NCBI GenBank assembly: GCA_027371545.1
Contig: DAHXMW010000003.1
Location: 9,831-73,830 of the forward strand
DNA: 64,000 bases
From: Candidatus Micrarchaeota archaeon
Lineage (GTDB): Archaea > Micrarchaeota > Micrarchaeia > Micrarchaeales > CABMGC01
Direction of reading: 5' to 3'
A program made the position numbers and the translations under genes. This document shows, one piece after another, positions 1 to 64,000 of this stretch (position 1 is its first letter; every line of letters begins with the position of its first letter). The notes under the pieces are model-generated. The model did no database searches and was not told where the DNA came from. It was given only the letters and a program-made list of their open reading frames with translations.

Positions 1-988
1 GGTTTGAGAATGTGCTGCCGTAGCCGCCCAGACCAGAAGATGCAAGGCTTATGAAAGAGGAGTAAGGAAGCTGTGACCCCGCAAATGTCGTAACTCCTGC
101 AGGGGCGGAAGAGAATAGGCTTGCAACAGGGAGATTTGTCAGCTGCGGGGAGAGGACGTATGCAGGATACGGGTTGCATATACTTATTAGCGGAGTGCAT
201 GGGGTGTAAAGCCATGTCATTATGAATCCATTCATTATTATGGTAAGGGGAAATATGAAATAGAAGCTTATTGCTATGGCAATGAACGAGTTGGATGCCT
301 CCTTCAGCCTTGGGCCTGCAAAAGGTATAAACCTTATCAGTATAGCCACAGGGACTATCAAGGTAAGGGCTATTGACTGTAGGATGTCCAGAAAGAGCAG
401 CAGCACGTATAGTATCCCAAAAGTAACAACTATTATTCCTGCATAGGCTGTATTCAGTACACTGGAGAACGCGAAATATATGCCTATTACATCGTGCCCT
501 AGATCGAATCCGATGAAATTCTGGACGATTGTTATGGGAATTGATGTTATGAGGTCCATTATATTGGCTGCTATTACAAGATTTACAGACTCAGCATAGA
601 GCTCCGACCAGAGGGCAAGCGCTTTGGAGAAGAGCAGGTTCTGTATGGTGTATTCGGCATACTGCATTGGATTTGCATAGTTCACCGTAGCTCCAGAGAT
701 ATATGCACCCAAGTTGCATGAGAAGGCGGCAAGTCCGGTTATCCCAGCTATTATAAATAATGTAAGTATTATCTCTGCAGCTTCGTATCTCGATATGCCC
801 TTGAGCTTCTCCCTGTAAGTCACGGGAAGTATGTTTGCTATCGTATATATCAGGATGGTGAATATCATTGCGAACAGGGCAACCACACCGCTCACTGATA
901 TCCATCCGGTAACGTATTGCCCACCGAATGCGCAAGAATTAGCGTAGGGGGAGGCAGCTGCAAGTATCGGTGCGAGTAGCCATAGCAT
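1..988 (-). CDS. Multi-pass membrane protein, CedA/VirB6-like (3' end runs off the window)
   Basis: Not in the ORF track. Manual translation from ATG 988: MLWLLAPILAAASPYANSC...KLKGISRYEAAEIILTL...LIVPVAILIRFIPFAGPRLKEASNSFIAIAISFYFIFPLTIIMN. Paralogous in layout to 993-2210. Confidence 0.7.
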   Translation of the reverse strand, partial: MLWLLAPILAAASPYANSCAFGGQYVTGWISVSGVVALFAMIFTILIYTIANILPVTYREKLKGISRYEAAEIILTLFIIAGITGLAAFSCNLGAYISGATVNYANPMQYAEYTIQNLLFSKALALWSELYAESVNLVIAANIMDLITSIPITIVQNFIGFDLGHDVIGIYFAFSSVLNTAYAGIIVVTFGILYVLLLFLDILQSIALTLIVPVAILIRFIPFAGPRLKEASNSFIAIAISFYFIFPLTIIMNGFIMTWLYTPCTPLISICNPYPAYVLSPQLTNLPVASLFSSAPAGVTTFAGSQLPYSSFISLASSGLGGYGSTFSN

Positions 989-992
989 GCAA

Positions 993-2210
993 TCACGCGA
1001 GTTTTAGTTTGTGCCCAAGGCTGAGCCTGAGGGTTCCTCCTAGCGATCTGGCTATGCTGTCCACTATCGGATATAGTATCATTAGGTCAGCGGCAAATAT
1101 GAAGAACTGGAGTATCATGTAGAATCCATAATTAAGGATATAGTTATAGAAATAATACACGCCGTTGAATATATTTGCGCCTATTCCCGCATATTGCGCG
1201 AGGTTGACTATGGGCCCTATTGTAAGCTTGAAGATGTCATCTATTATCTGCGCGCCTGTATCAAGAAAGAACCCATTTCCGCTTGTAGGAAGTATGTTTC
1301 CAGATGATGGTCCTGGAGCGGGAGCCACGTAGACATATGGGGATATTGCTTGGGTAAGAGGATAGTTGAAGAGAACTAGGATTGCCGGGTATACTATTCC
1401 CGCGCCTATGCCTATCGCTATAAGAGTGCCGCCTATATTTCTAGAGAACGGGAACGCCCTGAAGACCAGTCCAAGCGGTATTATCATGGTCAGGCTGGCC
1501 TCTATTATCGAGTAAAGGTTGTACATTAGCCCTACCGTAAGAAGCGAGGTGGGGAATAATATGAACTTTATCATGTCGTTTAGCATGGATTCGTACTGTG
1601 CCAGTATGTGGTTTCCGCTCTCCAGAAGGTAGGTGGTATATATTGGGGTTACGGAGAATCCGGTTAAGAATGCGCCAACGAAAGGAATAGGTATAGGAAC
1701 GTACAGGCTTAGGCTGAGACCCTGATAAAGGCCTATTGCTATCCCAAGCGTGGATACACCATTCCATATATTCACAAGGTTTCCACATACGGTATTCAGG
1801 TACGTATAAGATTCTGAATAGAGCGTGCCGATGTTGTTCACGTAGGATGCAGAAGCGGCAGGAGAGCCCGGAACTATGAATAGAGCTATGCTGCTTATGA
1901 AGGTTATCGCCAGGTATATGCCTGCAATAAGCATAGCAGATTTGGCTATCTCCCAGTACTCGTTCTGCAGCCAGTTTCTTATCCCTGCAGCTGGAAATAT
2001 CTTGCTGAGCATATATCCTACCGCCACCACATCGAATGACAGGGAAAGCGCTAATAGGGATATTGATATTGCCGCGGATGGAAGTCCAGTAAGCGGTTTG
2101 GTCACCTCTGCGGGGCAGAATGTAGATGAAGCGGCAGAGGATACGCCTACAAATAGTGCCAATAGAAATGCGCTTAGCATAAGCGTACTCCTTTTACCAC
2201 GCATGCTCAT
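993..2210 (-). CDS. Multi-pass membrane protein, CedA/VirB6-like
   Basis: Signal peptide and several TM segments. Motif IIPLGLVFRAFPFSRNIGGTLIAIGIGAGIVYP resembles the crenarchaeal CedA C-terminal TM hairpin as I recall it. Confidence 0.65.
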   Translation of the reverse strand: MSMRGKRSTLMLSAFLLALFVGVSSAASSTFCPAEVTKPLTGLPSAAISISLLALSLSFDVVAVGYMLSKIFPAAGIRNWLQNEYWEIAKSAMLIAGIYLAITFISSIALFIVPGSPAASASYVNNIGTLYSESYTYLNTVCGNLVNIWNGVSTLGIAIGLYQGLSLSLYVPIPIPFVGAFLTGFSVTPIYTTYLLESGNHILAQYESMLNDMIKFILFPTSLLTVGLMYNLYSIIEASLTMIIPLGLVFRAFPFSRNIGGTLIAIGIGAGIVYPAILVLFNYPLTQAISPYVYVAPAPGPSSGNILPTSGNGFFLDTGAQIIDDIFKLTIGPIVNLAQYAGIGANIFNGVYYFYNYILNYGFYMILQFFIFAADLMILYPIVDSIARSLGGTLRLSLGHKLKLA

Positions 2211-2253
2211 ATATGGATTGCTTGTTTTATAAGGTTTATCTCATGCTAGAGGC

Positions 2254-2982
2254 TTAATGCCTCAGCAATGGGAAACGCCTTATATACGCTTCTGCGATAA
2301 ATATGACAAAATAAGGTAGTATGAATACGGAATTTACAACCAGCGTAACGTAGCTTCCTATTACGCCAAGCGTGCTGGAGAAGGCCAGGTCTGCAGCTGA
2401 AGTTGCAACAGCAAAGAGCACAAGCCACAGAACCACGTACTTTGGTGATGTCACCACAAGCCTTATGCTCCCTTTGAGCGAAGCAAAGAATTTCTTGTTG
2501 TCTATCACCATTGCTGTAGGCATATAGAATATCAGCAGGAATACAATAAGGTTTAACGCCTCCGTCCATATGACCGGGAAGGAGAATAGGTATGAGGAAA
2601 TGCTCAGTATTATTACAATGAATGCGTAGAAAAGGAGGACCGTGAATACGCGGCTTATGTACTTCTCTATCTCCAGCATCACCCTCTTGCTCGTCGCCAT
2701 GTGTGTCTTTTCCGACTTTACGATCAGGCTTATGGCCACGAAGGCAAAGCTTATGAAGAGCATAGATACGAAAGTTGATATCGTAACTACGGCCAATACG
2801 GTAGGGTTTGTATTGACGAATATGCTCGCAGTCCTCAGGAATATTGCCCCCGTACTTATATACGTAGGCAACGGCGCGAGCAGAGGTATAAGGAATGCTA
2901 TCAGGAAAGGTATTGAGAAGAGAAGTATGAGGCGTATGTTGTCCCTGTATATCCCGAACGAGTCGGAAACCACGTTTGCCAT
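2254..2982 (-). CDS. Integral membrane protein, about 6 TM, unknown function
   Basis: 242-aa hydrophobic ORF, co-oriented with neighbours with short gaps. Confidence 0.75.
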   Translation of the reverse strand: MANVVSDSFGIYRDNIRLILLFSIPFLIAFLIPLLAPLPTYISTGAIFLRTASIFVNTNPTVLAVVTISTFVSMLFISFAFVAISLIVKSEKTHMATSKRVMLEIEKYISRVFTVLLFYAFIVIILSISSYLFSFPVIWTEALNLIVFLLIFYMPTAMVIDNKKFFASLKGSIRLVVTSPKYVVLWLVLFAVATSAADLAFSSTLGVIGSYVTLVVNSVFILPYFVIFIAEAYIRRFPLLRH

Positions 2983-3005
2983 TTTATCTCTCTTCGGATA
3001 TAGAT

Positions 3006-4913
3006 TCAGCTAAAATTATATATTTCTTTGGATATGTATACGTCACTTGAATTGTATATGTATGCTGACGCAACATAGATTTTTGACTGCGATGTTATAG
3101 TTGCATTTATGCGCATTGTCCCGGAGCCGCTGCCTAGTTTTATCAGATTTGGATTCACCGCGCACGGATAACCCGTGCAGTTTAGCGCATTTGGCAGTAT
3201 CCTGTCTCCCGCAAGGCCGTATATTATTGGCTTAGAGAGAAGGGAATTCGACTCCGCCTCTGTGGAAACAAGAAGATAAATACTTCTCGGAGCCGTGGTG
3301 CGGTAGTTTAAATCAAATGAATACGTTGTGGCATTGCCTTTCCTTATAAGCACTTGGTTTGTTATGTTTACGCTGAAGCTTGATGAATATGCGGAGTGTA
3401 AGGCGATAGGCAGAACGATGAGGAGAAGCATAATAAACGCCGTCAGATACACGGCAATGCGCACCTGTGGGGAGCTGCTGCGCACGTGGCTGCGCGGTTT
3501 GGCATAACTGGCTTTTTCGTATGAGAGTATTGCAACTACGGTAAAGAGGCCAAATGTCGCGAAGTAAGTTGCAGATGAACGATCCATTAGGAGAAATGGG
3601 ATCATGCTAAGGACAGGTATTAGGGCTTTGTCCCTTGCAGTTAGAAGGATGGAAACGGAGAGGAGTATGCCGAGTATGAATAAAGGAGTGTAAGAGGGCA
3701 GGCTTATCGGATAGTAGTAAGCCATGGAGTAGCCTATGAGTGCATAAGAGTCAGGAAATATGCCTCCGCTTACAGGATCCAACACTGCATGAAGGAAAAC
3801 TGATGGCGATATGAGTATGAAATACGAATTTGTTATAAGGAATACTGCTATGGTTCCTGCGAGTGCAATTCCTCCGCGCTTTTTTCCGTATTTTATGAAA
3901 GAGTATGTTATAAGGAGAAGCACAGGTATCCAGAGCTCCTCCTGGAGAGATGCCGCAAGACCCAGGAGCACCCATGACCATCTCCATCCTATTTTTGCAT
4001 ATGAGAGTATTATAAGAGCAAGCATGAGTGAGGTGGTTGGAGAGGCAACAGTAAGTGTTCCAAGGCTGAGGAATACGATTAGCCATGGAATTGGCCTTGC
4101 CAGTGCCCTTTCCCTAAGGACATAAGCAACAACAAGCAATAGCAACCCGACAAATACCATTGACTGCACTTGCAGGTCTATGGTGAATATATTGTTTAGT
4201 GTAGGCTCTGAGATGAAATAAAACGGGATTGAGGATATTAAGTAAAAGGCAGGATAGTTAAGGATTCCTATTATGGTGTTGCTTGCCGTAAATGTTATGT
4301 CAGCTTTGTGGCTAAGTGAGAATAGGAGTGGGGATATCGAATAGGAATATGGATTGAGACCATGCAGGGTTGCATTTATAGCGTAGAAATCTATCAGAGG
4401 TTCATCGGTAAGCGTGAATCTGGTTATTACAATCCCGTAATATGCTGCCAGTATCAAAATGAATATTACAGAGGCAGCGGCGATTATGGCAATCTCATTC
4501 CTGCTGTGCCCTTTTTTCACGGATAGCTTGACTATAGCTACGGCACAGATGAACAGTGGTAGTATGACGATTGCCTGGAGAGTATAGACGTATGTAATTG
4601 ATACAAGATTTATTGCGTAGAATGCAGCCAGCTTTACATTCCCAAATTCCGGGTTCGAGAAAAATAGAATTATAGATATAGCACATAGCGCATACTCCAG
4701 CTTCCGCCTAGATGGCGCCGATTTGTAATGTAGGTGCTTATTGCTTATGTATAGTATGGCGTATGAGATGAAGACTAATGCATATATGGAAAGGAGGAAG
4801 GAAAACTCTCCGGTAAGGGAAGAGATAAATGTAAAAATAAATAAAAAAAGGGAAATGAAGAATCCATTTCCCTTGAAGTATGCCCAAACCCTACTTAAAG
4901 GATGCTTGGACAC
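3006..4913 (-). CDS. Multi-pass membrane protein, probable GT-C (GT87-like) glycosyltransferase
   Basis: Many TMs; luminal loop TDE...LHGLNPYS...NYP typical of GT-C enzymes; C-terminal extracellular domain with N-X-S/T sites. Confidence 0.55.
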   Translation of the reverse strand: MSKHPLSRVWAYFKGNGFFISLFLFIFTFISSLTGEFSFLLSIYALVFISYAILYISNKHLHYKSAPSRRKLEYALCAISIILFFSNPEFGNVKLAAFYAINLVSITYVYTLQAIVILPLFICAVAIVKLSVKKGHSRNEIAIIAAASVIFILILAAYYGIVITRFTLTDEPLIDFYAINATLHGLNPYSYSISPLLFSLSHKADITFTASNTIIGILNYPAFYLISSIPFYFISEPTLNNIFTIDLQVQSMVFVGLLLLVVAYVLRERALARPIPWLIVFLSLGTLTVASPTTSLMLALIILSYAKIGWRWSWVLLGLAASLQEELWIPVLLLITYSFIKYGKKRGGIALAGTIAVFLITNSYFILISPSVFLHAVLDPVSGGIFPDSYALIGYSMAYYYPISLPSYTPLFILGILLSVSILLTARDKALIPVLSMIPFLLMDRSSATYFATFGLFTVVAILSYEKASYAKPRSHVRSSSPQVRIAVYLTAFIMLLLIVLPIALHSAYSSSFSVNITNQVLIRKGNATTYSFDLNYRTTAPRSIYLLVSTEAESNSLLSKPIIYGLAGDRILPNALNCTGYPCAVNPNLIKLGSGSGTMRINATITSQSKIYVASAYIYNSSDVYISKEIYNFS

Positions 4914-4938
4914 TTAAGCACTGATGGTTGTTGCCTTA

Positions 4939-5337
4939 TCAGCAGCTTGCAGGTAGCGTTATTGAGCCTCCGCCAGCTCCAGCTGTTCCGGAGAATCCTA
5001 CTACCATGTTGACAATGAATGGAGCTATTATTACGAGCACCAGCCCGATTACTCCTCCTACTATCATTGCCATAGACCATCCTTGTGCTCCTGCCCTTAC
5101 GTTTCCAGCTGCAGGCAACAGATGCGCTACCGCATAGATGGCACCGCCAGCTATGAAGAGAGCTATAGCCAATACACCTACGACAGTTCGTATTGTATTT
5201 ACTATGCCGCATATCTGTGAAGTTACTCCTGTAACTCCCGTTGCTGCTGATGCTATTATACTGGAAAATCCAAGAACCACTAATGCCATATACACTAGGT
5301 TCGTGAACTTCGATATGTTCATACAATCAACACGCAT
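4939..5337 (-). CDS. TrbC/VirB2-like pilin
   Basis: Signal peptide, then two hydrophobic helices joined by a short loop (AGNVRAGAQGW); Gly-rich tail ending in Cys. Alternative start at ATG 5322. Confidence 0.65.
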   Translation of the reverse strand: MRVDCMNISKFTNLVYMALVVLGFSSIIASAATGVTGVTSQICGIVNTIRTVVGVLAIALFIAGGAIYAVAHLLPAAGNVRAGAQGWSMAMIVGGVIGLVLVIIAPFIVNMVVGFSGTAGAGGGSITLPASC

Positions 5338-5350
5338 ATATTGCGTTGGT

Positions 5351-5374
5351 TATTTATAAGCTTTGCGCTTTTTT
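5351..5374 (-). promoter_or_regulatory. BRE/TATA-like promoter of the pilin gene
   Basis: Minus strand reads AAAAAAGCGCAAAGCTTATAAATA just upstream of the start codons. Confidence 0.45.
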
Positions 5375-5402
5375 GGGCTGCTATTATTAAATATTCCACC
5401 CA

Positions 5403-6437
5403 TTAGCCAAGCTTTTCCTTGAGGAAAGCGGCCGTGAGGTTCTCTATCTGCGGGATGGAGGGAGTTATAGGATTAGGACCTACTCGGGAAAAGCTATGAC
5501 CAGAATTATTGACTATGACCAGTGTCGCATTATCCCCATGTTCCGTGAGCGAGTTATATAATAAATATGACTGGTATGGCGGCACTGTGGTATCCTTATT
5601 GCCCTGGAATATCAGAAATGGAGGCTCGTTTGCCCCTATGTAGTTTATTGGGCTGGCAATCCCGAGCAGCGTGTAGTTTCCCATGAATACCTCGTTCAGA
5701 TCCTGCTGCCTGTACTCGTTTATCTGCGCGCTCGTGGAGTTGTGGTACTCATACCAGGTAAGGTTGCTTGGGCCGAAGTTATCCACTACAGCCTCCACCT
5801 TGCTAGAGTAGTTCGCATATGGGCCGCTAGACCATAGGCTACTGTTTGAAGTGAAGGCAAGAAGCTGCACGAGCTGGCCTCCAGCACTGCTTCCCACTAC
5901 TCCTATCTCATTAGGATTTATATTATATCTCGCTGCGTTCGCCCTGAAGTATCTTACGGCGCACTTGAGGTCTATTATCTGTGCGGGAAATGGATACTGC
6001 GGCGCAAGCCTGTAATTTATCGCTGCTACTACAAAATTATCCCTCAGTAGTGCAGGAACTATGAAATAGCTGTTTGCAGGAAGGGATGAGCCGTTTGCAA
6101 CGTATTTTTCCATCTGGGCGTAGGTTGCGTTGAACGCTGATCCTGCGTGCCAGCCGCCTCCGTGCACGACTATCACCAATGGCAACGTTTTGTTCCCGCT
6201 TGATGGTGGAAGGTATATGTATGCAGTATCTGAGCTGTTTCCGGATGGATTGCCAAACGGGCAGTAGCTTGCCTCAACCATCTGCGGACCGTAGAGTGTT
6301 CCATTTTTAGGCTGCTCCTCTGCCGAACTTGCTTTAGTATGGATATTGACTGCCACGTATGAGGCAAGTATTATGGTGATTGCGATTATTATGAATGCAG
6401 CAATAGTGCCATTATTTAATCTCTTATGCTGCTGCAT
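5403..6437 (-). CDS. Membrane-anchored/secreted alpha/beta hydrolase (HSL-family esterase)
   Basis: HGGGW oxyanion motif, GSSAGG nucleophile, D..VP and GH catalytic motifs, N-terminal TM. Start refined to ATG 6437 (MQQHK). Confidence 0.9.
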   Translation of the reverse strand: MQQHKRLNNGTIAAFIIIAITIILASYVAVNIHTKASSAEEQPKNGTLYGPQMVEASYCPFGNPSGNSSDTAYIYLPPSSGNKTLPLVIVVHGGGWHAGSAFNATYAQMEKYVANGSSLPANSYFIVPALLRDNFVVAAINYRLAPQYPFPAQIIDLKCAVRYFRANAARYNINPNEIGVVGSSAGGQLVQLLAFTSNSSLWSSGPYANYSSKVEAVVDNFGPSNLTWYEYHNSTSAQINEYRQQDLNEVFMGNYTLLGIASPINYIGANEPPFLIFQGNKDTTVPPYQSYLLYNSLTEHGDNATLVIVNNSGHSFSRVGPNPITPSIPQIENLTAAFLKEKLG

Positions 6438-6562
6438 TATTCCCTCCTTGAACCGCAAGTGCAGCCGCAATCGCAGCCATTCTTGCATACGCATCCCGAT
6501 GAGCATCCGCAGAGGCATCTTCCTCCGCACTCGCATCCGGCACCAGCGCCCTGATTTGCCAT
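6437..6562 (-). CDS. Metallothionein-like Cys-rich peptide (41 aa)
   Basis: MANQGAGAGCECGGRCLCGCSSGCVCKNGCDCGCTCGSRRE*: 11 Cys in CxC/CxCxC motifs. The stop overlaps the next ATG (TAATG). Confidence 0.75.
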   Translation of the reverse strand: MANQGAGAGCECGGRCLCGCSSGCVCKNGCDCGCTCGSRRE

Positions 6563-6647
6563 ATTATTACCATGTAATTTGCCGCAAGTGCTGCTTTAGC
6601 ACTGCGGTTATTATTAATGGGTCGCTTGGATTTATATTTGGTTGCGT

Positions 6648-7097
6648 ATGGTTTCCACCGCAAATGCTATTGCAATTGCCGTTTTTGTTTCAGTGCTTGT
6701 AGTGGCAATTTCTTATTATATCTTTATGAGCCTTGGAAGTCGTGGAACCGGAGAGGATTTTTCTTACGCGCACGTCAGCATTGGCAGCAGCGGAATCAAC
6801 GGAACATACTGGATAGCCAATACGATGCAGGAGGAAAAGTATGGGTATATGAATGCATCTTCCCCTGAAGTCTTAGGCAACGGAGAGAGATGCGATATTT
6901 GCAATGGAATGCTCTTTGAATTCGGATACAATCAGGGAATATGCATGTGGATGAAGAATACTAAAATGCAGCTCGTGATCAGATGGTTCTACCTTAACGG
7001 CAGCTTGTCCTATGAGCGCATAGGGATACCATATAACACAACACCGTACTGCGCATATTCCGCGTATGTTCTAGAGACAGAAGTACAAGGAGCATGA
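6648..7097 (+). CDS. DUF192-family membrane-anchored protein
   Basis: N-terminal TM; GMLFEF...MWMKNT...YVLE signature. Confidence 0.75.
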   Translation: MVSTANAIAIAVFVSVLVVAISYYIFMSLGSRGTGEDFSYAHVSIGSSGINGTYWIANTMQEEKYGYMNASSPEVLGNGERCDICNGMLFEFGYNQGICMWMKNTKMQLVIRWFYLNGSLSYERIGIPYNTTPYCAYSAYVLETEVQGA

Positions 7098-7098
7098 C

Positions 7099-8685
7099 TT
7101 ATTTTAGTTCAGGGTGAAAATCCATGCCATATATGCCATCTATATTTAATACACGTGCCTTTCCTTTCCTGCCCTTCATCACTATGGTGTAGAATGGGAG
7201 CGCTGCTTCCTTTGACCACATGACCCTGGCCCCTGGAAATAGCGAGACAGCCATCTTCTCCATGTATCTTGAACCGCCCTTTATGCGGTAGTAAGTAGAA
7301 TGCGCGTCGGATGCGTCCTCTATGCTGCGCACGTCTTCCGGTATAGACAGTGCATGAGTTACTACTGGTACGTAATGCTTGCCTTCAAGCTTTACTTGCC
7401 CTTTCTTTTCAAGCCTTTTCAGGATTGCTGATGAGCTTATCGCATCCATCTTAAGTTTCTTTGATATGGTTTCCGGAGTCGTGCGCCCGCTTTCCTGTGT
7501 TTCTTCAAGCGCTTTTATCTCGTCATCTGCGAGTCTTGCGCTCTTTACGCGCACTCCCTCAACCTGCTGGTTTGGATTGATTCTGAAGGCGAAGCCGTCG
7601 CCCATGAGGATTGTGCTGTCTTCATATTCGCCTCGCTTCTTTGAAGGTATGAGTATCCTCATCATATACGCATCTATGTAGCCTGGGCTTACAGACTCTA
7701 TCTCCTCCGTCTCGCTGCCGAAGAGCATGAATTCCTTCCTTGATTTTTTCTTGGCTATGGATCTTGCATCTTCCTCTGTTATGCGTCGTGCCAGTGAAGG
7801 CAGATGCATTGTGCGCTTCCCGGTTGCTTTTTGCTTCTGCAATGGCGTGGTTTCTGCATTCTTGCCTGCTCCTCGTATGTCTTTTAGGAGTTCCTCGATA
7901 GAAACATCCTTCTTTCCGTAAGTCTGGGAGAGCGATGGCGTACTTCCAGAATGCACAACTTCCCTGCGCTTCACCTTAAGGACCGTTTCTTCGGTTCCTT
8001 CTACACCGAAAGGAAGGAAGCTTCCAGTCTGCAGCCTCGGGAGCATATCCAGCTGCTCCTGCCTGCTGAAGAGTATCCTTATAGCCTGTACATCATTCTC
8101 GATGCTCAGCTTTCCTATGAATCCATAGGAGCATTGGGCCAGGACATTCTTGCTTATATTTGCAGGCCTCTGCGTAGCAACTAGAAGCCCTATGCCGCGC
8201 TTCCTTCCCCGTACGCTTATCTCTTCTATCATATTCTTCCTCTGCCTTACAATCTGCGGCGCAAACTTGTCGGCTTCCTCGATTATCACGAGAAACGGGC
8301 GCTTCGTGCCCTCTTCCATAGAGTACAGTTCGGATAGGGCAGACTGGACGCTCGCGTCCTTGTCCATGGTATCGGAGAGATCGTATATTATAGGTATCCC
8401 GTATTTCATGCTCTCGGAAAGGATCGCGCCCAAGCGCTCTGAAGATTTTATGTCAGCTGCAGGGTTGGCCTCTGATACCCATATCGCATTGAATTTTGAT
8501 TTTATTGATGCATACTCGCCTTCTGTGTCTATAACCATGAAGGGAAGACCGAGTTTGCAGAGCTCTTCGACTATTACTCCAACGAGGTATGACTTTCCTG
8601 AGCCACTCTGCCCTATCACGCATCCCCTTCCCGTCATTACCTGCTGCGCGTCTATGTTGAAATCTTCCGAGAGGTTTATCTGCAT
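7099..8685 (-). CDS. HerA/FtsK-superfamily (DUF87) ATPase with C-terminal winged-helix-like region
   Basis: Walker A GQSGSGKS, IDTEGEY, Walker B IIEEADKF, GRKRG...ATQRPA. Confidence 0.85.
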   Translation of the reverse strand: MQINLSEDFNIDAQQVMTGRGCVIGQSGSGKSYLVGVIVEELCKLGLPFMVIDTEGEYASIKSKFNAIWVSEANPAADIKSSERLGAILSESMKYGIPIIYDLSDTMDKDASVQSALSELYSMEEGTKRPFLVIIEEADKFAPQIVRQRKNMIEEISVRGRKRGIGLLVATQRPANISKNVLAQCSYGFIGKLSIENDVQAIRILFSRQEQLDMLPRLQTGSFLPFGVEGTEETVLKVKRREVVHSGSTPSLSQTYGKKDVSIEELLKDIRGAGKNAETTPLQKQKATGKRTMHLPSLARRITEEDARSIAKKKSRKEFMLFGSETEEIESVSPGYIDAYMMRILIPSKKRGEYEDSTILMGDGFAFRINPNQQVEGVRVKSARLADDEIKALEETQESGRTTPETISKKLKMDAISSSAILKRLEKKGQVKLEGKHYVPVVTHALSIPEDVRSIEDASDAHSTYYRIKGGSRYMEKMAVSLFPGARVMWSKEAALPFYTIVMKGRKGKARVLNIDGIYGMDFHPELK

Positions 8686-8875
8686 TTGCCCACCGCAAGA
8701 TGCTTTTGTCGAGCACCATACCTATTTACTATTGCCTTTATTTTATACCTTGCTATGCAGATGCGGCATGCCGCAGTGTGGTATATATCGATAGAGTATA
8801 CTTGCGTAAACCATACGGAAACAAAGGTATAAATTAAATTTAGCTTTTATTTAGATTGCTTATTCTGGTGTTTTT

Positions 8876-9694
8876 ATGGAAGTTGGTGCAAAGGTTAAGG
8901 GAGAGAGGATAGAGTACCAGAGCGGAAACCATAAGATAAAGGCATATGTAGCAACGCCGGGATCTGGGACGGAGAAGCTTCCCGCAGTTATTGTGGTTCA
9001 TGAGATATTCGGATTAGACCCGCATATAGAGGATGTCGCAAGAAGGTTTGCGGCCGAGGGTTATGTTGCTCTCGCTCCGGATCTTTACAGCAAACCGGGA
9101 ATGCCCGTGACTCCGCAGGAGATAGAGAAGGGGATGGGTTTCATGATGAGCCTGCCTCCATCGGAGATGCGGAATCATGAGTATGTCTCCGCAAAGATAC
9201 GTGAACTCCCGGAAGACGAGGGGAAGATAGTAGGAAAGGCGATGAAATGGCTCACTGAGAGGAACCTCGACGAGCACGTCCCTGACCTTAAAGCTGGATT
9301 TGAATGGATAGTTGGGAATAAATCAGTTGACAGGAACAGGGTATTTGCGATAGGATTCTGCATGGGGGGTACACTGGTAGGCAAGCTTGCTGCAGAGGGA
9401 ACAGAGCTTGCAGGTGCAAGCATATTTTATGGTGAGAATCCGCCTGTGGAGAAGATAGCGAGGATAAAGTGCCCGGTGTTAGGCATATACGGCGGCGAGG
9501 ACCATAGGATAACGGATAAAGTACCGGAGCTTGAGAGGCTAATGAAGGAGAATGGCAAGAGCTTCCGGTACAGGGTCTTCCCTGGCGCATATCATGCGTT
9601 CTTCAATGATACTAGAAAGATGTATAACAAAGAAGCAGCTGCAGAAGCCTGGAAAGATGTTCTGGGCTTCTTCGGAAAAGATAGCAGGCAGTAG
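8876..9694 (+). CDS. Dienelactone hydrolase family protein
   Basis: HEIFGL, APDLY, GFCMGG nucleophile, HAFFND. Confidence 0.92.
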   Translation: MEVGAKVKGERIEYQSGNHKIKAYVATPGSGTEKLPAVIVVHEIFGLDPHIEDVARRFAAEGYVALAPDLYSKPGMPVTPQEIEKGMGFMMSLPPSEMRNHEYVSAKIRELPEDEGKIVGKAMKWLTERNLDEHVPDLKAGFEWIVGNKSVDRNRVFAIGFCMGGTLVGKLAAEGTELAGASIFYGENPPVEKIARIKCPVLGIYGGEDHRITDKVPELERLMKENGKSFRYRVFPGAYHAFFNDTRKMYNKEAAAEAWKDVLGFFGKDSRQ

Positions 9695-9702
9695 GTGCAT
9701 TC

Positions 9703-10416
9703 ATGCAGGAAAGGCTAGAATGGAAAGATCCGTACATTAAGGATTTTGAAGCAGAGATATTATCGGTGGGCAGTGGTTTTGTAACGCTCTCGCGCTCCGC
9801 CTTCTATCCTGGCGGAGGAGGGCAGCCGTGCGATACCGGCTGGATATCGTGCAATGGCATCGAGTATGAGGTAACAGGCGTAGAGAAGGCTGAGGGAGAA
9901 TTCAGGCATGTGCTTAAAGCAGTTGAAGGCCTTACTGCAGGAGACCACGTGAAGGGGCGTATAGACTGGGAGAGAAGATATGCACACATGAAGTACCATA
10001 CTGCCATCCACGTTCTTGACGGAGTAGTTGAGCTTAGGCATGGCGGAAAAGCCACGGGTAACCAGATATATGCAGACAAATCAAGGGTGGATTTTGACAT
10101 GCCCGAGCTGAATAGGGAGATGGCGGAAAGGCTTATCTCTGAAGCGCAGGAGGTGATAGATGCGGGGCATGCAGTAGCAGCGAAGGTCCTCAGCAAGGAG
10201 GAGGCCATGTCCATACCAAATCTCTCGAGGACGGAGAACGGGAGGGAGCTTATGAAGAGCATGGATACTTTTAGAGTGATAGACATAGAAGGCTTCGATG
10301 TCCAGCTAGACGGAGGCACGCATGTTGTAAATACCAAGGAAGTCGGCAGGATGGAGCTCCTTAAATTTGAGAACCGCGGCTCACATAATAAAAGGATTAC
10401 GTTCATACTTAAGTAA
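9703..10416 (+). CDS. alaX: Alanyl-tRNA editing protein AlaX-M
   Basis: FYPGGGGQPCDTG, IDWERRY, HTAIH, DGGTHV..T.EVG. Confidence 0.92.
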   Translation: MQERLEWKDPYIKDFEAEILSVGSGFVTLSRSAFYPGGGGQPCDTGWISCNGIEYEVTGVEKAEGEFRHVLKAVEGLTAGDHVKGRIDWERRYAHMKYHTAIHVLDGVVELRHGGKATGNQIYADKSRVDFDMPELNREMAERLISEAQEVIDAGHAVAAKVLSKEEAMSIPNLSRTENGRELMKSMDTFRVIDIEGFDVQLDGGTHVVNTKEVGRMELLKFENRGSHNKRITFILK

Positions 10417-10426
10417 TGTTGGTTTA

Positions 10427-11677
10427 TTGCACATACGCTTTCTTGGAGGGGCTTCAGAAGTGGGCAGGTCAGGGATACTTGTAAGGGACGCCAAGACCTT
10501 CCTATTTGACTACGGAGTTAAGATAGATGACAAACCAGAGTATCCTCTCCCTTCTGGTAAGATAGACGCGTTTATGCTCAGCCATGCGCATCTGGATCAC
10601 AGCGGATTCTCGCCATTTCTTTATCATGACTCCATGCCGCCTACATACTGCACCGAGCCTACGATGAGGCTTGCGGAGCTTCTCATAGAGGACTCCATGA
10701 AGATAGCAAGGAGCGAGCACTACAGCATGCGTTTCCACAACAGGCAGCTCAAGGATCTTCTACAGAAATACTCGCCCCATGCATATGGAGAGAGCATAGA
10801 CTTTGGGGATTACGAAATAACACTGCATGATGCTGGGCACATATGCGGCAGCGCCATAACATCTGTTGAGAGGCGGAGGGACGGGAAGAGAATCGTATAT
10901 ACGGGCGATTTCAAGCTCTCCCCGCAGCTCCTGCAGAACGGAGCGGAAGTAGTAAAAAGCGATGTGCTGATAATGGAGTCCACGTATGCTACAAAGGAGC
11001 ATGGAGACAGGGATGAGCTTGCAAGGTCTTTTATAGATGGCATAAAGGAGACGATCGATAATGGCGGCACTGCACTTGTTCCCGTCTTTGCCGTAGGAAG
11101 GAGCCAGGAGATACTTGCCTTAATACACAAGAATGGGCTCTCTGGCAAGACCTTCTTGGACGGAATGGCTAGATCAGCAACAGAGATAGTTATACGCAAC
11201 GGGGAATTCATACACAACAGCAATATGCTTGAGGAAGCGCTTGAGAATGTAACCATTATAGAGAGGGAGCATCATAGATCTAGGGCGCTGGAGGGCGGGA
11301 ATATCATCCTCACTACTTCAGGTATGCTGAGCGGCGGGCCTGTGTTAAGTTACATAACCAAATTGAATAAGGAATCAAGGATATTCCTTACAGGCTATCA
11401 GGTCGAGGGCACGAACGGAAGGAGGCTCATGAATGGTGAGCCAATAATGCTTGGAACAAGAAAATACAGGGTAGATACCCCGTTCGCGATGTACGATTTC
11501 TCAGCGCATTCTGGTATGGAGGATCTCCATGAATATGCGAGGAGGAGCAATCCTGAAGCCATAATGTGCGTCCATGGAAGCCCGGAGAATACTTCCGCAC
11601 TTGCGGAAGGGCTGAAAGAAGAAGGATTCAATGCCTACGCCCCGGTGAATGGCGACGAGATAAAGTTAGACATATAG
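10427..11677 (+). CDS. MBL-fold beta-CASP ribonuclease (aCPSF2-like)
   Basis: FLGGASEVGRS, SHAHLDHSG, AGHICGS, YTGD, MESTY, FSAH, VHG. Start refined to TTG 10427. Confidence 0.92.
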   Translation: MHIRFLGGASEVGRSGILVRDAKTFLFDYGVKIDDKPEYPLPSGKIDAFMLSHAHLDHSGFSPFLYHDSMPPTYCTEPTMRLAELLIEDSMKIARSEHYSMRFHNRQLKDLLQKYSPHAYGESIDFGDYEITLHDAGHICGSAITSVERRRDGKRIVYTGDFKLSPQLLQNGAEVVKSDVLIMESTYATKEHGDRDELARSFIDGIKETIDNGGTALVPVFAVGRSQEILALIHKNGLSGKTFLDGMARSATEIVIRNGEFIHNSNMLEEALENVTIIEREHHRSRALEGGNIILTTSGMLSGGPVLSYITKLNKESRIFLTGYQVEGTNGRRLMNGEPIMLGTRKYRVDTPFAMYDFSAHSGMEDLHEYARRSNPEAIMCVHGSPENTSALAEGLKEEGFNAYAPVNGDEIKLDI

Positions 11678-11766
11678 TGCGCATACGCTAAGCTAATTGG
11701 TATATTTGATAGGCGCATGCAAGAGCATGCCCATGCATAATCAGTGGCTTTTGAATACGGAACCGA

Positions 11767-12129
11767 TTATTCTTCAGGATCCATTGAGGCTAAATCGTCA
11801 TCGGCCTCGGAGAACTCCTCCTTTGCACTGCCCTTGCCTTTCTCCTTTACTTCTATCTTTCCAAACTTGCCTGTTGAGAGCTGCGGCGTACCCCTGAATT
11901 CGCTTACGTAGCAGTTGCTAAGCCTTACCTTGTCTCCAACGTCTACGCTGTTTATATCGTTGCCCCACAGGGATATTGATATCCTTCCTGTGTCGTCTTT
12001 CAGGACTGCGTGGGCCACGTTTACCCTCTTCCCGTATTTTGTTATGACTTCCTTAGGCTCGTCTTTTTCTACTACTTCGGCTTCTATTTCAACATTTGAG
12101 ATTCCTGCTTTAAGTTCGCTTATTTTCAT
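11767..12129 (-). CDS. ssb: Single-OB-fold ssDNA-binding protein (SSB/RPA)
   Basis: MKISELK...LKDDTGRISISLW...GKFGKI with an acidic C-terminal tail. Confidence 0.88.
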   Translation of the reverse strand: MKISELKAGISNVEIEAEVVEKDEPKEVITKYGKRVNVAHAVLKDDTGRISISLWGNDINSVDVGDKVRLSNCYVSEFRGTPQLSTGKFGKIEVKEKGKGSAKEEFSEADDDLASMDPEE

Positions 12130-12272
12130 AAGATCACTAAGAGTATGAATTAGAAATTCAGATTATTATAATAATAGATAGTTATATTAAGCTTTGTTGC
12201 ATTCGTAGAGCCGCAGGCGGCTTCAGCGGTTGACGTGGATGCAACAAGGCCAATGCAGATGCGCCCCTGCCC

Positions 12273-13442
12273 TTACCCCTTCTTTTTAGAGAAGAAGTAT
12301 AGAAGCGCGGCAACTATGACTATTACCACTATTATTGCTATTACCAGTCCCAGATTGCTGGAAGATGAGCTTGGTGGCGGCGTTGTCGATGTGGTATTTG
12401 AAGGCTGCGGAGATGTGGCTGTCGGAGCTGAGAGCGCAGCAGTCCTGGTAAGGAATACCCATACTACAGGCTTGTAGAATTCGTTGTTTACAAGCGTTGT
12501 GCTGTTTGGATACTCCCACTTATTGGCTATTGCATACTTGCCGCCAACATATGCTGTGCCATTGTAGTTTCCGCCAAGATATGTCCAGGTTGTCGTTGCG
12601 CTTGAATTTGGCAGGCGCAGTACGGTTATTATCGGATCTGGAGCCCTGCTTGAATTTACAAATGATATTGTAGGGGTTATCAGCCCGTTAACCGCAAATG
12701 CATAAGCCCCTGTAGGAGTGTATCCTGACATATTCTGCGGGACGGATAGGGATGTAGGCACATCGAAGAATACGACTGAGAAATTATACTGGGATTCCAG
12801 TACGTTATCTACCAGCGCATATGTTCCAGGCCTTATCTCCACGCCATTGCCGTTTCCCAGGCTTATGTTTGCTCCGGTTGATGCGTTTATTATTATTGAT
12901 CCCTTCTGCACCACAGGAAATACGGTCAGGCTTGGCGTTATTGTAGTGGTGTTGTGGGATGTGGTATTCGTTGTTGTAGTATTGGTTGTGGTTGTTTTTG
13001 TTGTGGTTGTGTTGGCCGTGGTTGTGGTGTTGGAAGGGGATTTAGTGGATAGCACATTTATCGAGAATAGCACAGGGGCTGTAGACGGATCATCGCCTGT
13101 TGCCACTATAGATGCAGTATATTTTCCTGGAGTTGCCGAGGATGATGCTGCTACTGTAAGCGTTCCGGAATAAGTAGGGTCCGCGTAGCTTTTTGAGAAT
13201 GACAGGTTTATGCCATCTGAAGCAAGTGCGGAAGCATTTGATGCTGATATTGTGGTTCCCCATGTGGATCCGCTGGCCAGCTTTACGGTGTACGCCACGA
13301 GTACGTTTGAGCCCGGATGCAGCGAGACGGAGGAGACATTAAGCGCGATTGATGAAGTGCCTATGCCATTTGCCGCGTATGACTGGAAGGCAAGGAGTGC
13401 CATGCCTATTACAAACATCCGGATATAAGTAGTCCTCTCCAT
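12273..13442 (-). CDS. Cell-surface glycoprotein with Thr-rich linkers and C-terminal TM anchor
   Basis: Signal peptide, Ig-like beta domain, NTTTT repeats, C-terminal TM followed by KKKG. Confidence 0.8.
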   Translation of the reverse strand: MERTTYIRMFVIGMALLAFQSYAANGIGTSSIALNVSSVSLHPGSNVLVAYTVKLASGSTWGTTISASNASALASDGINLSFSKSYADPTYSGTLTVAASSSATPGKYTASIVATGDDPSTAPVLFSINVLSTKSPSNTTTTANTTTTKTTTTNTTTTNTTSHNTTTITPSLTVFPVVQKGSIIINASTGANISLGNGNGVEIRPGTYALVDNVLESQYNFSVVFFDVPTSLSVPQNMSGYTPTGAYAFAVNGLITPTISFVNSSRAPDPIITVLRLPNSSATTTWTYLGGNYNGTAYVGGKYAIANKWEYPNSTTLVNNEFYKPVVWVFLTRTAALSAPTATSPQPSNTTSTTPPPSSSSSNLGLVIAIIVVIVIVAALLYFFSKKKG

Positions 13443-13541
13443 GTTTATCTATATGAGTTCATTAGTTAGCGCTTTAAAGCTTTTGAGTCCGCGCTTATAA
13501 GAAGGTAAATGTTTTATACCAGTTTATAACTCATGCTGAGG

Positions 13542-14402
13542 CTATATCGAGAGCAGTATTATTCCGCATAATGCAGCAGCTATCCCCACGATCTGGTTCC
13601 TCGATGGTCGCTCCTTCAGGAAGAGGATTACTATCGAGACGGTTATTACCGGAGAGGCGGCGGCTATCGGCGCGATTATTACCGCATAAGATTGGGTTAT
13701 GCCTACGCTGTATGCTATTATTGATATCACGTATATTATCCCAAGCCAGAGCAGTGGTTTCCGCTCCTCCTTCTTTAGGGATATGTCTATGCCCTTGCTC
13801 CTGGAATAAGCCATCACGAAGATCGCTATCAAGACAGAATTTAGTATGGTAGGGAGAAGCCATCCTAGCTGGATTATTAGCACATTGAGGATGAAGAACC
13901 CGATGCCGAAACCAAAAGCAGATAGGAATGCAATGTCTGCGCCGAGTGCCTTCTTCCTGTTCCTAACGCCAAGCACTCCCTCCAGCTTGAATGATGCAAG
14001 AGCCGTCCCCGTAATTGCGAGGGCTATGCCCATGTACTGCAGCAGGTCTACGCTCTCCCCGAGGAGCAGAAGGCTCAGTATTACGGTGAATGCGGCCCAG
14101 GAAGCGGAAATTGGAGAGACTATAGATATCTCGCCTATTTTCATTGCCTCAAAGAAAGCTACTGCGGAGAGAGTAAGTATCGCAGCATCTGCAAGCTGAA
14201 GGATGAGGTAATACGCGGATATCTGTGGAACCTTGTATATTAAGGCGAGGGCAAGGAGGAGCACTATTCCGGGAAACTGGCTCCAGACTGCGATCTTAAG
14301 GGAGCCCTGCTCCTTGGAGATTATCCCAGAGAGAGTATCGCCGATTCCCCACCCAAGCATAGCTATAAGTCCTAGAAGTATACCGTAATGGAGCAGATAC
14401 AT
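13542..14402 (-). CDS. DMT/EamA family transporter
   Basis: Two 5-TM repeats; ISIVSPI, LLLGE and FLKER motifs. Confidence 0.88.
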   Translation of the reverse strand: MYLLHYGILLGLIAMLGWGIGDTLSGIISKEQGSLKIAVWSQFPGIVLLLALALIYKVPQISAYYLILQLADAAILTLSAVAFFEAMKIGEISIVSPISASWAAFTVILSLLLLGESVDLLQYMGIALAITGTALASFKLEGVLGVRNRKKALGADIAFLSAFGFGIGFFILNVLIIQLGWLLPTILNSVLIAIFVMAYSRSKGIDISLKKEERKPLLWLGIIYVISIIAYSVGITQSYAVIIAPIAAASPVITVSIVILFLKERPSRNQIVGIAAALCGIILLSI

Positions 14403-14506
14403 TTATTTCACCGTTCATTTTGGATGCACAGATACCCTTTGCGCTTCTTGAAGCGAAGACCAGCATTAATTAATAATTGTTTTACACTTATATATAGTGG
14501 GCGGTT

Positions 14507-15022
14507 TTGGTGTTTGGAAAAGATGGCAAAGTTGAGGAAGCGCCTGAAGAGCCAATGGATGAAGTGGATAGGGAATACCGCGGCATGCTTAACAAGGAAC
14601 CTTACTCGGGAAAACCAAGCGCGGCTTCGGGAAACGAAGAGGCTTTATCTGAGGCATTTGCAAGAGCCTATGGCGTAGGGGACAAGAATTATTCAAAGAT
14701 AAGCACAATGAGTGTGGTTGTTCTGGGCTTGGTTGCTCTGCTCGCGAATATAGGCATAGGCTTTGCCATCGTATTTGCTGAACTTCCGAATGTTCTGGTC
14801 CTCGTATGGCTTGTCCTTATAGGATTAGGTTTCATAATCTCCATGCTCAAGCTCAGGAAGGGGGGTAATTCCGCCTCTTCTGCTTATCTCCTATCCTTTA
14901 CGTCAGTGCTTGTGGTAGGATACATAGCAAGCATATTCATAGGCAGCCTATCTATACTTGGCAATGTCGCAGGCTTCTTCTTCGCGTATTACCTACTTAG
15001 GGCAAGGGACATGATAGCTTAA
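14507..15022 (+). CDS. Hypothetical membrane protein (about 4 TM, acidic N-terminus)
   Basis: 171-aa ORF with a hydrophobic C-terminal half. Confidence 0.7.
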   Translation: MVFGKDGKVEEAPEEPMDEVDREYRGMLNKEPYSGKPSAASGNEEALSEAFARAYGVGDKNYSKISTMSVVVLGLVALLANIGIGFAIVFAELPNVLVLVWLVLIGLGFIISMLKLRKGGNSASSAYLLSFTSVLVVGYIASIFIGSLSILGNVAGFFFAYYLLRARDMIA

Positions 15023-15071
15023 GCTGTGCGGAATGCGGCGCTGGCTTGATTTTGCTTGGTATCCCAAGGGT

Positions 15072-16319
15072 TTACTTTCTGGCGAGTATGGGAGGGTATA
15101 TACTTCCGCCGCGCTGCCTCGATGCACACTCCTCATTTATCCTTCCTATCGCGTATTCGAGGGTTTCTTTGGGAGGAAGGGCGACTATCCTGAAATGTGA
15201 TGGCTCGCCGAATCCAGATCCCCTGGTAAGCTGTATCCCATGCTTCTCGAGCATGGTGTCTACAAAATCCTTGTCGCTGCCGAAGCGCAATGCCTTGAAG
15301 TCCATCCTTGGGAATATGTAGAAGGAGCCTTTCGGCCTTACGAGGCTTATGCTTGGATTTTTCTTCAGCATATCGGTAGCGAAGTTTACCCTCTTCTCTA
15401 TCTCCCTTGTAAGCGCATTTATCGCCTTGGTATGCTCGCGTATGTTTCCTATGGCCTCGGCTGCAGCATGCTGCGATGGTGTGTTTATGCAGAGCCTTAC
15501 AAGTGCATACTCCTCAAGCTTTTGCTTCAGCCTCAAGGACACTTTATCTTCACCAGGCACAAGCATGAACCCCACGCGTAGGCCTGTAGAGAGATAGTTC
15601 TTTGACACCCCATTTAGTATTATGTGCGGCACGCCCTTTGCGACCTGGGCAAGGCTCGTGAATTCTGCACCGTTGTATATTATCTCATCGTATATCTCGT
15701 CGCTCACGAGTATTATGTCATGCTCATTCGCAATCTGCACCAGTCTCTCAAGCTCCTTCCTCTCCGTTACTGCGCCTGTAGGATTGTTTGGGTTTGTGAG
15801 GAGCATGTACTTTACGCCTTTCTTTGCCCTCTTCAGTTTCTTCTCCAGATTGTCCAGGTTAAGGGACCATCCAGAATCAAAGTCGTATGTGCCTTCTATT
15901 ACTGAACCTCCTTCCACTTTTATCCTTGGCGAGTATTGTGCGTAGTATGGCCTGAAGAATACTGCCCTGTCTCCATGGTCTATGAGCATGTTGTTAAGGA
16001 ATAGAAGCGCCTCTGAAACTCCTGCCGTTACTATAACGCTCTCCTCTCCGGCATCTACATCATACATATATTTGTATCTTGAGAGTATCGCATCCTTGAG
16101 CTCCTTCTCCCCTGACGCCCTTGAATAGGTGGTCTTGCCGGATCTGAGAGCGTCGACGTATGCGTCTATTATGTATTTTGGAGTGGGAAAGTAGTGCGGA
16201 GGATCTCCCCTATTAAGCTTTACGACGCGCACGCCACTTGCCTTGAGCTCATTAGCCTTTCTCTCCGTCTCCAGAATAACATTCTTCACGTGCCTGCTTC
16301 TCCTTGAGAATAATGCCAT
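15072..16319 (-). CDS. PLP-dependent class I/II aminotransferase (AlaA/AspC-like)
   Basis: LNRGDP, NPNNPTG, SDEIYD, GVSKNYLSTGLRVG. Confidence 0.92.
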   Translation of the reverse strand: MALFSRRSRHVKNVILETERKANELKASGVRVVKLNRGDPPHYFPTPKYIIDAYVDALRSGKTTYSRASGEKELKDAILSRYKYMYDVDAGEESVIVTAGVSEALLFLNNMLIDHGDRAVFFRPYYAQYSPRIKVEGGSVIEGTYDFDSGWSLNLDNLEKKLKRAKKGVKYMLLTNPNNPTGAVTERKELERLVQIANEHDIILVSDEIYDEIIYNGAEFTSLAQVAKGVPHIILNGVSKNYLSTGLRVGFMLVPGEDKVSLRLKQKLEEYALVRLCINTPSQHAAAEAIGNIREHTKAINALTREIEKRVNFATDMLKKNPSISLVRPKGSFYIFPRMDFKALRFGSDKDFVDTMLEKHGIQLTRGSGFGEPSHFRIVALPPKETLEYAIGRINEECASRQRGGSIYPPILARK

Positions 16320-16416
16320 ACTAATAACCGCAATTAAATTTCATTGTGCCTTTTAATATGCCGAGTTGCACTTCGTCTTTTGTCAAATTGAATCTTTGTC
16401 CTCCGACAAGGAGACT

Positions 16417-17241
16417 TCATCCTACGCGGAGTTTTGGCGCAAATGCAGTGGCATCTCTTTTTATCTGCACAAGAGCAGACTGGCGGCTTTGTTTCCTGTA
16501 TAGTATCAAATCTGCAAGCAATGCAGATGCATAGTTGGCGTCCCTGGACCTTGTTTTCATGGCTATGGAGAGAGGCGTTTCGCCTGCGGAATTCTTCATG
16601 CGCATGGCTTCTGGATAAGAGGAGAGCAGGCGGAGCACAACTTCTGTAGAAGCCATTGATGATATCGATAGATGGAGAGCAGTATTGCCATCCTTATCCG
16701 TCTTTGATAAGTCTGCGCTGTGCCGTAGCAGCAGCTCCAGCGAAGCTGCAGGATTCGCTTCTGCATCCCACCTCTTTGATGCGAGGATATGGGCAGCTGT
16801 CATCCCTGAAGAATCTGATGCATTGATATCGATACCTTTTGAGATTAGAAAATCCAGCGTCTCAGGCTTTATCTCCTCTGCTATCTCAGCAAGCCAGTGA
16901 AGAGGATTTCTCCCAGTCCTTCCACCGCTTATGCTTACGTCGCCGCCGTATGATGCAAGAAGAGAGAGCATCGCTGCGTCATTATGGGCAGCCGCAATAT
17001 GCATCGGACCCCAGTCTTCCCCTACGCTGTCAGGATCAGCGCCGTGCTGCAGGAGAATCTCGGCTATCTCATACTTGCCGTAAAAGACCGCGGTGTCTAG
17101 CGGATAGTTTGCATTCCTAAGTATCAGTGGCGCGTTAGGATCCATCTTGCCTGATTCTATGTACCACCTTACGGCCCCGGAATCTCCCGTATGTATTGCC
17201 CTGTGGGCGGCAAGCTCCTCGTATGCCCCCATGTTGTGCAT
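16417..17241 (-). CDS. Ankyrin-repeat protein
   Basis: Repeats YPLDTAV, GPMHIAA, GRNPLHWLA, GMTAAHILA, GNTALHLSI, GETPLSIA. Confidence 0.9.
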   Translation of the reverse strand: MHNMGAYEELAAHRAIHTGDSGAVRWYIESGKMDPNAPLILRNANYPLDTAVFYGKYEIAEILLQHGADPDSVGEDWGPMHIAAAHNDAAMLSLLASYGGDVSISGGRTGRNPLHWLAEIAEEIKPETLDFLISKGIDINASDSSGMTAAHILASKRWDAEANPAASLELLLRHSADLSKTDKDGNTALHLSISSMASTEVVLRLLSSYPEAMRMKNSAGETPLSIAMKTRSRDANYASALLADLILYRKQSRQSALVQIKRDATAFAPKLRVG

Positions 17242-17319
17242 CTTCCAACCGAATCCATGTTGATAATAAAAGTATTTATGATTTTAGTGCAGGATTATAT
17301 GCGTAATTTGGTGTTGCGT

Positions 17320-18390
17320 TTGAGCAAAACAGATGTGAAGGTCTTTACAGCTGAAGCGTCCCCGAATATAGCGCTGATAAAGTATTGGGGGAAGAGGGAT
17401 GAGAAGCGCATACTTCCTTACAATTCCTCGCTCAGTATGACTTTCGAGCATAAGGCTTTCAGGACCGTTACCAGCATTGCCTTCTCCAAGAAGATTAAGG
17501 AGGATATCTTTTACCTTAATGGAATCAGGCAGGATCTCTCTGACAGGGAGCTTATGGAGAGGTTTTCCGTGCTCAACCTGCTTAGGAGGATGGCAGGTAC
17601 AAGAGAACGCGCACTGGTAGTATCGAGGAATTATTTTCCCACGGCAAGCGGAATGGCTTCGAGCGCATCTGGTATAGCAGCACTTGCATACGCAGCGAAT
17701 GCGGCCCTTGATCTTGGGCTCGGCGGAAAGGAGCTTTCCAGGATAGCGCGGCAGGGAAGCGGAAGCGCATGCAGGAGCATTTTCGGCGGTATAGTCATAT
17801 GGCACAGGGGGAATGATCCTGACGGAAAGGATTCTTACGCTGAGCAGCTCTTCGACGAAAAATACTGGCCAGATTTCATAAGCATAACGGCTGTCGTCTC
17901 AAGCTCTGCAAAAAAGGTCTCTTCGAGGGCTGGGATGAGGCAGACGGTGGAGACAAACCCGCTGTTTGTGCTCAGGCCTGAGGCTGCAGAGGCGAGGCTG
18001 CATGACCTTGTCAATGCCTATGCAAGGCGCGACATCTCAGGAGTAGCTGCATGCGCAATGGCTGACAGCAACGAGATGCACGCGTTGATGATGAGCACCT
18101 CTCCACCTATACGTTATCTCAATGCAGCGTCACATTCGATAATGGACGCTGTAGAGGCAAAGAATCAGGATGCAGGGGAGATCATTGCGGGATATACTTT
18201 TGATGCAGGGCCGAATGCGAACATAATAACAACTGAGAGGCATAAGGAAGAAATTATAGGGATGCTTTCGCATCTCGTGAAGAAAGGCATAGTTAAGGGC
18301 ATTAAGGTGTCACGTGCAGGAAGAGGGCCTCTGCTCCTCGATGGCAAAGAGTCTCTTATAGGGAAGAAGGAGCTGAGGCTGCTGGAGTGA
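17320..18390 (+). CDS. mvaD: Diphosphomevalonate decarboxylase
   Basis: NIALIKYWGK, GMASSASG, RQGSGSACRS, SSRAGM, YTFDAGPN. Start estimated at TTG 17320. Confidence 0.92.
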   Translation: MSKTDVKVFTAEASPNIALIKYWGKRDEKRILPYNSSLSMTFEHKAFRTVTSIAFSKKIKEDIFYLNGIRQDLSDRELMERFSVLNLLRRMAGTRERALVVSRNYFPTASGMASSASGIAALAYAANAALDLGLGGKELSRIARQGSGSACRSIFGGIVIWHRGNDPDGKDSYAEQLFDEKYWPDFISITAVVSSSAKKVSSRAGMRQTVETNPLFVLRPEAAEARLHDLVNAYARRDISGVAACAMADSNEMHALMMSTSPPIRYLNAASHSIMDAVEAKNQDAGEIIAGYTFDAGPNANIITTERHKEEIIGMLSHLVKKGIVKGIKVSRAGRGPLLLDGKESLIGKKELRLLE

Positions 18391-18394
18391 TTAA

Positions 18395-19531
18395 GTGGAA
18401 GGAGGCACAGCAAAGGCGCCGGGAAAGATTCTTTGGATAGGTGGCTATGCCGTTCTTGAGAGACCCTGCGTATCTTATGTCACCACAGTAGATGCATTCA
18501 TAGAGGCAGAGGTAGAGAGGCTAGCTGGAGAGGAGGTAAGGATTATAGCGCCGGAAATAAACCGCAGCGGAAAGGGAAGCGTCGACCCGGCGACAGGAAA
18601 AGTATCGATGGATTGCAGTAGGGAGCTTGAGCTTGCAAGGACAGCAGCGGATGTTGCATGCTCTTATATCTCATCCAAAAAGGTCCGTGTGCGCGGGTTC
18701 GAGCTTAGAACAAAGAGCGCAGGCGCATTTTCGTACAAGGTAAGGTCAGGAAAGGTCTCTAAGAGCGGGCTCGGTAGCAGTGCTGCAGTAAGCGTAGCCG
18801 TAGTTAATGCAATCCTTAAAGCCTTCGGAATACATTACAAATTAGACGAGGCGCACAAGCTTGCACAGATTGCGCACAGCCTTGCGAACGGGAAGGTAGG
18901 AAGCGGATTTGACGTTGCTGCGGCTTCCTATGGGAGCATAATCTACACACGTTATTCCGCAGGATTGATTGAAGGCATTGGAGACCGCGATGGATTTGGA
19001 AGGAAGCTCTCCGGCATGGTGGAGATGGAATGGGATTATGCAATCGAGCCGCTTCAGCTGCCTGAGAGATTCAATATCGCGTTCGCAAGCTTTAAGGACA
19101 GGGGCATGGAGACAAATGCAGCGGTAGGAAGCGTCTCTTCGTATAAGCGAGATAATCCTGGTTCTTACTCAAAGTTGATAAAGGAGATGGATATCTATGA
19201 CAGGGCAGCAGTGGATTCGCTCAGGAGGATGCGCAGCGGAGAGAGTGCTGAACGGGATTTTTGCGCTGCATTCGAAAAAGGAAGGGAAGTTTCAAAGAAG
19301 CTTGGGGAGGCAAGTGGCGTTGAGATAGAGCCTGATGAATGCACTGAGTTGATAGAGGAAAGCAAGGAGAATGGCGCTCTTGTTGCAAAGCTTCCAGGAG
19401 CTGGAGGGAGGGATGCGATTGCTGCGCTCTCCGTAGGAGAGAAGAACCACTCTAAGCTCATTGATTTCTGGAAGGGCAGGAAGGAGTTGGAGGTTATCGA
19501 TATAGGATCCGATAACAAAGGAGTGCGCTGA
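18395..19531 (+). CDS. Phosphomevalonate kinase (GHMP, ERG8-like)
   Basis: APGKILWIGGYAVLE, KSGLGSSAA, GKVGSGFDVAAASYG, PGAGGRD; adjacent to mvaD. Confidence 0.85.
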   Translation: MEGGTAKAPGKILWIGGYAVLERPCVSYVTTVDAFIEAEVERLAGEEVRIIAPEINRSGKGSVDPATGKVSMDCSRELELARTAADVACSYISSKKVRVRGFELRTKSAGAFSYKVRSGKVSKSGLGSSAAVSVAVVNAILKAFGIHYKLDEAHKLAQIAHSLANGKVGSGFDVAAASYGSIIYTRYSAGLIEGIGDRDGFGRKLSGMVEMEWDYAIEPLQLPERFNIAFASFKDRGMETNAAVGSVSSYKRDNPGSYSKLIKEMDIYDRAAVDSLRRMRSGESAERDFCAAFEKGREVSKKLGEASGVEIEPDECTELIEESKENGALVAKLPGAGGRDAIAALSVGEKNHSKLIDFWKGRKELEVIDIGSDNKGVR

Positions 19532-19534
19532 GTG

Positions 19535-22500
19535 CTACCTTTTCTTAGTGCGCTTGTGCGCGGTGGCAAGGAGGTATGCGGCAATTGCGATTAATATCAG
19601 CACTATGGCAATAATCGCATACGCCGAAGTTTCGTTCTTCTGGCTGGCCGATTTAGGCGTTGCTTCTCCGACTGGAGCAGTGGTAAGTTGGGTTATATTC
19701 GCAATGCTGGTTGTGTATGGGGTGGAGGTTGTTGTTGCATTGACATGGTCTGAGTTTTTCTGGGTGTTATTGGTTGTAGGAGAAGCGTAGAGCAGGCCAA
19801 TCACAGGATCTGGAGGCACCTCAAAGGATATGCGGCATTGTGCCGGTTCTACGCTGTAATTGTTTATCTCTTTCCACGTGCCGTTCACTATTAGGTACGG
19901 GTACAACCGTGACGCATTCTCGCTGCAGTTGTATAGCAGGTATGCATATTGAGTAGTAGTGTCGGGATTTGAGACGCTGAGGTTTACAGCATATATCAGC
20001 CTGTAGCCTGATGGGGCCTTTGGCAGAAGAGTCTTATTAGGAGATGAGATAACTACAACGTGGGCCGAAGAATTCGCAGAGATTGAGGTTATTGTCAGCA
20101 GGAGATGGCCTTTGGAGTAATTAATAAGCTCGTCCATTGTGGGACGCAGTATAACGGTTTCTCGCATCGTGGCATTCGATGCGCTGGATGATTGGTTTGA
20201 ATTCGGCTTCTGCGATTCCCCAACAGCTCCACTCGAAGAAGAAGGAGGAGGAACGTATGGCATTATGTAGTAAGTATATGATATTGACTTTGCGGTATAA
20301 TTTGCATTTCCAGGAGTATTTAACTCGAATTCGTAGGTATTGACTGCAGCTGGAGATCTGTAGGATATTGAGTTGGAGGAGCTCCCCATAATAGTGCCAT
20401 TCAGGTACATCTCGGCAGATAACTGGTTCATGTATGTTCCTATTGCCGCAACTGTCGTGCAGCCCATGCCATCGTACATGTAGCTGCCGCACTCTGATGT
20501 GAAGTTTAGGTAAGGAGTAGCTTTGTATATTGTGTAGTTTGCAAATGTAACATTCTCAGGGTATGTCGCATTGGGTTCGCTTGCAAATTTTATCGAGTAT
20601 GCACCTGCAGCAGCCGGAACTTTGTAAGAAATGGAGTTGGAAGATGCCGTAGTTGAGGCAACGAGGGAGTAGGGGCTGCCGTCTTTTGATATGTAAAGCA
20701 TGCCTGACAGCCCTTTTGGATATACGTAAGCTGCAATGGTCGCGTTGGTTCCGTTGTATTCAAAGCTTGCAGGAGCATTAAGCGTTATCTTCGCATGCTT
20801 ATCCGTAAACCCGAAGAGGCTGGGCTTTATGTACTTCTCGACCCATGCGGATGTTATTCCGTGTGGAACCTCGTTTGCAGATAATCCGAAGTCATGAGGA
20901 TGGAGTATCATTCCATAAATCTCTGTGCCGTATGCCGCTAGAGGCCCAGGTTCATCTGTTATGTTGGTTGCAAGGTTTCCCAGGACATATACGTTTCCAT
21001 TCTTCCATGCGCTGGTGCTATTTATCCCGGGTATTGAAGACAGGAGCTGCGTCGTGTTTGTAATGTTATCGACAAATACGCTTGCTATTATCACATCAGG
21101 ATTAGATGAGAGCAAAGTTGATACCGAAGGCGATGGATAGAAGCCGGGATATATGTCATTCCCTCCCGCAGCGCGTATCTCTGAGCCTATGAATGATTGA
21201 TTGCCATCCACATACATTGTCCCGTAGTCATAGTAACTTATCATTGCGACTGTTTGGATGGGAGAGGATGCGACAGAGTTTGTTACATTCCCGGCTATTG
21301 ATCTCATCCCCTGTACGACTTCCAGGCCCTTCGTTGTCTTTCCTGTAGTGTTTGCAACTAGCATGACATCGTTTTCTACCTGCGTGAGATTGTAATCGAA
21401 GTCTCCGCCCAGGGCCACCGCAGTTATGTTTGCCTCTTTCATGTCAGATATTCCGCTCGTCAGGCTGCTGTAAAACGCGCCGGAATCTACAGGCACGTAA
21501 TTTGAGCTTGAGTTTATGAGCCCAGGGACAAATTCAGGCACCTCGAAATAGTCGCCGAGATTGGCTATGCTTGAGTTCTCCTTTATTCCGAAAGGAGCAA
21601 GTGCGCTTTCGGATATGGAAGACATGCCCACTACGTCAGTGCCAAGGCCCAAGGCGTATACTATCTGCCCGATTGAAGGTATCAGTATGCCTATTCTCGG
21701 CGCATGCACCGCGGTAATGTTCCTGCCTAGCCAATCCCTAGATAGAGGCACCGTTGGGCTTGCAGTTATGAAATAGTACTGGATGTTCTGCACTGCCCCA
21801 TATATTGGCGTACCTTCCGATGTATCATTTATTGCTACGTCAAGCGTCCCTTCCTCATATGAATTGTCAGAGGTATAGGTTACTGTGCATAAATGCGAAT
21901 CTGAAGCGCATGACGGGCTCAGCAAGATTCCATTTGAATTCCCCTGCCCGCTGAAATTCCAGTTGAAGTTATAGACTCCGGTCCCTCCGCTTATTCTTGT
22001 GCTGTTGAGGGCATTTATTGTATACTCCTTGCCATATGTAAGGTTTATTACAGGGAACGGGGCGGTGAAGTAGAACCCAGAAGAGTTGTAGTTTGTAGAT
22101 ATGCTGAGAGGAGGGTAGATTTTTACCAGAGGCACGTTTGCGGTCATTGTATTCTCTGGAGAGTTGGATATTATTGCGTTGAATGCCCATGAACCTGTCT
22201 CGGTAGATGCATTTACATTGAATACGTTGCTTCCGATTCCGATACCTATGGAAGAATTGCTAGGATATGCGGTTATGTTTAGCCAGAGTACGTTTCCACT
22301 CGCCGCATATGTTGGTGTGTTGCCGGAGATGCCGTTGGACTGGTAGTAAGAAACAGATACGTTGTATGCAGGCGCTGTGCCTGGCAGCGTTATCTTGAAC
22401 GACGCATATTGGCCCACATCCAGATTGTATCCGCCTGCGTTGTTTGGGCTGATGGCGAGTAATGTAGTGTTTGCGTGCATATTTATTGCAATGAGTGCGA

Positions 22501-22588
22501 ACATGACAACTGCAAGGGCGTATTTTTGGGTAATTCGGCAGGTCGGCATGTTAATACCATATGTTGTATATTTTTTACAAACACCCAC
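19535..22588 (-). CDS. Large multidomain ABC substrate-binding protein (Fe-siderophore/B12 type) with surface domains and C-terminal TM
   Basis: Central D.LGRNIT...PRIGILIPS...YALG...AAGG.DI...NPDVII...AWKNGNVY...PGP binding domain; divergent from permease and ATPase. True start may be downstream (about 22549). Confidence 0.8.
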   Translation of the reverse strand: MGVCKKYTTYGINMPTCRITQKYALAVVMFALIAINMHANTTLLAISPNNAGGYNLDVGQYASFKITLPGTAPAYNVSVSYYQSNGISGNTPTYAASGNVLWLNITAYPSNSSIGIGIGSNVFNVNASTETGSWAFNAIISNSPENTMTANVPLVKIYPPLSISTNYNSSGFYFTAPFPVINLTYGKEYTINALNSTRISGGTGVYNFNWNFSGQGNSNGILLSPSCASDSHLCTVTYTSDNSYEEGTLDVAINDTSEGTPIYGAVQNIQYYFITASPTVPLSRDWLGRNITAVHAPRIGILIPSIGQIVYALGLGTDVVGMSSISESALAPFGIKENSSIANLGDYFEVPEFVPGLINSSSNYVPVDSGAFYSSLTSGISDMKEANITAVALGGDFDYNLTQVENDVMLVANTTGKTTKGLEVVQGMRSIAGNVTNSVASSPIQTVAMISYYDYGTMYVDGNQSFIGSEIRAAGGNDIYPGFYPSPSVSTLLSSNPDVIIASVFVDNITNTTQLLSSIPGINSTSAWKNGNVYVLGNLATNITDEPGPLAAYGTEIYGMILHPHDFGLSANEVPHGITSAWVEKYIKPSLFGFTDKHAKITLNAPASFEYNGTNATIAAYVYPKGLSGMLYISKDGSPYSLVASTTASSNSISYKVPAAAGAYSIKFASEPNATYPENVTFANYTIYKATPYLNFTSECGSYMYDGMGCTTVAAIGTYMNQLSAEMYLNGTIMGSSSNSISYRSPAAVNTYEFELNTPGNANYTAKSISYTYYIMPYVPPPSSSSGAVGESQKPNSNQSSSASNATMRETVILRPTMDELINYSKGHLLLTITSISANSSAHVVVISSPNKTLLPKAPSGYRLIYAVNLSVSNPDTTTQYAYLLYNCSENASRLYPYLIVNGTWKEINNYSVEPAQCRISFEVPPDPVIGLLYASPTTNNTQKNSDHVNATTTSTPYTTSIANITQLTTAPVGEATPKSASQKNETSAYAIIAIVLILIAIAAYLLATAHKRTKKR

Positions 22589-22722
22589 AAAGTATGGTGG
22601 TGTGTCTATTTAAATGTTGGCTTTCAAAAAGTAAGAGGAAGATAAAATGGGGCAGGATGCATTAATAAAAGCCTTTGCCGAGCTGGGCAGATCTGGGCCT
22701 CTTCGGAGCTGTAGATGATTGC

Positions 22723-23739
22723 ATGGCAGCCAAGCGTCTTGGGAGAATAGCACTGCAGTTGATGGCGCTTATTGCAATCCTCGTCGCACTTCTCATCCTC
22801 AATCTTATGGTGGGGAGCGTTTACATACCTCTGGAAGATGTGCTGCACCCCGCAGGCGTGTATTGGGAGATAATTTACATAATAAGGCTTCCGGAGGCCG
22901 TGGGCGCGGTTATAGCAGGGGCAAGCCTGGCAGTTGCCGGCGCAGTCATGCAGGCGGTCTTCAGAAACCCGCTGGCAGAGCCGTATGTTACCGGAACCGC
23001 ATCCGGAGCTGTGCTCGGGGTATTGTGCGGATTTGCGCTAGGAATTCTTGTGCACGGGCTCTTCGGCTTTGCACTCTTTCTCGAGCCGCTCTTCGGCTTT
23101 GCAGGAGCAATGCTGGCTACATTTCTAGTGATAATGATAGGGAGGAGGGGCGAGTGGCTTAGCCTTATTCTTTCCGGGATAGCGATATCTATACTCTTCT
23201 CCGCTATGATAATGCTTCTTGATTCTTATCTTCTTGCCCGCACAGCATCCTCGTTCTCCATACTGCTGCTCCTCTTCGGCACCCTGGCGAATCTCAATGC
23301 CACTACCGATGCGCTTATGGCCGTTATAGCTGTTCCTTGCATACTCTGCGCCTTCTACTGCTCTAAGAGGCTTAACCTGATAATGATAAGCGACGAAGTT
23401 GCACAGTCTTCAGGAACCAATCCCAGAAGATTCAGGAAGATGATGCTAGTCCTGAGCGGGGTTCTTACAGCTGCTGCGCTCTCTTTTACCGGCATAATAG
23501 GCTTTGTAGGCCTAATAACACCGCACATAGTACGGCTTTTTGGAAGGAATGTGGATAATGCATATGTTATACCTCTCGCAGCAGTGCTTGGTGCATCAGT
23601 GCTGCTTCTGTCGAACGCAATAGCGAGAGTGGCCATACCTGGCACTACTGTGCCAATAACGGCAATAACAAGCATTATAGGAGTACCCATGTTAATGTAC
23701 ATTATAAGGAAGGGGGATTTCTTTGGAAGATCATATTAA
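22723..23739 (+). CDS. FecCD/BtuC-family ABC permease
   Basis: IRLPE, LAVAGAVMQAVFRNPLAEPY..G..SGA, GIIGFVGLITPH. Confidence 0.92.
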   Translation: MAAKRLGRIALQLMALIAILVALLILNLMVGSVYIPLEDVLHPAGVYWEIIYIIRLPEAVGAVIAGASLAVAGAVMQAVFRNPLAEPYVTGTASGAVLGVLCGFALGILVHGLFGFALFLEPLFGFAGAMLATFLVIMIGRRGEWLSLILSGIAISILFSAMIMLLDSYLLARTASSFSILLLLFGTLANLNATTDALMAVIAVPCILCAFYCSKRLNLIMISDEVAQSSGTNPRRFRKMMLVLSGVLTAAALSFTGIIGFVGLITPHIVRLFGRNVDNAYVIPLAAVLGASVLLLSNAIARVAIPGTTVPITAITSIIGVPMLMYIIRKGDFFGRSY

Positions 23740-24472
23740 ACTTGTGGATTTCAGTGCAGGGTACGGGAAGGAAGATGTGATAAGCGGCGTGTATGCGGAG
23801 ATAAGGAAGCCAGGGATAAACACCATACTTGGGAGGAATGGCTCAGGCAAGACAACACTCCTTAGATCACTGATAAAGTATACGGGCAGAAGTAGTGGAA
23901 AGGCCCTTTTCGGCGATCTTGATATCGAGGGCATACGCATAGAGGATCTCCCATGCTACGTCTCTTATTCTCCGGCAATCATAAATGAGAGCATGGGCTT
24001 CACTGCAATAAACATGGTCTCTAGCGCAAGGAAAGGGAGAGGGTGGGTGGAGAAGGATGATGCAATGAAGGCGCTTAGGCTGCTCAATGCATCTTCTCTC
24101 GCTGACAGGAATTTCAGCGAACTTAGCGCTGGGCAGATGAGGATAGTCTTAATAGCCCGTGCAGTGGCCTCAGGATCACCCACTATAATGCTTGATGAGC
24201 CGACATCCAACCTTGACGTAGCAAACAAGGCTGCGGTGATAAGAATCATGAGGGAGCTCTCTTCACAGGGGTTCTCGCTCTTGGCCGCAACGCACGATCT
24301 TGAAGTAGCCTTTGCAAGCGACTGGATAATAGCTATGAAGGATGGAAAAGTTATAAGAAGCGGGGCGAGAGATGATATTATCAGCAGCGCTTCCCTTTCA
24401 GAGCTTTACGGGACGCGGATACGTGTGCTTAGAAGGAAGGGAAAGGCGATCGCCTATGCAGCAGATCTCTAA
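23723..24472 (+). CDS. ABC ATPase (FecE/BtuD-like)
   Basis: GRNGSGKT, LSAGQ, LDEPT, THD. Confidence 0.92.
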   Translation: MEDHIKLVDFSAGYGKEDVISGVYAEIRKPGINTILGRNGSGKTTLLRSLIKYTGRSSGKALFGDLDIEGIRIEDLPCYVSYSPAIINESMGFTAINMVSSARKGRGWVEKDDAMKALRLLNASSLADRNFSELSAGQMRIVLIARAVASGSPTIMLDEPTSNLDVANKAAVIRIMRELSSQGFSLLAATHDLEVAFASDWIIAMKDGKVIRSGARDDIISSASLSELYGTRIRVLRRKGKAIAYAADL

Positions 24473-24491
24473 ACCTGGGATTCTTATCCAT

Positions 24492-24566
24492 GGGCATGTG
24501 GTGTAACTTGGACAGCATGGCAGCTTCCGGAGCTGTTGGCTGCGGGTTCAAATCCCGCCATGCCCG
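24492..24566 (+). tRNA. tRNA-Arg (CCG)
   Basis: Acceptor GGGCATG/CATGCCC, anticodon arm GCAGC-TTCCGGA-GCTGT, T arm GCGGG-TTCAAAT-CCCGC; no encoded CCA. Confidence 0.93.
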
Positions 24567-24779
24567 CCTCTTTGCATAACTGTAGTTGTATGGCTTTTTA
24601 TGCAGGATGGAAACGTTGTAGCATTACGAACTGAACAGCATTTGGTGCAGCATGTGGCGCGTGCGTATGGAGCTACGGCAATATCCAGATTATCAGAACG
24701 TTAAGATGGTGCAAACAGGCTGAAATCTACGCCGAATGTTTATATATGAAAAAAGGCATATGGTAAAGGCGTTGATATA

Positions 24780-25172
24780 ATGCCACACTATGGATATACA
24801 AGAGCAGTTCAGGCAGGTAAGGAGATGGCAATGGCAAGACAGTCAGCAAAGCTCGCTGAGATGGAAAAGGACCCTGTAAAGAGAGGTGAAGTATATGAGC
24901 GCGCTGCTGGAGTTGCATTCAGAAGGGCGGAGCACACCTTGTTTTCAGATCCAGGAAGCAGATATAGCATTGGTGTGAAGTGGGCTACTGAGGCCGCAAA
25001 GGCATTTGACGAGGCAGGGCTAAGCGAAAGGGCTGCAGAGAACAGGCAGAAAGCAGAACATTATGCGAAGTTTGCAGGTGGCAGCGGGCAGGGTAGCCAA
25101 AGTCTGCTGGAAGTTTCACTGCGGCTTGATGAAAATCTTGAGAATATTGCAAGAGATACCAAGAGATCTTGA
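24780..25172 (+). CDS. Hypothetical helical protein
   Basis: 130-aa Ala/Glu/Lys-rich ORF filling the gap; start may be the later MAMARQ. Confidence 0.6.
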   Translation: MPHYGYTRAVQAGKEMAMARQSAKLAEMEKDPVKRGEVYERAAGVAFRRAEHTLFSDPGSRYSIGVKWATEAAKAFDEAGLSERAAENRQKAEHYAKFAGGSGQGSQSLLEVSLRLDENLENIARDTKRS

Positions 25173-25239
25173 ATTGACAAGCAGGAGATTGATTACGCTT
25201 ATACATTATTGAAAAGGGCAGCAGACCTTCTGACGTCCC

Positions 25240-25995
25240 TTATATCAGGTTAACAAGGAAGCCTATGATAAACCCTATGAATATTCCTGCATAGGTAAGC
25301 CGTCTCTCTTGATGCCCCATATCCTTGAACTGATGCCTTATCATCGGCAGCACCACATAGAGTATTGCACCTATTGCCAATCCGTCAAAGAAGATGTTGA
25401 AGTATAATGAGCTGTAGTAGAACCCCGCCGCTGCGCCGATTACCGTAGGAAGGCTGCCAACAAGGAAGAGCACCAGCATTACGCTGAGCCTCTTGTCCCC
25501 ATGGTTTATGAAAGGCGCAGCTATTGGAAAACCTTCAGTCATATCCTGCAGGGCAAAGCCTACAAGCACGACAAGCGCCACGCCTGAGAAGAGGCCTGAT
25601 GCTGCAGAGATGGAGCCGAACACCAGACCCTCGGTGAGGTTCTGCAAACCTATCCCTACAGCTATCATCAGGGACATCTTCTCCTTTGAGAGGCCTTCCC
25701 TGGAGCTATTTTCGAAGTAATAAAGCATGAAGAACCCTACCACCAGTGCAACGGCAAAGAGTATGCTGAGATGCGGGTTTGCACCATAACCGTAGAGGGA
25801 AGTTGACGAGTAGAGGCTCTGTGAGACATCAGAGAATATGTCTGCAAGTAGAAAGAGGAGTATGCCTATTGCGATAGCATTGAGCAGCCTTGTCGCTCGT
25901 GCGCTTGTTTTTTTTCGTAGTACAATTGGCAAGGACAGGTATATGGAGAACCCCATTATAACTGAGAATATCATTGTGCCTATGAAGTACCCCAT
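25240..25995 (-). CDS. ZIP-family divalent metal transporter
   Basis: About 8 TM; IGLQNLTEG and LQDMTEG motifs; AIGAILYV. Confidence 0.85.
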   Translation of the reverse strand: MGYFIGTMIFSVIMGFSIYLSLPIVLRKKTSARATRLLNAIAIGILLFLLADIFSDVSQSLYSSTSLYGYGANPHLSILFAVALVVGFFMLYYFENSSREGLSKEKMSLMIAVGIGLQNLTEGLVFGSISAASGLFSGVALVVLVGFALQDMTEGFPIAAPFINHGDKRLSVMLVLFLVGSLPTVIGAAAGFYYSSLYFNIFFDGLAIGAILYVVLPMIRHQFKDMGHQERRLTYAGIFIGFIIGFLVNLI

Positions 25996-26225
25996 CCCAT
26001 ATCCTCTCTGCTTTTATAATCCAGTTATATTACTTAACTTATAAATATGCTGGGATGCTGATTGCTTCCCGGAGTCTAGCGGAGCAGGTAAGAAGCAGGG
26101 AGTATGGCAGATACGCAGACTCCGGAGGTGTTGTATGCTGCAAGGGAAGGCAGGCATTGCCAGTAACTTTATGAGGCATGGGTGCAGCTGCCTGCTGTTC
26201 TTCTGCGGATTTTTGGATGGATTGA

Positions 26226-27422
26226 TTATGATATTCGCAGAAGTCCATTCATGCCTGCAGTTATGCCAGAAGCATCCTGAGAATAGAGTTTGTATGCATA
26301 GCGGGCATTTGCCTCCCCTTCCTCATACCATTTGGGATCCTTTGCCTTGTTTGCCCTCTCTACATTAGCCTCTATTCCTGGATGGCCGCCAGGCAATTCG
26401 GTTATGCCTATCTTCCTGTACATTCCCTCCCTCATCGGGATGTTCTCTGCACTTGTCCAGTCAAGGAATCCTGGTGCGCCTCTGCTCTTTATGAAAGCTT
26501 CAAACTGGCTGAAGAGCTGTGTGCCAATGCCCATCTGCTGCACGCCAAGGCTAATTGCACCCTTTGCCTTCTCCGCATCGGGCTTTACGGTGAGGTCTAC
26601 AACATACCACATCTTCCTTAGCGTATCTTCGCCAAACCTTGCCTTCAAGACATCTATTGCGGGCTGCACTTCTGTGCTGTGGCTGTCCAGAACGCTTGCA
26701 AAGCTTACCGCCATAAGGCTGCCGAGTACATTGCCAGACTTGTCACGAGCCACGAATACTGCGCCACCTTTAGGATCTGATAGCACCTCTAGCGCTAGCT
26801 GCTTGCCCCAGCTGTAAGGTATCCTCTCCTGGCCTGGGCCTGTACCGTAAAGAGGCCAGTACTCAGAGCCTTCATACGCATTTTTGTATACTAAAGAGAG
26901 CCCATTGAGTACCTTTGCGTTCCCACTGATGAGCTGCTTGTCGGTAAATGTAGATATTGAGACTTCTCTAGGCTTGAGAATATTGTAGGTCTCTGCGAAA
27001 ATCTTCCTGTCTACTATGCCAAAGTCGCCCTTTCCGTATTGCACAAGCCAGTCTCCAGGTTTGCCAACCAATGGCTTCTCGCTCCATGATACGTTTACTG
27101 TGAATGCCCGATCCATCTGAAGGGCAAGTACCTCCATGTTCTTCTTCGCATATAGCCCTTTGGATGCATCTACTGCTTCGTAGGTTTCCTTGAATTTATT
27201 TGCGGGTATGGGCCGTTTCTCGCCTTGAGTGCCAGTCACTATTGCATCGCCAGCCTTGAAAGGCTGTTCGCCTTCCTTTGTCTTTATAGTGCCGTGCTCC
27301 TTGGCAAATTCAACTTTTAGTGGTATTGGCTTCTTTGCTACAGCAAGCGCGTTTGGATTTACAGCCAAATCCATTGCATTGCAGTCCTTTAGTCTCGGTA
27401 CCTGTTTTACCATTGTTGCCAT
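26226..27422 (-). CDS. Tandem PGDYG-like domain fused to a GNAT acetyltransferase
   Basis: KTKEG...AGDAIVTGTQGE...FKETYE and KPGDWLV...IFAETY; C-terminal V.P...QQMGIGTQL and N......YRKIG GNAT motifs. Confidence 0.7.
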   Translation of the reverse strand: MATMVKQVPRLKDCNAMDLAVNPNALAVAKKPIPLKVEFAKEHGTIKTKEGEQPFKAGDAIVTGTQGEKRPIPANKFKETYEAVDASKGLYAKKNMEVLALQMDRAFTVNVSWSEKPLVGKPGDWLVQYGKGDFGIVDRKIFAETYNILKPREVSISTFTDKQLISGNAKVLNGLSLVYKNAYEGSEYWPLYGTGPGQERIPYSWGKQLALEVLSDPKGGAVFVARDKSGNVLGSLMAVSFASVLDSHSTEVQPAIDVLKARFGEDTLRKMWYVVDLTVKPDAEKAKGAISLGVQQMGIGTQLFSQFEAFIKSRGAPGFLDWTSAENIPMREGMYRKIGITELPGGHPGIEANVERANKAKDPKWYEEGEANARYAYKLYSQDASGITAGMNGLLRIS

Positions 27423-27502
27423 AAAACCATCTTGATAATACTTAGTTTTTTTCTTTTATCATATTTTAATATTGGAACAAGTACGGCAATGGTGCTCTGC
27501 AT

Positions 27503-27518
27503 AAGAAAAATATAAATA
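27503..27518 (+). promoter_or_regulatory. BRE/TATA-like promoter upstream of hsp20
   Basis: AAGAAAAATATAAATA; GGGGTGA RBS precedes ATG 27575. Confidence 0.45.
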
Positions 27519-27574
27519 TCTCTTTTGCATTATAATATCTGCCATTTACGATGTCATGCTATAGGGGTGATAGT

Positions 27575-28039
27575 ATGGCTAGAAACGTGAATAGGAATAT
27601 GAATTGGTTGGCTCAGCCAGAGCAGGCATTCGGAGATCCTTTTGGGAAGGTTATAGATCTACTGAATGCACCTGTAAGCTTCAGGGAGCCTTTCTTATTT
27701 GATAGGGAGGATCTGTGGACCTATCCTATGCCTATTGACTTGAGCGAGGATGGGAATAAGTTAGTATTGAAGGCAGATATACCAGGTGTAAAGAAGGAGG
27801 ATATAAAGGTGGACGTGCAGGGCAATAGGGTAGCAATAAGGGCGTCTGCGAATAGAGAGATGGATAGGAAAGGCAAGAATTATTATTACAGCGAACGCGG
27901 CAGCGCAAGCTATTACAGGGAGATAGCCCTGCCGCAGAAGGTAAATGCAAAGAGTGTGAAGGCGAAGTATGAGAACGGAACCCTGGAGCTTGTAATGGAG
28001 GCAGACGAAGAAGGCAAATCCCAGATAAGGATAGAGTAG
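27575..28039 (+). CDS. hsp20: Small heat-shock protein Hsp20
   Basis: ADIPGVKKEDI, YSER...YYREIALP, AKYENGTLEL. Confidence 0.93.
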   Translation: MARNVNRNMNWLAQPEQAFGDPFGKVIDLLNAPVSFREPFLFDREDLWTYPMPIDLSEDGNKLVLKADIPGVKKEDIKVDVQGNRVAIRASANREMDRKGKNYYYSERGSASYYREIALPQKVNAKSVKAKYENGTLELVMEADEEGKSQIRIE

Positions 28040-28091
28040 TGTGCGGTGCGCTGCCCGTACTTACAGATGCGGGCAGCTTATAATCTTGCAA

Positions 28092-29612
28092 TCATTCTAC
28101 AACATACGAGCTTGGCAGCTGATTGGTTATCTTCATGTAATTGGCTATCCAGGTGCCAACAAGAACTATCACTATGTTTATTACCAGTGCAATCATGCCT
28201 ATGAAGACAGGTCCTATTCCCGTACCTACCAGTGTTGTAGTCCATTGCGCATAGTTGTTTGCAGCTTCCATTATGTAAACTCCGCTCACAACTCCTCCTA
28301 GGAGCCCTAGGAAGAGCGCCCTTCTGTTGAGGTTCTTTGTGATCATTCCAAATACAAATGCTGGAAGGACCTGCAGTATCAATATACCGCCAAAAAGCTG
28401 CAGCTGTATAGCGTAAGTTGCAGGTATTAGGAATACAAATCCAAGTGCCAGGAATTTGAATACTACAGCGAATATCTGCGCTACCCGCGTCTCCTCCTTT
28501 GGAGTCATCTTTGGCTTTATCTCCTTTGCGATGTTCCTAGTGAAGAGGTTAGCTGCGGCTATCGCCATTATTGCAGCAGGAACGAGGCCGCCTATGAATA
28601 TTCCAAGAAGCGCTGCGCCTGAGAGCCATGAAGGAAGAAGTGTCAGTATAAGCCCTGGCACTACTTGTGTACCCTGGACTGAGGCAGGGAAGGAATGCAC
28701 GTAGCTCAATGCCGCGGGAACCCCATATATCATGAACCCGAACATTGCCAGAAGGCCGAGACCTATGCTGTAAAGGGGAAGCAATGATGCGGTCTTCCTT
28801 ACAGTGGCAGGGTTCTTCTGTGCGAGGGATCCGTTTACAACATGAGGGTATAGGTAAAGTGCCAGTGCGCTGAATACGAAGAGGCTCCAGTATGCGTTAT
28901 ACAGGCTGGGCGGCAGCTGGAAGTAATGTATGGATGTTGCTGATGCATTTATCAAGGCAGCGTGGAAGCCGCCGATTGTGGCTACTGCAACTACCACGGC
29001 TACTACGCTTACCAGTATAAGAGCGTCCTTCAAGAGCGCGCCAAGAGTTGCACCCCTGAGGCCACTGGTCCAGGTAAATGCCGCAAGTATGATGAATGAT
29101 ATGATGAGCGAGAGCTCTATCACTGTAGTAGTAGCACCCACTCCTGAAAGAAGGGCTATCAGGACAGCCTGCATACCCACTATCTGCAGCGCTATGTAAG
29201 GCAGCTCCGCAACTATCCCTACAAGCGCTATTGATATGGCAAGGAGCCTGCTGTTGAATATCTCCCTAACGAAATCTGCCATGGTTAGGTAGCCATGCTT
29301 GTTGGCTATCTTCCAGAACTTCGGCATTGCCCACATGGCGAATGCATAAGTTATTATCACATATGGAGCTGCGAAGAAGTATATAGCGCCTTTTGCAAAG
29401 AGCGAGGATGGTACGGCTATGAATGTGTATGCGGTATATATGTCTGCGCCGAGGAGGAACCATCCCAGGGTTGTGCCCAGCCTGCCTCCTGCCATGCCCC
29501 ATTCCTTGAGCTTGCTCAGGTCGCCTTTTCGCCATTTGCTTCCGTAAAATCCTAGCGCTACGAACAGGATAAAGAGTATTACAAAGACAGCTATTGATAA
29601 TGGGTCTATCAT
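28092..29612 (-). CDS. Sodium:solute symporter family protein (MctP/YhjB-like)
   Basis: About 13 TM; WFLLGADIYTAYTF, PYIALQ, SGLRG, AANLFTRNI. Confidence 0.9.
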   Translation of the reverse strand: MIDPLSIAVFVILFILFVALGFYGSKWRKGDLSKLKEWGMAGGRLGTTLGWFLLGADIYTAYTFIAVPSSLFAKGAIYFFAAPYVIITYAFAMWAMPKFWKIANKHGYLTMADFVREIFNSRLLAISIALVGIVAELPYIALQIVGMQAVLIALLSGVGATTTVIELSLIISFIILAAFTWTSGLRGATLGALLKDALILVSVVAVVVAVATIGGFHAALINASATSIHYFQLPPSLYNAYWSLFVFSALALYLYPHVVNGSLAQKNPATVRKTASLLPLYSIGLGLLAMFGFMIYGVPAALSYVHSFPASVQGTQVVPGLILTLLPSWLSGAALLGIFIGGLVPAAIMAIAAANLFTRNIAKEIKPKMTPKEETRVAQIFAVVFKFLALGFVFLIPATYAIQLQLFGGILILQVLPAFVFGMITKNLNRRALFLGLLGGVVSGVYIMEAANNYAQWTTTLVGTGIGPVFIGMIALVINIVIVLVGTWIANYMKITNQLPSSYVVE

Positions 29613-29616
29613 TGGT

Positions 29617-29880
29617 TCACCTTCTTGATCTCTTCTTCGAAGCTGCCTTCCTTGATGCCTTTCTCTTCTCTGATTCCTCCTGCTTCTCTTTGTCGTTCCA
29701 TATTACTGACGCTATGTAGTAAAGAAGCGCTCCGAGAGGCATCCAGAGCAGCTGGTACCAGTAGAAGAATGGGATTCCTCCCAGTGTAGGGTTTATGCTG
29801 TTGTAGAGTGGTATTGCCAAGAGCGCAACTAGCGGTATAAGAAGCAGCACTGCAATCAGCAGATATGCGTTATCAGCCGT
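29617..29880 (-). CDS. DUF3311-like small membrane partner of the symporter
   Basis: PLYN...PTLGGIPFFYWYQLLW. Start uncertain (GTG 29850 or ACG 29880). Confidence 0.8.
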   Translation of the reverse strand, partial: TADNAYLLIAVLLLIPLVALLAIPLYNSINPTLGGIPFFYWYQLLWMPLGALLYYIASVIWNDKEKQEESEKRKASRKAASKKRSRR

Positions 29881-30031
29881 CCAACAACCCCAGATTTTCG
29901 ATTATGTATGATTTAGATAAATATTTAAATATATACCAATTTACAAGAAAGGCGCATTAAGTCTATAGTAACCATTCCGAAATGCAGATTTGTAATTGCT
30001 TATAGACTTGTATGAGTGCTTACCAACTTAG

Positions 30032-30979
30032 TCAGTTCGTTTCTGCTTTTCGGTAAAGGATCTGGAGAAGCTGCACGGCAACTTCAGGCTTTGCCTCGCC
30101 ACAGCCGGGGCAGTATATGGATTCGTTTGGGACGTTCAGCCAGTAGCCTCCTGAGAAGTTATCAGTTGCGTTTATTGCAGCGTACAGTTCTCCGCCAGTT
30201 ATATTCTCCGAGTTCGGGTTGGTGCTTATCCCTATGAAGAATATGGCATTGGGATTTCCAGCTTTTGCCTGGAGATATTCCTCATGCGAGAATGATGCAA
30301 ATTTGGAAGTGTTGCTCTCCAGGCTCTGCGCCTGGAGCTCATACACCTGCGAGTACATTGATGTGTTGTATGCTATCCCCAGCCTCTGGAACACTCCTGA
30401 GAAATTGCTGCGGTATCCGTACGCCTTTGCCAGGTCAAGCGCAGGTGTGGATATTAACACAAGTCCTTGAGGCTCAGCGAGCCTGCTTGATAGCATTGTA
30501 TAATAGGTGGTATTCAGCTGCTCGTACAATGGGGTGAAGCTCCAGTTCTCCTGGTCCAGTATTATTCCGTAATATACATTGGAGCTTAATGAGGATATTG
30601 ACCTGTTCAGCGCGCTGTAGTTATGGAAATCGGCAACTCTCCTTGATGTCCATCCTGCAGGCGGATTTCCGATTATCAGTGTGTTTGGGTTGTCAAATGC
30701 CCATCTTGCCAGCGTGGCGTTCTGCGCAATTATCTTGTTTACAGCGCCTGAAGAGATTACCCATCTGAATGGATATGGAAATGCATTATTTGGTGCGCTT
30801 GAATTAATTGAAATTGTAGTTGAGCTTGGAGGCATTGTAGATATTGTTGTAGGTTGAGTGGCGGGATACGGTGTCGTATTGTTTGGGTTTCCGCTTTGGC
30901 TTGTGAAGTTTGTCTTCAATACAACTAGCATTATGATAAACAGTATTATCAGAACAGCAACGAAGCGGATTACTGCCAT
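30032..30979 (-). CDS. Membrane-anchored secreted protein, possible glycoside-hydrolase-like TIM barrel
   Basis: N-terminal TM, P/T/S linker, ILDQENW motif, alternating beta/alpha pattern. Confidence 0.55.
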   Translation of the reverse strand: MAVIRFVAVLIILFIIMLVVLKTNFTSQSGNPNNTTPYPATQPTTISTMPPSSTTISINSSAPNNAFPYPFRWVISSGAVNKIIAQNATLARWAFDNPNTLIIGNPPAGWTSRRVADFHNYSALNRSISSLSSNVYYGIILDQENWSFTPLYEQLNTTYYTMLSSRLAEPQGLVLISTPALDLAKAYGYRSNFSGVFQRLGIAYNTSMYSQVYELQAQSLESNTSKFASFSHEEYLQAKAGNPNAIFFIGISTNPNSENITGGELYAAINATDNFSGGYWLNVPNESIYCPGCGEAKPEVAVQLLQILYRKAETN

Positions 30980-31057
30980 TACATCACTTTGGCTATATTA
31001 TTAAATTGGTTTATTATATAATATTGGTTAGTTATAGGCTGGGAGCACTGTTTTCTA

Positions 31058-32263
31058 TTGAGCAATGCTGATAATATGAATCGTCGTCATCAGTATGTTG
31101 GAGTTGGAGGGCTGGAACTAACTGCGCAAGACAAGAGGATGGTAAACAAGGTTCTTGACAGCAATAGGCTCTCATACGGCCCGTTTACCAAAAAATTTGA
31201 ATCAGAATTTGCAAGGATCCATCAATCTAAATTTGGTGTATTTACCAACAGCGGAACTAGTGCGCTCCATATTGCATTGGGCGCACTTAAAGAAAGGTAT
31301 GGTTGGGGGGATGGGGATGAAGTAATAGTCCCTGCACTAACCTTTGTAGCAACTTCAAATACAGTAATATATAACAATCTAAAACCTGTTTTTGCTGATG
31401 TAGAACATGATACATTTAACATCGATCCTGCAAAGATAGAGGAAAAGATAACAGAAAGAACACGTTGCATATTGCCAGTCCATCTATTAGGGTTACCCGC
31501 CAGCATGGAACCAATAATGAAATTGGCCAAAAAGTACAATCTTAAGGTTATAGAGGATTCTGCAGAAACCATGTTTGCGAAATATATGGGCAGATCGGTT
31601 GGCTCTTTTGGTAGTATAGGGTGCTTCTCCACGTATATTGCACATTATATAGTTACCGGAGTTGGTGGACTGAATACAACAAATGATCCAAAACTCGCCG
31701 TTATGCTTAGAAGCTTGGCAAATCATGGAAGGGACTCTATTTACATAAACATTGATGATGATAACACAACCGACAAGAAAGCATTAAGAGAAATTATATC
31801 GAAGAGGTTTAGTTTTGTAAGGTTTGGGTACAGCTTTAGAGCTACAGAGCTTGAAGCGGCATTGGGTTTGTCGCAGTTATCCAGGAAGGAGCAGATAATA
31901 AGAAGCAGGATGAATAATGCTAAAAGATATCTGAACGGATTGAAGGATCTAAGCGATTATATATATTTTCAGCATACGCCCAGAGATAGGGAAAATATGT
32001 ATATGCTTTTTGGAGTTGTATGTAAAGGGAATTATAAGAACGACTTGGTTAATTTTCTTGAAGAGAGCAACATAGAAACTAGGGATCTCTTGCCTCTTCT
32101 TAACCAACCAATCTATAAGAAATATTTTGGCGATGTTGAGAAACATTATCCTGTTGCAAAAAGGCTTAGAGAAAATGGCTTTTATATAGGATGCCACCAG
32201 TATCTGAATAGAGCAGACATTGATTATGTAATAAGAAAATTCCATGAGTTTTTCAGAAGATAA
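31058..32263 (+). CDS. DegT/DnrJ/EryC1/StrS-family PLP enzyme, ColD-like sugar 3-dehydratase
   Basis: NSGTSALH, GDEVIVPALTF, PVHLLG, IEDSAE; STYIAHYIVTGVGG has His at the usual Schiff-base Lys position. Confidence 0.85.
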   Translation: MSNADNMNRRHQYVGVGGLELTAQDKRMVNKVLDSNRLSYGPFTKKFESEFARIHQSKFGVFTNSGTSALHIALGALKERYGWGDGDEVIVPALTFVATSNTVIYNNLKPVFADVEHDTFNIDPAKIEEKITERTRCILPVHLLGLPASMEPIMKLAKKYNLKVIEDSAETMFAKYMGRSVGSFGSIGCFSTYIAHYIVTGVGGLNTTNDPKLAVMLRSLANHGRDSIYINIDDDNTTDKKALREIISKRFSFVRFGYSFRATELEAALGLSQLSRKEQIIRSRMNNAKRYLNGLKDLSDYIYFQHTPRDRENMYMLFGVVCKGNYKNDLVNFLEESNIETRDLLPLLNQPIYKKYFGDVEKHYPVAKRLRENGFYIGCHQYLNRADIDYVIRKFHEFFRR

Positions 32264-33572
32264 TGGTAATAATTTGGCAGGAAAGCTCGCTTTTATATGG
32301 TATGGGCCCGTTTATACCTTAGGCGGATACGGCTCTGTTTCTAGGTTATTTGTCTCAAATTTAGTTAAGTTGGGCTTCAAGGTTAAAGTGGTGAGTTATG
32401 GTGGCGGGGATAAAAGCAAACTTGATAAATCGATGGTTAAATTGCTCGAAGATTGCGAACATGAAAGTATACCAATAGGTTATACTAAGATCCTTGTTTT
32501 GCATCAGCTTCCGCATAATATTTATCCCTTAAGAGTTAAAGGCGTTGACTACTCTGTATTAATGACTATATTTGAGACTGATTCTATACCGAAAATTTGG
32601 GCGAGTATTTGCAATAAAAAAATGTTTGATGAGATATGGATACCGACCATGTTCAATTTTAAGACTTTTTCTAAAGCAGGTGTGGAAAAAAATAAACTGC
32701 GAATAGTTAATTATGGGTTAGAAAGCACTAATAAAAAGAGCGGTACTAGATATGTGAAAAAAGACGGACGCTTTAGATTTTTGTATATAGCAGATTTGAT
32801 ACCTAGAAAAAATATTCCTCTCCTCGTTGAGGCATTCGGAAAAGAGTTTGGTAGTAATCCTAATGTTGAGTTGTTTATACAATTAAGTTATTCGAATCAG
32901 GCAGCCCTTGATGAATTTATATCGAAATATAATAATTTGTTAAAGCATTCGAATATATTTATAGGGAAGGACCGATTAAACGAAGCAGAGATTGGTTATT
33001 TGATAGAGTCATCGGATGTTTATATATCTGTTGATAGGGCAAATGGTTGGGGCATGCCGTGTATGGAAGCTATGTCAAAAGGAATTTTATCAGCAACGAT
33101 TGATTGGAGCGGATCTACAGAGTTCATGAAAAAAGACAATAGCCTTCTTATAAAACCATCTAGGTTGGAACTAGTTGATTCTTATTCTGCTTCATTGAAC
33201 CCAATCTATTGCGGACAGAAATGGGCACATGTATCAGAAAATGATATTAGGAAAACACTTAGATATGCATATATGAATCGTGGGAAATTAGGTAAGTTAA
33301 GTAAAAAAGGTGCGGAAGATATGCAAACTAGATTTAATATGCAAGGTATACTTAACAGGTTAATTGAAGACCTTACTATTATGGGTATAGAAAATAAAAA
33401 TTCAGAGCTTTATATAAAATGCCCGCATGGTTTCACAGTATTATTTAACAAAATTAAGGTTGTTTTGAGATATAATGTTAATTATTTTATCATTTACCGC
33501 TCTCCGGAGTTGTTGCTTAAAGAATCTAGAACAGTTTTTAGAAGATTGAAGCTAATCTTAGTTAATAGGTAG
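32244..33572 (+). CDS. GT-B (GT4-like) glycosyltransferase
   Basis: GGYG..SR, TIFETD, RKN, GWGMPCMEAM. Confidence 0.85.
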   Translation: MSFSEDNGNNLAGKLAFIWYGPVYTLGGYGSVSRLFVSNLVKLGFKVKVVSYGGGDKSKLDKSMVKLLEDCEHESIPIGYTKILVLHQLPHNIYPLRVKGVDYSVLMTIFETDSIPKIWASICNKKMFDEIWIPTMFNFKTFSKAGVEKNKLRIVNYGLESTNKKSGTRYVKKDGRFRFLYIADLIPRKNIPLLVEAFGKEFGSNPNVELFIQLSYSNQAALDEFISKYNNLLKHSNIFIGKDRLNEAEIGYLIESSDVYISVDRANGWGMPCMEAMSKGILSATIDWSGSTEFMKKDNSLLIKPSRLELVDSYSASLNPIYCGQKWAHVSENDIRKTLRYAYMNRGKLGKLSKKGAEDMQTRFNMQGILNRLIEDLTIMGIENKNSELYIKCPHGFTVLFNKIKVVLRYNVNYFIIYRSPELLLKESRTVFRRLKLILVNR

Positions 33573-33682
33573 GTTCTATGTATTTTATGCAACAGTCTGT
33601 TAGGCGTCTTTGTTTGCTTTATTAAAGGAATCTAAGTCAGAAGAGATTAGCGCAGGTAATTTGGTATATCTGTATTTAAGTT

Positions 33683-34642
33683 TTAAGAAGAAACTTGTCT
33701 CTTCCAGTGATCTATTGTCTTTTTCAGGCCTTCTTCTAGTGAATTTCTAGGCTCCCAGCCGAGTAGACGCTTTGCCTTTGAGTAATCGCCTTTTAGCACA
33801 ACGGCATCGAGAGGCCGCTTCTGCGTTGCGTTCCATGCTATCTCACCTTTAAATCCGATTAGCTTCTTTATCTTCTCCGCAGTCTCCCTTGTTGAGTAGA
33901 AATTGCCAGTGCAGAGCTGTATGTCTTCGCCTATCGCCTTGGGGTTTGCAAGCGCTTTTATGTATCCATCAATATGGTCGTCTATATAGAGCCAATCGCG
34001 TATTGCGTTAGGGTCGCCGAGCTCTACGCGCTTCTTTGTCAGCATCTGGTAGATCACGCTCTCTATGAAGAAGTGCTTGTTGTCCTTTCTGCCATATGTA
34101 TTGAATGGTCTCAGTATTGTGAAGGGGAAATGGTATGCCTCGTACATGTAATTAAGGTAAAGGTCGGCAGCCACCTTGCTAACAGCATATGGGCTGTTTG
34201 GATGCAGCTCTGAATCTTCAGTAAGGGACTTCTTCTTATCGGTTATTGCCATACCGTATTCCTCGCTCGTGCCTGAGAATATAAACTGCTTGAAATGAGG
34301 CACCTCCCTGTAGCATGCCTCAGCTAGATTTATAGTGCCAAGGTAATTTACCTCTCCAACTTCTATGAAGTGCTCGTACGAGAAAGAAACGGGGCTTATT
34401 GCAGCAGTATGTATCACGTATTCGGGCTTTATGTCTTTGACTATGTTCTTTACAGTTGGAAAATCAGTAAGGTTGGCGTAGTGCCTTACAACATTAGTGC
34501 TGTTTTGGAGGGAGTACCTCCCGGTTACATATCGCTCAAGCGTATGTACCTGGTATCTTTTGCCTTTGCTGAGCCTCTCTACCAGTTCCCTTCCTACAAA
34601 GCCCGTAGAGCCCGTGATTAGCACTCTATCCATTGAATTCAC
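33683..34642 (-). CDS. NDP-sugar 4,6-dehydratase (GDP-mannose dehydratase-like SDR)
   Basis: ITGSTGFVG, GTSEEYG, SPYAVSK, RPFNTYG, RDW. Confidence 0.88.
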   Translation of the reverse strand: MNSMDRVLITGSTGFVGRELVERLSKGKRYQVHTLERYVTGRYSLQNSTNVVRHYANLTDFPTVKNIVKDIKPEYVIHTAAISPVSFSYEHFIEVGEVNYLGTINLAEACYREVPHFKQFIFSGTSEEYGMAITDKKKSLTEDSELHPNSPYAVSKVAADLYLNYMYEAYHFPFTILRPFNTYGRKDNKHFFIESVIYQMLTKKRVELGDPNAIRDWLYIDDHIDGYIKALANPKAIGEDIQLCTGNFYSTRETAEKIKKLIGFKGEIAWNATQKRPLDAVVLKGDYSKAKRLLGWEPRNSLEEGLKKTIDHWKRQVSS

Positions 34643-34649
34643 TTGTTAG

Positions 34650-35717
34650 CTATTTGAGCATCTTTTTATAAATACCTAATGTCTCTCTTGCAGTCTTTTC
34701 CCATGTGAAGCTGCGCGCATACGCCATTGCCTCTTTGCGCTTCTTTTCGTTGTATCCGTTCTCCTTTAGATTCTCTATTATCTGTGCAGCATGCTCTGGA
34801 TTCTCTGCCTCTATGCAGTGTTTCCGAACCTCTTTGGAGATGTGCGCTTTCTTGTAGATTATAACTGGAAGCCCCCTTGACTGTGCTTCCAGTATCGGCA
34901 ATCCAAAGCCTTCGTGGAAGCTTGGGAAGATAAACGCGTCAAATGAGTCGTATGTTTTTATCTTCTCTTTTTCTGGCGCAAAGCCGCAGATCCTCATATT
35001 CGAGAGATTGTTGGAGGTTATGTAATCCCTTATTATGCCTTCTTCTAATCCTTTCCCATATATACTAAAGGTTATGTCTCTCTCTTGCCCAATCTTGCTT
35101 GCCGTTTTCGCGATAAACATTACATTTTTATGGTGTGCAAATGACCCTATGTATCCTACCTCGAACTTTGAGCTGGGCTTTTTTGGGACCTTTTTCTTGG
35201 AAATGAACTCTGCGCTCACTCCATCGTTTATAACCGCACAGTCCCTTATCTTGCCAAAGTGCTTTTCTGCATCTTTTTTGACTATTGATGATATAAATAC
35301 AAGGAAATCGGAGTTCTCGACTGCTTCTGTTGTGTTATTCTTTACTAATTCATTGTATAAGTTCTGCATTGCACCCGTATGCGTGGATGGGTCAAATCTT
35401 GAGAGGTCATTTATGGTAGAGACTATTCTTCCATGAAATTTGCCCTTTAATATTCGTGCGGCGAATCCTATCTCTTGGTTAAGTATATGCATGATGTTGC
35501 TGTCTCCCTTTGCCATGCTTGCTATCTTCATTCTGAAAATTGTCTGCGTATAGATTACTCCAAAAATATCATCTTTCTTCGCTTCTTGGAGTGCGTACCT
35601 GCTGCTTACTCTAACCCCTTGCTCTGGCAGAAGCTTCTCAAGCCTGTATGCGTATTCTGTCATGCCGTCTCCGCTTCCTTGGTAAGGCTTTACTGCAGAT
35701 AGTATAGTCACGTCCAT
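34650..35717 (-). CDS. GT4 glycosyltransferase
   Basis: HKN, FPSFHEGFGLPILEAQSRGLPV, FTWEKTA. Confidence 0.92.
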   Translation of the reverse strand: MDVTILSAVKPYQGSGDGMTEYAYRLEKLLPEQGVRVSSRYALQEAKKDDIFGVIYTQTIFRMKIASMAKGDSNIMHILNQEIGFAARILKGKFHGRIVSTINDLSRFDPSTHTGAMQNLYNELVKNNTTEAVENSDFLVFISSIVKKDAEKHFGKIRDCAVINDGVSAEFISKKKVPKKPSSKFEVGYIGSFAHHKNVMFIAKTASKIGQERDITFSIYGKGLEEGIIRDYITSNNLSNMRICGFAPEKEKIKTYDSFDAFIFPSFHEGFGLPILEAQSRGLPVIIYKKAHISKEVRKHCIEAENPEHAAQIIENLKENGYNEKKRKEAMAYARSFTWEKTARETLGIYKKMLK

Positions 35718-35766
35718 TGAAATCCAGTATGGGGAATAAATTTATTGATAATAGATTAGGCAACAG

Positions 35767-36759
35767 TTAAACTTTTGCAAAACGATATATATTCTTGGAG
35801 AACCAATCAAATGTTGCACTTATTCCGTCTTCAAGTGTAAATGATGGTGACCAGTGCAAATCACTTCGCGTCTTGCTGTTATCCATGTCAAAATTTATCG
35901 GTTCGCCATTTATAAGTTCACCAGGCTCGTAGTTTGCCTCCTCAATATCTAGTGGTTTGAAACCTTTATCTCTTGCAACTTTGTTTATAATACTGGCGAG
36001 TTCCACATTAGTTACAATCCTGTCCCCTTTATTTCCGGCGCAGCTGAGCACCGCCCCATTGAAGTCTTCCACTCTATAGATAAGCTCTTTGTAGAAAGAG
36101 AGGAAGTCTGCAGCATACGACCATAGCCTTTTTGCTTTTGGCGAGCGCATCTTGAATTTCTTTTCTCTTCGTATAGTTTTGATTATATAATTGCCTATAA
36201 GTTCATCTGAACGCATTCTGGGCCCATATCCACTACCAACAACTACTATAACAACAGGTACACCAAACGATTTGTTGTATGTGAGATAAAGCGTTTCGGC
36301 TGCACTTTTTGTCCATCCGTAAGGAGTGGATGGAAGCGGAAACGTAGCTTCATTTAATAGGCTATTAACTTTGTGGCCATATCGAGCATTTAGTGAGGAT
36401 GGGTATATTATTGTTGGCTTCGTTTTCATCTTCCTTACAGTTTCAAGCAGGTATATTGGTGGGAGCAGGTTCCCGATTAAAGAATGAATTGGCGAGTTTG
36501 TACCCATCGGCCTATCAGGCACAGCAAGGCCACAGTCTATAACAATGTCAATGTCTTTAAGGTCGCTTTCGCTTATGTCTGTTGTGGATTTCCATATGTA
36601 TTCTACTTTGTCTTTTACGCCGGCATCTTCTAATTTCCAGGCCTCATCTGATCTGATTATGTCTAAAACTGAAACGTTATTGTGCTCCTTAACAAGTATT
36701 GAAGAAAGACCAGACCCTAGTGTTCCTGCACCTCCACATATCAGTATATTTTTGGACAT
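35767..36759 (-). CDS. NAD-dependent epimerase/dehydratase/reductase (extended SDR)
   Basis: GGAGTLG, SS...YG, PYGWTK, YGP. Confidence 0.85.
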   Translation of the reverse strand: MSKNILICGGAGTLGSGLSSILVKEHNNVSVLDIIRSDEAWKLEDAGVKDKVEYIWKSTTDISESDLKDIDIVIDCGLAVPDRPMGTNSPIHSLIGNLLPPIYLLETVRKMKTKPTIIYPSSLNARYGHKVNSLLNEATFPLPSTPYGWTKSAAETLYLTYNKSFGVPVVIVVVGSGYGPRMRSDELIGNYIIKTIRREKKFKMRSPKAKRLWSYAADFLSFYKELIYRVEDFNGAVLSCAGNKGDRIVTNVELASIINKVARDKGFKPLDIEEANYEPGELINGEPINFDMDNSKTRSDLHWSPSFTLEDGISATFDWFSKNIYRFAKV

Positions 36760-37151
36760 TTAATCCTTTTTGATAATATTGTATTAGATATTTAAGCACT
36801 TTTAGGTAAGTATTTATAAGTTTTCCTTTATTTTTGGGGTTTATTTTATTTATGGGAGATTCATTGCAATCAGGCTGCATTTTTGTCATTTAGATTGCGC
36901 ATTAAACTAGAAATAATTTTGTCTATGTAAAGAGCACTTGTTTTTAGTAACTACAAATGATTAGTGGCAAGATAAGCAGACATTTGATTAAACGGGTGGG
37001 TAAAGTGAGGTTGCTGAAGCATGAAGATCAAAATATATACTTTTGTTAATAGCAGGGTTAAGTTATACTATATTAGAATACGCCATGGGAGCGAATGCTT
37101 ATTTATTATTAATTGTCACTTTATGTTCTGTTAGGTACAAAGGTGTTTAGG

Positions 37152-38201
37152 TTGAGTGGTATTTCTCTGCTCGTATTCTCCAGAAATGATGCTAGAAAGG
37201 CTCTTGATATGTTCATGGAGCTTCAAGACGTTGTAGATGATATTGTACTTGTTGACTCGAGCAATAAAAAGGCACATAATCTTCTACTTGCAGAGGCTAA
37301 ACGCGCAGGTTTTAAAAAACTCAGAATATTTTATACAGTTGCTCTGGGTTATCCGGAAGTATATAGGGCTTACGCAGTGGGCCTCTGCCGTGGAGAATGG
37401 ATTTTGTATCTTGATACTGATGAGCGCATACCGCAAGATTTTGTGAGAGATCTTAGGAAAATAGTTTCTAGTGCAAAATGCGATGCTTTTGCGATAAAGA
37501 GATATGAAGAGACCAGTGATGATGTAAAGAAGGGTGCATTTACAATGCAAACCAGGCTCTTTAGGAAGGACAAGGTACACTATAGAGGAATATTGCACGA
37601 ACAACCAATTGTCAGTGGCGTGGTTGCAAGACTCGATGATAGATATTATATAAAGCACGTTAAGGAGTTGAAAGACGTTAGACACGCAATAGAGTACGGG
37701 AGAATAAGTCGATTTTGGAGATACTCATACTCATCATATTATGATGAGTGGAAAGGTTATTTCTCGAAGCTTAGCCAAGGCTCTGGCAGAAAGAATGCTA
37801 CCTTCATCGAGAATGCTTTCTTAGGCATGCTCAGGCTTCATGCCCGTTTATTCAGGAAGAAGCCTGATGAAGAGATAGGATGGTTCGGATACTTTATGCT
37901 ATTTTTTGCCAAGGAGATCGCGATAAGGATTAAAGTTTATTCGCTAAGGGATGTCTTAGTGGTCCCTTTCAGAGAAGCCAAGCATGCGTCTGTAGTATAT
38001 GGTCTTAGGAAAACTGCAAAGGGCAGGAAGGATTTTGAGATTGCAAAGATGATAAATAGCGTTGGCATAATAAAGTTGCTTCGGCTTGACGACCCACAGA
38101 GTATAAAAGCATTGAACAATAAATATGCATGGCGGGAGGAAGGTATAGATTTGCTTATGAAGCTTATTGAGCGCGAATATGACTTAAGAAGAAGGTCTTA
38201 G
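37152..38201 (+). CDS. GT2 glycosyltransferase
   Basis: IVLVDS, WILYLDTDER, RLFRK, GILHE. Start refined to TTG 37152 after AGGTG. Confidence 0.85.
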   Translation: MSGISLLVFSRNDARKALDMFMELQDVVDDIVLVDSSNKKAHNLLLAEAKRAGFKKLRIFYTVALGYPEVYRAYAVGLCRGEWILYLDTDERIPQDFVRDLRKIVSSAKCDAFAIKRYEETSDDVKKGAFTMQTRLFRKDKVHYRGILHEQPIVSGVVARLDDRYYIKHVKELKDVRHAIEYGRISRFWRYSYSSYYDEWKGYFSKLSQGSGRKNATFIENAFLGMLRLHARLFRKKPDEEIGWFGYFMLFFAKEIAIRIKVYSLRDVLVVPFREAKHASVVYGLRKTAKGRKDFEIAKMINSVGIIKLLRLDDPQSIKALNNKYAWREEGIDLLMKLIEREYDLRRRS

Positions 38202-38225
38202 GGAAATGACTTTTGTGGTTTTGGA

Positions 38226-40499
38226 ATGTCGCGCTTAAGCAGTACTTCACAATGGGGAAAAACTGTGGCTGCACTGTCAGTGGTGCTTGCCATTATACTG
38301 ATTAACCTTTTTCTTATTTCTAATGGGACTTACGTCTGGGGCGGAGATGTTGGGCTCCCAATATACAATTTTAAATTAGTAGAAAACGGTTTGTATGTAT
38401 GGAGCAATATTGCGGTTAGTGGAGCCCCTGTACCTACATCCACCGCCATAGGCATAATTTTTGGTATGCTGCAGTCGGCTTTTTCTTTCGGTGGTGCTTT
38501 TGTTAATCTATTTTCGATACTCGCATGGTCTTTTGCTGGTGCGCTTGGGATTTTCCTTCTTGTTAGAAAGGTAACTGGGTCTCTTGGGCCAGATGTATCG
38601 TTACTTTCTTCTACTGCGGCTGCAGCGATATTCGCTACGCCTTATAGCACAATGGCATCGATTGCCATGCCGCTTCCATGGGTAGTGCTTTCCGCACTTT
38701 ACCTTTATGAACTGAATGAAAGAGGCAAAGAGATGCACATTTACGATGCAGCTCCGCTTGCCTTTAGCATGGCATTTTTGATAAGTTTTGGTGGTTATGC
38801 TTTTTTTCTGGAGAACGTAATTTTTTCTGTTGTCTTGTTAGTTGTTATCCTTCTGCTAGCAAAAAGAGGCGCAGAGAAGAAGGATTTGTTGATTGCATGT
38901 GCACTTGGATTTGTACTTGCAATTTTAGCTAATTTGTCTTTTATATGGTCTACATATTTTGTGCTCATAAGCGAGGCTGCACAGCTTGTAGGGCCCGCCT
39001 CCTTCTCGACTATACTCATATCGTGCTGTTCGCTTAACACATCATCCTCGCTGCTTGCCTTCGCGGTCTCTTCGATGAATCATACGATAGTAGTCTCAGG
39101 TGCAAGCAAGTTTGTATACCTGTTGATAATTTTAGTTGCACTAGCAGGGCTTTATTTTGGATATTTTGACAGGAGGACATCAGGCGTTTTGGCCATGTTG
39201 CTCATGATTGAATACGTTTTATTTGTTGCGGTTACTGATGTGATAAACCCGCCTTTTGGAATTCTATTTGGCCATCTTATACAGATTTTCAGTTTCTTGC
39301 GCGCGCTTCGCGGTTCTTTCATAGTCACGCACTTCGTTTATGTATTTATAATATCCGCTTTATTTGGTATGGGCATTGCGTTTTCAAACAGGATTTTAGG
39401 TCGGAGAAGGCGCATTTATTACTGGATTGCGGTTGTTGTTATTGTTGCATCTTACATCATCTTATTTTCGGTTGTTAATGAGATAGGATCCAGCGTTGTG
39501 AGCCCTATACCGCAACATGTCTATACAATATCAGATATTATAGAAGGTCAACGGGGATATTTCGCAGTAGCTTCATTACCCATGGCACTCAACTGGCAGC
39601 AAACCACATGGTATCTTGGAACTAATGTATATTCGTCTTTGATTTATAGCCATCCGTTTTATACTGGAGGATATGCTACCTTTTCTTCAGGGTTTTATCA
39701 GGCTCCTTCCCAAGGAGAGTACTACAATTATGTAGGCAGCATGATTGATGCTGCGAACGTATCTGATAGAAATATGTCAAGGCTTCTAGGCGTATTCGGG
39801 ATACGCTATGTGATAGTTCAGGGAGACGCAAACCAGAGTGAGCATAATGGTGCTTTTTCCTTTAATGACATATATTCTTCTTTGAATGGCTCTAATGACA
39901 TGGTATTAATTGGAAGATATGGGAACTCCTCGCTCTACGAGAATAAAGGATACGAACCGATTGTTTATGCTGCGAATGTGATAGACCTGAGGAATGAAAG
40001 CGAAGCGGACTTGTTCAGCAAGATGGGCTCTTTTAGATACGGCCTTGGAACTGCGTTTTACACGACAAATGCGCTTCTTGATGGTTCCATGGGATATAAC
40101 AGCACGGGGAAGGAGATATTTAACATTCCCAAATTTGGAAAACCAGTTATAAATGCTACGCAGATCTCACCTACCATGTTCAAGGTTACTGTAAATGGTT
40201 CATCTTCTCCGTTTTACCTGGTCTTCACGCAGACTTACTCGAGTTTGTGGAGCGCCTATTATGCTAATGGAAGCACAATACCAAATAATATGCACATAGC
40301 AGTAGACGGCTTTGCAAACGCCTGGTACATGAACAGGACGGGCAATTACACCTTGTATCTGCACTACACTCCGCAGAATTATATGTGGGGTGCGTGGATC
40401 TTAAGCTTCGTGGCGCTGTTCATCCTTGCTGCTTTAGGGATCCTCTTTGTGAAGAGAAGGAAGGATGCGGTTGCAGGGTTGCTTGGACTGCTTGGCTAA
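38226..40499 (+). CDS. YfhO/AftD-like multi-pass membrane protein (GT-C-like)
   Basis: Many TMs; FGIRYVIV, LYEN, LVFTQTYSSLW.A, H..VDGFANAW, C-terminal TM. Confidence 0.7.
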   Translation: MSRLSSTSQWGKTVAALSVVLAIILINLFLISNGTYVWGGDVGLPIYNFKLVENGLYVWSNIAVSGAPVPTSTAIGIIFGMLQSAFSFGGAFVNLFSILAWSFAGALGIFLLVRKVTGSLGPDVSLLSSTAAAAIFATPYSTMASIAMPLPWVVLSALYLYELNERGKEMHIYDAAPLAFSMAFLISFGGYAFFLENVIFSVVLLVVILLLAKRGAEKKDLLIACALGFVLAILANLSFIWSTYFVLISEAAQLVGPASFSTILISCCSLNTSSSLLAFAVSSMNHTIVVSGASKFVYLLIILVALAGLYFGYFDRRTSGVLAMLLMIEYVLFVAVTDVINPPFGILFGHLIQIFSFLRALRGSFIVTHFVYVFIISALFGMGIAFSNRILGRRRRIYYWIAVVVIVASYIILFSVVNEIGSSVVSPIPQHVYTISDIIEGQRGYFAVASLPMALNWQQTTWYLGTNVYSSLIYSHPFYTGGYATFSSGFYQAPSQGEYYNYVGSMIDAANVSDRNMSRLLGVFGIRYVIVQGDANQSEHNGAFSFNDIYSSLNGSNDMVLIGRYGNSSLYENKGYEPIVYAANVIDLRNESEADLFSKMGSFRYGLGTAFYTTNALLDGSMGYNSTGKEIFNIPKFGKPVINATQISPTMFKVTVNGSSSPFYLVFTQTYSSLWSAYYANGSTIPNNMHIAVDGFANAWYMNRTGNYTLYLHYTPQNYMWGAWILSFVALFILAALGILFVKRRKDAVAGLLGLLG

Positions 40500-40533
40500 G
40501 TAGTTCCGAAGCGCATGCGAGATTAGCATTCGC

Positions 40534-42105
40534 TTACCCTGATTTATTCTGGAAAGTTCTGGCAAGGTATCCCGAATACAGGTACTCTGTGCCGTAAGGC
40601 ACTATGAACCCATATCTTGCGTACGCGGTTATATTCTTGGCTTTTAGTATGGATGGTATGCTTATGTTGTAAGGTTCCTTTGCTTGCGTAGCGTATGTTC
40701 CGTTTATTGACAATCTTATGTTGCTGCTTACCCTGGAGAGCACTGAGTAGTAGATGCATGTAGCATTTTCTGAGGTATTAAGAAGGAAATGCGTTGAGTT
40801 TAGCCCATAATTGTGGCTGTATATAAGGAAGTTGTTGAAGTACCTCTGATAGGATGTGCTGTTTCTCAGGGCCAGTGAGTATAAACCGGTAGAATTGAAT
40901 AGAAATACGCTGACGTACTGGCTTGAATTTATTCTTATCCTCGTCTTGACATTTTGCCCAGGGTAGCATTCTGAGCCAAAATAATCATATGGGGATATTG
41001 AGAACGAGATGTTCTTCTCTTCGTTATGAAGCACTGCGGTGTACTTGTACAGCGTAAGATTTGAGGTAGACCCTGCTGGATTGGCACTCTGTCCCATGCT
41101 TACTACACCAAGCGATCCCATCTTGCTTAATGGCATTCCGGAGGCAGCAGCCTCTGCCGATTTCTCATATGAATAGTTGTTCCCAGTAGAATAGGGAAAG
41201 AAGTAGGCCGAGATGTTTATCGCTGTTCCGCTGCTTTCGCCTATCCCGCTCATGTTTAGTATAAATGCCTTTGCGGCCTTATCGTAGATTGCGCTTATAG
41301 GTATGCTCCCATTGTAGAAGAAGCGTACGTTGGACATGCTGCCGCTTTGGTTTAAATAATACGAATAGGGGCTTAGGTTTGTAGGGAGTATGTAGACTCC
41401 TGCGCTGGAGTAGTTTATTACACTAACTTGTATCTGCGCGCTTGGATATTCACTCAGGATTATATGTGGGGAGACTGGCCAGAAAGGGCTAATCACGGCA
41501 AGAACAGATATTGCAAGTGCATATTTGAGGAGCCTATCCTTAGAGAAAACCTTTTCTATGGCTTTACTCAAGCGAGAAATTTCACTCTGTGCGCCTTTCC
41601 ATAGGTTATCGTAGATGAGCCAAAAGACTACTGATAGGGCTGCGGCTGCGGCAAAGTAATAGCCTAATATGGTTATGTTGTTGGGAATGAATGGAGCTGA
41701 GCTTATGTTTATCAGCTGCAGGATTACAGGCGCATACGCGGCAATGAAGAGCATGGGAATATGCCTGTTCTGCAGGCCTTTCTTCAATGCAAATACGACT
41801 AGTATTGCGGTAGAGATGTCAGAGTATACGGCAAGCGCAGCAGTGGTATCGAGTACCCCCATATATGTAATTTCCCCTACAATTATGATGGCTGCTCCTA
41901 TCTCAAGCAGGTAGAGGGTCCTTTCTGCATGCCCTGCGGAGAAGAGTGCAAGTATTATGAATAGGGAAAATGAGATGAGTATGAAGTATGGATTTCCAAT
42001 TACGGCAAAATAGGAGATTAGAAAGAAGGAGAGCGTGCCTATCGCCAACGCCTCTATGTAGCGTATCTCCTTTATTGATTGTTTTCCTGCCTTTTGCCCC
42101 TTCAT
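40534..42105 (-). CDS. Membrane protein with extracellular C-terminal domain
   Basis: About 6 N-terminal TMs, then an N/S/Y-rich beta region containing SNVRFFYNG. Confidence 0.7.
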   Translation of the reverse strand: MKGQKAGKQSIKEIRYIEALAIGTLSFFLISYFAVIGNPYFILISFSLFIILALFSAGHAERTLYLLEIGAAIIIVGEITYMGVLDTTAALAVYSDISTAILVVFALKKGLQNRHIPMLFIAAYAPVILQLINISSAPFIPNNITILGYYFAAAAALSVVFWLIYDNLWKGAQSEISRLSKAIEKVFSKDRLLKYALAISVLAVISPFWPVSPHIILSEYPSAQIQVSVINYSSAGVYILPTNLSPYSYYLNQSGSMSNVRFFYNGSIPISAIYDKAAKAFILNMSGIGESSGTAINISAYFFPYSTGNNYSYEKSAEAAASGMPLSKMGSLGVVSMGQSANPAGSTSNLTLYKYTAVLHNEEKNISFSISPYDYFGSECYPGQNVKTRIRINSSQYVSVFLFNSTGLYSLALRNSTSYQRYFNNFLIYSHNYGLNSTHFLLNTSENATCIYYSVLSRVSSNIRLSINGTYATQAKEPYNISIPSILKAKNITAYARYGFIVPYGTEYLYSGYLARTFQNKSG

Positions 42106-42207
42106 TTAACCATTCGCTTGCCATGTGCCATTGCATTGGCGCATGCCCAACCGCTTATTTGCAGAAAAAGCTTAAAACCATATTATGTCCATTCTGGATT
42201 GGTTGAG

Positions 42208-43113
42208 ATGGGAGGGGCTACGGTATATGCGATTCCGCTAGTGCATACGGATGCAAACGAGTACATGAGGATACGCAGGGGCATCGGGATGGCAGGCGGA
42301 GGGAATGCAGCATATGAATTGCCAAGAAACGCGCTTACCGAATACCTCTTCAGGGATGTCCTTGGCAAATCGGGGAGGGAGCTGGATAAGGAGATATGCA
42401 AGGCTCTCGAATCTATCAATGTTGATGAGAGTTTTATCTCCACAGTTGTCTCCGATCTTGAAGAGCTGGATAAGGCAAAGCATGAAGGAAAGATAGGCAG
42501 CATATATCCTATAGATGCATCCATAGATGGTAAAAGATTCATGGATTTGAGGGTTAAGCTGACGCATGCGCACGAGAGGCTTTTTGAGGCAATAAACAAC
42601 GGAAGCCCCTTTTTGGATGTCGTGAAGTCTGTGCGTGAGGTTCTGCTAGCAAGCTCCGGGATACACGAGATGAGGGAAGAGGGGATGAAGGATAACATTG
42701 AGGAGCTGGCATCAAAAGGCGGGAAGCTTCTGCTTATGACCGGAGCAGTGCATTTACCAAACATGGAAAAGATGCTTAACAGGGATGGGATAGCGGTGGT
42801 AGAGGTTGACGTGCCAGAGAAGGTAACTGGGCTGTGGTGGCTCGCGTTTACTGCAAGCGCAGAGGCAAGGGGCCTGGATGAAGGCAGTTATGGGCCCGGG
42901 ATTATAAGGTATTCCCTGCTCCTTGGGCTTACAACCATAAAGGAAGGCATGGGGCTGCGCGGGATAACTGATACAGAAGCAAGGATAATAGGCAGCATAG
43001 GCTCGTTGGATGAAGCCTCTGCTTTTTACAGCATGAGCAGGAAGATTTATACTGAAGGAAAATGGGGAGAGGAGTTTATGTTTGATAGGCTCTTAGCCGT
43101 TGCCAGGAATTGA
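42208..43113 (+). CDS. Hypothetical protein (possible TraB/Tiki-like fold)
   Basis: Long ORF; RE..M...I...and LLMTGAVH motifs. Start refined to ATG 42208. Confidence 0.55.
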   Translation: MGGATVYAIPLVHTDANEYMRIRRGIGMAGGGNAAYELPRNALTEYLFRDVLGKSGRELDKEICKALESINVDESFISTVVSDLEELDKAKHEGKIGSIYPIDASIDGKRFMDLRVKLTHAHERLFEAINNGSPFLDVVKSVREVLLASSGIHEMREEGMKDNIEELASKGGKLLLMTGAVHLPNMEKMLNRDGIAVVEVDVPEKVTGLWWLAFTASAEARGLDEGSYGPGIIRYSLLLGLTTIKEGMGLRGITDTEARIIGSIGSLDEASAFYSMSRKIYTEGKWGEEFMFDRLLAVARN

Positions 43114-43183
43114 GCCTTCTTTATCTTTTGCACCTGCTCTTTTCACCGGCGGCGTTACTGTCTGCAGAGTTTGTACATTAGGG

Positions 43184-44077
43184 TCAACATTTGCGCTGGT
43201 CATGAAGAATGTATGAAGTTGCCCTGCGCGATAGGGCTGCAAGCCTCCCATCGAATGAATGGTTTGCGCCGCTTATCGCTGCGAATAGCATCTCTTTTGA
43301 TCCTGAGCGCTCTTCTAGGATTTTCCTGTAATGGGATACTTTGTAGCGCATCCATTCCTCGCTGCCGCCGAGTATCACCAGCATGGGTGTATCTATTGAC
43401 GAGTATTCAGACATGGAGCCAGAGTAGTCGAATATGCTTGCCTCTGGGGATCCATTATCGGCTATTGATAGAAATCTCATTGGAGAGTATCCTTCAAATT
43501 CATGGTTTGAGTCTTTCCCTTTTCCCGATGCTATAAGTCTTCGTGCAAGGCTTACCTTAGCTTCAAGGGCCTTCCCGTACTTCTCCTTTGTTATCGCAAA
43601 GTCATCTGCAGGAGATATCAAGACCAGGCGCGAGATATTCTTATTCTTTGAGCGGAACATGTAATGAACTATCTTCTGGCATCCGGTGCTGTGGCCGCAT
43701 AGAGTTATCTCCCTGTACCCAAGTTTTTTCATTGCGCTTACAGCTGCGCCTATGTCTTCCACGCATCCCTCGAAATCCTCAACAGCAGTTCCGTGAAGGC
43801 CGCCGTGGGACATCCCCTCGGTCTTTATGCCGCAGAGGATATCGTGGCCCCGCGTGTTGATAGCGAAAGATGCCATACCGTGCGCTGAGAGCTCCTTTGA
43901 TAGCGCATAGAATATGCTGCTTGAATAGAAGTTGCCAGTCATGCCGTGCACGTATATCGTGCACCTTCCAGACTTTTTGGAATCTTTTGGGCTTATCAGC
44001 ATTCCTTGCAGGGCCAATCTGTCATTTGTCTTGAAGTTTACCAGAGTGCATTGGGTAACCTGAACTAAAGAAGCCAC
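43184..44077 (-). CDS. Alpha/beta hydrolase (DUF1749-like)
   Basis: VHGMTGNF, GHSTGCQ, GANHSF. Confidence 0.85.
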   Translation of the reverse strand: MASLVQVTQCTLVNFKTNDRLALQGMLISPKDSKKSGRCTIYVHGMTGNFYSSSIFYALSKELSAHGMASFAINTRGHDILCGIKTEGMSHGGLHGTAVEDFEGCVEDIGAAVSAMKKLGYREITLCGHSTGCQKIVHYMFRSKNKNISRLVLISPADDFAITKEKYGKALEAKVSLARRLIASGKGKDSNHEFEGYSPMRFLSIADNGSPEASIFDYSGSMSEYSSIDTPMLVILGGSEEWMRYKVSHYRKILEERSGSKEMLFAAISGANHSFDGRLAALSRRATSYILHDQRKC

Positions 44078-44142
44078 CAGGCATCACAGGAGTATTGTGC
44101 ATGCGCGCAGATTTATAGCTATGCGGTTTGTGGCGCACTATC

Positions 44143-44799
44143 TCAACTGCGCACCATCCCGCGTATCTTCTCAGCGGCCTCTTCGAGTGAATCTACTCTT
44201 GCCACGTTGCCGTTGTTCCTTAGTCTCCATGAGCCTGCCCTGTTGTAGTTCTTCCTGAGAAGCATGACACCGCAGCCACGCACCGCTGCAGCACGTGCTA
44301 CTGAAGGGGTGTCATCTATGAGTATATCCGGCTTTGTGCCTTCTATATTGGCCCATTTCATCTTTGGCCTGACGTATAGCACATTTGCCATTATCCCTTC
44401 CGCAGATAGCCTGCGCTCAAGCGCTTCCCTGTTCAGTATGGGATTCGAGGTCCTTACCTGCAGCGAGGCCCCTGCCTGCTGCATCGTAAGCATCGCGCTT
44501 ACTGCATCTTCGCTTACAGGCCTGTCGCTTTTCGATATCTCTGCCAGCTTCCTGAGAATCCTTTCCGGGGCTATGTTGGCGTACGAAACCGCTGTCTCGA
44601 ATATCATATCCCTTACGAACCTGCCGCGTGAACCTATCATTTCAAGATGCGCTATGTTGTGTATCCTCTGCCTTATCCCTGATATGCTCTCCGCCAGTAC
44701 CCCGTCGTAATCTAGTGCAACTGTGGGATTGGAGAGCCGCCGCTCTGCCAGAGGGACGCTATCTGTTGCTGGTACGCGGTGCCTTATTTTTATTGGCAT
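44143..44799 (-). CDS. HAD-superfamily hydrolase (5'(3')-nucleotidase-like)
   Basis: LDYDGVLA, RTS, K, LIDDTP, YNR. Confidence 0.75.
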   Translation of the reverse strand: MPIKIRHRVPATDSVPLAERRLSNPTVALDYDGVLAESISGIRQRIHNIAHLEMIGSRGRFVRDMIFETAVSYANIAPERILRKLAEISKSDRPVSEDAVSAMLTMQQAGASLQVRTSNPILNREALERRLSAEGIMANVLYVRPKMKWANIEGTKPDILIDDTPSVARAAAVRGCGVMLLRKNYNRAGSWRLRNNGNVARVDSLEEAAEKIRGMVRS

Positions 44800-44929
44800 G
44801 CTCCCACTTTATGCTATTTTACCTGCTTTTCTTGATATTTATATATAGCATTCCTGATTCGGCAATTCCGCATCTGCAGAAAAGCGTTATATACCATAAC
44901 AGCACGCATATTCTGCTTGGGAGAGAGGC

Positions 44930-45157
44930 ATGGACGAAGGAGTAATGCTCAGAAAAGCTGGCGACAGGAATACATTGCCAAGGAAACTGGAGGAACTCTC
45001 GCACCTCAGGATAAATGGGATAGAGAAGGCAGTGGCAGGAAATCCTTCTGCTGACAGATATACGCTGAGCAGACTTTCCTCATCGCAGGATCCTGAGGTA
45101 AGGACCCGTGCAAGGAAAACGCTTGAGGAGAAACTGGAGGCGTCTAAGAGAGAGTAA
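44930..45157 (+). CDS. Small hypothetical protein
   Basis: 75 aa; AVAGNPS...L..LS.S.DPEVR resembles a HEAT/LRV-like repeat. Confidence 0.45.
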   Translation: MDEGVMLRKAGDRNTLPRKLEELSHLRINGIEKAVAGNPSADRYTLSRLSSSQDPEVRTRARKTLEEKLEASKRE

Positions 45158-45217
45158 CAGGGCTTGTGCAGGGCACAAACCTTTTTTATTTGTTGCATGC
45201 GATATTTAAACGATTGA

Positions 45218-45910
45218 ATGAGCGAGGATGTTGAGTTTATCGACCTTGCCGCACTGCTTAAGATAACACCAAACACCACAATAGAACGCTTCGGAAGCTA
45301 CATCAATGCGAGCATCTTCGATGCCTCGAATATTGCAGGAACCCTGAAGAAAAAGGGGCTCATAGACTTTACTACTTATTACCCAGGCCCGAACTCGATA
45401 GTGATAACTGATGCAGGGAAGAACTTTATTGCGGAAGCGGATGCCAAGGCAGCGGAGCCTTTTGACACTCTCGACGAGGCTGTGCTTGAGCAGCTCTCAC
45501 GGGGGAGCAAACTGCCTGCAGAGTTGCAGAGCGCACTTAATGTAAGGCCAAGGGACATGGCGCTGAGGCTTTACAAGGTCTTCAAGCAGGGATTTATTAT
45601 TTATGAACTGAAGAGCGGCGGGCTTCAGTTAATGCTCACTGAGCAGGGATTTCTCAAGGCAGGCGAGGCGAAGAAAGCCGCTGCGGAGCCTAATAAGGCG
45701 GAGGAGGCGCAGGCGGTTGAGCCGCAGAAGCAGGAGGCACAGGTGCAGCAAGGTGCGGAAGGGGAGCAGCTTGGCAAGATGGCGGATGACCTCTCCTCTG
45801 GTAAGAGCGCAGGAAAGAGGGGCGGAGGGCTCATATACCTGGTTATACTCCTGCTTGTGATAGTTGTTGTAGTGGAGCTGCTTTATTACTTCAAGGTAAT
45901 AAGCATATGA
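45218..45910 (+). CDS. Tail-anchored protein with tandem winged-helix-like domains
   Basis: LKKKGLIDF...ITDAGK and VFKQGFI...LTEQG wing motifs; charged linker; C-terminal TM. Confidence 0.65.
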   Translation: MSEDVEFIDLAALLKITPNTTIERFGSYINASIFDASNIAGTLKKKGLIDFTTYYPGPNSIVITDAGKNFIAEADAKAAEPFDTLDEAVLEQLSRGSKLPAELQSALNVRPRDMALRLYKVFKQGFIIYELKSGGLQLMLTEQGFLKAGEAKKAAAEPNKAEEAQAVEPQKQEAQVQQGAEGEQLGKMADDLSSGKSAGKRGGGLIYLVILLLVIVVVVELLYYFKVISI

Positions 45911-45917
45911 AGGGGTT

Positions 45918-46544
45918 GTGATGGAGCTTCTGGATTATATGAAGGCCAAAAGGATATTGGACAATAATGGCATACACAGCGTTGAGAGCGTTTACGTAAA
46001 GAATCCCGGCGAGGCGCTCTCCTTCTCAGGAGGGGAGCCCATAGTAATGAAACTTATATCCGGCAAGGCACTGCACAAATCGAAGGAAGGCCTTGTAAGA
46101 CTGAATCTCCTGAAGAGAGAAGAGATAGAGAAGGCGTACAAGGAGCTTAGGGAGAAGGGCGACAGGCTTGGGCTCAAGCCTTACAGGATAATAGTGCAGA
46201 AGACAGCTAGGAAGGGGATCGAGATTATAATAGGGGGTAAGACAGATAACGACTTCGGGAAGATGGTGCTCATAGGATTGGGAGGGATATACGTGGAGGC
46301 ATTCAGGGACTTCGCGCTTGGCGTATGCCCTCTCAACGGCTACGACTCGATGAGGATGGTTCATTCCCTTAGATCCAGAGAGGTTATAACATACGGAGGG
46401 AAGCAGGAGAAGGAGATAGAGAAGCTCGTGGAAAAGGTCTCCCTCATGCTCAAGAAGAATGAGTGGATACAGGAGCTTGACCTGAATCCAGTTATAATAA
46501 GCGAGAACGGCTATGAGATAGTCGATATAAGGATATTGAGGTGA
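45918..46544 (+). CDS. acdB: Acetate--CoA ligase (ADP-forming) beta subunit
   Basis: PIVMK...HKS..G.V.L, EIIIGG..D..FG....GLGGIYVE, ELDLNPV. Confidence 0.9.
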   Translation: MMELLDYMKAKRILDNNGIHSVESVYVKNPGEALSFSGGEPIVMKLISGKALHKSKEGLVRLNLLKREEIEKAYKELREKGDRLGLKPYRIIVQKTARKGIEIIIGGKTDNDFGKMVLIGLGGIYVEAFRDFALGVCPLNGYDSMRMVHSLRSREVITYGGKQEKEIEKLVEKVSLMLKKNEWIQELDLNPVIISENGYEIVDIRILR

Positions 46545-46548
46545 ATGA

Positions 46549-47937
46549 ATGCCTAACGTTTCAAATCTGGATCCGATGATGAACCCGAAGAGTGTAGCCA
46601 TAATAGGCGCCTCAAAGAATCCTGACAAGGTAGGGCATGTCATACTCCAGAATTACGTCAACGCAGGCTATTCAGGCAGGCTCTATCCAGTGAACAAGGA
46701 CGCGGATGAGATAATGGGCCTGAAGGCTTACGCCAGGGTAGGGGATATAAAGGATAGGATAGACCTTGCAGTAATAGCAATTCCAGCGAAGTTCGTTCCT
46801 GGAATACTTGAGGAGTGCGGCAAGGCAGGGGTTAAGAGCACCGTAGTTGTAAGCGGAGGCTTCGCGGAGATAGGGCAGGTGAAGCTTCAGGAAAATCTGG
46901 TAAGGATAGCCAAGAAGTACAATATGCCCACGCTTGGACCGAACTGCCTCGGAGTCATGGACCCGCGCTCAAGGGTAGATACGCTATTTCTCCCCACATT
47001 CAAATTGAGCAGGCCGCAGATAGGAGGCGTAAGCTTCGTGGCGCAGAGCGGCGCTGTAGGCAGCACAATACTCGACCTTATATCAGGAGAGGGCTTTGGG
47101 CTTTCTAAATTCATATCGTATGGCAACGCTGCGCATATAGACGAAGTGGACATACTCGAGTACCTCATGAATGACGAAGAGACAAAAGTAATAGTAATGT
47201 ATATAGAAGGCATACGGAGAGGCAGGGATTTCGTTGAGCTTGCTAAGAAGATAACAAAGAAGAAGCCCGTGATAGTGCTCAAGGGCGGAAGGACGGCGCA
47301 GGGAATGCAGGCAGCCCATTCGCATACCGCGTCTCTCGCGGGCAGCTGGGAATCCTACGAAGCTGTCTTCAGGCAGTTCGGCTTTACGGTGGCGAACGAT
47401 ATAAGCGAGCTGCTCCATTACGCCAAGATATTCGCCTCTGAGCCTGAGCCGAAGGGCGGCAGAGTAGGGATAGTGACCAATGGAGGTGGGGTAGGCGTGC
47501 TCGCGGCAGACGCGATAGGCAATTCCGGGTTGCTTAAGGTAGGGAACCTCAGCGATAGCACGAAGAAGGAGCTGAGGAGGAAGATGCCGCCTCTCGTAAA
47601 CATAGCCAACCCGATAGACATAGCAGGGGATGCTGGAGAGGACAGGTTCAATACTGCAATGTCGCTACTTGCGAATGATGATGGTATAGACATGCTCCTT
47701 GTCATAGCGCTCTTCCAGACCCCAGGCGCGGATTCGACAGTTGCAGCGAGGCTGATACATTACAAAGAGAACAGCGAGAAGCCCATGATAGTTCTCACAA
47801 TAGGAGCCGATTACACGCGCATGCACAAGATAATGATGGAGAGCGCTGGCCTTCCAGTATATGACTCGCCTGATGCGGCTGTGAAAGCCTTGAAGGCACT
47901 TCTTGTATACTACGACTACAGGAACAATGCGCCGTAG
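46549..47937 (+). CDS. acdA: Acetate--CoA ligase (ADP-forming) alpha subunit
   Basis: PKSVAIIGAS, GPNCLG, QSGA, SYGN, SHTASLAG phospho-His, NPID. Confidence 0.93.
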   Translation: MPNVSNLDPMMNPKSVAIIGASKNPDKVGHVILQNYVNAGYSGRLYPVNKDADEIMGLKAYARVGDIKDRIDLAVIAIPAKFVPGILEECGKAGVKSTVVVSGGFAEIGQVKLQENLVRIAKKYNMPTLGPNCLGVMDPRSRVDTLFLPTFKLSRPQIGGVSFVAQSGAVGSTILDLISGEGFGLSKFISYGNAAHIDEVDILEYLMNDEETKVIVMYIEGIRRGRDFVELAKKITKKKPVIVLKGGRTAQGMQAAHSHTASLAGSWESYEAVFRQFGFTVANDISELLHYAKIFASEPEPKGGRVGIVTNGGGVGVLAADAIGNSGLLKVGNLSDSTKKELRRKMPPLVNIANPIDIAGDAGEDRFNTAMSLLANDDGIDMLLVIALFQTPGADSTVAARLIHYKENSEKPMIVLTIGADYTRMHKIMMESAGLPVYDSPDAAVKALKALLVYYDYRNNAP

Positions 47938-48143
47938 CCATTAGTTTGCCATGTAGGATTCTTTCCTGTTTATGTGGCATCCTCCCACCGCTAAAGCGTG
48001 TGGGTTTTACACCAAATAGATAAATATTGCCGAGAAGACTACGTGGTTTAGAGCGGCTTACACTGCATGCTTCTTCAGGCAAACCTAAAATAAAGCCAGC
48101 TCTTAAATATTTAAGCAGGGGATTAGTTTACAGTGAGGTCCTG

Positions 48144-48842
48144 ATGGAGTACTCGGTACAGGCAAAGAATGTCTCAAAGAAATACTTCTCCGGAGAGGTT
48201 GAGGTAGACGCGCTGATAAACGTCTCGTTTTCTTTGAAGAAGGGGGAGTTCGTGGCTATTGTAGGGCCTTCGGGCAGTGGCAAATCCACGCTTATGCACC
48301 TGCTTGGCACCATAGACAAACCCACATCAGGGGAGGTGTATATAGACGGTGTGCCCACATCCAACATGAACGAGAACCAGCTTGCAAATTTCAGGAACAA
48401 GAAGCTTGGATTCGTCTTCCAGGCCTTCAATTTGGTCAACGGCATAAACGCGGAGATGAACGTAGCTCTACCTCTTATGGTGGATCCCATGCCCGATTAT
48501 GAGAGGAAAGAGCGCGCCGATGCTCTTCTTAACGACCTCGGGCTTGGAAACAGGGTAATGCTCAAGCCCATGCAGCTCAGCGGCGGGCAGCAGCAGAGGG
48601 TTGCTATAGCAAGGGCGCTTGTGAACAATCCATCGCTTGTCCTTGCGGATGAGCCCACGGGAAACCTTGACAGCAAGGCAGGTGATGAGGTTATAGCCCT
48701 TTTCAGGAGCATATGCAAGAAGCATGGGGTTACAATAGTCATGGTCACACATAATCCAGATATAACTAGGAAGTGCGACCACGTGATACACATAATGGAC
48801 GGAAGGATGGTGAAGGAAGAGTTCCTGCACAAGGACGCTTGA
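48144..48842 (+). CDS. ABC ATPase, LolD/MacB type
   Basis: GPSGSGKST, GFVFQAFNL, LSGGQQQRVAIARAL, ADEPTGNLD, VTH. Confidence 0.93.
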   Translation: MEYSVQAKNVSKKYFSGEVEVDALINVSFSLKKGEFVAIVGPSGSGKSTLMHLLGTIDKPTSGEVYIDGVPTSNMNENQLANFRNKKLGFVFQAFNLVNGINAEMNVALPLMVDPMPDYERKERADALLNDLGLGNRVMLKPMQLSGGQQQRVAIARALVNNPSLVLADEPTGNLDSKAGDEVIALFRSICKKHGVTIVMVTHNPDITRKCDHVIHIMDGRMVKEEFLHKDA

Positions 48843-48852
48843 ATACGTGGCA

Positions 48853-50085
48853 TCAGGCACTTTCTGAAGCTTCAGAATCGCTTGGATATGAGGAGTAGAG
48901 CAGTGCTATTGCCTCTGATATTGCTTTTTCCCTGCTTGCACCTTCCTGCGAGAGCACCTCGAAGAGATCGTTGGGTTTTATGGGCAGAGTATAACCTCTC
49001 TTCCGCAGGTTCTCGAGGAAGAGCTCCATGCCATAATCTTTTATAGACATGTCTTTTAGCTTCCCGCTCCTGAGTTCCTGGGCTTCTGCGTCTTTTCCTA
49101 TCTCCTCTGCGCCTATCTTGCTTCCTATCTCCACTATTGCCGTCTCCTTGAGCTCTTCTTCTAGCCTCTTAGGCTGCAGCTCCAGGTTCAGTGAGCCTTC
49201 CCTGAGCTTTCCCGATATCTCCACCCTTACTATGGGCTTAGAATCCGAAGCTGAAGCTATATCCTTCACCTTCTCCTCTATGGCCCTTCGCACCTCGCCT
49301 GCGGAGCGGTTTGAAGCATCCTCTCTTATAAGCACGAATTTCCTTGAGTCTATGTATTTGAAGGAGAATGATCTAGAGGCGGTGTCGTATATATAGAAGC
49401 CCTTACCCTCCTGCTCCCCTTCCTTGAGTTGCGTGAGCACTGTGCTTCCGGGGATCAGGAAGTCGCTTCCGTGAAGTTTCTTCTCCACCCTTCCGTGTAT
49501 ATGGCCGCAGACATAGAGGTCGAATCCCTTAGGCAGCATCTCCATCCTGAGGAATGTATCGCTGAATGGCAGAAGCTCGTACAGGGACTGGTGGAACATA
49601 AGTATGTTAAAGGCGCCTGGCTCTGGCCCAGGATTGAGTTTGGATAAAACTTCTCCGAAGCGTTCCTCGGAGACACCTGCTATCCCATAGATGCTCACCT
49701 TCTCGCCGTCTTTTTCCAGCGTTGTGCGCCTGTTGCTTGCATCTATAACGAATCCCGCTATTGAGAGAATGCTTACAGGGTTCTCGATGTCCTGTGCCCT
49801 GCGCTCATGCGTTCCTGGTATTACCACTATAGGGGCCTTTTTGCCATCGGCTTCATGGTCAGCAGGTTTTGCTGCCCATCTCACTTCAGAGAAGTCCCTG
49901 AAGAGGCGCATGGCAGATGCTATAACATCGGGCTTTGGAGTGCGGTTATCAAATATATCCCCCGGTATAAGAACTGCATCGGCATTATCATGCGCGGCTT
50001 CCAGCGCTTTGCGTGCCTGGAGAAGCGCATCATCGCTGAAGCGCTCATAGCCTATGTGAAGATCCGATATTATTGCGAGCCTCAA
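48853..50085 (-). CDS. mre11: Mre11/SbcD-family nuclease
   Basis: SDLHIG, GDIFD, GTHE, FHQ, GHIH, PGS. Start refined to TTG 50085. Confidence 0.85.
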   Translation of the reverse strand: MRLAIISDLHIGYERFSDDALLQARKALEAAHDNADAVLIPGDIFDNRTPKPDVIASAMRLFRDFSEVRWAAKPADHEADGKKAPIVVIPGTHERRAQDIENPVSILSIAGFVIDASNRRTTLEKDGEKVSIYGIAGVSEERFGEVLSKLNPGPEPGAFNILMFHQSLYELLPFSDTFLRMEMLPKGFDLYVCGHIHGRVEKKLHGSDFLIPGSTVLTQLKEGEQEGKGFYIYDTASRSFSFKYIDSRKFVLIREDASNRSAGEVRRAIEEKVKDIASASDSKPIVRVEISGKLREGSLNLELQPKRLEEELKETAIVEIGSKIGAEEIGKDAEAQELRSGKLKDMSIKDYGMELFLENLRKRGYTLPIKPNDLFEVLSQEGASREKAISEAIALLYSSYPSDSEASESA

Positions 50086-50160
50086 TATACCACGGCAGCG
50101 GATAAAACGCAGTATGATATCAAACTGGCAAGGTATATATTGATTGATGGAGAGTGGATT

Positions 50161-52173
50161 ATGATGGATCCTGGCATACATATTGATAGACATCGCAATC
50201 TGCATCTGCCGCTTTGCATTCTTTCTTTTCTCCTGTTTTTTTCTGGCGCAGGTTTTGCCAGCAGCGGAAGTAGCATAGCCGCAAATGTTACAGTCTTCTG
50301 CCAGCTTCATGTCTCAATTTCTGCAAACGCATTTTATGTGATAGGCACCAACGCGTCATTTCCATATTCATACAACTCAGTTGGAGGCTGCACTACCTCA
50401 GAGCTGAATGGGAGCATCGGCCTTTATAGGCAGCCAGCAAACTCCCTTGCATATTCAAGACAATTCCCTCTATCCCCTGCATCCAGTGCAGTGCAGTCCA
50501 ACACTGCATTGGTAAATACATCAAAGTTCGAATACGGGAATTATACTGCAGTATTTAACGTTTCTTATGTGGGCTACCATAATGAGAGCACAGCTAAGTT
50601 CGCGCTTCTCCTCCCTGCAAATATAGCCATAGGCCCTGTACAAGTTCCACAGAGCGTACTCCAGGGATCGCAGCTTGAGCTGCAGATAAACGAGACAAAC
50701 AAGGGCAATCTCTCGTCCACAAATGGCACTATGAATATAGATATACGTGGGCCTGTTAGCAAAGATTATTCGTTTGCGGTTAATGGCCTTACGCCAGGAG
50801 GGAGCGGCTCTCAGGATTTTGTGCTTAACGGGGTTACAGGAGCAACAGGCGCATATTCCTTGATTATTTACATGAATTACACTTCGGGAGGTCTCAAGCT
50901 GCACAGCAACAATTTTACCGCCTCTTATACTGTCTTCAGCAATCAGCCACAGCAGCCAAGCGCGCCTCCTCCGCCTCCACCGCACATTGAGATATTGTAT
51001 GCACCTTTCTACATCTCCGCGCCTTTTGGACAGACAGTATATTCGCAGATAGAGGTCAAAAACAACGGTACGGTTGGCGAGTACATAAACGTAAGCACGC
51101 CATTTGGATACAGGAACATAGCCAATATATCTTCGGGCAGAGGTTACCTTGCTCCTGGAGAAGAGCTGTTTGTGAGCACCGCTTTCACCGCTTCTAGGCA
51201 TGTGCAGGGAGTATATAGCGTGCCTATAATTGTATCTGCAAGGAGCACCTATGGGTCGCCATACAACTCGACTGCGTATTACGAATTTTACATGTATAAT
51301 TCCAGCTCGATAGGGCATGCAATAACCGAAGAGCTTAGTGCCTCAAACGGTTATACTAATGCGTCTGGAAGCATACACGTTAACCTTAGCGTTAACTCAA
51401 CAGGATTGTACAATTATACACTTATGGTGTACCTTCCTCAGGAAGTCACAAGTTCCATCTCGAACATAAAGGCGTACGGCTTCCCGAACCACGTAAGCTA
51501 CAGCAGCGGCTATTACGTGATAAGCTGGAGCATTCCAGCAGTGGCATCCGATAATTATGTATACTATTCAATATCCAATGTGACTGACCCTTATCTCCTT
51601 GAGCAGTCAACTGAGAGGCTCGAGTATCAAAGACGTGTTTCCTTTTCCTCAGCAGCCTCGCTTGTAAATTTTGTTTCTAAACCAGTATATGTAGGCGGGA
51701 ACGGATCTATTAATTTCTCATTTGTATATACAGGTGCGCATGCGGCAAATGTACTTTTATCTGCAGCTGCGCCAGAAGGGATATACCTTGCCAGCGGTGC
51801 AAAAGAATACCGTGCTGCTCCGGATAGCGTAGTGAATGGGGAGTTCCCTTTTGTTGCAGGATACTCTCCGGGATCTTATTCCGCATACATCAACATTACC
51901 ATAGGCAATAATACGAAGAGTTATACTGTTATCGAAGAGGTGCTTACAAGGCAGGTATACACCTCTACGACTACAACGATCCAGGCGCAGCCTGGCGTAA
52001 CAGTAAACTATTCCGGGTTCCTCGGATATGCTTACAAAAGCCTTCTAGCCACACTTGGCATCCTTATAATAGTAGCAAGCATAATTAAGATTCGCAGCAG
52101 GCCGGTATATAGAAGATGGAGGGTCGAGAGGCTTGAGAAGATAAGAAGAGAGATGGATGATGGAGATGGGTAG
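50161..52173 (+). CDS. Membrane-anchored multi-Ig (CARDB-like) surface protein; candidate fimbrial anchor
   Basis: Signal peptide ending GFA, Ig-like modules (NETNKGN, VKNNGT), poly-Pro linker, C-terminal TM and basic tail. Start refined to ATG 50161. Confidence 0.75.
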   Translation: MMDPGIHIDRHRNLHLPLCILSFLLFFSGAGFASSGSSIAANVTVFCQLHVSISANAFYVIGTNASFPYSYNSVGGCTTSELNGSIGLYRQPANSLAYSRQFPLSPASSAVQSNTALVNTSKFEYGNYTAVFNVSYVGYHNESTAKFALLLPANIAIGPVQVPQSVLQGSQLELQINETNKGNLSSTNGTMNIDIRGPVSKDYSFAVNGLTPGGSGSQDFVLNGVTGATGAYSLIIYMNYTSGGLKLHSNNFTASYTVFSNQPQQPSAPPPPPPHIEILYAPFYISAPFGQTVYSQIEVKNNGTVGEYINVSTPFGYRNIANISSGRGYLAPGEELFVSTAFTASRHVQGVYSVPIIVSARSTYGSPYNSTAYYEFYMYNSSSIGHAITEELSASNGYTNASGSIHVNLSVNSTGLYNYTLMVYLPQEVTSSISNIKAYGFPNHVSYSSGYYVISWSIPAVASDNYVYYSISNVTDPYLLEQSTERLEYQRRVSFSSAASLVNFVSKPVYVGGNGSINFSFVYTGAHAANVLLSAAAPEGIYLASGAKEYRAAPDSVVNGEFPFVAGYSPGSYSAYINITIGNNTKSYTVIEEVLTRQVYTSTTTTIQAQPGVTVNYSGFLGYAYKSLLATLGILIIVASIIKIRSRPVYRRWRVERLEKIRREMDDGDG

Positions 52174-52935
52174 ATGGGAAGGCCGTATCTTATAAGGATA
52201 TCGTCGCAGAAGGGGGGCGTTGGCAAGACTGTGGTAGCGGTTAATTTTGCTGCAGCGCTGCAGCAGATGGGAAAGAGCGTCCTTCTTGTAGATGTGGATT
52301 TTACCAATCCTTCCGTAGGTATAGACCTCGGGCTCGAGGATATATATGCGGGATCTTTGGAAGTGATAAGGGGCAAGGTAAGGATATCAGAGGCGGTTGT
52401 AAAGGATAGAAGAACAGGATTGATAATCCTTCCGGGAAGGCTGAGTTCCAAGCAGGTGAGCCTTAATGATAAGGATGTCCACGCCTTTGCAGAGAACCTC
52501 AGGAGCACGAACTTCGACTTCGTAGTTATAGATACTGCGCCTGGGGTAATATCCGACGAAGCTGTGAAGTCCTATGATGAGGCGTTTATACTTACCACGC
52601 CTGATTTCCCATCATGCACCAGCGCGATGAGGCTCTCGAAAGTTTACAAGAAGTTTGGCATCAAGCAGAGGCTCGTGGTGAACAGGGTGCAGAACATGAG
52701 CTATGAGCTCACGATACGCGAGATTGAGGAGATATACGGAAATAGCGTCTTCTGCGTACTTAGGGAAGATAGCATCGTGCCAATCAGCGTCTCTGAGAGG
52801 ACTGCCGCATATGCAATGAAAAAGAATTCGATGTTCTGCAAGGACATAAGGCATATGGCACTTAGCTTTTCCGGAAAGGAAAGCCAAAAGGAAGGCGGCT
52901 TTCTTGCCAGAATCACTGGTATCTTTAGCAAGTAA
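52174..52935 (+). CDS. minD: MinD/ParA-family ATPase
   Basis: Deviant Walker A KGGVGKT, VDVD, IDTAPG, VVNR; C-terminal amphipathic helix GFLARITGIF. Confidence 0.88.
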   Translation: MGRPYLIRISSQKGGVGKTVVAVNFAAALQQMGKSVLLVDVDFTNPSVGIDLGLEDIYAGSLEVIRGKVRISEAVVKDRRTGLIILPGRLSSKQVSLNDKDVHAFAENLRSTNFDFVVIDTAPGVISDEAVKSYDEAFILTTPDFPSCTSAMRLSKVYKKFGIKQRLVVNRVQNMSYELTIREIEEIYGNSVFCVLREDSIVPISVSERTAAYAMKKNSMFCKDIRHMALSFSGKESQKEGGFLARITGIFSK

Positions 52936-53025
52936 GTCATGCGTATGGGTTTATTTTTTTTGTTGCGTAGTACTAGATAGGTGCGAGGAGATGCGCACTC
53001 TAAAATAAGATGAGAGTAGTAGGAT

Positions 53026-56000
53026 ATGGAAAAGGCTGCCGCTTTGATAATGCTTCTTGTGCTTATCTTTGGAGCCGCTTTACTATTTGGCACAGCAGGC
53101 GCACAGAAAGCAGTGCATGGTGACGTGTATTCCTTCGCTGGAACAAGCAACTCTATACAAAATACTTCCATAAAGAATTCCAGAGGTAATTATACATCTG
53201 CAGGCGCATATACGGCCTACGGGGTTACTGCACCGAACGGGAAGGACTACAGTTCATCGATAAAGGTAGCGTCGGGATATTCAAACAGCACTATAAATTA
53301 TAGCAGTTCAGGAGCACAGCCATCTGCCAGCTTTCCGCCTCTTATAGAGTATTATATACCGATAAGGCTGGAAAATACAGAGAATATAAGCACGCAGGCC
53401 CCATTCCAGCAGGAGATTCTAATAAACAGCTCCAAGTACGCACAGATGGAGAATGGAAATCTGAGCAATATAGAGTTTTTTTATTATAATGGCACGATAA
53501 TAGACTCATGGCTTGAAGGAAGTGCTTCAAACAATAAGCTCAATGATCCGCAGAACGCAAGCAGACTGAACACCTCTACTGATACAGTATATTGGCTTAA
53601 CATAAGTTCTGGGATTGCTGCAGATTCTAACCTAACAGTATATATGGGCTTTGCCAATCTCAGCGATGTGCTGATAAATGGCTACAGCACGGGCGAGGCG
53701 CCGCAGCTCTCGCAGGCATATGGGAAGTATGACAATGGCGCAGATGTATTCAGCATGTACTACAATGGCAGCGGCACTGGAAACCTCTCGCTTGTTAATG
53801 GAGGCACGCTGAGCAGCGTGTCGATGGTGGACCCTTACGGGATTACGTCCAACGTTATACAGATAACTGGCAATGGGTCCACATCCAAGTCCCCTGAGAC
53901 AGTGGCGTGGGACAGGATGCCGCTGGGCTACAACTCATTTGTCATCGAAGGCTGGGGTGACATAGGAACCAACCTGAATGCGCTCTTTTCTGTAAGGGGA
54001 AACTCATCTTCATCGCTAAGCAATTATATAGTAGGGGACGGATGGATGGGGGATGAGGCCGTAGTTGCTTACCTATCTTCCGGAGCCAATACCGCGCTCT
54101 GCAGTACGGGCAGCAGGAATGCAGGCTGGTATTGGATAGAGGGCATAGTCAACAGCACTGATCTGGCTTCTTATATTTACAATCGTGCCCCTGAAGAAGG
54201 AGGCACACTAGTTGCAAACTGCACAGCAAGCAGTTCTTTGATGGGCCCGCAGAATAAGTATGCCGGCATAATAACGTGGGCCGGGCTTACAAACCCTGCC
54301 TATTTTGCCATGATTCGCGTCAGGGCTTACCCTCCTGATGGAGTAATGCCGCATGAGTATATAGGCAATGTAAGCCAAGTGCCATCATTAAGCATACAGC
54401 TGCCTGCACAGGCCATGTATGGAGAAGAGTCAACGATAAGAGCGAGTGCGTCAAACGGTAATGCTGGCGTGATGATAAAGATTGATGGGAAGACTGTCGC
54501 ATCTGGGAATGGAAGCGCAGAGTATGGAATATGTGCTGGTGGCTCACAGACATGCCTTACTCCTGGAACGTATAACATTACAGTCATGAATCCTGGAACA
54601 GGAAGAAAGGTTATGGAGCATCTGGATATTGCAAAAGGAATCCTGCACCTTATGATAAATGCAGACAGCGCAGGATTCGGGGCACCCAACGCGACTGGGA
54701 AGATATACGTTCCAATAAACCCTTTGCAGCACACTTACAGCATAAGCCTGCACTTATACTCTAATGTAGAGGCGGGAAACAAACTTGGCTACGCGTGGAG
54801 CGCGTTTGAAGGCTCGCGGAGCATAGGGCAGGGCTCCAACACAACCGAGAATCTATCTGAATATCTCAATTACAGCAACATACCGGTGAGCGACAACCTA
54901 TCCGTATACCTAAGCTCTTCTTCCAACCAAAATTACAGTGCTGAAGACCCTAATATCTTCGTAGTGCCTACACCAATAGTATACTATGTGCGGGTAGCTA
55001 TAACAAACTTAAACACTAATGCGATACCCGGACCTTTTCAGCAGATAGTGCCTATAAACGCACTCAATTACACGCCATGGGAAGCGCCCAACCTGCAGAA
55101 TGTGATGTTCTTCTACAAGAACGGCACAGTAATCCCCTCATGGCTTGAGTCGGGAAGGCTTGAGAATGGCAATTATATATATAATTATTCTGAATCCGGA
55201 AGCCTAAACAAATCGTGGAACACAACATACTGGATAAAGCTTTCAAATGGGCTTCCTGTAAGTAGCTCAACGCATATTTATATGGGCTTTGCTTACAAGA
55301 ACACCAATCTCCTGAATAACATAACCACTGGCGAGAACCCAACGCTAAGCAAGACTTATGCGGAATATGATGATGGATATAATGTCTTCAACTTCTACAG
55401 CGACTTCCGCGGCACAACGCTTAATACGAACAAGTGGGTAAATAATACGGTAAATACTGGATACGGCAAGATCATCGTAGACAATGGGCTGACCGTAGTG
55501 AAGAGCGGCAAGACAGGTGTGATTGGAAACACCCCTGAGATTTACTCGCTTAGGAAGCTTGGGCAGGGCATACTAGATTTTTTTGGGAATTTCTCCCCGT
55601 CGCAGCCTAATGGCCAGTGGAGCGTGTTTGGTTATGTGTCAACTGAGCCAAATTCCATCAACGGAAATACCAATCTCAGCATCGTTGGTGGGATTGGTTT
55701 GAATCCAGAAGAGTATGGGCTCCTGACTTGGAATGCAGTTACTATAGGAAAGGCTACTGGCTTGGCGTTTGGTGGATACAGGCTTTATTCCATACAGGTG
55801 CCCGCAAACAATACGGCTACAGTTAATGCAATGGTGAATTATACTGGTTTAATAACATCTAGCACAGGTATCCCTGTGTTCCCATTGAACATAGGCGGGT
55901 TTGCGCAGAATAGCACATATGAGATCAGGTGGGTGAGACTAAGGGCGTATCCAGATTTAAGCAATAATATACAGCCATTCGTCGTGTATAGTGGCACAGA

Positions 56001-59000
56001 GTCTTATACGTCGTATGCTTTAGGCACGAGCAGCGGTCAGGAACAGAGCAGCATCTCGCTGAATTTCCCTACAGGATACAAGACGTATTTATATGCAGCT
56101 GGGGACGGAGGGAATAATAGGAGTACGGGGATGAGCGTAAACTGGACAGTAGAAGCTTCAGATTCCGTAGTGGTAGGGAGTACTACAAAGGGTAAAACAA
56201 CAACTGATTATTACGATAATTCAAGCGTAGGCTACTCTACTTATAATGTCGGCAATGCAAGTTCCCCTTCTGCAGTGCAGGGATTCGCAATAGCAGGTAT
56301 TGCAATAAACGCAAGCCCTAGCAGTCTTGCATTTTACACTGGCAATGGAAATGTTGCTGGGACTTACAACTCCGTCCTCACTTATACGGTAGCAACATCA
56401 GGCAGCGATGTATACATAGTAGCCGCAGGGGGCAATTCAAGTCTGGCAGTTTTCAAGATGCCGGACAGTAGATGCAGCGGCGTAGGCGGTTCTAATTATT
56501 CTTCTGGATTTGCGAGCTCTTGGGCCATAGAATGCCTCAACCAGAGCGCTGGCACTTACTCTATAAATTTCACAAGCGGGGGATTTACTACTGGTTCTCC
56601 CGGACCTAATGGAAATGCGGCTTCCGAGCTTGCCGCTGTAGAAGCGCCAAGCGAGAAGAGCATATTTAACGAAAAAGGGCTTCCTGGCGGATACAGATGG
56701 GATGTAACCTACGATTCTGAGACATTTAATGGGGTCTCGCCTGGTGGAGTCGGAGCTACTACTGCGCCGGGAAATTACCTTTACAGCGTGCCTGACCAGA
56801 GCATAGGCGGGTTCCTGTATACGCCTTCGGTGAGCAGCGGATACCTTGTAGCAGGGAATACAACAAACGTGACTTTCACCAAGAGCGCGGTGGTAGTCCC
56901 TTCAGGCATAGTCTCTTATGTACCGATAAATTTCACGAACAACCAGACCATTGCAACGCCGGCGCCGTTCCAGCAGATGCTTATTGTCAACAGCTCCAAC
57001 TACTCAGCTTACGAGGCAGGAAACCTACAGAATACGGAGTTCTTTTACGGGAATGGAACAGTAGTGCCGTCGTGGCTTGAAGCCAACAATACAAACAGCT
57101 CTTATCACACAATTTATTGGCTGAAGCTTGCCGCTGGTGTACCATCCAATGCAAACTTTACAGTGTTTATGGGTTGGGCATCGAAAACTACAAATCTCTT
57201 CAACGGCAATAATATAGGTGAGGCGCCGCAGCTCTCCGGCACCTATGCGGAATACGACAGCGGCTACAGGGTCTTCAACTTCTACAGCGACTTCCGCGGC
57301 ACAGCGCTAAATACGAGCAAGTGGTCTGAGACTACAGGAACAGGCGGAAGCTACAGCGTGAACGATGGACTGACGATTGGGGAGAAGGACAATTACATGA
57401 CCCTTGTACAATCTCTCACAGACTTTTCCAACCCAGAGATTGTAGAGACCGATGTCAATTCAAATATAATGACTACGAACTATCAGGGGGCTGCACCTTT
57501 TACCGGAGTCGGGTACAGCGGAGCTGGAGATGGCATTAGCTCAGGATATGCTTACTGGGATCTCTTCCTGACGAATACCTCTGCCAACCCGGCATACACC
57601 TTCGCACCTACGTGGTTCCTTGCAAATGATACCACGTACATGGACAGATATCCTGCGCCCATCTTCTCCCTAAACGGAATATTGGGCGGGGTGTGGCTTG
57701 CTACTGGAGACGAGGCAATGTATTATAATTACAGCAGGGTTACCACATGGGACAATACCGGTAACAAACTACAGGTAACTCCGATAGGCGTAGAGGCGAC
57801 AGGAGTAAGCGGCGGCTCTACAAACCCATGGTATGCGACATTCCATTGGGTACGGGTAAGAGCATATCCCCCTAATGGAGTAATGCCTCACGCACACTTT
57901 GGCACTGTAGTATCATCCTCGCCGCTCACAAGCTTCAAGGAATTCGGGCTGTTTGATAATGGAGAGACTTGGAGCGTAACTTATAATGGAGTTACGGAGA
58001 GCGCAGTGGCGCCTAACAACATAGTATTCTCCACAGCACCTGGCTCTTACCAGTTCTCGATACCTAGCGTATCCGAAGGCAATATCTTACAGTCTCCAAG
58101 CGCTTCGAGCGGAAGTCTTAAGGCAGGAAATACCACATTTGTAGCTGCATTTTCTTGCAAAAGCACTGTGTCTTCACCTTCCACAGTCCCTTCGGGCATA
58201 GTCAAATACTTCCCATTGACGCTATGCAACCTCCAGAATTCTTCTACGCCGGCGCCGTTCCAGCAGATGCTTGTAGTCAACAGCCTCAATTACTCATTGT
58301 ATGCGACCAGCAACTTAAACAACGTGGAATTTTTCAATGCGAGCGGATCAGTAATACCAAGCTGGATGGAGGGCAACTCATCCAACATGATGCAGAGTTC
58401 CAACCTATATACAAGCAATGACATAGTTTACTGGCTTAAGATAACGAATGGGATTCAAGCGCAGAACTCGCTGGAGCTCTTCATGGGCTTTGCGGGCAAT
58501 GTCATCTCCTCTTCGAACGATCTACTTAATGCACATCTTACTGGTGAGGCGCCGCAGCTCAGCCCATCCTACGGCGAATACGACGACGGTGCAAACGTAT
58601 TTACACTTTATGACAATTTTACAGGCACCTCGCTAAATACGAGCAAATGGAAAGAAGGCATAGGCTCTTACGGATCGCTTTCCATGAATAACGGGCTTAC
58701 CCTTACCGAGGCGCCTACAGCAACAGGAAAGCTAAATTATACGTACATCCAATCCTTAGCTACCTTATCATATCCCTCAGTAGTAGAGACTTATGCGAAG
58801 TCGGCTGATATGAGCACAATCGCTGATGAGCTGGGGCCGTTCATAGGAACAGGCGCTGTTTCAGGCCTTGTCGATGGAGTCAATGCAGGATACGCATATA
58901 ACATAGAGAACCTCAGCGTAAACCAGCGGCCATATTACATACTTACCAACAGCACAAGATATGTCGCGAGCAACGTAAGCTCTGAGACGATAAATGGTAT

Positions 59001-59601
59001 AATGGGCGGGGTGTGGCTTGGCACGGGAAACGAGAGGCAGTTCTTAGATTACCATAAAGCCATCTTCAGCACATCCCCCGCACCTCCAATCTCTGGCGAG
59101 CCGGTAGGAGTAGAGGTAGAAGGGCCTGATGCTGTTGGGTCTTTCTCCACGCTCTTCCAGTGGGTACGGGTAAGGACTTACCCTCCTGATGGAGTAATGC
59201 CTGAGGCGACTTTTGGTGCGGCAACTGTTGTTTCTTCTGCAACATGCACCATATCCCTTAATAACACTAAGATTAATTTCGGCACGCTTGTCCCGGGAGG
59301 GGTTGAGGCAACTAACAAAGGCATAGCGGATACAGACACCGGGACTGCGCCTTCCTACATTTATGTTTTTGGCTCGAATTGGGTATATGGAAGCAACAGC
59401 TTCGGAGTAAGTAATACAGTATGGGATGCTTCACAAGGAACGCGATACTCAATTGCGAATCCACTTACATCAGTTCCTTACAATACCCTTATAGACATAG
59501 GGGCTGGAACCAGCAATGATATCTATTTCGGGGTTGGGGTACCAAACGCGCAGGTTGCAGGGGCATACGGGCAGAATATAACCATAGAGAATAGCTGCTG
59601 A
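53026..59601 (+). CDS. Giant secreted repeat protein (4 DUF2341-like/lectin modules) with C-terminal pilin-like domain; candidate tip adhesin
   Basis: Signal peptide; four repeats of PFQQ...N.EFF..NG...SWLE...YWL...GEAPQLS...WVRVRAYPP.GVMP; no C-terminal TM. Confidence 0.8.
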   Translation: MEKAAALIMLLVLIFGAALLFGTAGAQKAVHGDVYSFAGTSNSIQNTSIKNSRGNYTSAGAYTAYGVTAPNGKDYSSSIKVASGYSNSTINYSSSGAQPSASFPPLIEYYIPIRLENTENISTQAPFQQEILINSSKYAQMENGNLSNIEFFYYNGTIIDSWLEGSASNNKLNDPQNASRLNTSTDTVYWLNISSGIAADSNLTVYMGFANLSDVLINGYSTGEAPQLSQAYGKYDNGADVFSMYYNGSGTGNLSLVNGGTLSSVSMVDPYGITSNVIQITGNGSTSKSPETVAWDRMPLGYNSFVIEGWGDIGTNLNALFSVRGNSSSSLSNYIVGDGWMGDEAVVAYLSSGANTALCSTGSRNAGWYWIEGIVNSTDLASYIYNRAPEEGGTLVANCTASSSLMGPQNKYAGIITWAGLTNPAYFAMIRVRAYPPDGVMPHEYIGNVSQVPSLSIQLPAQAMYGEESTIRASASNGNAGVMIKIDGKTVASGNGSAEYGICAGGSQTCLTPGTYNITVMNPGTGRKVMEHLDIAKGILHLMINADSAGFGAPNATGKIYVPINPLQHTYSISLHLYSNVEAGNKLGYAWSAFEGSRSIGQGSNTTENLSEYLNYSNIPVSDNLSVYLSSSSNQNYSAEDPNIFVVPTPIVYYVRVAITNLNTNAIPGPFQQIVPINALNYTPWEAPNLQNVMFFYKNGTVIPSWLESGRLENGNYIYNYSESGSLNKSWNTTYWIKLSNGLPVSSSTHIYMGFAYKNTNLLNNITTGENPTLSKTYAEYDDGYNVFNFYSDFRGTTLNTNKWVNNTVNTGYGKIIVDNGLTVVKSGKTGVIGNTPEIYSLRKLGQGILDFFGNFSPSQPNGQWSVFGYVSTEPNSINGNTNLSIVGGIGLNPEEYGLLTWNAVTIGKATGLAFGGYRLYSIQVPANNTATVNAMVNYTGLITSSTGIPVFPLNIGGFAQNSTYEIRWVRLRAYPDLSNNIQPFVVYSGTESYTSYALGTSSGQEQSSISLNFPTGYKTYLYAAGDGGNNRSTGMSVNWTVEASDSVVVGSTTKGKTTTDYYDNSSVGYSTYNVGNASSPSAVQGFAIAGIAINASPSSLAFYTGNGNVAGTYNSVLTYTVATSGSDVYIVAAGGNSSLAVFKMPDSRCSGVGGSNYSSGFASSWAIECLNQSAGTYSINFTSGGFTTGSPGPNGNAASELAAVEAPSEKSIFNEKGLPGGYRWDVTYDSETFNGVSPGGVGATTAPGNYLYSVPDQSIGGFLYTPSVSSGYLVAGNTTNVTFTKSAVVVPSGIVSYVPINFTNNQTIATPAPFQQMLIVNSSNYSAYEAGNLQNTEFFYGNGTVVPSWLEANNTNSSYHTIYWLKLAAGVPSNANFTVFMGWASKTTNLFNGNNIGEAPQLSGTYAEYDSGYRVFNFYSDFRGTALNTSKWSETTGTGGSYSVNDGLTIGEKDNYMTLVQSLTDFSNPEIVETDVNSNIMTTNYQGAAPFTGVGYSGAGDGISSGYAYWDLFLTNTSANPAYTFAPTWFLANDTTYMDRYPAPIFSLNGILGGVWLATGDEAMYYNYSRVTTWDNTGNKLQVTPIGVEATGVSGGSTNPWYATFHWVRVRAYPPNGVMPHAHFGTVVSSSPLTSFKEFGLFDNGETWSVTYNGVTESAVAPNNIVFSTAPGSYQFSIPSVSEGNILQSPSASSGSLKAGNTTFVAAFSCKSTVSSPSTVPSGIVKYFPLTLCNLQNSSTPAPFQQMLVVNSLNYSLYATSNLNNVEFFNASGSVIPSWMEGNSSNMMQSSNLYTSNDIVYWLKITNGIQAQNSLELFMGFAGNVISSSNDLLNAHLTGEAPQLSPSYGEYDDGANVFTLYDNFTGTSLNTSKWKEGIGSYGSLSMNNGLTLTEAPTATGKLNYTYIQSLATLSYPSVVETYAKSADMSTIADELGPFIGTGAVSGLVDGVNAGYAYNIENLSVNQRPYYILTNSTRYVASNVSSETINGIMGGVWLGTGNERQFLDYHKAIFSTSPAPPISGEPVGVEVEGPDAVGSFSTLFQWVRVRTYPPDGVMPEATFGAATVVSSATCTISLNNTKINFGTLVPGGVEATNKGIADTDTGTAPSYIYVFGSNWVYGSNSFGVSNTVWDASQGTRYSIANPLTSVPYNTLIDIGAGTSNDIYFGVGVPNAQVAGAYGQNITIENSC
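53335..59220 (+). repeat. Four long intragenic repeat modules with short identical DNA tracts
   Basis: 33 bp identical at 55384-55416 and 57271-57303; 27 bp at 56956-56982 and 58246-58272; 25 bp at 54326-54350 and 59177-59201. Confidence 0.85.
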
Positions 59602-59654
59602 GGTTTTGTGGCAGCATTTGTGGTGCATTTATATTCTTTTCCATTGAACTATAG

Positions 59655-60182
59655 TTGGTGCACATTATGAAGATAGGAAGCGGTATAAAGTTATTGATAA
59701 TGCAGATAGGCCTTACTGCGTTTACTTTGCTTATTTTGGTTTATTCGCAGGTAGGAAGCGTATTCGCAACGAGCAGCACAAGCAACGTTCTTGCTAATGT
59801 AGTGGTAAGTTCTGTATGCGAGATATCGCTCTCGCCTAACGCGATAACATTCGGCAATGTGGCTCCAGGAACATTCCATCCTACGAACGTTCTTGTTACA
59901 GACTCAAACAACGGAAACGCTAATGCAAATGCCATAGACATAGAGGGAACCAATTGGATACTCACATCCTCTGTGCAGTTCGGCGTATCCAACACCACCT
60001 ATAATATGGTCTCAAGCAGCTCTGCAATAACAGGCGTACAGCTGAGTAATACGATCACGCCAGTTGCAAACTCTGTTGTACCGGCAGGAGGCTCAAACAC
60101 GATATACTTCGGCGTGAATGTACCTGTAGCGCAGGCAGCAGGAACATACACCCAGAACATAATACTGGAGAACAACTGCTGA
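59655..60182 (+). CDS. Small secreted beta-sandwich protein; candidate major fimbrial subunit
   Basis: Signal peptide; VCEISLSPNAITFG...IYFGVNVPVAQAAGTYTQNIILENNC; homologous to the last ~125 aa of the giant protein. Confidence 0.75.
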   Translation: MVHIMKIGSGIKLLIMQIGLTAFTLLILVYSQVGSVFATSSTSNVLANVVVSSVCEISLSPNAITFGNVAPGTFHPTNVLVTDSNNGNANANAIDIEGTNWILTSSVQFGVSNTTYNMVSSSSAITGVQLSNTITPVANSVVPAGGSNTIYFGVNVPVAQAAGTYTQNIILENNC

Positions 60183-60189
60183 TTCCAGA

Positions 60190-60933
60190 GTGTTCCTGAT
60201 GAGGTATAGCAGCGCAGGCTTGAAGCTTGCGCCATTTTTATTTCTTGTGTTCTCTATCCTTTCTATCAGCTATGCGCAGTTCGGAGAAGTTGCAGGCCCT
60301 GTAAACTTCAATGTAACGTTGGGCTCTTCACAGACGCTGAACATGACCATAGTAAATACAGGCAATTCTCAAGTAAAATTTGTAGCAACGCTGGGATACC
60401 TGAGCAATGTGCTTAACGAGACGGCGCCGAATATAACAATAAGCCCATCGAACGGCACGATAGCAGGGCATACGCAGGAGACACTGGCAATAACAGTTCA
60501 TATGCCATCAACCGACACCCCTGGAACATCGTGGATAGGCATAGTCTCCGTAGCGGAGGTCTCGAATTCCACACCAATAGGCGGAGGGGCTTACCTGCAA
60601 GCCGGAGTTGCGAAGAATATCTCCATTCTTGCATCTAAACCTAAAGGAAGCATCGTACCTTACGTGATACTTCTCGTGCTGCTTATCATACTTGCAGTTG
60701 CGCTATGGTATTATACAAAGAACAGGAAGCATAATTCCATTAAAACCAAGAGAGAAGGGCCTGCTCGCATTGCTGCTGCAGAAAGAAGCGTAGCCGGAAG
60801 AAACGGATCTAAGAAGGCTACTGCTAAGAAAGGCAGTTCACGCCGAAGGAAAAGCGCAGGCGCAACTTCGGGAAGGAGAAGAAGCGCATCTTCAACTAAG
60901 CGGAAGAGCACGGCAAAGAGGCGTGCAAGGTAA
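60190..60933 (+). CDS. Ig-like membrane protein with Arg/Lys-rich cytoplasmic tail; candidate assembly factor
   Basis: Signal peptide, GSSQTLNMTIVNTGN (PapD/DUF916-like N-terminus), TM, long basic tail. Confidence 0.7.
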   Translation: MFLMRYSSAGLKLAPFLFLVFSILSISYAQFGEVAGPVNFNVTLGSSQTLNMTIVNTGNSQVKFVATLGYLSNVLNETAPNITISPSNGTIAGHTQETLAITVHMPSTDTPGTSWIGIVSVAEVSNSTPIGGGAYLQAGVAKNISILASKPKGSIVPYVILLVLLIILAVALWYYTKNRKHNSIKTKREGPARIAAAERSVAGRNGSKKATAKKGSSRRRKSAGATSGRRRSASSTKRKSTAKRRAR

Positions 60934-60938
60934 CTGGT

Positions 60939-62234
60939 CTATACTGTCCTTTCACTGGATTTCTTTTCTGCCTCGCCAGCAACATAATCGAACGCATCTT
61001 CTACCACATTGCTATTCCCTATCCCTACCAATGCATATTCGCCGACTGACAATCCCACCACGTTGTTTATGAATTCGATTTCTTCTGGGGCTACCTCTGA
61101 ATGGGGTGACGCAGTTGTGAAGAGCATGCAGTCGTATTCGCTTAGGTTGCTTATCCTGCTGCTTACATCATATGCAGTATCTGCAGGGAGGCGCATTGCG
61201 AGGGCCTTGTTGCTGCTGGACAGGTTCGTTCTTATCTCCCTTCCCCTGTTGCCTACAAATGCACCGCTTATATCGTATATCTTCCCGTATGAACTGCCGC
61301 TTGCTGAGGAACTGCCCTTGGAGCTTATGTAGCTCGGTGCGTTGGAGCTGAAGCGCCTCTGCAGGAGTATGCCTGCGCTCAGCAGAATTGCCGCGCCTAT
61401 GTATATAGGGGAGAAAGGAGTGCCTATGGTCAAGGCGGAGAACGCTATGGTAAGGAATGGTACCGTAAGTATCGCGTTGCCAAGGAAGACAGGCCCGAAT
61501 ATCTTCAGTGCGTAGAAATACAGGCTGGATCCTATGGCATAGCTGACCACGCCGAGGAAGGCTATCGTAAGTATATCTGTTGCATTAAGGCTTATGGCGA
61601 GATTTACGCCAGATGAAAGGGCGAATACGCCAAGGAAAGCGAATGAGGCGATGTTGAAGAGCACTACAGATGATACAGGATCTGCGTTGTATACTTTCAT
61701 GAGCAGATTTGATGAAGTAGCGCATAATGCTGAGATAAGAAGCGCGGCTATGAATGGGAGCTGTGCCAGGTTCAGGGAGAGCGATGGGCCTGTTGCCATT
61801 ATCAGGAATACGCTTGAGAAACCGAGGATTGTGGCAAATAGCTGCTTACCTGTTATCCTCTGCCTTAAGACGAGAGGGGAGAGAAGGGCCACGAATATCA
61901 CCCAGCTTCTGAATACTATGGCAGCAACGCTGGGGTTTGTGCCAAGCGTGCCGATGCCCAGGAATATTTGCGATATTGCATCGTTGAGAAGGCCCGTGAT
62001 AAGTATAATGATCAGCATGTTGCGCGATGTTATTATCTTCTTCACACCGCTAAGCTTATCGTGCCTGTAGCCTATCGCAAGCGCAGCTACAGAGGAGAAC
62101 ATGAATATGTAGAAGGCAAGGGGTATGTTGCCGATGCCGCTGGCGCCTACCTCTATCATTATTGGGAGGAACGCCAGCTCTATCACTGCTATTGCTATTG
62201 CAATATACCCTTTAGTCTTCAATCTCATGCTCAT
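60939..62234 (-). CDS. DMT/EamA family transporter with C-terminal soluble extension
   Basis: About 10 TM with EamA motifs (LVLRQR, YFYALK), followed by ~130 hydrophilic residues. Confidence 0.8.
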   Translation of the reverse strand: MSMRLKTKGYIAIAIAVIELAFLPIMIEVGASGIGNIPLAFYIFMFSSVAALAIGYRHDKLSGVKKIITSRNMLIIILITGLLNDAISQIFLGIGTLGTNPSVAAIVFRSWVIFVALLSPLVLRQRITGKQLFATILGFSSVFLIMATGPSLSLNLAQLPFIAALLISALCATSSNLLMKVYNADPVSSVVLFNIASFAFLGVFALSSGVNLAISLNATDILTIAFLGVVSYAIGSSLYFYALKIFGPVFLGNAILTVPFLTIAFSALTIGTPFSPIYIGAAILLSAGILLQRRFSSNAPSYISSKGSSSASGSSYGKIYDISGAFVGNRGREIRTNLSSSNKALAMRLPADTAYDVSSRISNLSEYDCMLFTTASPHSEVAPEEIEFINNVVGLSVGEYALVGIGNSNVVEDAFDYVAGEAEKKSSERTV

Positions 62235-62264
62235 GCCTGCGCGTGGTGCTTGAATATGATCCTT

Positions 62265-63353
62265 TCAGTACTGTTTCTTGGAGTGGAGGTGCAGCCTTAC
62301 GAACTTGTGCATGTAATCGAACTCCTCCTCTGTTAGCCTCCTGAATTCAGCGGAGTATATGTCCCTGCTCTGGTTGTGCCTGTGCTCTAGTATGCGTTCC
62401 GCAAGCTCATTTACCCTGTCGCTCTTGGCGACTGCGAGGTAGTATATCCTCTTGAATGCCTCCTCCGGAGGCCTGAGGAACGTCTTTATCGTCTGGCTTA
62501 TGTCAAGGTCGGATTCTATGAATGCAAGAGTGGCGAGTATCTCCTCCGCCTCTGCCCTGCGGATCCTGTGCAGCTTGGTGAAGTAGCTCCTGAACTCCTC
62601 GAAGCTCTTGGTCTTCTCCTTGCCCATAGCTATGGCCCTTACCATTGTGAGATTTGAGACCGGATGCATACCCATCCTGCTCATTATCCCATATGAAGCA
62701 TCGAGCATGTCGAACTCCTCTGAGACGCGGAAGGCGAGCTCAAAGAACCTTGCGCCGGCTCCCTGCACCATGGCGTCTACTTCAGGAGCGCCTATCTTTG
62801 CGATGCTCTTGACCTTCTTTACGCTGGAGAACACCTTGCTCAGCGCAGAATCAGGTCCGGAATAGTGGTTCTTGAGTATGTACCTGAAGTATTCCCTTGC
62901 GATGAGGCCTGCGTTGGTGTTTTTGTATATTGCGTAGTATGATGAATAGCTCGAGATCTTCGAGGATAGTACTTCCGTATAGTTGTTTTTCTTCCAGATG
63001 TTCGGGTTGATGTATATTGCATTGTCCCTGTAGTCGTACTTTACCGAAAATCCCAGCTTCATCTTGAGCTTGTCCTTCCTCTTTGAATCGTCAAGGAAGA
63101 GTATTGATGGGCTTCCGCTGACAGGCTTTGCATGCCTTGAGAAGAACATGCTTACGCTCTTGAGGCTCGAGTACGCATCTAGAGAATCCCACGCAGCACA
63201 CTTGTCATCGTTGCGGTGGAGGCTCTTAAGGTTGGTGAGCTCCTGGGAAGAAGCAGTGCCCTGTGCGTTGCCGCCATAACTGCCTTCCGTCATGGCTCCA
63301 ACTAATTCCATGTTGTTGGGTGCGTCTTTCATAAAGACCACAAATAGGTACAT
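62265..63353 (-). CDS. Hypothetical protein
   Basis: 362-aa ORF with no recognisable motif. Confidence 0.65.
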   Translation of the reverse strand: MYLFVVFMKDAPNNMELVGAMTEGSYGGNAQGTASSQELTNLKSLHRNDDKCAAWDSLDAYSSLKSVSMFFSRHAKPVSGSPSILFLDDSKRKDKLKMKLGFSVKYDYRDNAIYINPNIWKKNNYTEVLSSKISSYSSYYAIYKNTNAGLIAREYFRYILKNHYSGPDSALSKVFSSVKKVKSIAKIGAPEVDAMVQGAGARFFELAFRVSEEFDMLDASYGIMSRMGMHPVSNLTMVRAIAMGKEKTKSFEEFRSYFTKLHRIRRAEAEEILATLAFIESDLDISQTIKTFLRPPEEAFKRIYYLAVAKSDRVNELAERILEHRHNQSRDIYSAEFRRLTEEEFDYMHKFVRLHLHSKKQY

Positions 63354-63460
63354 TTATTTTACTCCTAAGATAATATTTAAAATAAGAGCATAAAAGAAGA
63401 ACATTTGCATTTTTTTAGGATTCTGTCAAGATATTTATATTTTGAGATGGATGTATTAGC

Positions 63461-64000
63461 ATGGAAGTCGATGAAAAGGAGCGGATGCTCCTTAGGGAAC
63501 TTAGCAATAACTCAAGGTCAACCATTACAAATCTATCTGAGGAGATAGGCTGCTCGCGCATAACTACTTCGAGGCTCCTGCGCAGGCTGACGGAGAAGCT
63601 GAAGATAAGGTTTACGCTTGAACTCAACACATCCAGGCTGGGAATAAGCGAGAGGCATATAGTGATGGTTAAGTTTGCCAGGAAGCCGGATGAGAAGGCG
63701 CTCAGGGACTTTTTCGGCGCGGATATGTATTCGCAGAATGTCTACCTTACCGAAGGGGATTACGATTTGCTTATATACGCCGTAACAGGGAATCCTGTCG
63801 ACTATATAAGGTGGGAGACGAAGGTAGCTTCAGAGCTCTCCGAATACGGGGTTGTGATACGGCCATCAGAATACGTATTTGCGCATTTTGGATATATGCC
63901 GCTAAGCAACGATTTCGTAGGCTTTATAGACAAGTACAACAAGCAGATAGACGAGGATGATAAGCGCATATTGGGCTTGCTCAACCAGGATTCCAGGATG
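63461..64000 (+). CDS. Lrp/AsnC-family regulator with tandem HTH units (runs off the window)
   Basis: Not in the ORF track. MEVDEKERMLLRELSNNSRSTITNLSEEIGCSRIT...GDYDLLIY; a second unit begins IDEDDKRILGLLNQDSRM. Confidence 0.85.
   Translation, partial: MEVDEKERMLLRELSNNSRSTITNLSEEIGCSRITTSRLLRRLTEKLKIRFTLELNTSRLGISERHIVMVKFARKPDEKALRDFFGADMYSQNVYLTEGDYDLLIYAVTGNPVDYIRWETKVASELSEYGVVIRPSEYVFAHFGYMPLSNDFVGFIDKYNKQIDEDDKRILGLLNQDSRM

Follow-up and report, generated by a model that had tools for sequence, protein, structure and literature searches.

The window analyzed here is a 64,000-nucleotide stretch from Candidatus Micrarchaeota archaeon (GCA_027371545.1 DAHXMW010000003.1:9831-73830). Its first positions hold part of a ~25 kb gene cluster that is truncated by the window edge, runs past position 1 and then continues onto contig C5. 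Contigs C28 and C5 were joined by an exact 141-nt overlap, and the same join is contiguous in one related genome. As read from the ORFs, the cluster genes are co-directional and tightly packed. Transcription order starts with the pilin, followed by the 635-aa and 242-aa membrane proteins and six VirB6-like paralogs, and ends with two proteins that combine two transmembrane (TM) helices with a predicted VirB4 N-domain-like fold (2TM+VirB4N-like), a VirB4/CedB-like ATPase, three small proteins and a 789-aa surface protein. In this lineage, paralog 6 is separated from the first VirB4N-like gene by two additional genes, and topoisomerase VI B (TopoVI-B) adjoins the cluster. The four ORFs named in the original prediction all exist on the minus strand (2-988, 329 aa and off the window edge; 993-2210; 4939-5337; 7099-8685). 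The features are as follows, with window coordinates unless a contig is given:

2..988 (full gene C28:9643-10818), minus strand: paralog 2, putatively VirB6-like; the window has the N-terminal 329 of 391 aa
993..2210, minus strand: paralog 1, putatively VirB6-like, 405 aa
2254..2982, minus strand: 242-aa conserved polytopic membrane protein, not assigned to a family
3006..4913, minus strand: 635-aa polytopic membrane protein, a family-level accessory
4939..5337, minus strand: predicted pilin precursor, VirB2/TrbC-like, 132 aa
5403-6536: esterase, between the pilin and the HerA-like gene
6642-7097: DUF192 gene, between the pilin and the HerA-like gene
7099-8685, minus strand: HerA/DUF87 ATPase, 528 aa, judged a non-member
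C28:8082-9641, 6883-8085, 5846-6886 and 4745-5845: paralogs 3, 4, 5 and 6, beyond window position 1
C28:521-1363: 2TM+VirB4N-like protein, beyond window position 1
C28:1-510 joined to C5:1-465: 2TM+VirB4N-like protein, spanning the contig join
C5:503-2005: VirB4/CedB-like ATPase
C5:2016-2315, 2320-2745 and 2764-3498: three small proteins
C5:3678-6047: surface protein, 789 aa, bitopic

The original prediction had counted two CedA/VirB6-like paralogs; there are six in tandem, four of them past window position 1. The common layout that it had described for the two membrane ORFs is real: paralogs 1 and 2 are 21% identical in alignment and share the motif R..P..R..GG...A.........P, in which R and P are invariant. 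Paralog 1 has a signal peptide, a Cys, ~6 TM helices and the motif P.G...RA.P..R..GG...A.........P, and over 55 family members the positions E84, E87, P245, G247, R251, A252, P254, R257, G260, G261, A265 and P275 are near-invariant. Six copies stand in tandem in 7 of the 9 relatives' regions, and an eighth region (G042) also has six, one of them split over a locus boundary. Over two taxonomic families the sequences group by array position, each position in a separate clade with SH-aLRT 100; the six paralogs are anciently diverged and their order is fixed.

The best match of the paralog 1 AF2 model (pLDDT 81.1, pTM 0.74) among 48,161 PDB representative chains was TrwI/VirB6 of R388 (Z 7.4, rmsd 6.6, 242 of 261 residues aligned), the Z values of 7.4-9.1 obtained for this and the VirB4N-like models being, according to the structure-search tool, in the range that helical proteins can reach by chance. 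In a second structural comparison the top three matches were all TrwI (Z 8.7, 8.4 and 8.1), with the next match at 6.7. Foldseek gave E 0.86 for the same model and nothing at E<=0.001. Paralog 1 had no sequence match in Pfam, NCBIfam or PDB, a PDB profile search with the paralog family gave no match, and hhalign of the family against a 27-sequence TrwI profile returned a probability of 0.3%. None of the six paralogs was matched by Pfam TrbL/VirB6 (PF04610), which gave 0 matches above cut-off over 151 genomes and 15 weak ones, mostly off the array. The proposed VirB6 similarity is a fold-level top match (Z 7.4-8.7), and none was found at the level of sequence (TrbL and TrwI profiles). The paralogs are polytopic by hydropathy and are encoded beside VirB4- and VirB2-like genes (synteny; minimal operon in 6/6 genomes). 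Their putative assignment to VirB6 draws on fold and gene context and not on profile similarity.

Inspection of the sequence past position 1, which the original prediction had proposed as a check, was decisive, as the four further paralogs lie there, together with a VirB4-like ATPase and a pair of VirB3/VirB4N-like proteins. The VirB4N-like proteins are a paralogous pair, each with two TM helices and a modeled fold like that of the VirB4 N-domain. For the orthologue of the 2TM protein in relative G038 (model pLDDT 75), the top seven Foldseek matches were all TrwK/VirB4 (E 0.017-0.069, prob 0.85-0.98), with nothing at E<=0.001, and the VIA wide search placed TrwK/VirB4 at rank 1 of 48,161 (rmsd 4.0, 166 residues aligned, and a Z of 9.1 that falls in the same chance range for helical proteins). 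Sequence profiles gave no similarity, and fold and gene context are what point to a putative VirB4N identity. The cluster ATPase (C5:503-2005) scored 52.6 bits with Pfam AAA_10 (cut-off 27.5), 43.2 bits with P-loop_TraG (cut-off 25.8) and 56.1 bits with DUF87, and its residues 59-326 align with the solved VirB4 C-domain 4ag5 (profile, E 9e-9). Its best NCBIfam matches are CedD, CedB, the VirB4-like CD1110 and TraC, all scores being far under the equivalog cut-offs (CedD 72.5 against 600, CedB 62.3 against 700, VirB4_CagE 34 against 643), so that Ced family membership of the ATPase was not upheld. In PDB, HerA helicases give its best E-values, over a ~100-residue stretch. With tblastn, the ATPase matched 2525 plasmids, 2193 of them conjugative, at TraC or VirB4-like genes. 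The polypeptide has no N-terminal VirB4 domain; that fold is carried by the two separate 2-TM proteins.

The upstream two-helix pilin of the original prediction was borne out by a signal peptide ending in A-S-A, a Cys, helix 1, the loop LPAAGN.R, helix 2 and a C-terminal Cys, the two Cys being invariant in 10/10 sequences. Its true start is probably 5322, because homologues begin at the second Met (MNISK). In the sequence and in the family alignment, the signal peptide is followed by a two-helix hydrophobic hairpin, which is the VirB2-type layout (for VirB2/TrbC, a hairpin of about 70-100 residues). The window pilin matched Pfam TrbC/VirB2 at E 0.0015 (19.1 bits, under the 27.9 cut-off) and T4SS_pilin at E 0.02, also under the cut-off. 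Six of ten family members matched TrbC, the best at E 3.8e-5, and three of ten matched T4SS_pilin. Seven of ten relatives' pilins matched at least one of the two families at E<=0.1, with 22.9 bits as the top score; no pilin among the window copy, the family members and the 10 relatives exceeded the curated cut-off of PF04956 or PF18895. Comparison with TrwL by hhalign gave a probability of 2%, and no sequence-profile similarity to solved pilins was found. Judged from its sequence, the protein would be VirB2/TrbC-like, and formation of a pilus is predicted. The one lead toward homology of channel and pilin with their Ced/Ted counterparts is an Atlas cluster of 293-aa Microcaldota proteins, 23% of which have a CedA1 domain, with a feature score of 0.87.

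The 242-aa membrane protein is always placed between the pilin and paralog 1, and an orthologue occupies the same position in 6/9 relatives' regions (G038, G042, G016, G100, G108 and G103). The 635-aa protein has, by hydropathy, ~10 hydrophobic segments and a C-terminal extracellular part, and its orthologues occur only in two complete genomes of the same family, G038 and G042. Neither protein had a Pfam, NCBIfam or PDB match.

Synteny and co-occurrence across Micrarchaeota, another check that had been proposed, gave a strong result: of 151 genomes, 135 carry the array and 134 the ATPase, with both together in 134. Their family-level presence and absence are the same, G145 being the sole difference. 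Among the 56 loci with >=9.5 kb upstream of the ATPase, 53 have both VirB4N-like genes, 49 have paralogs 3-6, 48 have paralog 2 and 41 have paralog 1; among the 53 with >=9.5 kb downstream, 52 have the two small genes, 46 the two genes that follow and 41 TopoVI-B. ATPase and array lie at separate loci in four of the nine relatives whose array region was examined (G042, G033, G093 and G136). A second, minimal module of four genes (pilin, VirB6-like, VirB4N-like and ATPase) was present in all six genomes examined, with the same four families in the same order as in the main cluster, and a HerA_C-like ATPase gene and a ParA/MinD-family gene adjoin it.

The Ced-like set of the original prediction combined the pilin with two CedA-like paralogs and took the HerA/DUF87 gene at 7099-8685 as its motor. 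The gene and its family are real (DUF87/HerA, E 2.9e-12, with a C-terminal winged helix); its membership of the cluster did not survive. Its position is on the pilin's strand, 1.8 kb upstream and separated from the pilin by two genes, the esterase and DUF192 genes, and not by three unrelated ones; it weakly matches CedD (NCBIfam, E 6.7e-12), it is also found beside the pilin on the co-binned strain-variant contig C10, and HerA homologues are often present in Ted loci, according to the part of that report available (PMC9905601). Against these points, it was matched in 0/80 related loci around the cluster ATPase and in none of nine 40-kb regions of relatives, it occurs in only two of five complete relatives, 370-440 kb from the cluster (thus unlinked or not found in 5/5), and the cluster encodes its own dedicated VirB4-like ATPase. 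Synteny contradicts this version of the system, which is highly improbable, and we rejected the HerA/DUF87 gene as the motor; it is a bystander.

The cluster ORFs that were scanned include no integrase, no relaxase and no coupling protein. The missing relaxase is weak evidence against mobility, because archaeal conjugative elements without recognizable ones are described in the part of a review available (PMC12857230), and a variable two-gene insert lies within the cluster. These two points are what speak for a conjugative plasmid that has integrated, or an ICE, with a T4SS that would serve the element's own transfer. Such an origin is scarcely credible for a cluster that 134-135 of 151 genomes from across the class carry, with TopoVI-B as the same neighbor in 41/53 loci, an ATPase 57-81% identical across families, no deviation in GC content, no integrase in the scanned ORFs and the only tRNA in the window 19 kb away. 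The position-specific paralog clades are likewise consistent with vertical descent. The original prediction of a chromosomal, non-mobile T4SS/Ced-Ted-like machine in a DPANN cell, including polytopic proteins of VirB6-like type and a pilin of VirB2-like type, is supported.

Since four components (the ATPase, the 2TM+VirB4N-like proteins, paralog 1 and the pilin) each point to T4SS parts, we consider it likely that the cluster encodes a Micrarchaeota T4SS-like apparatus, kin to the machinery of conjugation and to Ced/Ted of the crenarchaea; the part in the window would then be the upstream third of an expanded, vertically inherited version of it. The original prediction is thus partly confirmed, with its ORFs real, its T4SS reading largely right and its parts list wrong. 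The same genes could instead encode a lineage-specific membrane complex that merely resembles a T4SS and transfers no cargo, in which a HerA/FtsK-type ATPase assembles an adhesive surface filament or envelope structure and the six polytopic proteins are unrelated to VirB6. The paralogs without profile similarity to TrbL/VirB6, the pilin without similarity to solved pilins, fold Z-scores inside the stated noise range for helical proteins and the HerA hits as best PDB E-values of the ATPase would all fit such a complex. We nevertheless regard it as unlikely, as three independent components best match T4SS parts (VirB4 N-domain, VirB6 and VirB4/TraC-type ATPase), the pilin repeatedly matches T4SS pilin families only, and the make-up of the minimal operon parallels that of Ted, with its pilin, VirB6-like and VirB4-like proteins, as far as the available part of its description goes (PMC9905601).

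In a T4SS-like apparatus, the ATPase hexamer would be held at the membrane by the two VirB3/VirB4N-like proteins and would power both the extraction and polymerization of the Sec-exported pilin and the passage of cargo through a channel assembled from the six distinct VirB6-like proteins, perhaps with a single copy of each. A wall-less host might be reached through the S-layer by the pilus together with the large surface protein. DNA, as in Ced/Ted, is a first guess for the cargo, to which we give somewhat less than half of the weight of this explanation; host-derived or effector macromolecules would come next. No description of this Micrarchaeota cluster was found in the literature searched, and a chromosomally fixed T4SS-related cluster may let tiny symbiotic archaea exchange material with their hosts.

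The Trw system of R388 comprises TrwI/VirB6, TrwK/VirB4, TrwM/VirB3 and TrwL/VirB2, and it provided the best structural matches for the paralog 1 and VirB4N-like models. By contrast, its proteins show no sequence-profile similarity to those of the cluster, its VirB4 is one chain, with VirB3 and both VirB4 domains otherwise arranged, and VirB5, VirB7-11, the coupling protein and the relaxase were not found in the Micrarchaeota cluster. The Rickettsiales T4SS, a bacterial, diderm, effector-secreting system with canonical VirB6 sequence domains, resembles the cluster in that an obligate symbiont of reduced genome carries a tandem, diverged VirB6-like family; it has four to five VirB6 copies, Ehrlichia chaffeensis reportedly having four, whereas the Micrarchaeota number is fixed at six.

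The Ted system of Thermoproteales, in the part of its description available (PMC9905601), consists of the pilin TedC, the VirB6-like TedA and the VirB4-like TedB. Like the Micrarchaeota cluster, it is a chromosomal, domesticated archaeal T4SS derivative with VirB6-like and VirB4-like partners and no relaxase, and TedC, like the Micrarchaeota pilin, has a cleavable Sec-type signal. The minimal four-gene module has, going by description, nearly the same parts list as Ted, and its neighboring HerA_C-like ATPase and ParA/MinD-family genes also recall Ted loci. The main cluster differs in its six VirB6-like paralogs and ~7 further conserved genes, and in a VirB4 split into two N-domain proteins and a C-domain ATPase. 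Ced of Sulfolobales, from the available portions of two accounts (PMC11868833, PMC9905601), comprises CedA, CedA1, CedA2 and CedB, plus CedD and CedE. It too has paralogous channel proteins (CedA and CedE), CedD and CedB are the best NCBIfam matches of the cluster ATPase, and each of the two Ced ATPases has an N-domain that matches a portion of the VirB4 one, echoing the VirB4N-like pair. Unlike in Ced, the Micrarchaeota N-domains are separate proteins without an ATPase domain, the pilin would, unlike CedA1, have its signal cleaved, the ATPase scores 72 against 600 and 62 against 700 at the equivalog cut-offs, and the cluster is carried by a DPANN symbiont. The chromosomal T4SS of Patescibacteria/CPR, as portrayed in the available part of one report (PMC12102498), differs in being bacterial and detectable with standard T4SS profiles, in its unsplit VirB4 and in amplifying the pilin (arrays of 2-11) and not VirB6. 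It shares with the Micrarchaeota cluster the combination of VirB4, VirB3-like, VirB6 and VirB2-like pilin proteins in an ultrasmall cell that depends on a host and has a reduced genome, with few relaxases and one component amplified in tandem, and it is reported there to be essential for epibiotic growth.

The gene cluster that enters the window at its first base encodes a T4SS-like machine that is strongly conserved and almost universal in Micrarchaeota. ORF calling recovered on the minus strand all four ORFs of the original prediction, namely two VirB6-like paralogs, a pilin and a HerA/DUF87 ATPase. The source genome comprises 858 kb in 30 contigs and is 74% complete. The window corresponds to C28:9831–73830, and the cluster continues on a second contig of the same bin, C5.

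Genes of the cluster and its neighbours (positions are those of the window unless prefixed C5)
2–988, minus, N-terminal part of paralog 2: 329 aa inside the window, continuing past its edge; 391 aa when completed
993–2210, minus, paralog 1, 405 aa
2254–2982, minus, polytopic membrane protein, 242 aa
3006–4913, minus, polytopic membrane protein, 635 aa
4939–5337, minus, pilin-like protein, 132 aa
5403–6536, minus, BD-FAE esterase
6642–7097, plus, DUF192 protein
7099–8685, minus, DUF87/HerA ATPase with winged helix, 528 aa
C5 start, rest of a 277-aa TM protein, continuing the cluster
C5:503–2005, VirB4/CedB-like ATPase, 500 aa
C5, three small proteins of 99 aa, 141 aa (zinc ribbon and two TM helices) and 244 aa (coiled coil and weak winged-helix match)
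C5, after the small proteins, bitopic protein, 789 aa
C5, convergent, after the 789-aa gene, topoisomerase VI subunit B

The two VirB6-like paralogs first described are both real, and their number was underestimated: the total is six, with four more upstream of the window. The sequence beyond position 1, where the original prediction had proposed looking for more paralogs or a VirB4, contains these four, two proteins with a VirB4 N-domain-like fold (hereafter VirB4N-like) and the ATPase. Paralogs 3–6 (519, 400, 346 and 366 aa) lie head to tail with intergenic gaps of −4 to +4 nt, and the upstream paralogs are 20–24% identical to paralog 1, with a common motif R..P..R..GG...A.........P. Past paralog 6, the contig encodes a coiled-coil protein of 511 aa, a Lys-rich one of 507 aa on the other strand and one of 280 aa with N-terminal TM helices; a last ORF is cut by the end of the contig. 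The reverse-complemented start of this contig (C28) and the start of C5 overlap by 141 identical bases, and a contig of a related MAG (86–87% nucleotide identity) spans the joint uninterrupted. The genes for the coiled-coil and Lys-rich TM proteins form a lineage-specific insert (C28:1496–4637) that separates paralog 6 from the first of the VirB4N-like genes; they matched 1/80 and 8/80 related loci, respectively, and the closest related contig has divergent sequence in place of the insert. No relaxase, coupling protein or integrase was found among the cluster ORFs scanned. Pfam and NCBIfam gave no match for the four membrane ORFs of the window (329, 405, 242 and 635 aa), PDB sequence searches gave none for the 635-aa and 242-aa proteins, and an Atlas search gave no usable match for the 789-aa protein.

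The paralog profile matched 135 of 151 sampled genomes of the phylum, and the ATPase (E ≤ 1e-60) matched 134; these counts include one unpublished genome, G029, without which they are 134/150 and 133/150. Array and ATPase followed the same per-family pattern, being found in 0/5 genomes of family f9, in the same two of the eight genomes of f10 and in none of f14, f16, f17 and f19, and the sole genome in which they differed was G145 (89% complete). Because the relatives are not independent, this co-occurrence represents a few joint gains or losses rather than 134 separate tests. Synteny, which the original prediction had proposed checking across Micrarchaeota, is conserved: gene order corresponds one to one in complete or large relatives, namely pilin (one or two copies), 635-aa protein (within the same family only), 242-aa protein, paralogs 1–6, the two VirB4N-like proteins, ATPase, 99-, 141- and 244-aa proteins, 789-aa protein and topoisomerase VI subunit B. 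ATPase identity across families is 57–81%. A set of 80 ATPase loci, all Micrarchaeota records with 67–99% identity, gave the following neighbours.

Genes beside the ATPase, counted at loci with at least 9.5 kb of flank
Upstream, each VirB4N-like gene, 53/56 loci
Upstream, paralogs 3–6, 49/56 loci
Upstream, paralog 2, 48/56 loci
Upstream, paralog 1, 41/56 loci, its position being close to the flank edge
Downstream, 99-aa and 141-aa genes, 52/53 loci
Downstream, 244-aa and 789-aa genes, 46/53 loci
Downstream, topoisomerase VI subunit B, 41/53 loci

Array and ATPase were unlinked in four of the nine relatives with an examined array region (G042, G033, G093 and G136), all four of which have both. 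Many genomes in other families of the class (f3, f4, f5, f8 and others) gave two strong ATPase matches and 11–14 paralog matches among the matches listed, which are not copy numbers and were scored for at most 12 candidates; this suggests two expanded systems per genome in those families.

The HerA/DUF87 gene, originally proposed as the motor, is no part of the machine. It had no match in the 40-kb regions of nine relatives or at any of the 80 ATPase loci, and it was found in only two of five complete relatives, 370–440 kb away from the cluster. An apparent second copy on contig C10 (26 kb) of the bin was rejected, as C10 is a co-binned variant of the same region: it is syntenic with C28:14726–39776 (window 4896–29946) from the pilin gene onward, at 77–89% identity (82% over the main 17.9-kb stretch), which points to strain or species heterogeneity within the bin. 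The esterase and DUF192 genes are likewise not conserved beside the cluster. The esterase, of the BD-FAE/alpha-beta-hydrolase type, has an N-terminal TM helix and a weak match to an archaeal type IV pilin N-terminus (E 0.021), and is probably secreted or surface-anchored. Further along, window 30000–40500 has a GC content of 36–42%, against about 47% elsewhere, encodes a DegT aminotransferase, two GT1 glycosyltransferases and two NAD-dependent sugar epimerases/dehydratases, and looks like a surface-glycan island. DNA sequencing runs with matches were mine-drainage and tailings metagenomes; no RNA sequencing runs with matches were listed.

The paralog family was confined to records named Micrarchaeota or "Marsarchaeota", where its members are always annotated as hypothetical and lack a Pfam domain. 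A representative-library profile search (E ≤ 0.001) returned 2966 clusters at 50% identity, the best 150 of which were all close relatives, with no bridge to named families. Six tandem paralogs were present in the regions of seven of nine relatives and also in G042, where the locus boundary as drawn splits one of them; in G033 four to five were found. In a tree of 54 proteins, each array position formed its own clade spanning two families (five genomes; SH-aLRT 100), position 5 formed one clade over all eight genomes (support 92), and position labels required 10 changes, compared with a mean of 37 after shuffling, which makes the six-fold array old and fixed. Sequence tests of the link to VirB6 failed: Pfam TrbL had no match above cut-off across the 151 genomes and 15 weak ones, mostly elsewhere in the genomes; hhalign against a profile of TrwI, the VirB6 of R388, gave a probability of 0.3% with a shallow profile (27 sequences, all at least 50% identical); and PDB sequence searches returned nothing meaningful. 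There was also no signal from hhalign with single R388 proteins. An AF2 model of paralog 1 (55-sequence alignment; pLDDT 81, pTM 0.74) had no Foldseek match at E ≤ 0.001. In a structural ranking of 48,161 chains, TrwI came first (Z 7.4, 242/261 residues), and in a second look it held ranks 1–3 (Z 8.7, 8.4 and 8.1) ahead of a designed repeat (6.7), values that helical proteins may reach by chance.

The ATPase scored above the Pfam cut-offs for AAA_10, TraG P-loop and DUF87, and its best NCBIfam matches were CedD, CedB, VirB4-like CD1110 and TraC, all far under the equivalog cut-offs. Against the PDB, the best E-values belonged to HerA helicases over about 100 residues, and the longest alignment was to the VirB4 C-domain 4ag5 (residues 59–326). 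Among plasmids, 2525 records matched, 2193 of them conjugative, through TraC or VirB4-like genes of 24–29% identity. The HerA, mad8 and DndH models of PADLOC matched all four FtsK/HerA-type ATPases alike and did not discriminate between them. In the relative G006 (C2:186499–189627), the orthologous ATPase is a single open frame of 1050 aa in which profile residues 1–75 and 71–500 lie about 1.6 kb apart; this interruption directly after the P-loop is probably an intein.

The 280-aa and 277-aa VirB4N-like proteins are paralogs of one another, for which PDB sequence searches found nothing meaningful. For the 277-aa protein, the orthologue from G038 was modelled with AF2 (pLDDT 75). Foldseek ranks 1–7 for this model were all TrwK/VirB4 of R388 (E 0.017–0.069, prob 0.85–0.98), and a search independent of Foldseek again placed TrwK/VirB4 first of 48,161 (Z 9.1, rmsd 4.0, 166 residues, model 67–271), its remaining rows aligning no more than a coiled coil of some 55 residues. 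From these matches we read each of the two proteins as a VirB4 N-domain to which a VirB3-like anchor is fused. VirB4 would thus be split here, with its N-domain on separate membrane-anchored proteins and a soluble ATPase. The predicted complex of ATPase and VirB4N-like domain from G038 scored 0.02.

The window pilin had sub-threshold Pfam matches only (TrbC/VirB2, E 0.0015; T4SS_pilin, E 0.02), and PDB sequence searches gave nothing meaningful. TrbC was matched by six of ten homologues (best E 3.8e-5) and T4SS_pilin by three, and seven of ten further pilins from relatives' clusters matched one or both at E ≤ 0.1, in no case at cut-off. TrbC/VirB2 pilins undergo cyclisation. All aligned pilins keep a Cys ahead of helix 1 and a C-terminal Cys, and a disulfide joining both ends may be the functional counterpart of that cyclisation. 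A relation of pilin to paralogs like that of CedA1 to CedA was not supported: hhalign of the pilin with the paralog N-terminus was in register (LPAAGN.R and FPAAGIR), but at a probability of 0.9%. The relative G100 encodes a 280-aa pilin paralog (L016:18450–19292) whose two-helix pilin domain is preceded by an N-terminal extension of about 190 aa rich in Cys and in Ser/Thr, and G038 a comparable extended pilin of 184 aa.

A second, four-gene T4SS-like operon lies outside the window, about 72 kb away, at C28:93744–96916 (L108:7745–10917, minus strand).

Genes of the minimal operon
Pilin-like protein, 117 aa, TrbC E 8.5e-4
Paralog of the VirB6-like family, 346 aa
VirB4N-like protein, 239 aa
ATPase, 339 aa, DUF87; TrwB_AAD_bind at 44.9 bits (cut-off 20.5)

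The four genes had the same order in 6/6 genomes checked, and their VirB6-like members formed a separate clade (support 100). That these four families occur together in two types of operon is the strongest contextual evidence of their joint function. Neighbours of the minimal operon are genes for a HerA_C-like 726-aa ATPase, an archaeal Nre, a ParA/MinD-family protein and a Ni-SOD; Ted loci are reported likewise (PMC9905601) to have a HerA_C-like ATPase and a ParA/MinD-family gene beside them.

Main texts (supplements apart) retrieved on DPANN, Micrarchaeota or Mancarchaeum with T4SS, VirB4, VirB6 or conjugation contained, in the portions available, no description of the cluster. In the available text of the genome paper on the micrarchaeon Mia14 (PMC5498576), the only secretion systems named are type IV pili, Sec and Tat, and the archaeal coverage in the accessible part of a 2025 T4SS review is pNOB8 and pT33-3 only. 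Giant proteins of nanohaloarchaea that contain VirB4/TraG domains have been suggested to be T4SS-like (PMC10266531).

If the cluster works like the systems of R388, Ced/Ted and Patescibacteria, a membrane-tethered hexameric ATPase would power both the building of the pilus and transfer by way of a VirB6-like channel, and contact with the host would be made by the pilus together with the 789-aa surface protein. We weakly favour DNA as the cargo, since DNA is what Ced/Ted import and since a micrarchaeon and its host are reported to have exchanged genes (PMC5498576). It is conceivable, if rather doubtful, that Micrarchaeota carry two conjugation-derived machines, a minimal Ted-like one and an expanded one with a hetero-hexameric channel, the latter serving as a conduit for DNA or macromolecules from Thermoplasmatales hosts. 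If so, six different VirB6-like channel subunits would match the six-fold symmetry of the split VirB4 motor, and the expanded machine would be as central to symbiosis as the T4SS reportedly is for Patescibacteria. The cluster is a concrete candidate for the means by which DPANN cells acquire what they are unable to make, testable in existing co-cultures. An architecture of six fixed VirB6-like paralogs and a split VirB4, accompanied within one genome by a minimal sister module, would be new for T4SSs. Patescibacteria are reported to depend on a chromosomal T4SS for epibiotic growth (PMC12102498), a parallel that the Micrarchaeota cluster would extend.

Follow-up and report, generated by a model that had tools for sequence, protein, structure and literature searches.

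Metallothioneins are the textbook metal buffers of eukaryotes and some bacteria, and the locus described here raises the question of whether a DPANN archaeon, a member of the Micrarchaeota, encodes a protein of the same type in a micro-ORF of only 41 codons. The first-pass annotation of the window, by which is meant the whole 64,000-nucleotide stretch of DNA that was analysed (C28:9831-73830 of an 858,584-base assembly of 30 contigs with 74% completeness and 3.4% contamination), had proposed an unannotated metallothionein-like micro-protein at 6437..6562. Two things have to be settled in turn, namely whether the open frame is a gene at all and, if it is, what its product would do in the cell. 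An expressible candidate of 41-53 residues makes the question of an archaeal metallothionein directly testable, and the case is relevant both to the annotation of small proteins in reduced DPANN genomes and to how host-dependent archaea cope with the metal loads of mine drainage. A phrase search of the openly readable literature found no paper on archaeal metallothioneins and none on cysteine-rich proteins in connection with Micrarchaeum; likewise, no statement on archaeal metallothioneins was found by searching the main texts of PMC3600143, PMC3407056, PMC5852612, PMC5864196, and PMC9781358.

The Micro-ORF and Its Sequence Texture

The micro-ORF comprises 41 codons and a TAA stop on the minus strand, and its translation, MANQGAGAGCECGGRCLCGCSSGCVCKNGCDCGCTCGSRRE (41 aa), has a computed mass of 3,969 Da. 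The frame lies where the first-pass annotation had placed it and contains the 11 cysteines and the complete lack of phenylalanine, tryptophan, tyrosine, and histidine reported there; the glycines, given as 11, come to 10 when the translation is recounted. The cysteines occupy residues 10, 12, 16, 18, 20, 24, 26, 30, 32, 34, and 36, all of them even, so that TGC (GCA on the plus strand) recurs in a single 6-nt phase. The 6-bp periodicity that had been attributed to the ORF is thereby explained, and since Tandem Repeats Finder detects only one weak array at the locus (12-nt unit, 2.2 copies, score 38), this periodicity is codon-derived rather than a DNA repeat. Among the 7,695 ORFs of at least 30 aa in the 858-kb assembly, the micro-ORF and its sister copy (see below) head the list for overlapping CxC motifs, with seven compared to five in the runner-up, and take ranks 2-3 for cysteine fraction (0.268, compared with 0.0092 in ORFs of at least 200 aa from the same assembly).

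Composition of this kind invites caution. Every one of the six reading frames is open across 6440-6555, so an open frame by itself is no evidence for a gene, and GC content is 0.60 locally at the micro-ORF versus 0.46 in the genome; both properties would suit a frame left open by chance in GC-rich sequence of low complexity, or a DNA or RNA element. Against such a non-genic origin stand the lack of a real tandem repeat and the outcome of an Rfam search, which returned no families at E ≤ 1 for the micro-ORF, but the more telling evidence comes from relatives of the sequence in other genomes.

Relatives and Selection

A search by tblastn, which the first-pass annotation had put forward as a check, was run over 401 genomes of the phylum, with full-length matches at E ≤ 1e-5 accepted. 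Matches at E ≤ 1 occurred in 70 genomes, and the relatives sought were found in 34 of the 401, full-length and with 53-100% identity. These carriers belong to two families of one order (26 of 82 genomes in family f1 and 7 of 94 in family f2), together with the genome of the window itself. Short matches in the other 36 genomes (E 0.0087-0.885), many of them containing stops, were treated as noise without individual inspection. The tallies of this survey, like those of the 29-sequence codon run mentioned below, include one unpublished genome (G198), on which alone no claim rests and which has a public twin at locus L039. At the 31 loci that were fetched, the start codon is in the same place throughout (28 ATG, one GTG, one TTG, and one ATA), the ORF spans 41-53 codons, and all 11 cysteines are retained in 30; the exception, L031, has aspartate in place of Cys20 and a one-residue insertion. 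Seventeen further loci, among the matches listed, all possess an ATG and the complete cysteine frame, at least nine of them coming from Candidatus Micrarchaeota/Micrarchaeales MAG records and at least eight from metagenome contigs (at least 598 and at least 595 pattern matches, respectively).

Codon statistics were computed from 28 distinct sequences of 120 nt, with L031 and the G198 locus left out. Mean pairwise difference at codon positions 1, 2, and 3 is 0.16, 0.19, and 0.50, and in the frame of the ORF pS is 0.72 and pN 0.17, giving a pN/pS of 0.24; four of the other frames give 1.2-2.2, and the remaining one, which is antisense, 0.40. The ORF frame is open in 28 of the 28 sequences, the other frames in 15-23. 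Cysteine is encoded in these sequences by 268 TGC and 40 TGT codons, and the same codon picture is obtained with 29 sequences, in which one more is included. Close relatives behave alike: the window sequence differs from that of locus L002 by 12.5 synonymous and 3.5 non-synonymous differences and from that of locus L003 by 13 and 2, respectively. This pattern indicates that selection at the locus acts on the protein and not on a DNA or RNA motif. With the ORF frame the sole one open in every relative, third positions the most variable, TGC and TGT alternating, and both start and stop conserved, a non-genic explanation has a negligible chance of being correct, and on the comparative sequence evidence the micro-ORF is almost certainly a real, conserved protein-coding gene.

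Family Anatomy

The family was described from an alignment of 27 sequences, from which three duplicates (L004, L008, and L025) and one unpublished sequence (L019) had been dropped. Its consensus, MANQGAGxGCECGGxCxCGCxxGCxCKxxCxCGCTCGERR followed by a charged tail, opens with a MANQGAGxG cap, continues with two CxCxxxCxCGC modules linked through xxG, and closes with TCGERR and usually a charged tail of 5-13 residues. Residues invariant in the alignment include C10, C12, C16, C18, C24, C26, C30, C32, C34, and C36, as well as nine that are not cysteine (N3, Q4, G7, E11, G13, G14, G19, G33, and R39). Both modules conform to the CxCxxxCxCGC pattern in 26 of the 27 members, and 26 members have 11 cysteines. 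Member length is 41-53 aa (median 49), and the three sequences of the window's genus have no tail. Cysteine makes up 21-27% of the residues (23% overall) and glycine approximately 22%; aromatic residues are absent from the 40-residue core in 19 of the 27 members, and histidine is present in six, mostly in the tail. Direct reading of the micro-protein finds no N-terminal hydrophobic segment or signal peptide, which points to a cytosolic protein.

Database and Model Searches

Searches of curated collections place the protein in no known family. The window protein matches no Pfam family at E ≤ 1 or at E ≤ 10, and the dipteran metallothionein model PF02067 (Metallothio_5) appears with HMMER in five of the 27 aligned members at E ≥ 0.76. 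NCBIfam yields nothing significant, its sole row being a bacteriocin-precursor model in one of the 27 members (E = 3.7), and a search of PDB sequences likewise yields nothing significant, its two rows, for a viral 1A protein and a conotoxin (E 0.45-0.6), reflecting composition. Profile searches recovered eight matches among 5.8 billion proteins, none identical to the window protein and one of them named "hypothetical protein [Candidatus Micrarchaeota archaeon]", which largely bears out the earlier description of the gene as unannotated. Gene callers overlook it, and a family under purifying selection is thus almost missing from protein databases, with eight entries in 5.8 billion as opposed to about one-fifth of the sampled genomes in two families. 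Among 1.84 billion representatives the profile retrieved six proteins; one of the profile matches there, P0010, is a 702-aa repeat protein and was set aside as unrelated, and another, P0009, is a distant acidic variant with the same cysteine frame and a singleton. As judged from these searches, the family is previously undescribed and its range, as far as searched, is one order of Micrarchaeota.

In the ESM Atlas the micro-protein adjoins unnamed archaeal clusters of 47-49 aa, and the best named cluster is metallothionein (PF02067), with a score of 0.84 (181 of 256 features) that lies below the tool's 0.9 level. This proximity to metallothionein is to be taken as a lead only. The AlphaFold2 model built from the 27 sequences has a pLDDT of 54.7, which does not suffice for a fold search, and shows scarcely any secondary structure; such a disordered model is what would be expected of a fold that needs metal.

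Genomic Context and Expression Signals

Features of the locus are collected in Table 1. In the window's genus the micro-ORF sits directly upstream of an esterase gene, and stop/start overlap together with an AGGAG-type site in the last codons is found in all three distinct sequences of the genus, although its form varies: L002 has ATGA and L003 has TAATG at the junction, and the counterparts of AGGAGG are AGGAGAGG and AGGAGAAG, respectively. The TAATG noted in the first-pass annotation is correct here, and a stop/start overlap is shared by the genus; it is not a family-wide feature, for the neighbours differ between genera. Because the esterase frame in L002 (contig C10) is closed upstream of the overlapping ATG, the 377-aa esterase ORF that opens at 6536 in the window appears to be an artefact, and the true start is likely the ATG at 6437. 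With the stop/start overlap and a likely esterase ribosome-binding site inside the micro-ORF, translation of the esterase is probably coupled to that of the micro-ORF in this genus. There, and only there, the micro-ORF would be the first cistron of a two-gene unit, whose second product may be a membrane-anchored or secreted protein.

Table 1. Features at and around the micro-ORF (window coordinates).
Feature	Position	Strand	Evidence or remark
Micro-ORF, 41 codons and TAA	6437..6562	-	ATG at 6562..6560
Module A, C10-C20, CECGGRCLCGC (CxCxxxCxCGC)	6503..6535	-	Consensus of the 27-sequence alignment
Module B, C24-C34, CVCKNGCDCGC (CxCxxxCxCGC), followed by T-C36	6461..6493	-	Consensus of the 27-sequence alignment
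TAATG stop/start overlap of micro-ORF and esterase	6435..6439	-	TAA 6439..6437 shares its last A with ATG 6437..6435
AGGAGG in the last codons of the micro-ORF (Arg39-Arg40), likely esterase Shine-Dalgarno site	6443..6448	-	5 nt before ATG
Esterase (BD-FAE/alpha-beta hydrolase) with N-terminal hydrophobic segment	5403..6437	-	PF20434, E = 1e-53
GGTAA, putative weak Shine-Dalgarno-like site	6567..6571	-	5-9 nt before ATG; direct reading
Imperfect 26-nt palindrome between TATA-like box and ATG	6582..6607	.	Direct reading
TATA-like box TTAATAAT, putative archaeal promoter	6610..6617	-	55 nt upstream of ATG; consensus match
DUF192 gene, divergently transcribed, sharing an 80-nt intergenic region	6642..7097	+	PF02643, E = 2e-6

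The signals upstream of the micro-ORF are putative, being consensus matches. The TATA-like box is present at -55/-54 in all three genus sequences (L001, L002, and L003), and across the family a TATA-like octamer falls within -70..-25 at 12 of 28 loci, compared with 4.9% at arbitrary positions. An exact 5-mer of the archaeal Shine-Dalgarno consensus occurs at -16..-4 in five of 28 loci, that of the window not included, against a background of 4.2%. The 26-nt palindrome is not conserved in L002, and L003 has a different short palindrome; that the one in the window is an operator or a 5' hairpin is speculative. The divergent DUF192 arrangement is the same in L002.

A second copy of the micro-ORF, in an identical gene order, lies on contig C10 of the window's own assembly. 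This contig (26.2 kb) is collinear with C28:14726-40627 at approximately 82% identity throughout, and its micro-ORF is identical to that of G349, a genome of the same genus, over the 120 nt compared. Whole-contig collinearity and the identity with G349 speak against a paralogue, and C10 most probably stems from a sister species and was binned together with the window's genome.

Elsewhere in the order the gene is found in quite different company. A scan of neighbourhoods (49 ORFs from 24 loci, E ≤ 1e-5) identified, among others, genes encoding an NADH-dehydrogenase subunit with PheRS, UbiA/UbiD, SIMPL, E2/E3 of 2-oxoacid dehydrogenase, a Rieske protein, GATase, EamA with an M16 peptidase, HtrA, MscL with L1, Pelota, isocitrate dehydrogenase, and Amidohydro_2. 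Genes flanking it in one genus bear no relation to those in another, and the link to the esterase is specific to the window's genus. The next gene is convergent at 10 of 27 loci, and at several loci the ORF begins 6-21 nt past an upstream gene on the same strand, with which it is probably co-transcribed, judging from this spacing. The wider window consists of ordinary chromosomal genes, among them those for a dienelactone hydrolase, an AlaX-like protein, a beta-CASP nuclease, and an EamA transporter.

Habitat and Metal-Handling Genes

The suggestion of a metal-rich habitat is supported by the sequencing runs in which the stretch is found. Contigs from 13 runs contain it whole or in part; the runs come from four studies, possibly including the source study, and are described as mine drainage, mine tailings, or simply metagenome, with no RNA run found among them. 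Each of four DNA runs has one contig that matches the segment 6200-6800 exactly, and contigs from relatives that co-occur with the organism align with it over 6444-6511 and 6200-6297.

The assembly encodes three P-type ATPases, of which two have a CPC motif and an N-terminal cysteine motif that we take to be of the TRASH/YHS type, and a gene for a CDF transporter adjoins one of the P-type ATPase genes. Two CPC-type ATPases and a CDF transporter imply that this genome handles metals. No HMA domain was detected in the assembly, which is 74% complete, and in the phylum sample such domains occur in two of 82 genomes of family f1 and one of 94 of family f2, versus 145 of 224 in other families. The sole order in which the micro-protein was found is hence one that is nearly without HMA domains, which is a single lineage-level coincidence and not a statistical association.

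Proposed Metal Binding and Alternative Functions

A scarcity of aromatic residues and histidine is among the criteria for a metallothionein, and by known cluster chemistry 11 cysteines would suit about four Zn(II) or Cd(II) ions or six to eight Cu(I) ions. Operationally, metallothioneins are characterized as small cysteine-rich metal-thiolate cluster proteins of ~3.5-14 kDa whose high cysteine content is arranged in recurring CxC, CxxC, or CC motifs (PMC13578184). The window protein falls within this size range, devotes 11 of its 41 residues (27%) to cysteine in seven overlapping CxC motifs, and has neither aromatic residues nor histidine, while the family at large, at ~4 kDa with 21-27% cysteine arranged as CxC and few aromatics or histidines, displays the sequence hallmarks with which the first-pass annotation had credited it. 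The likeness extends to richness in glycine, the lack of predicted regular structure, and the presumed cytosolic location. Unlike known metallothioneins, the micro-protein has its cysteines all in one two-residue phase within two CxCxxxCxCGC modules, carries an unusually conserved MANQGAG cap and E11, comes from an archaeal host, and has no significant profile match to a curated metallothionein family in Pfam-A or NCBIfam. Its resemblance to the dipteran PF02067 family, the closest named language-model cluster and one of similar length (~41 aa), is a likeness of composition in which kinship is not demonstrable. The bacterial metallothioneins SmtA/BmtA (Metallothio_Pro) are small, cysteine-rich metal buffers of prokaryotes as well, but those of the SmtA type employ histidine ligands and a zinc-finger-like fold, whereas the window protein is devoid of histidine and without a match to Pfam.

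Taking these properties together, we consider with moderate confidence that the micro-protein is a cytosolic metallothionein-type metal-thiolate protein of mine-drainage Micrarchaeota. By analogy with metallothioneins, its 11 cysteine thiolates would enclose several soft metal ions in metal-thiolate clusters, the protein would lack structure in its apo form, and its role would be the buffering or detoxification of cytoplasmic metal ions in a mine-drainage archaeon. Several observations sit less comfortably with this assignment. The 49 scanned neighbour ORFs include no metal pump, metallochaperone, or metal regulator, and homology to any metallothionein family was undetected among Pfam, NCBIfam, and PDB sequences. 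Nine invariant non-cysteine residues are more constraint than would be anticipated for a plain metal sponge and hint at a defined fold or a partner. Leaving its own genome aside, the gene was found in just 33 of the 176 genomes sampled from the two families and is patchy by genus, and it is therefore not the order's general solution to metal stress.

The main rival to the metallothionein-type reading is a more specific role, as a structural Zn or Fe-S adaptor acting with a partner, a metallochaperone, or a thiol redox buffer, which we regard as possible though unlikely. Those invariant residues, including the N-terminal NQ and E11, favour it, as do the low pN/pS, a presence or absence that tracks genera, and the near-lack of HMA domains in the carrier order, where P1B ATPases begin with a TRASH/YHS-like cysteine motif, so that a different chaperone could be needed. 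A candidate partner gene, however, is not conserved among the scanned neighbours, CxC spacing is not known to be usual for Fe-S ligands, and within the HMA-poor families the gene is confined to the minority of genomes given above, one of the carriers (G326) possessing both an HMA domain and the micro-protein. A broader proposal, which is attractive but rather doubtful, would make these proteins the first archaeal family of metallothionein type, a two-module, 11-cysteine cytosolic buffer or chaperone passing Cu or Zn to TRASH-domain P1B pumps in an order nearly without HMA domains and hidden by automated gene calling. Small size and a conserved N-terminal segment preceding a cysteine-rich core would also be expected of the precursor to a ribosomal peptide that is secreted or modified after translation, and the insignificant bacteriocin-precursor row in NCBIfam points the same way; yet radical-SAM, YcaO, lanthipeptide-type, and peptidase or exporter genes do not recur among the 49 scanned ORFs of the 24 loci, which are unrelated housekeeping genes, no signal peptide is present, and the genomes are reduced to ~1 Mb, all of which renders such a precursor very improbable.

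There remains the relationship to the downstream gene. Short polycysteine ORFs are described in mycobacteria as cysteine-sensing leaders (bioRxiv 10.1101/834739), and a comparable leader controlling the esterase might be suspected in the window's genus, where a short cysteine-rich first cistron overlaps the start of the esterase gene and contains its likely ribosome-binding site. Such control of the esterase has only the slimmest likelihood, given that the next gene lies on the opposite strand at 10 of 27 loci and, where on the same strand, belongs to unrelated families, and that no cysteine-metabolism gene was seen downstream in the scanned neighbourhoods. Conservation is not confined to potentially regulatory codons but includes residues other than cysteine, with the whole peptide under purifying selection, and, as a point of difference from the mycobacterial ORFs, it is the sequence of the micro-protein that persists from one genus to the next and the gene downstream that changes.

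Genomic neighbourhood and upstream region

The micro-ORF and the esterase downstream of it are flanked by a 132-aa membrane protein and a HerA/DUF87-type ATPase, and three loci from a different genus (L013, L017, and L029) have, beside the micro-ORF, an ATPase resembling the latter, in that the two have an N-terminal motif in common as judged by eye. The N-terminal segment of the esterase weakly matches an archaeal pilin-like family (PF07790, E=0.021), and the N-terminus (about 6297-6444) has diverged from its co-occurring relatives; the flanks do align. Upstream of the micro-ORF lies an imperfect palindrome, which may serve as an operator or form a 5' hairpin. It is not kept in the sister copy of the locus (L002), and another sequence of the genus (L003) has another, short palindrome at the equivalent position.

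Features of the locus, the genome and related genomes (window positions unless a contig is named)
Feature	Position	Strand	Remarks
132-aa membrane protein	4939-5337	(-)	weak TrbC/VirB2-pilin matches, E=0.0015, below cut-off
BD-FAE esterase	5403-6437	(-)	hydrophobic N-terminal segment
Imperfect 26-nt palindrome	6582-6607		between TATA-like box and micro-ORF start
528-aa HerA/DUF87-type ATPase	7099-8685	(-)	winged-helix region at C-terminal end
32-aa ORF	12954-13052	(+)	9 Cys (28%)
P1B-type ATPases of own genome	C27:24876-25415; C2:34722-35261		N-terminal Cys motif
Second or more divergent micro-ORF copy	G186:C22:18371-18490		candidate; tblastn E=1.8e-10
Second or more divergent micro-ORF copy	G174:C2:10286-10396		candidate; tblastn E=1.8e-4
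Second or more divergent micro-ORF copy	G205:C36:34856-34972		candidate; tblastn E=8.9e-6

HMA domains and composition of the bin

The two families that carry the micro-ORF (f1 and f2) are nearly devoid of HMA domains (PF00403), which in the phylum-wide sample were found in 2 of 82 f1 genomes and 1 of 94 f2 genomes, and in 145 of the 224 genomes of other families. The P1B-type ATPases of the window's own genome instead begin with a Cys motif that we take to be TRASH/YHS-like, in place of HMA. This genome bin (G000) seems, from sequence comparison, to hold contigs from two sister species, because its contig C10 (26.2 kb) is collinear with C28:14726-40627 (window about 4896-30797) at ~82% identity, and across 120 compared nt its micro-ORF shows no difference from the one in genome G349. 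Two CPC-type ATPases, one on C27 and the other on C2, are near-identical to each other, a pairing that may be due to the same mixing.

Other Cys-rich ORFs and variants of the micro-protein

The ORF that ranks first in the genome by Cys fraction, 32 aa long, is probably an out-of-frame artefact; it lies antisense within a 389-aa ORF (12273..13442) in which no Pfam family was found. In three genomes of the phylum sample, tblastn gave matches that are candidates for a second or more divergent micro-ORF copy. The profile search also recovered a 53-aa acidic variant (P0009), a singleton in a collection of 5.8 billion proteins and sourced from one 3.5-kb ENA contig, in which the Cys frame is as in the micro-protein family and Asp/Glu replace Gly.
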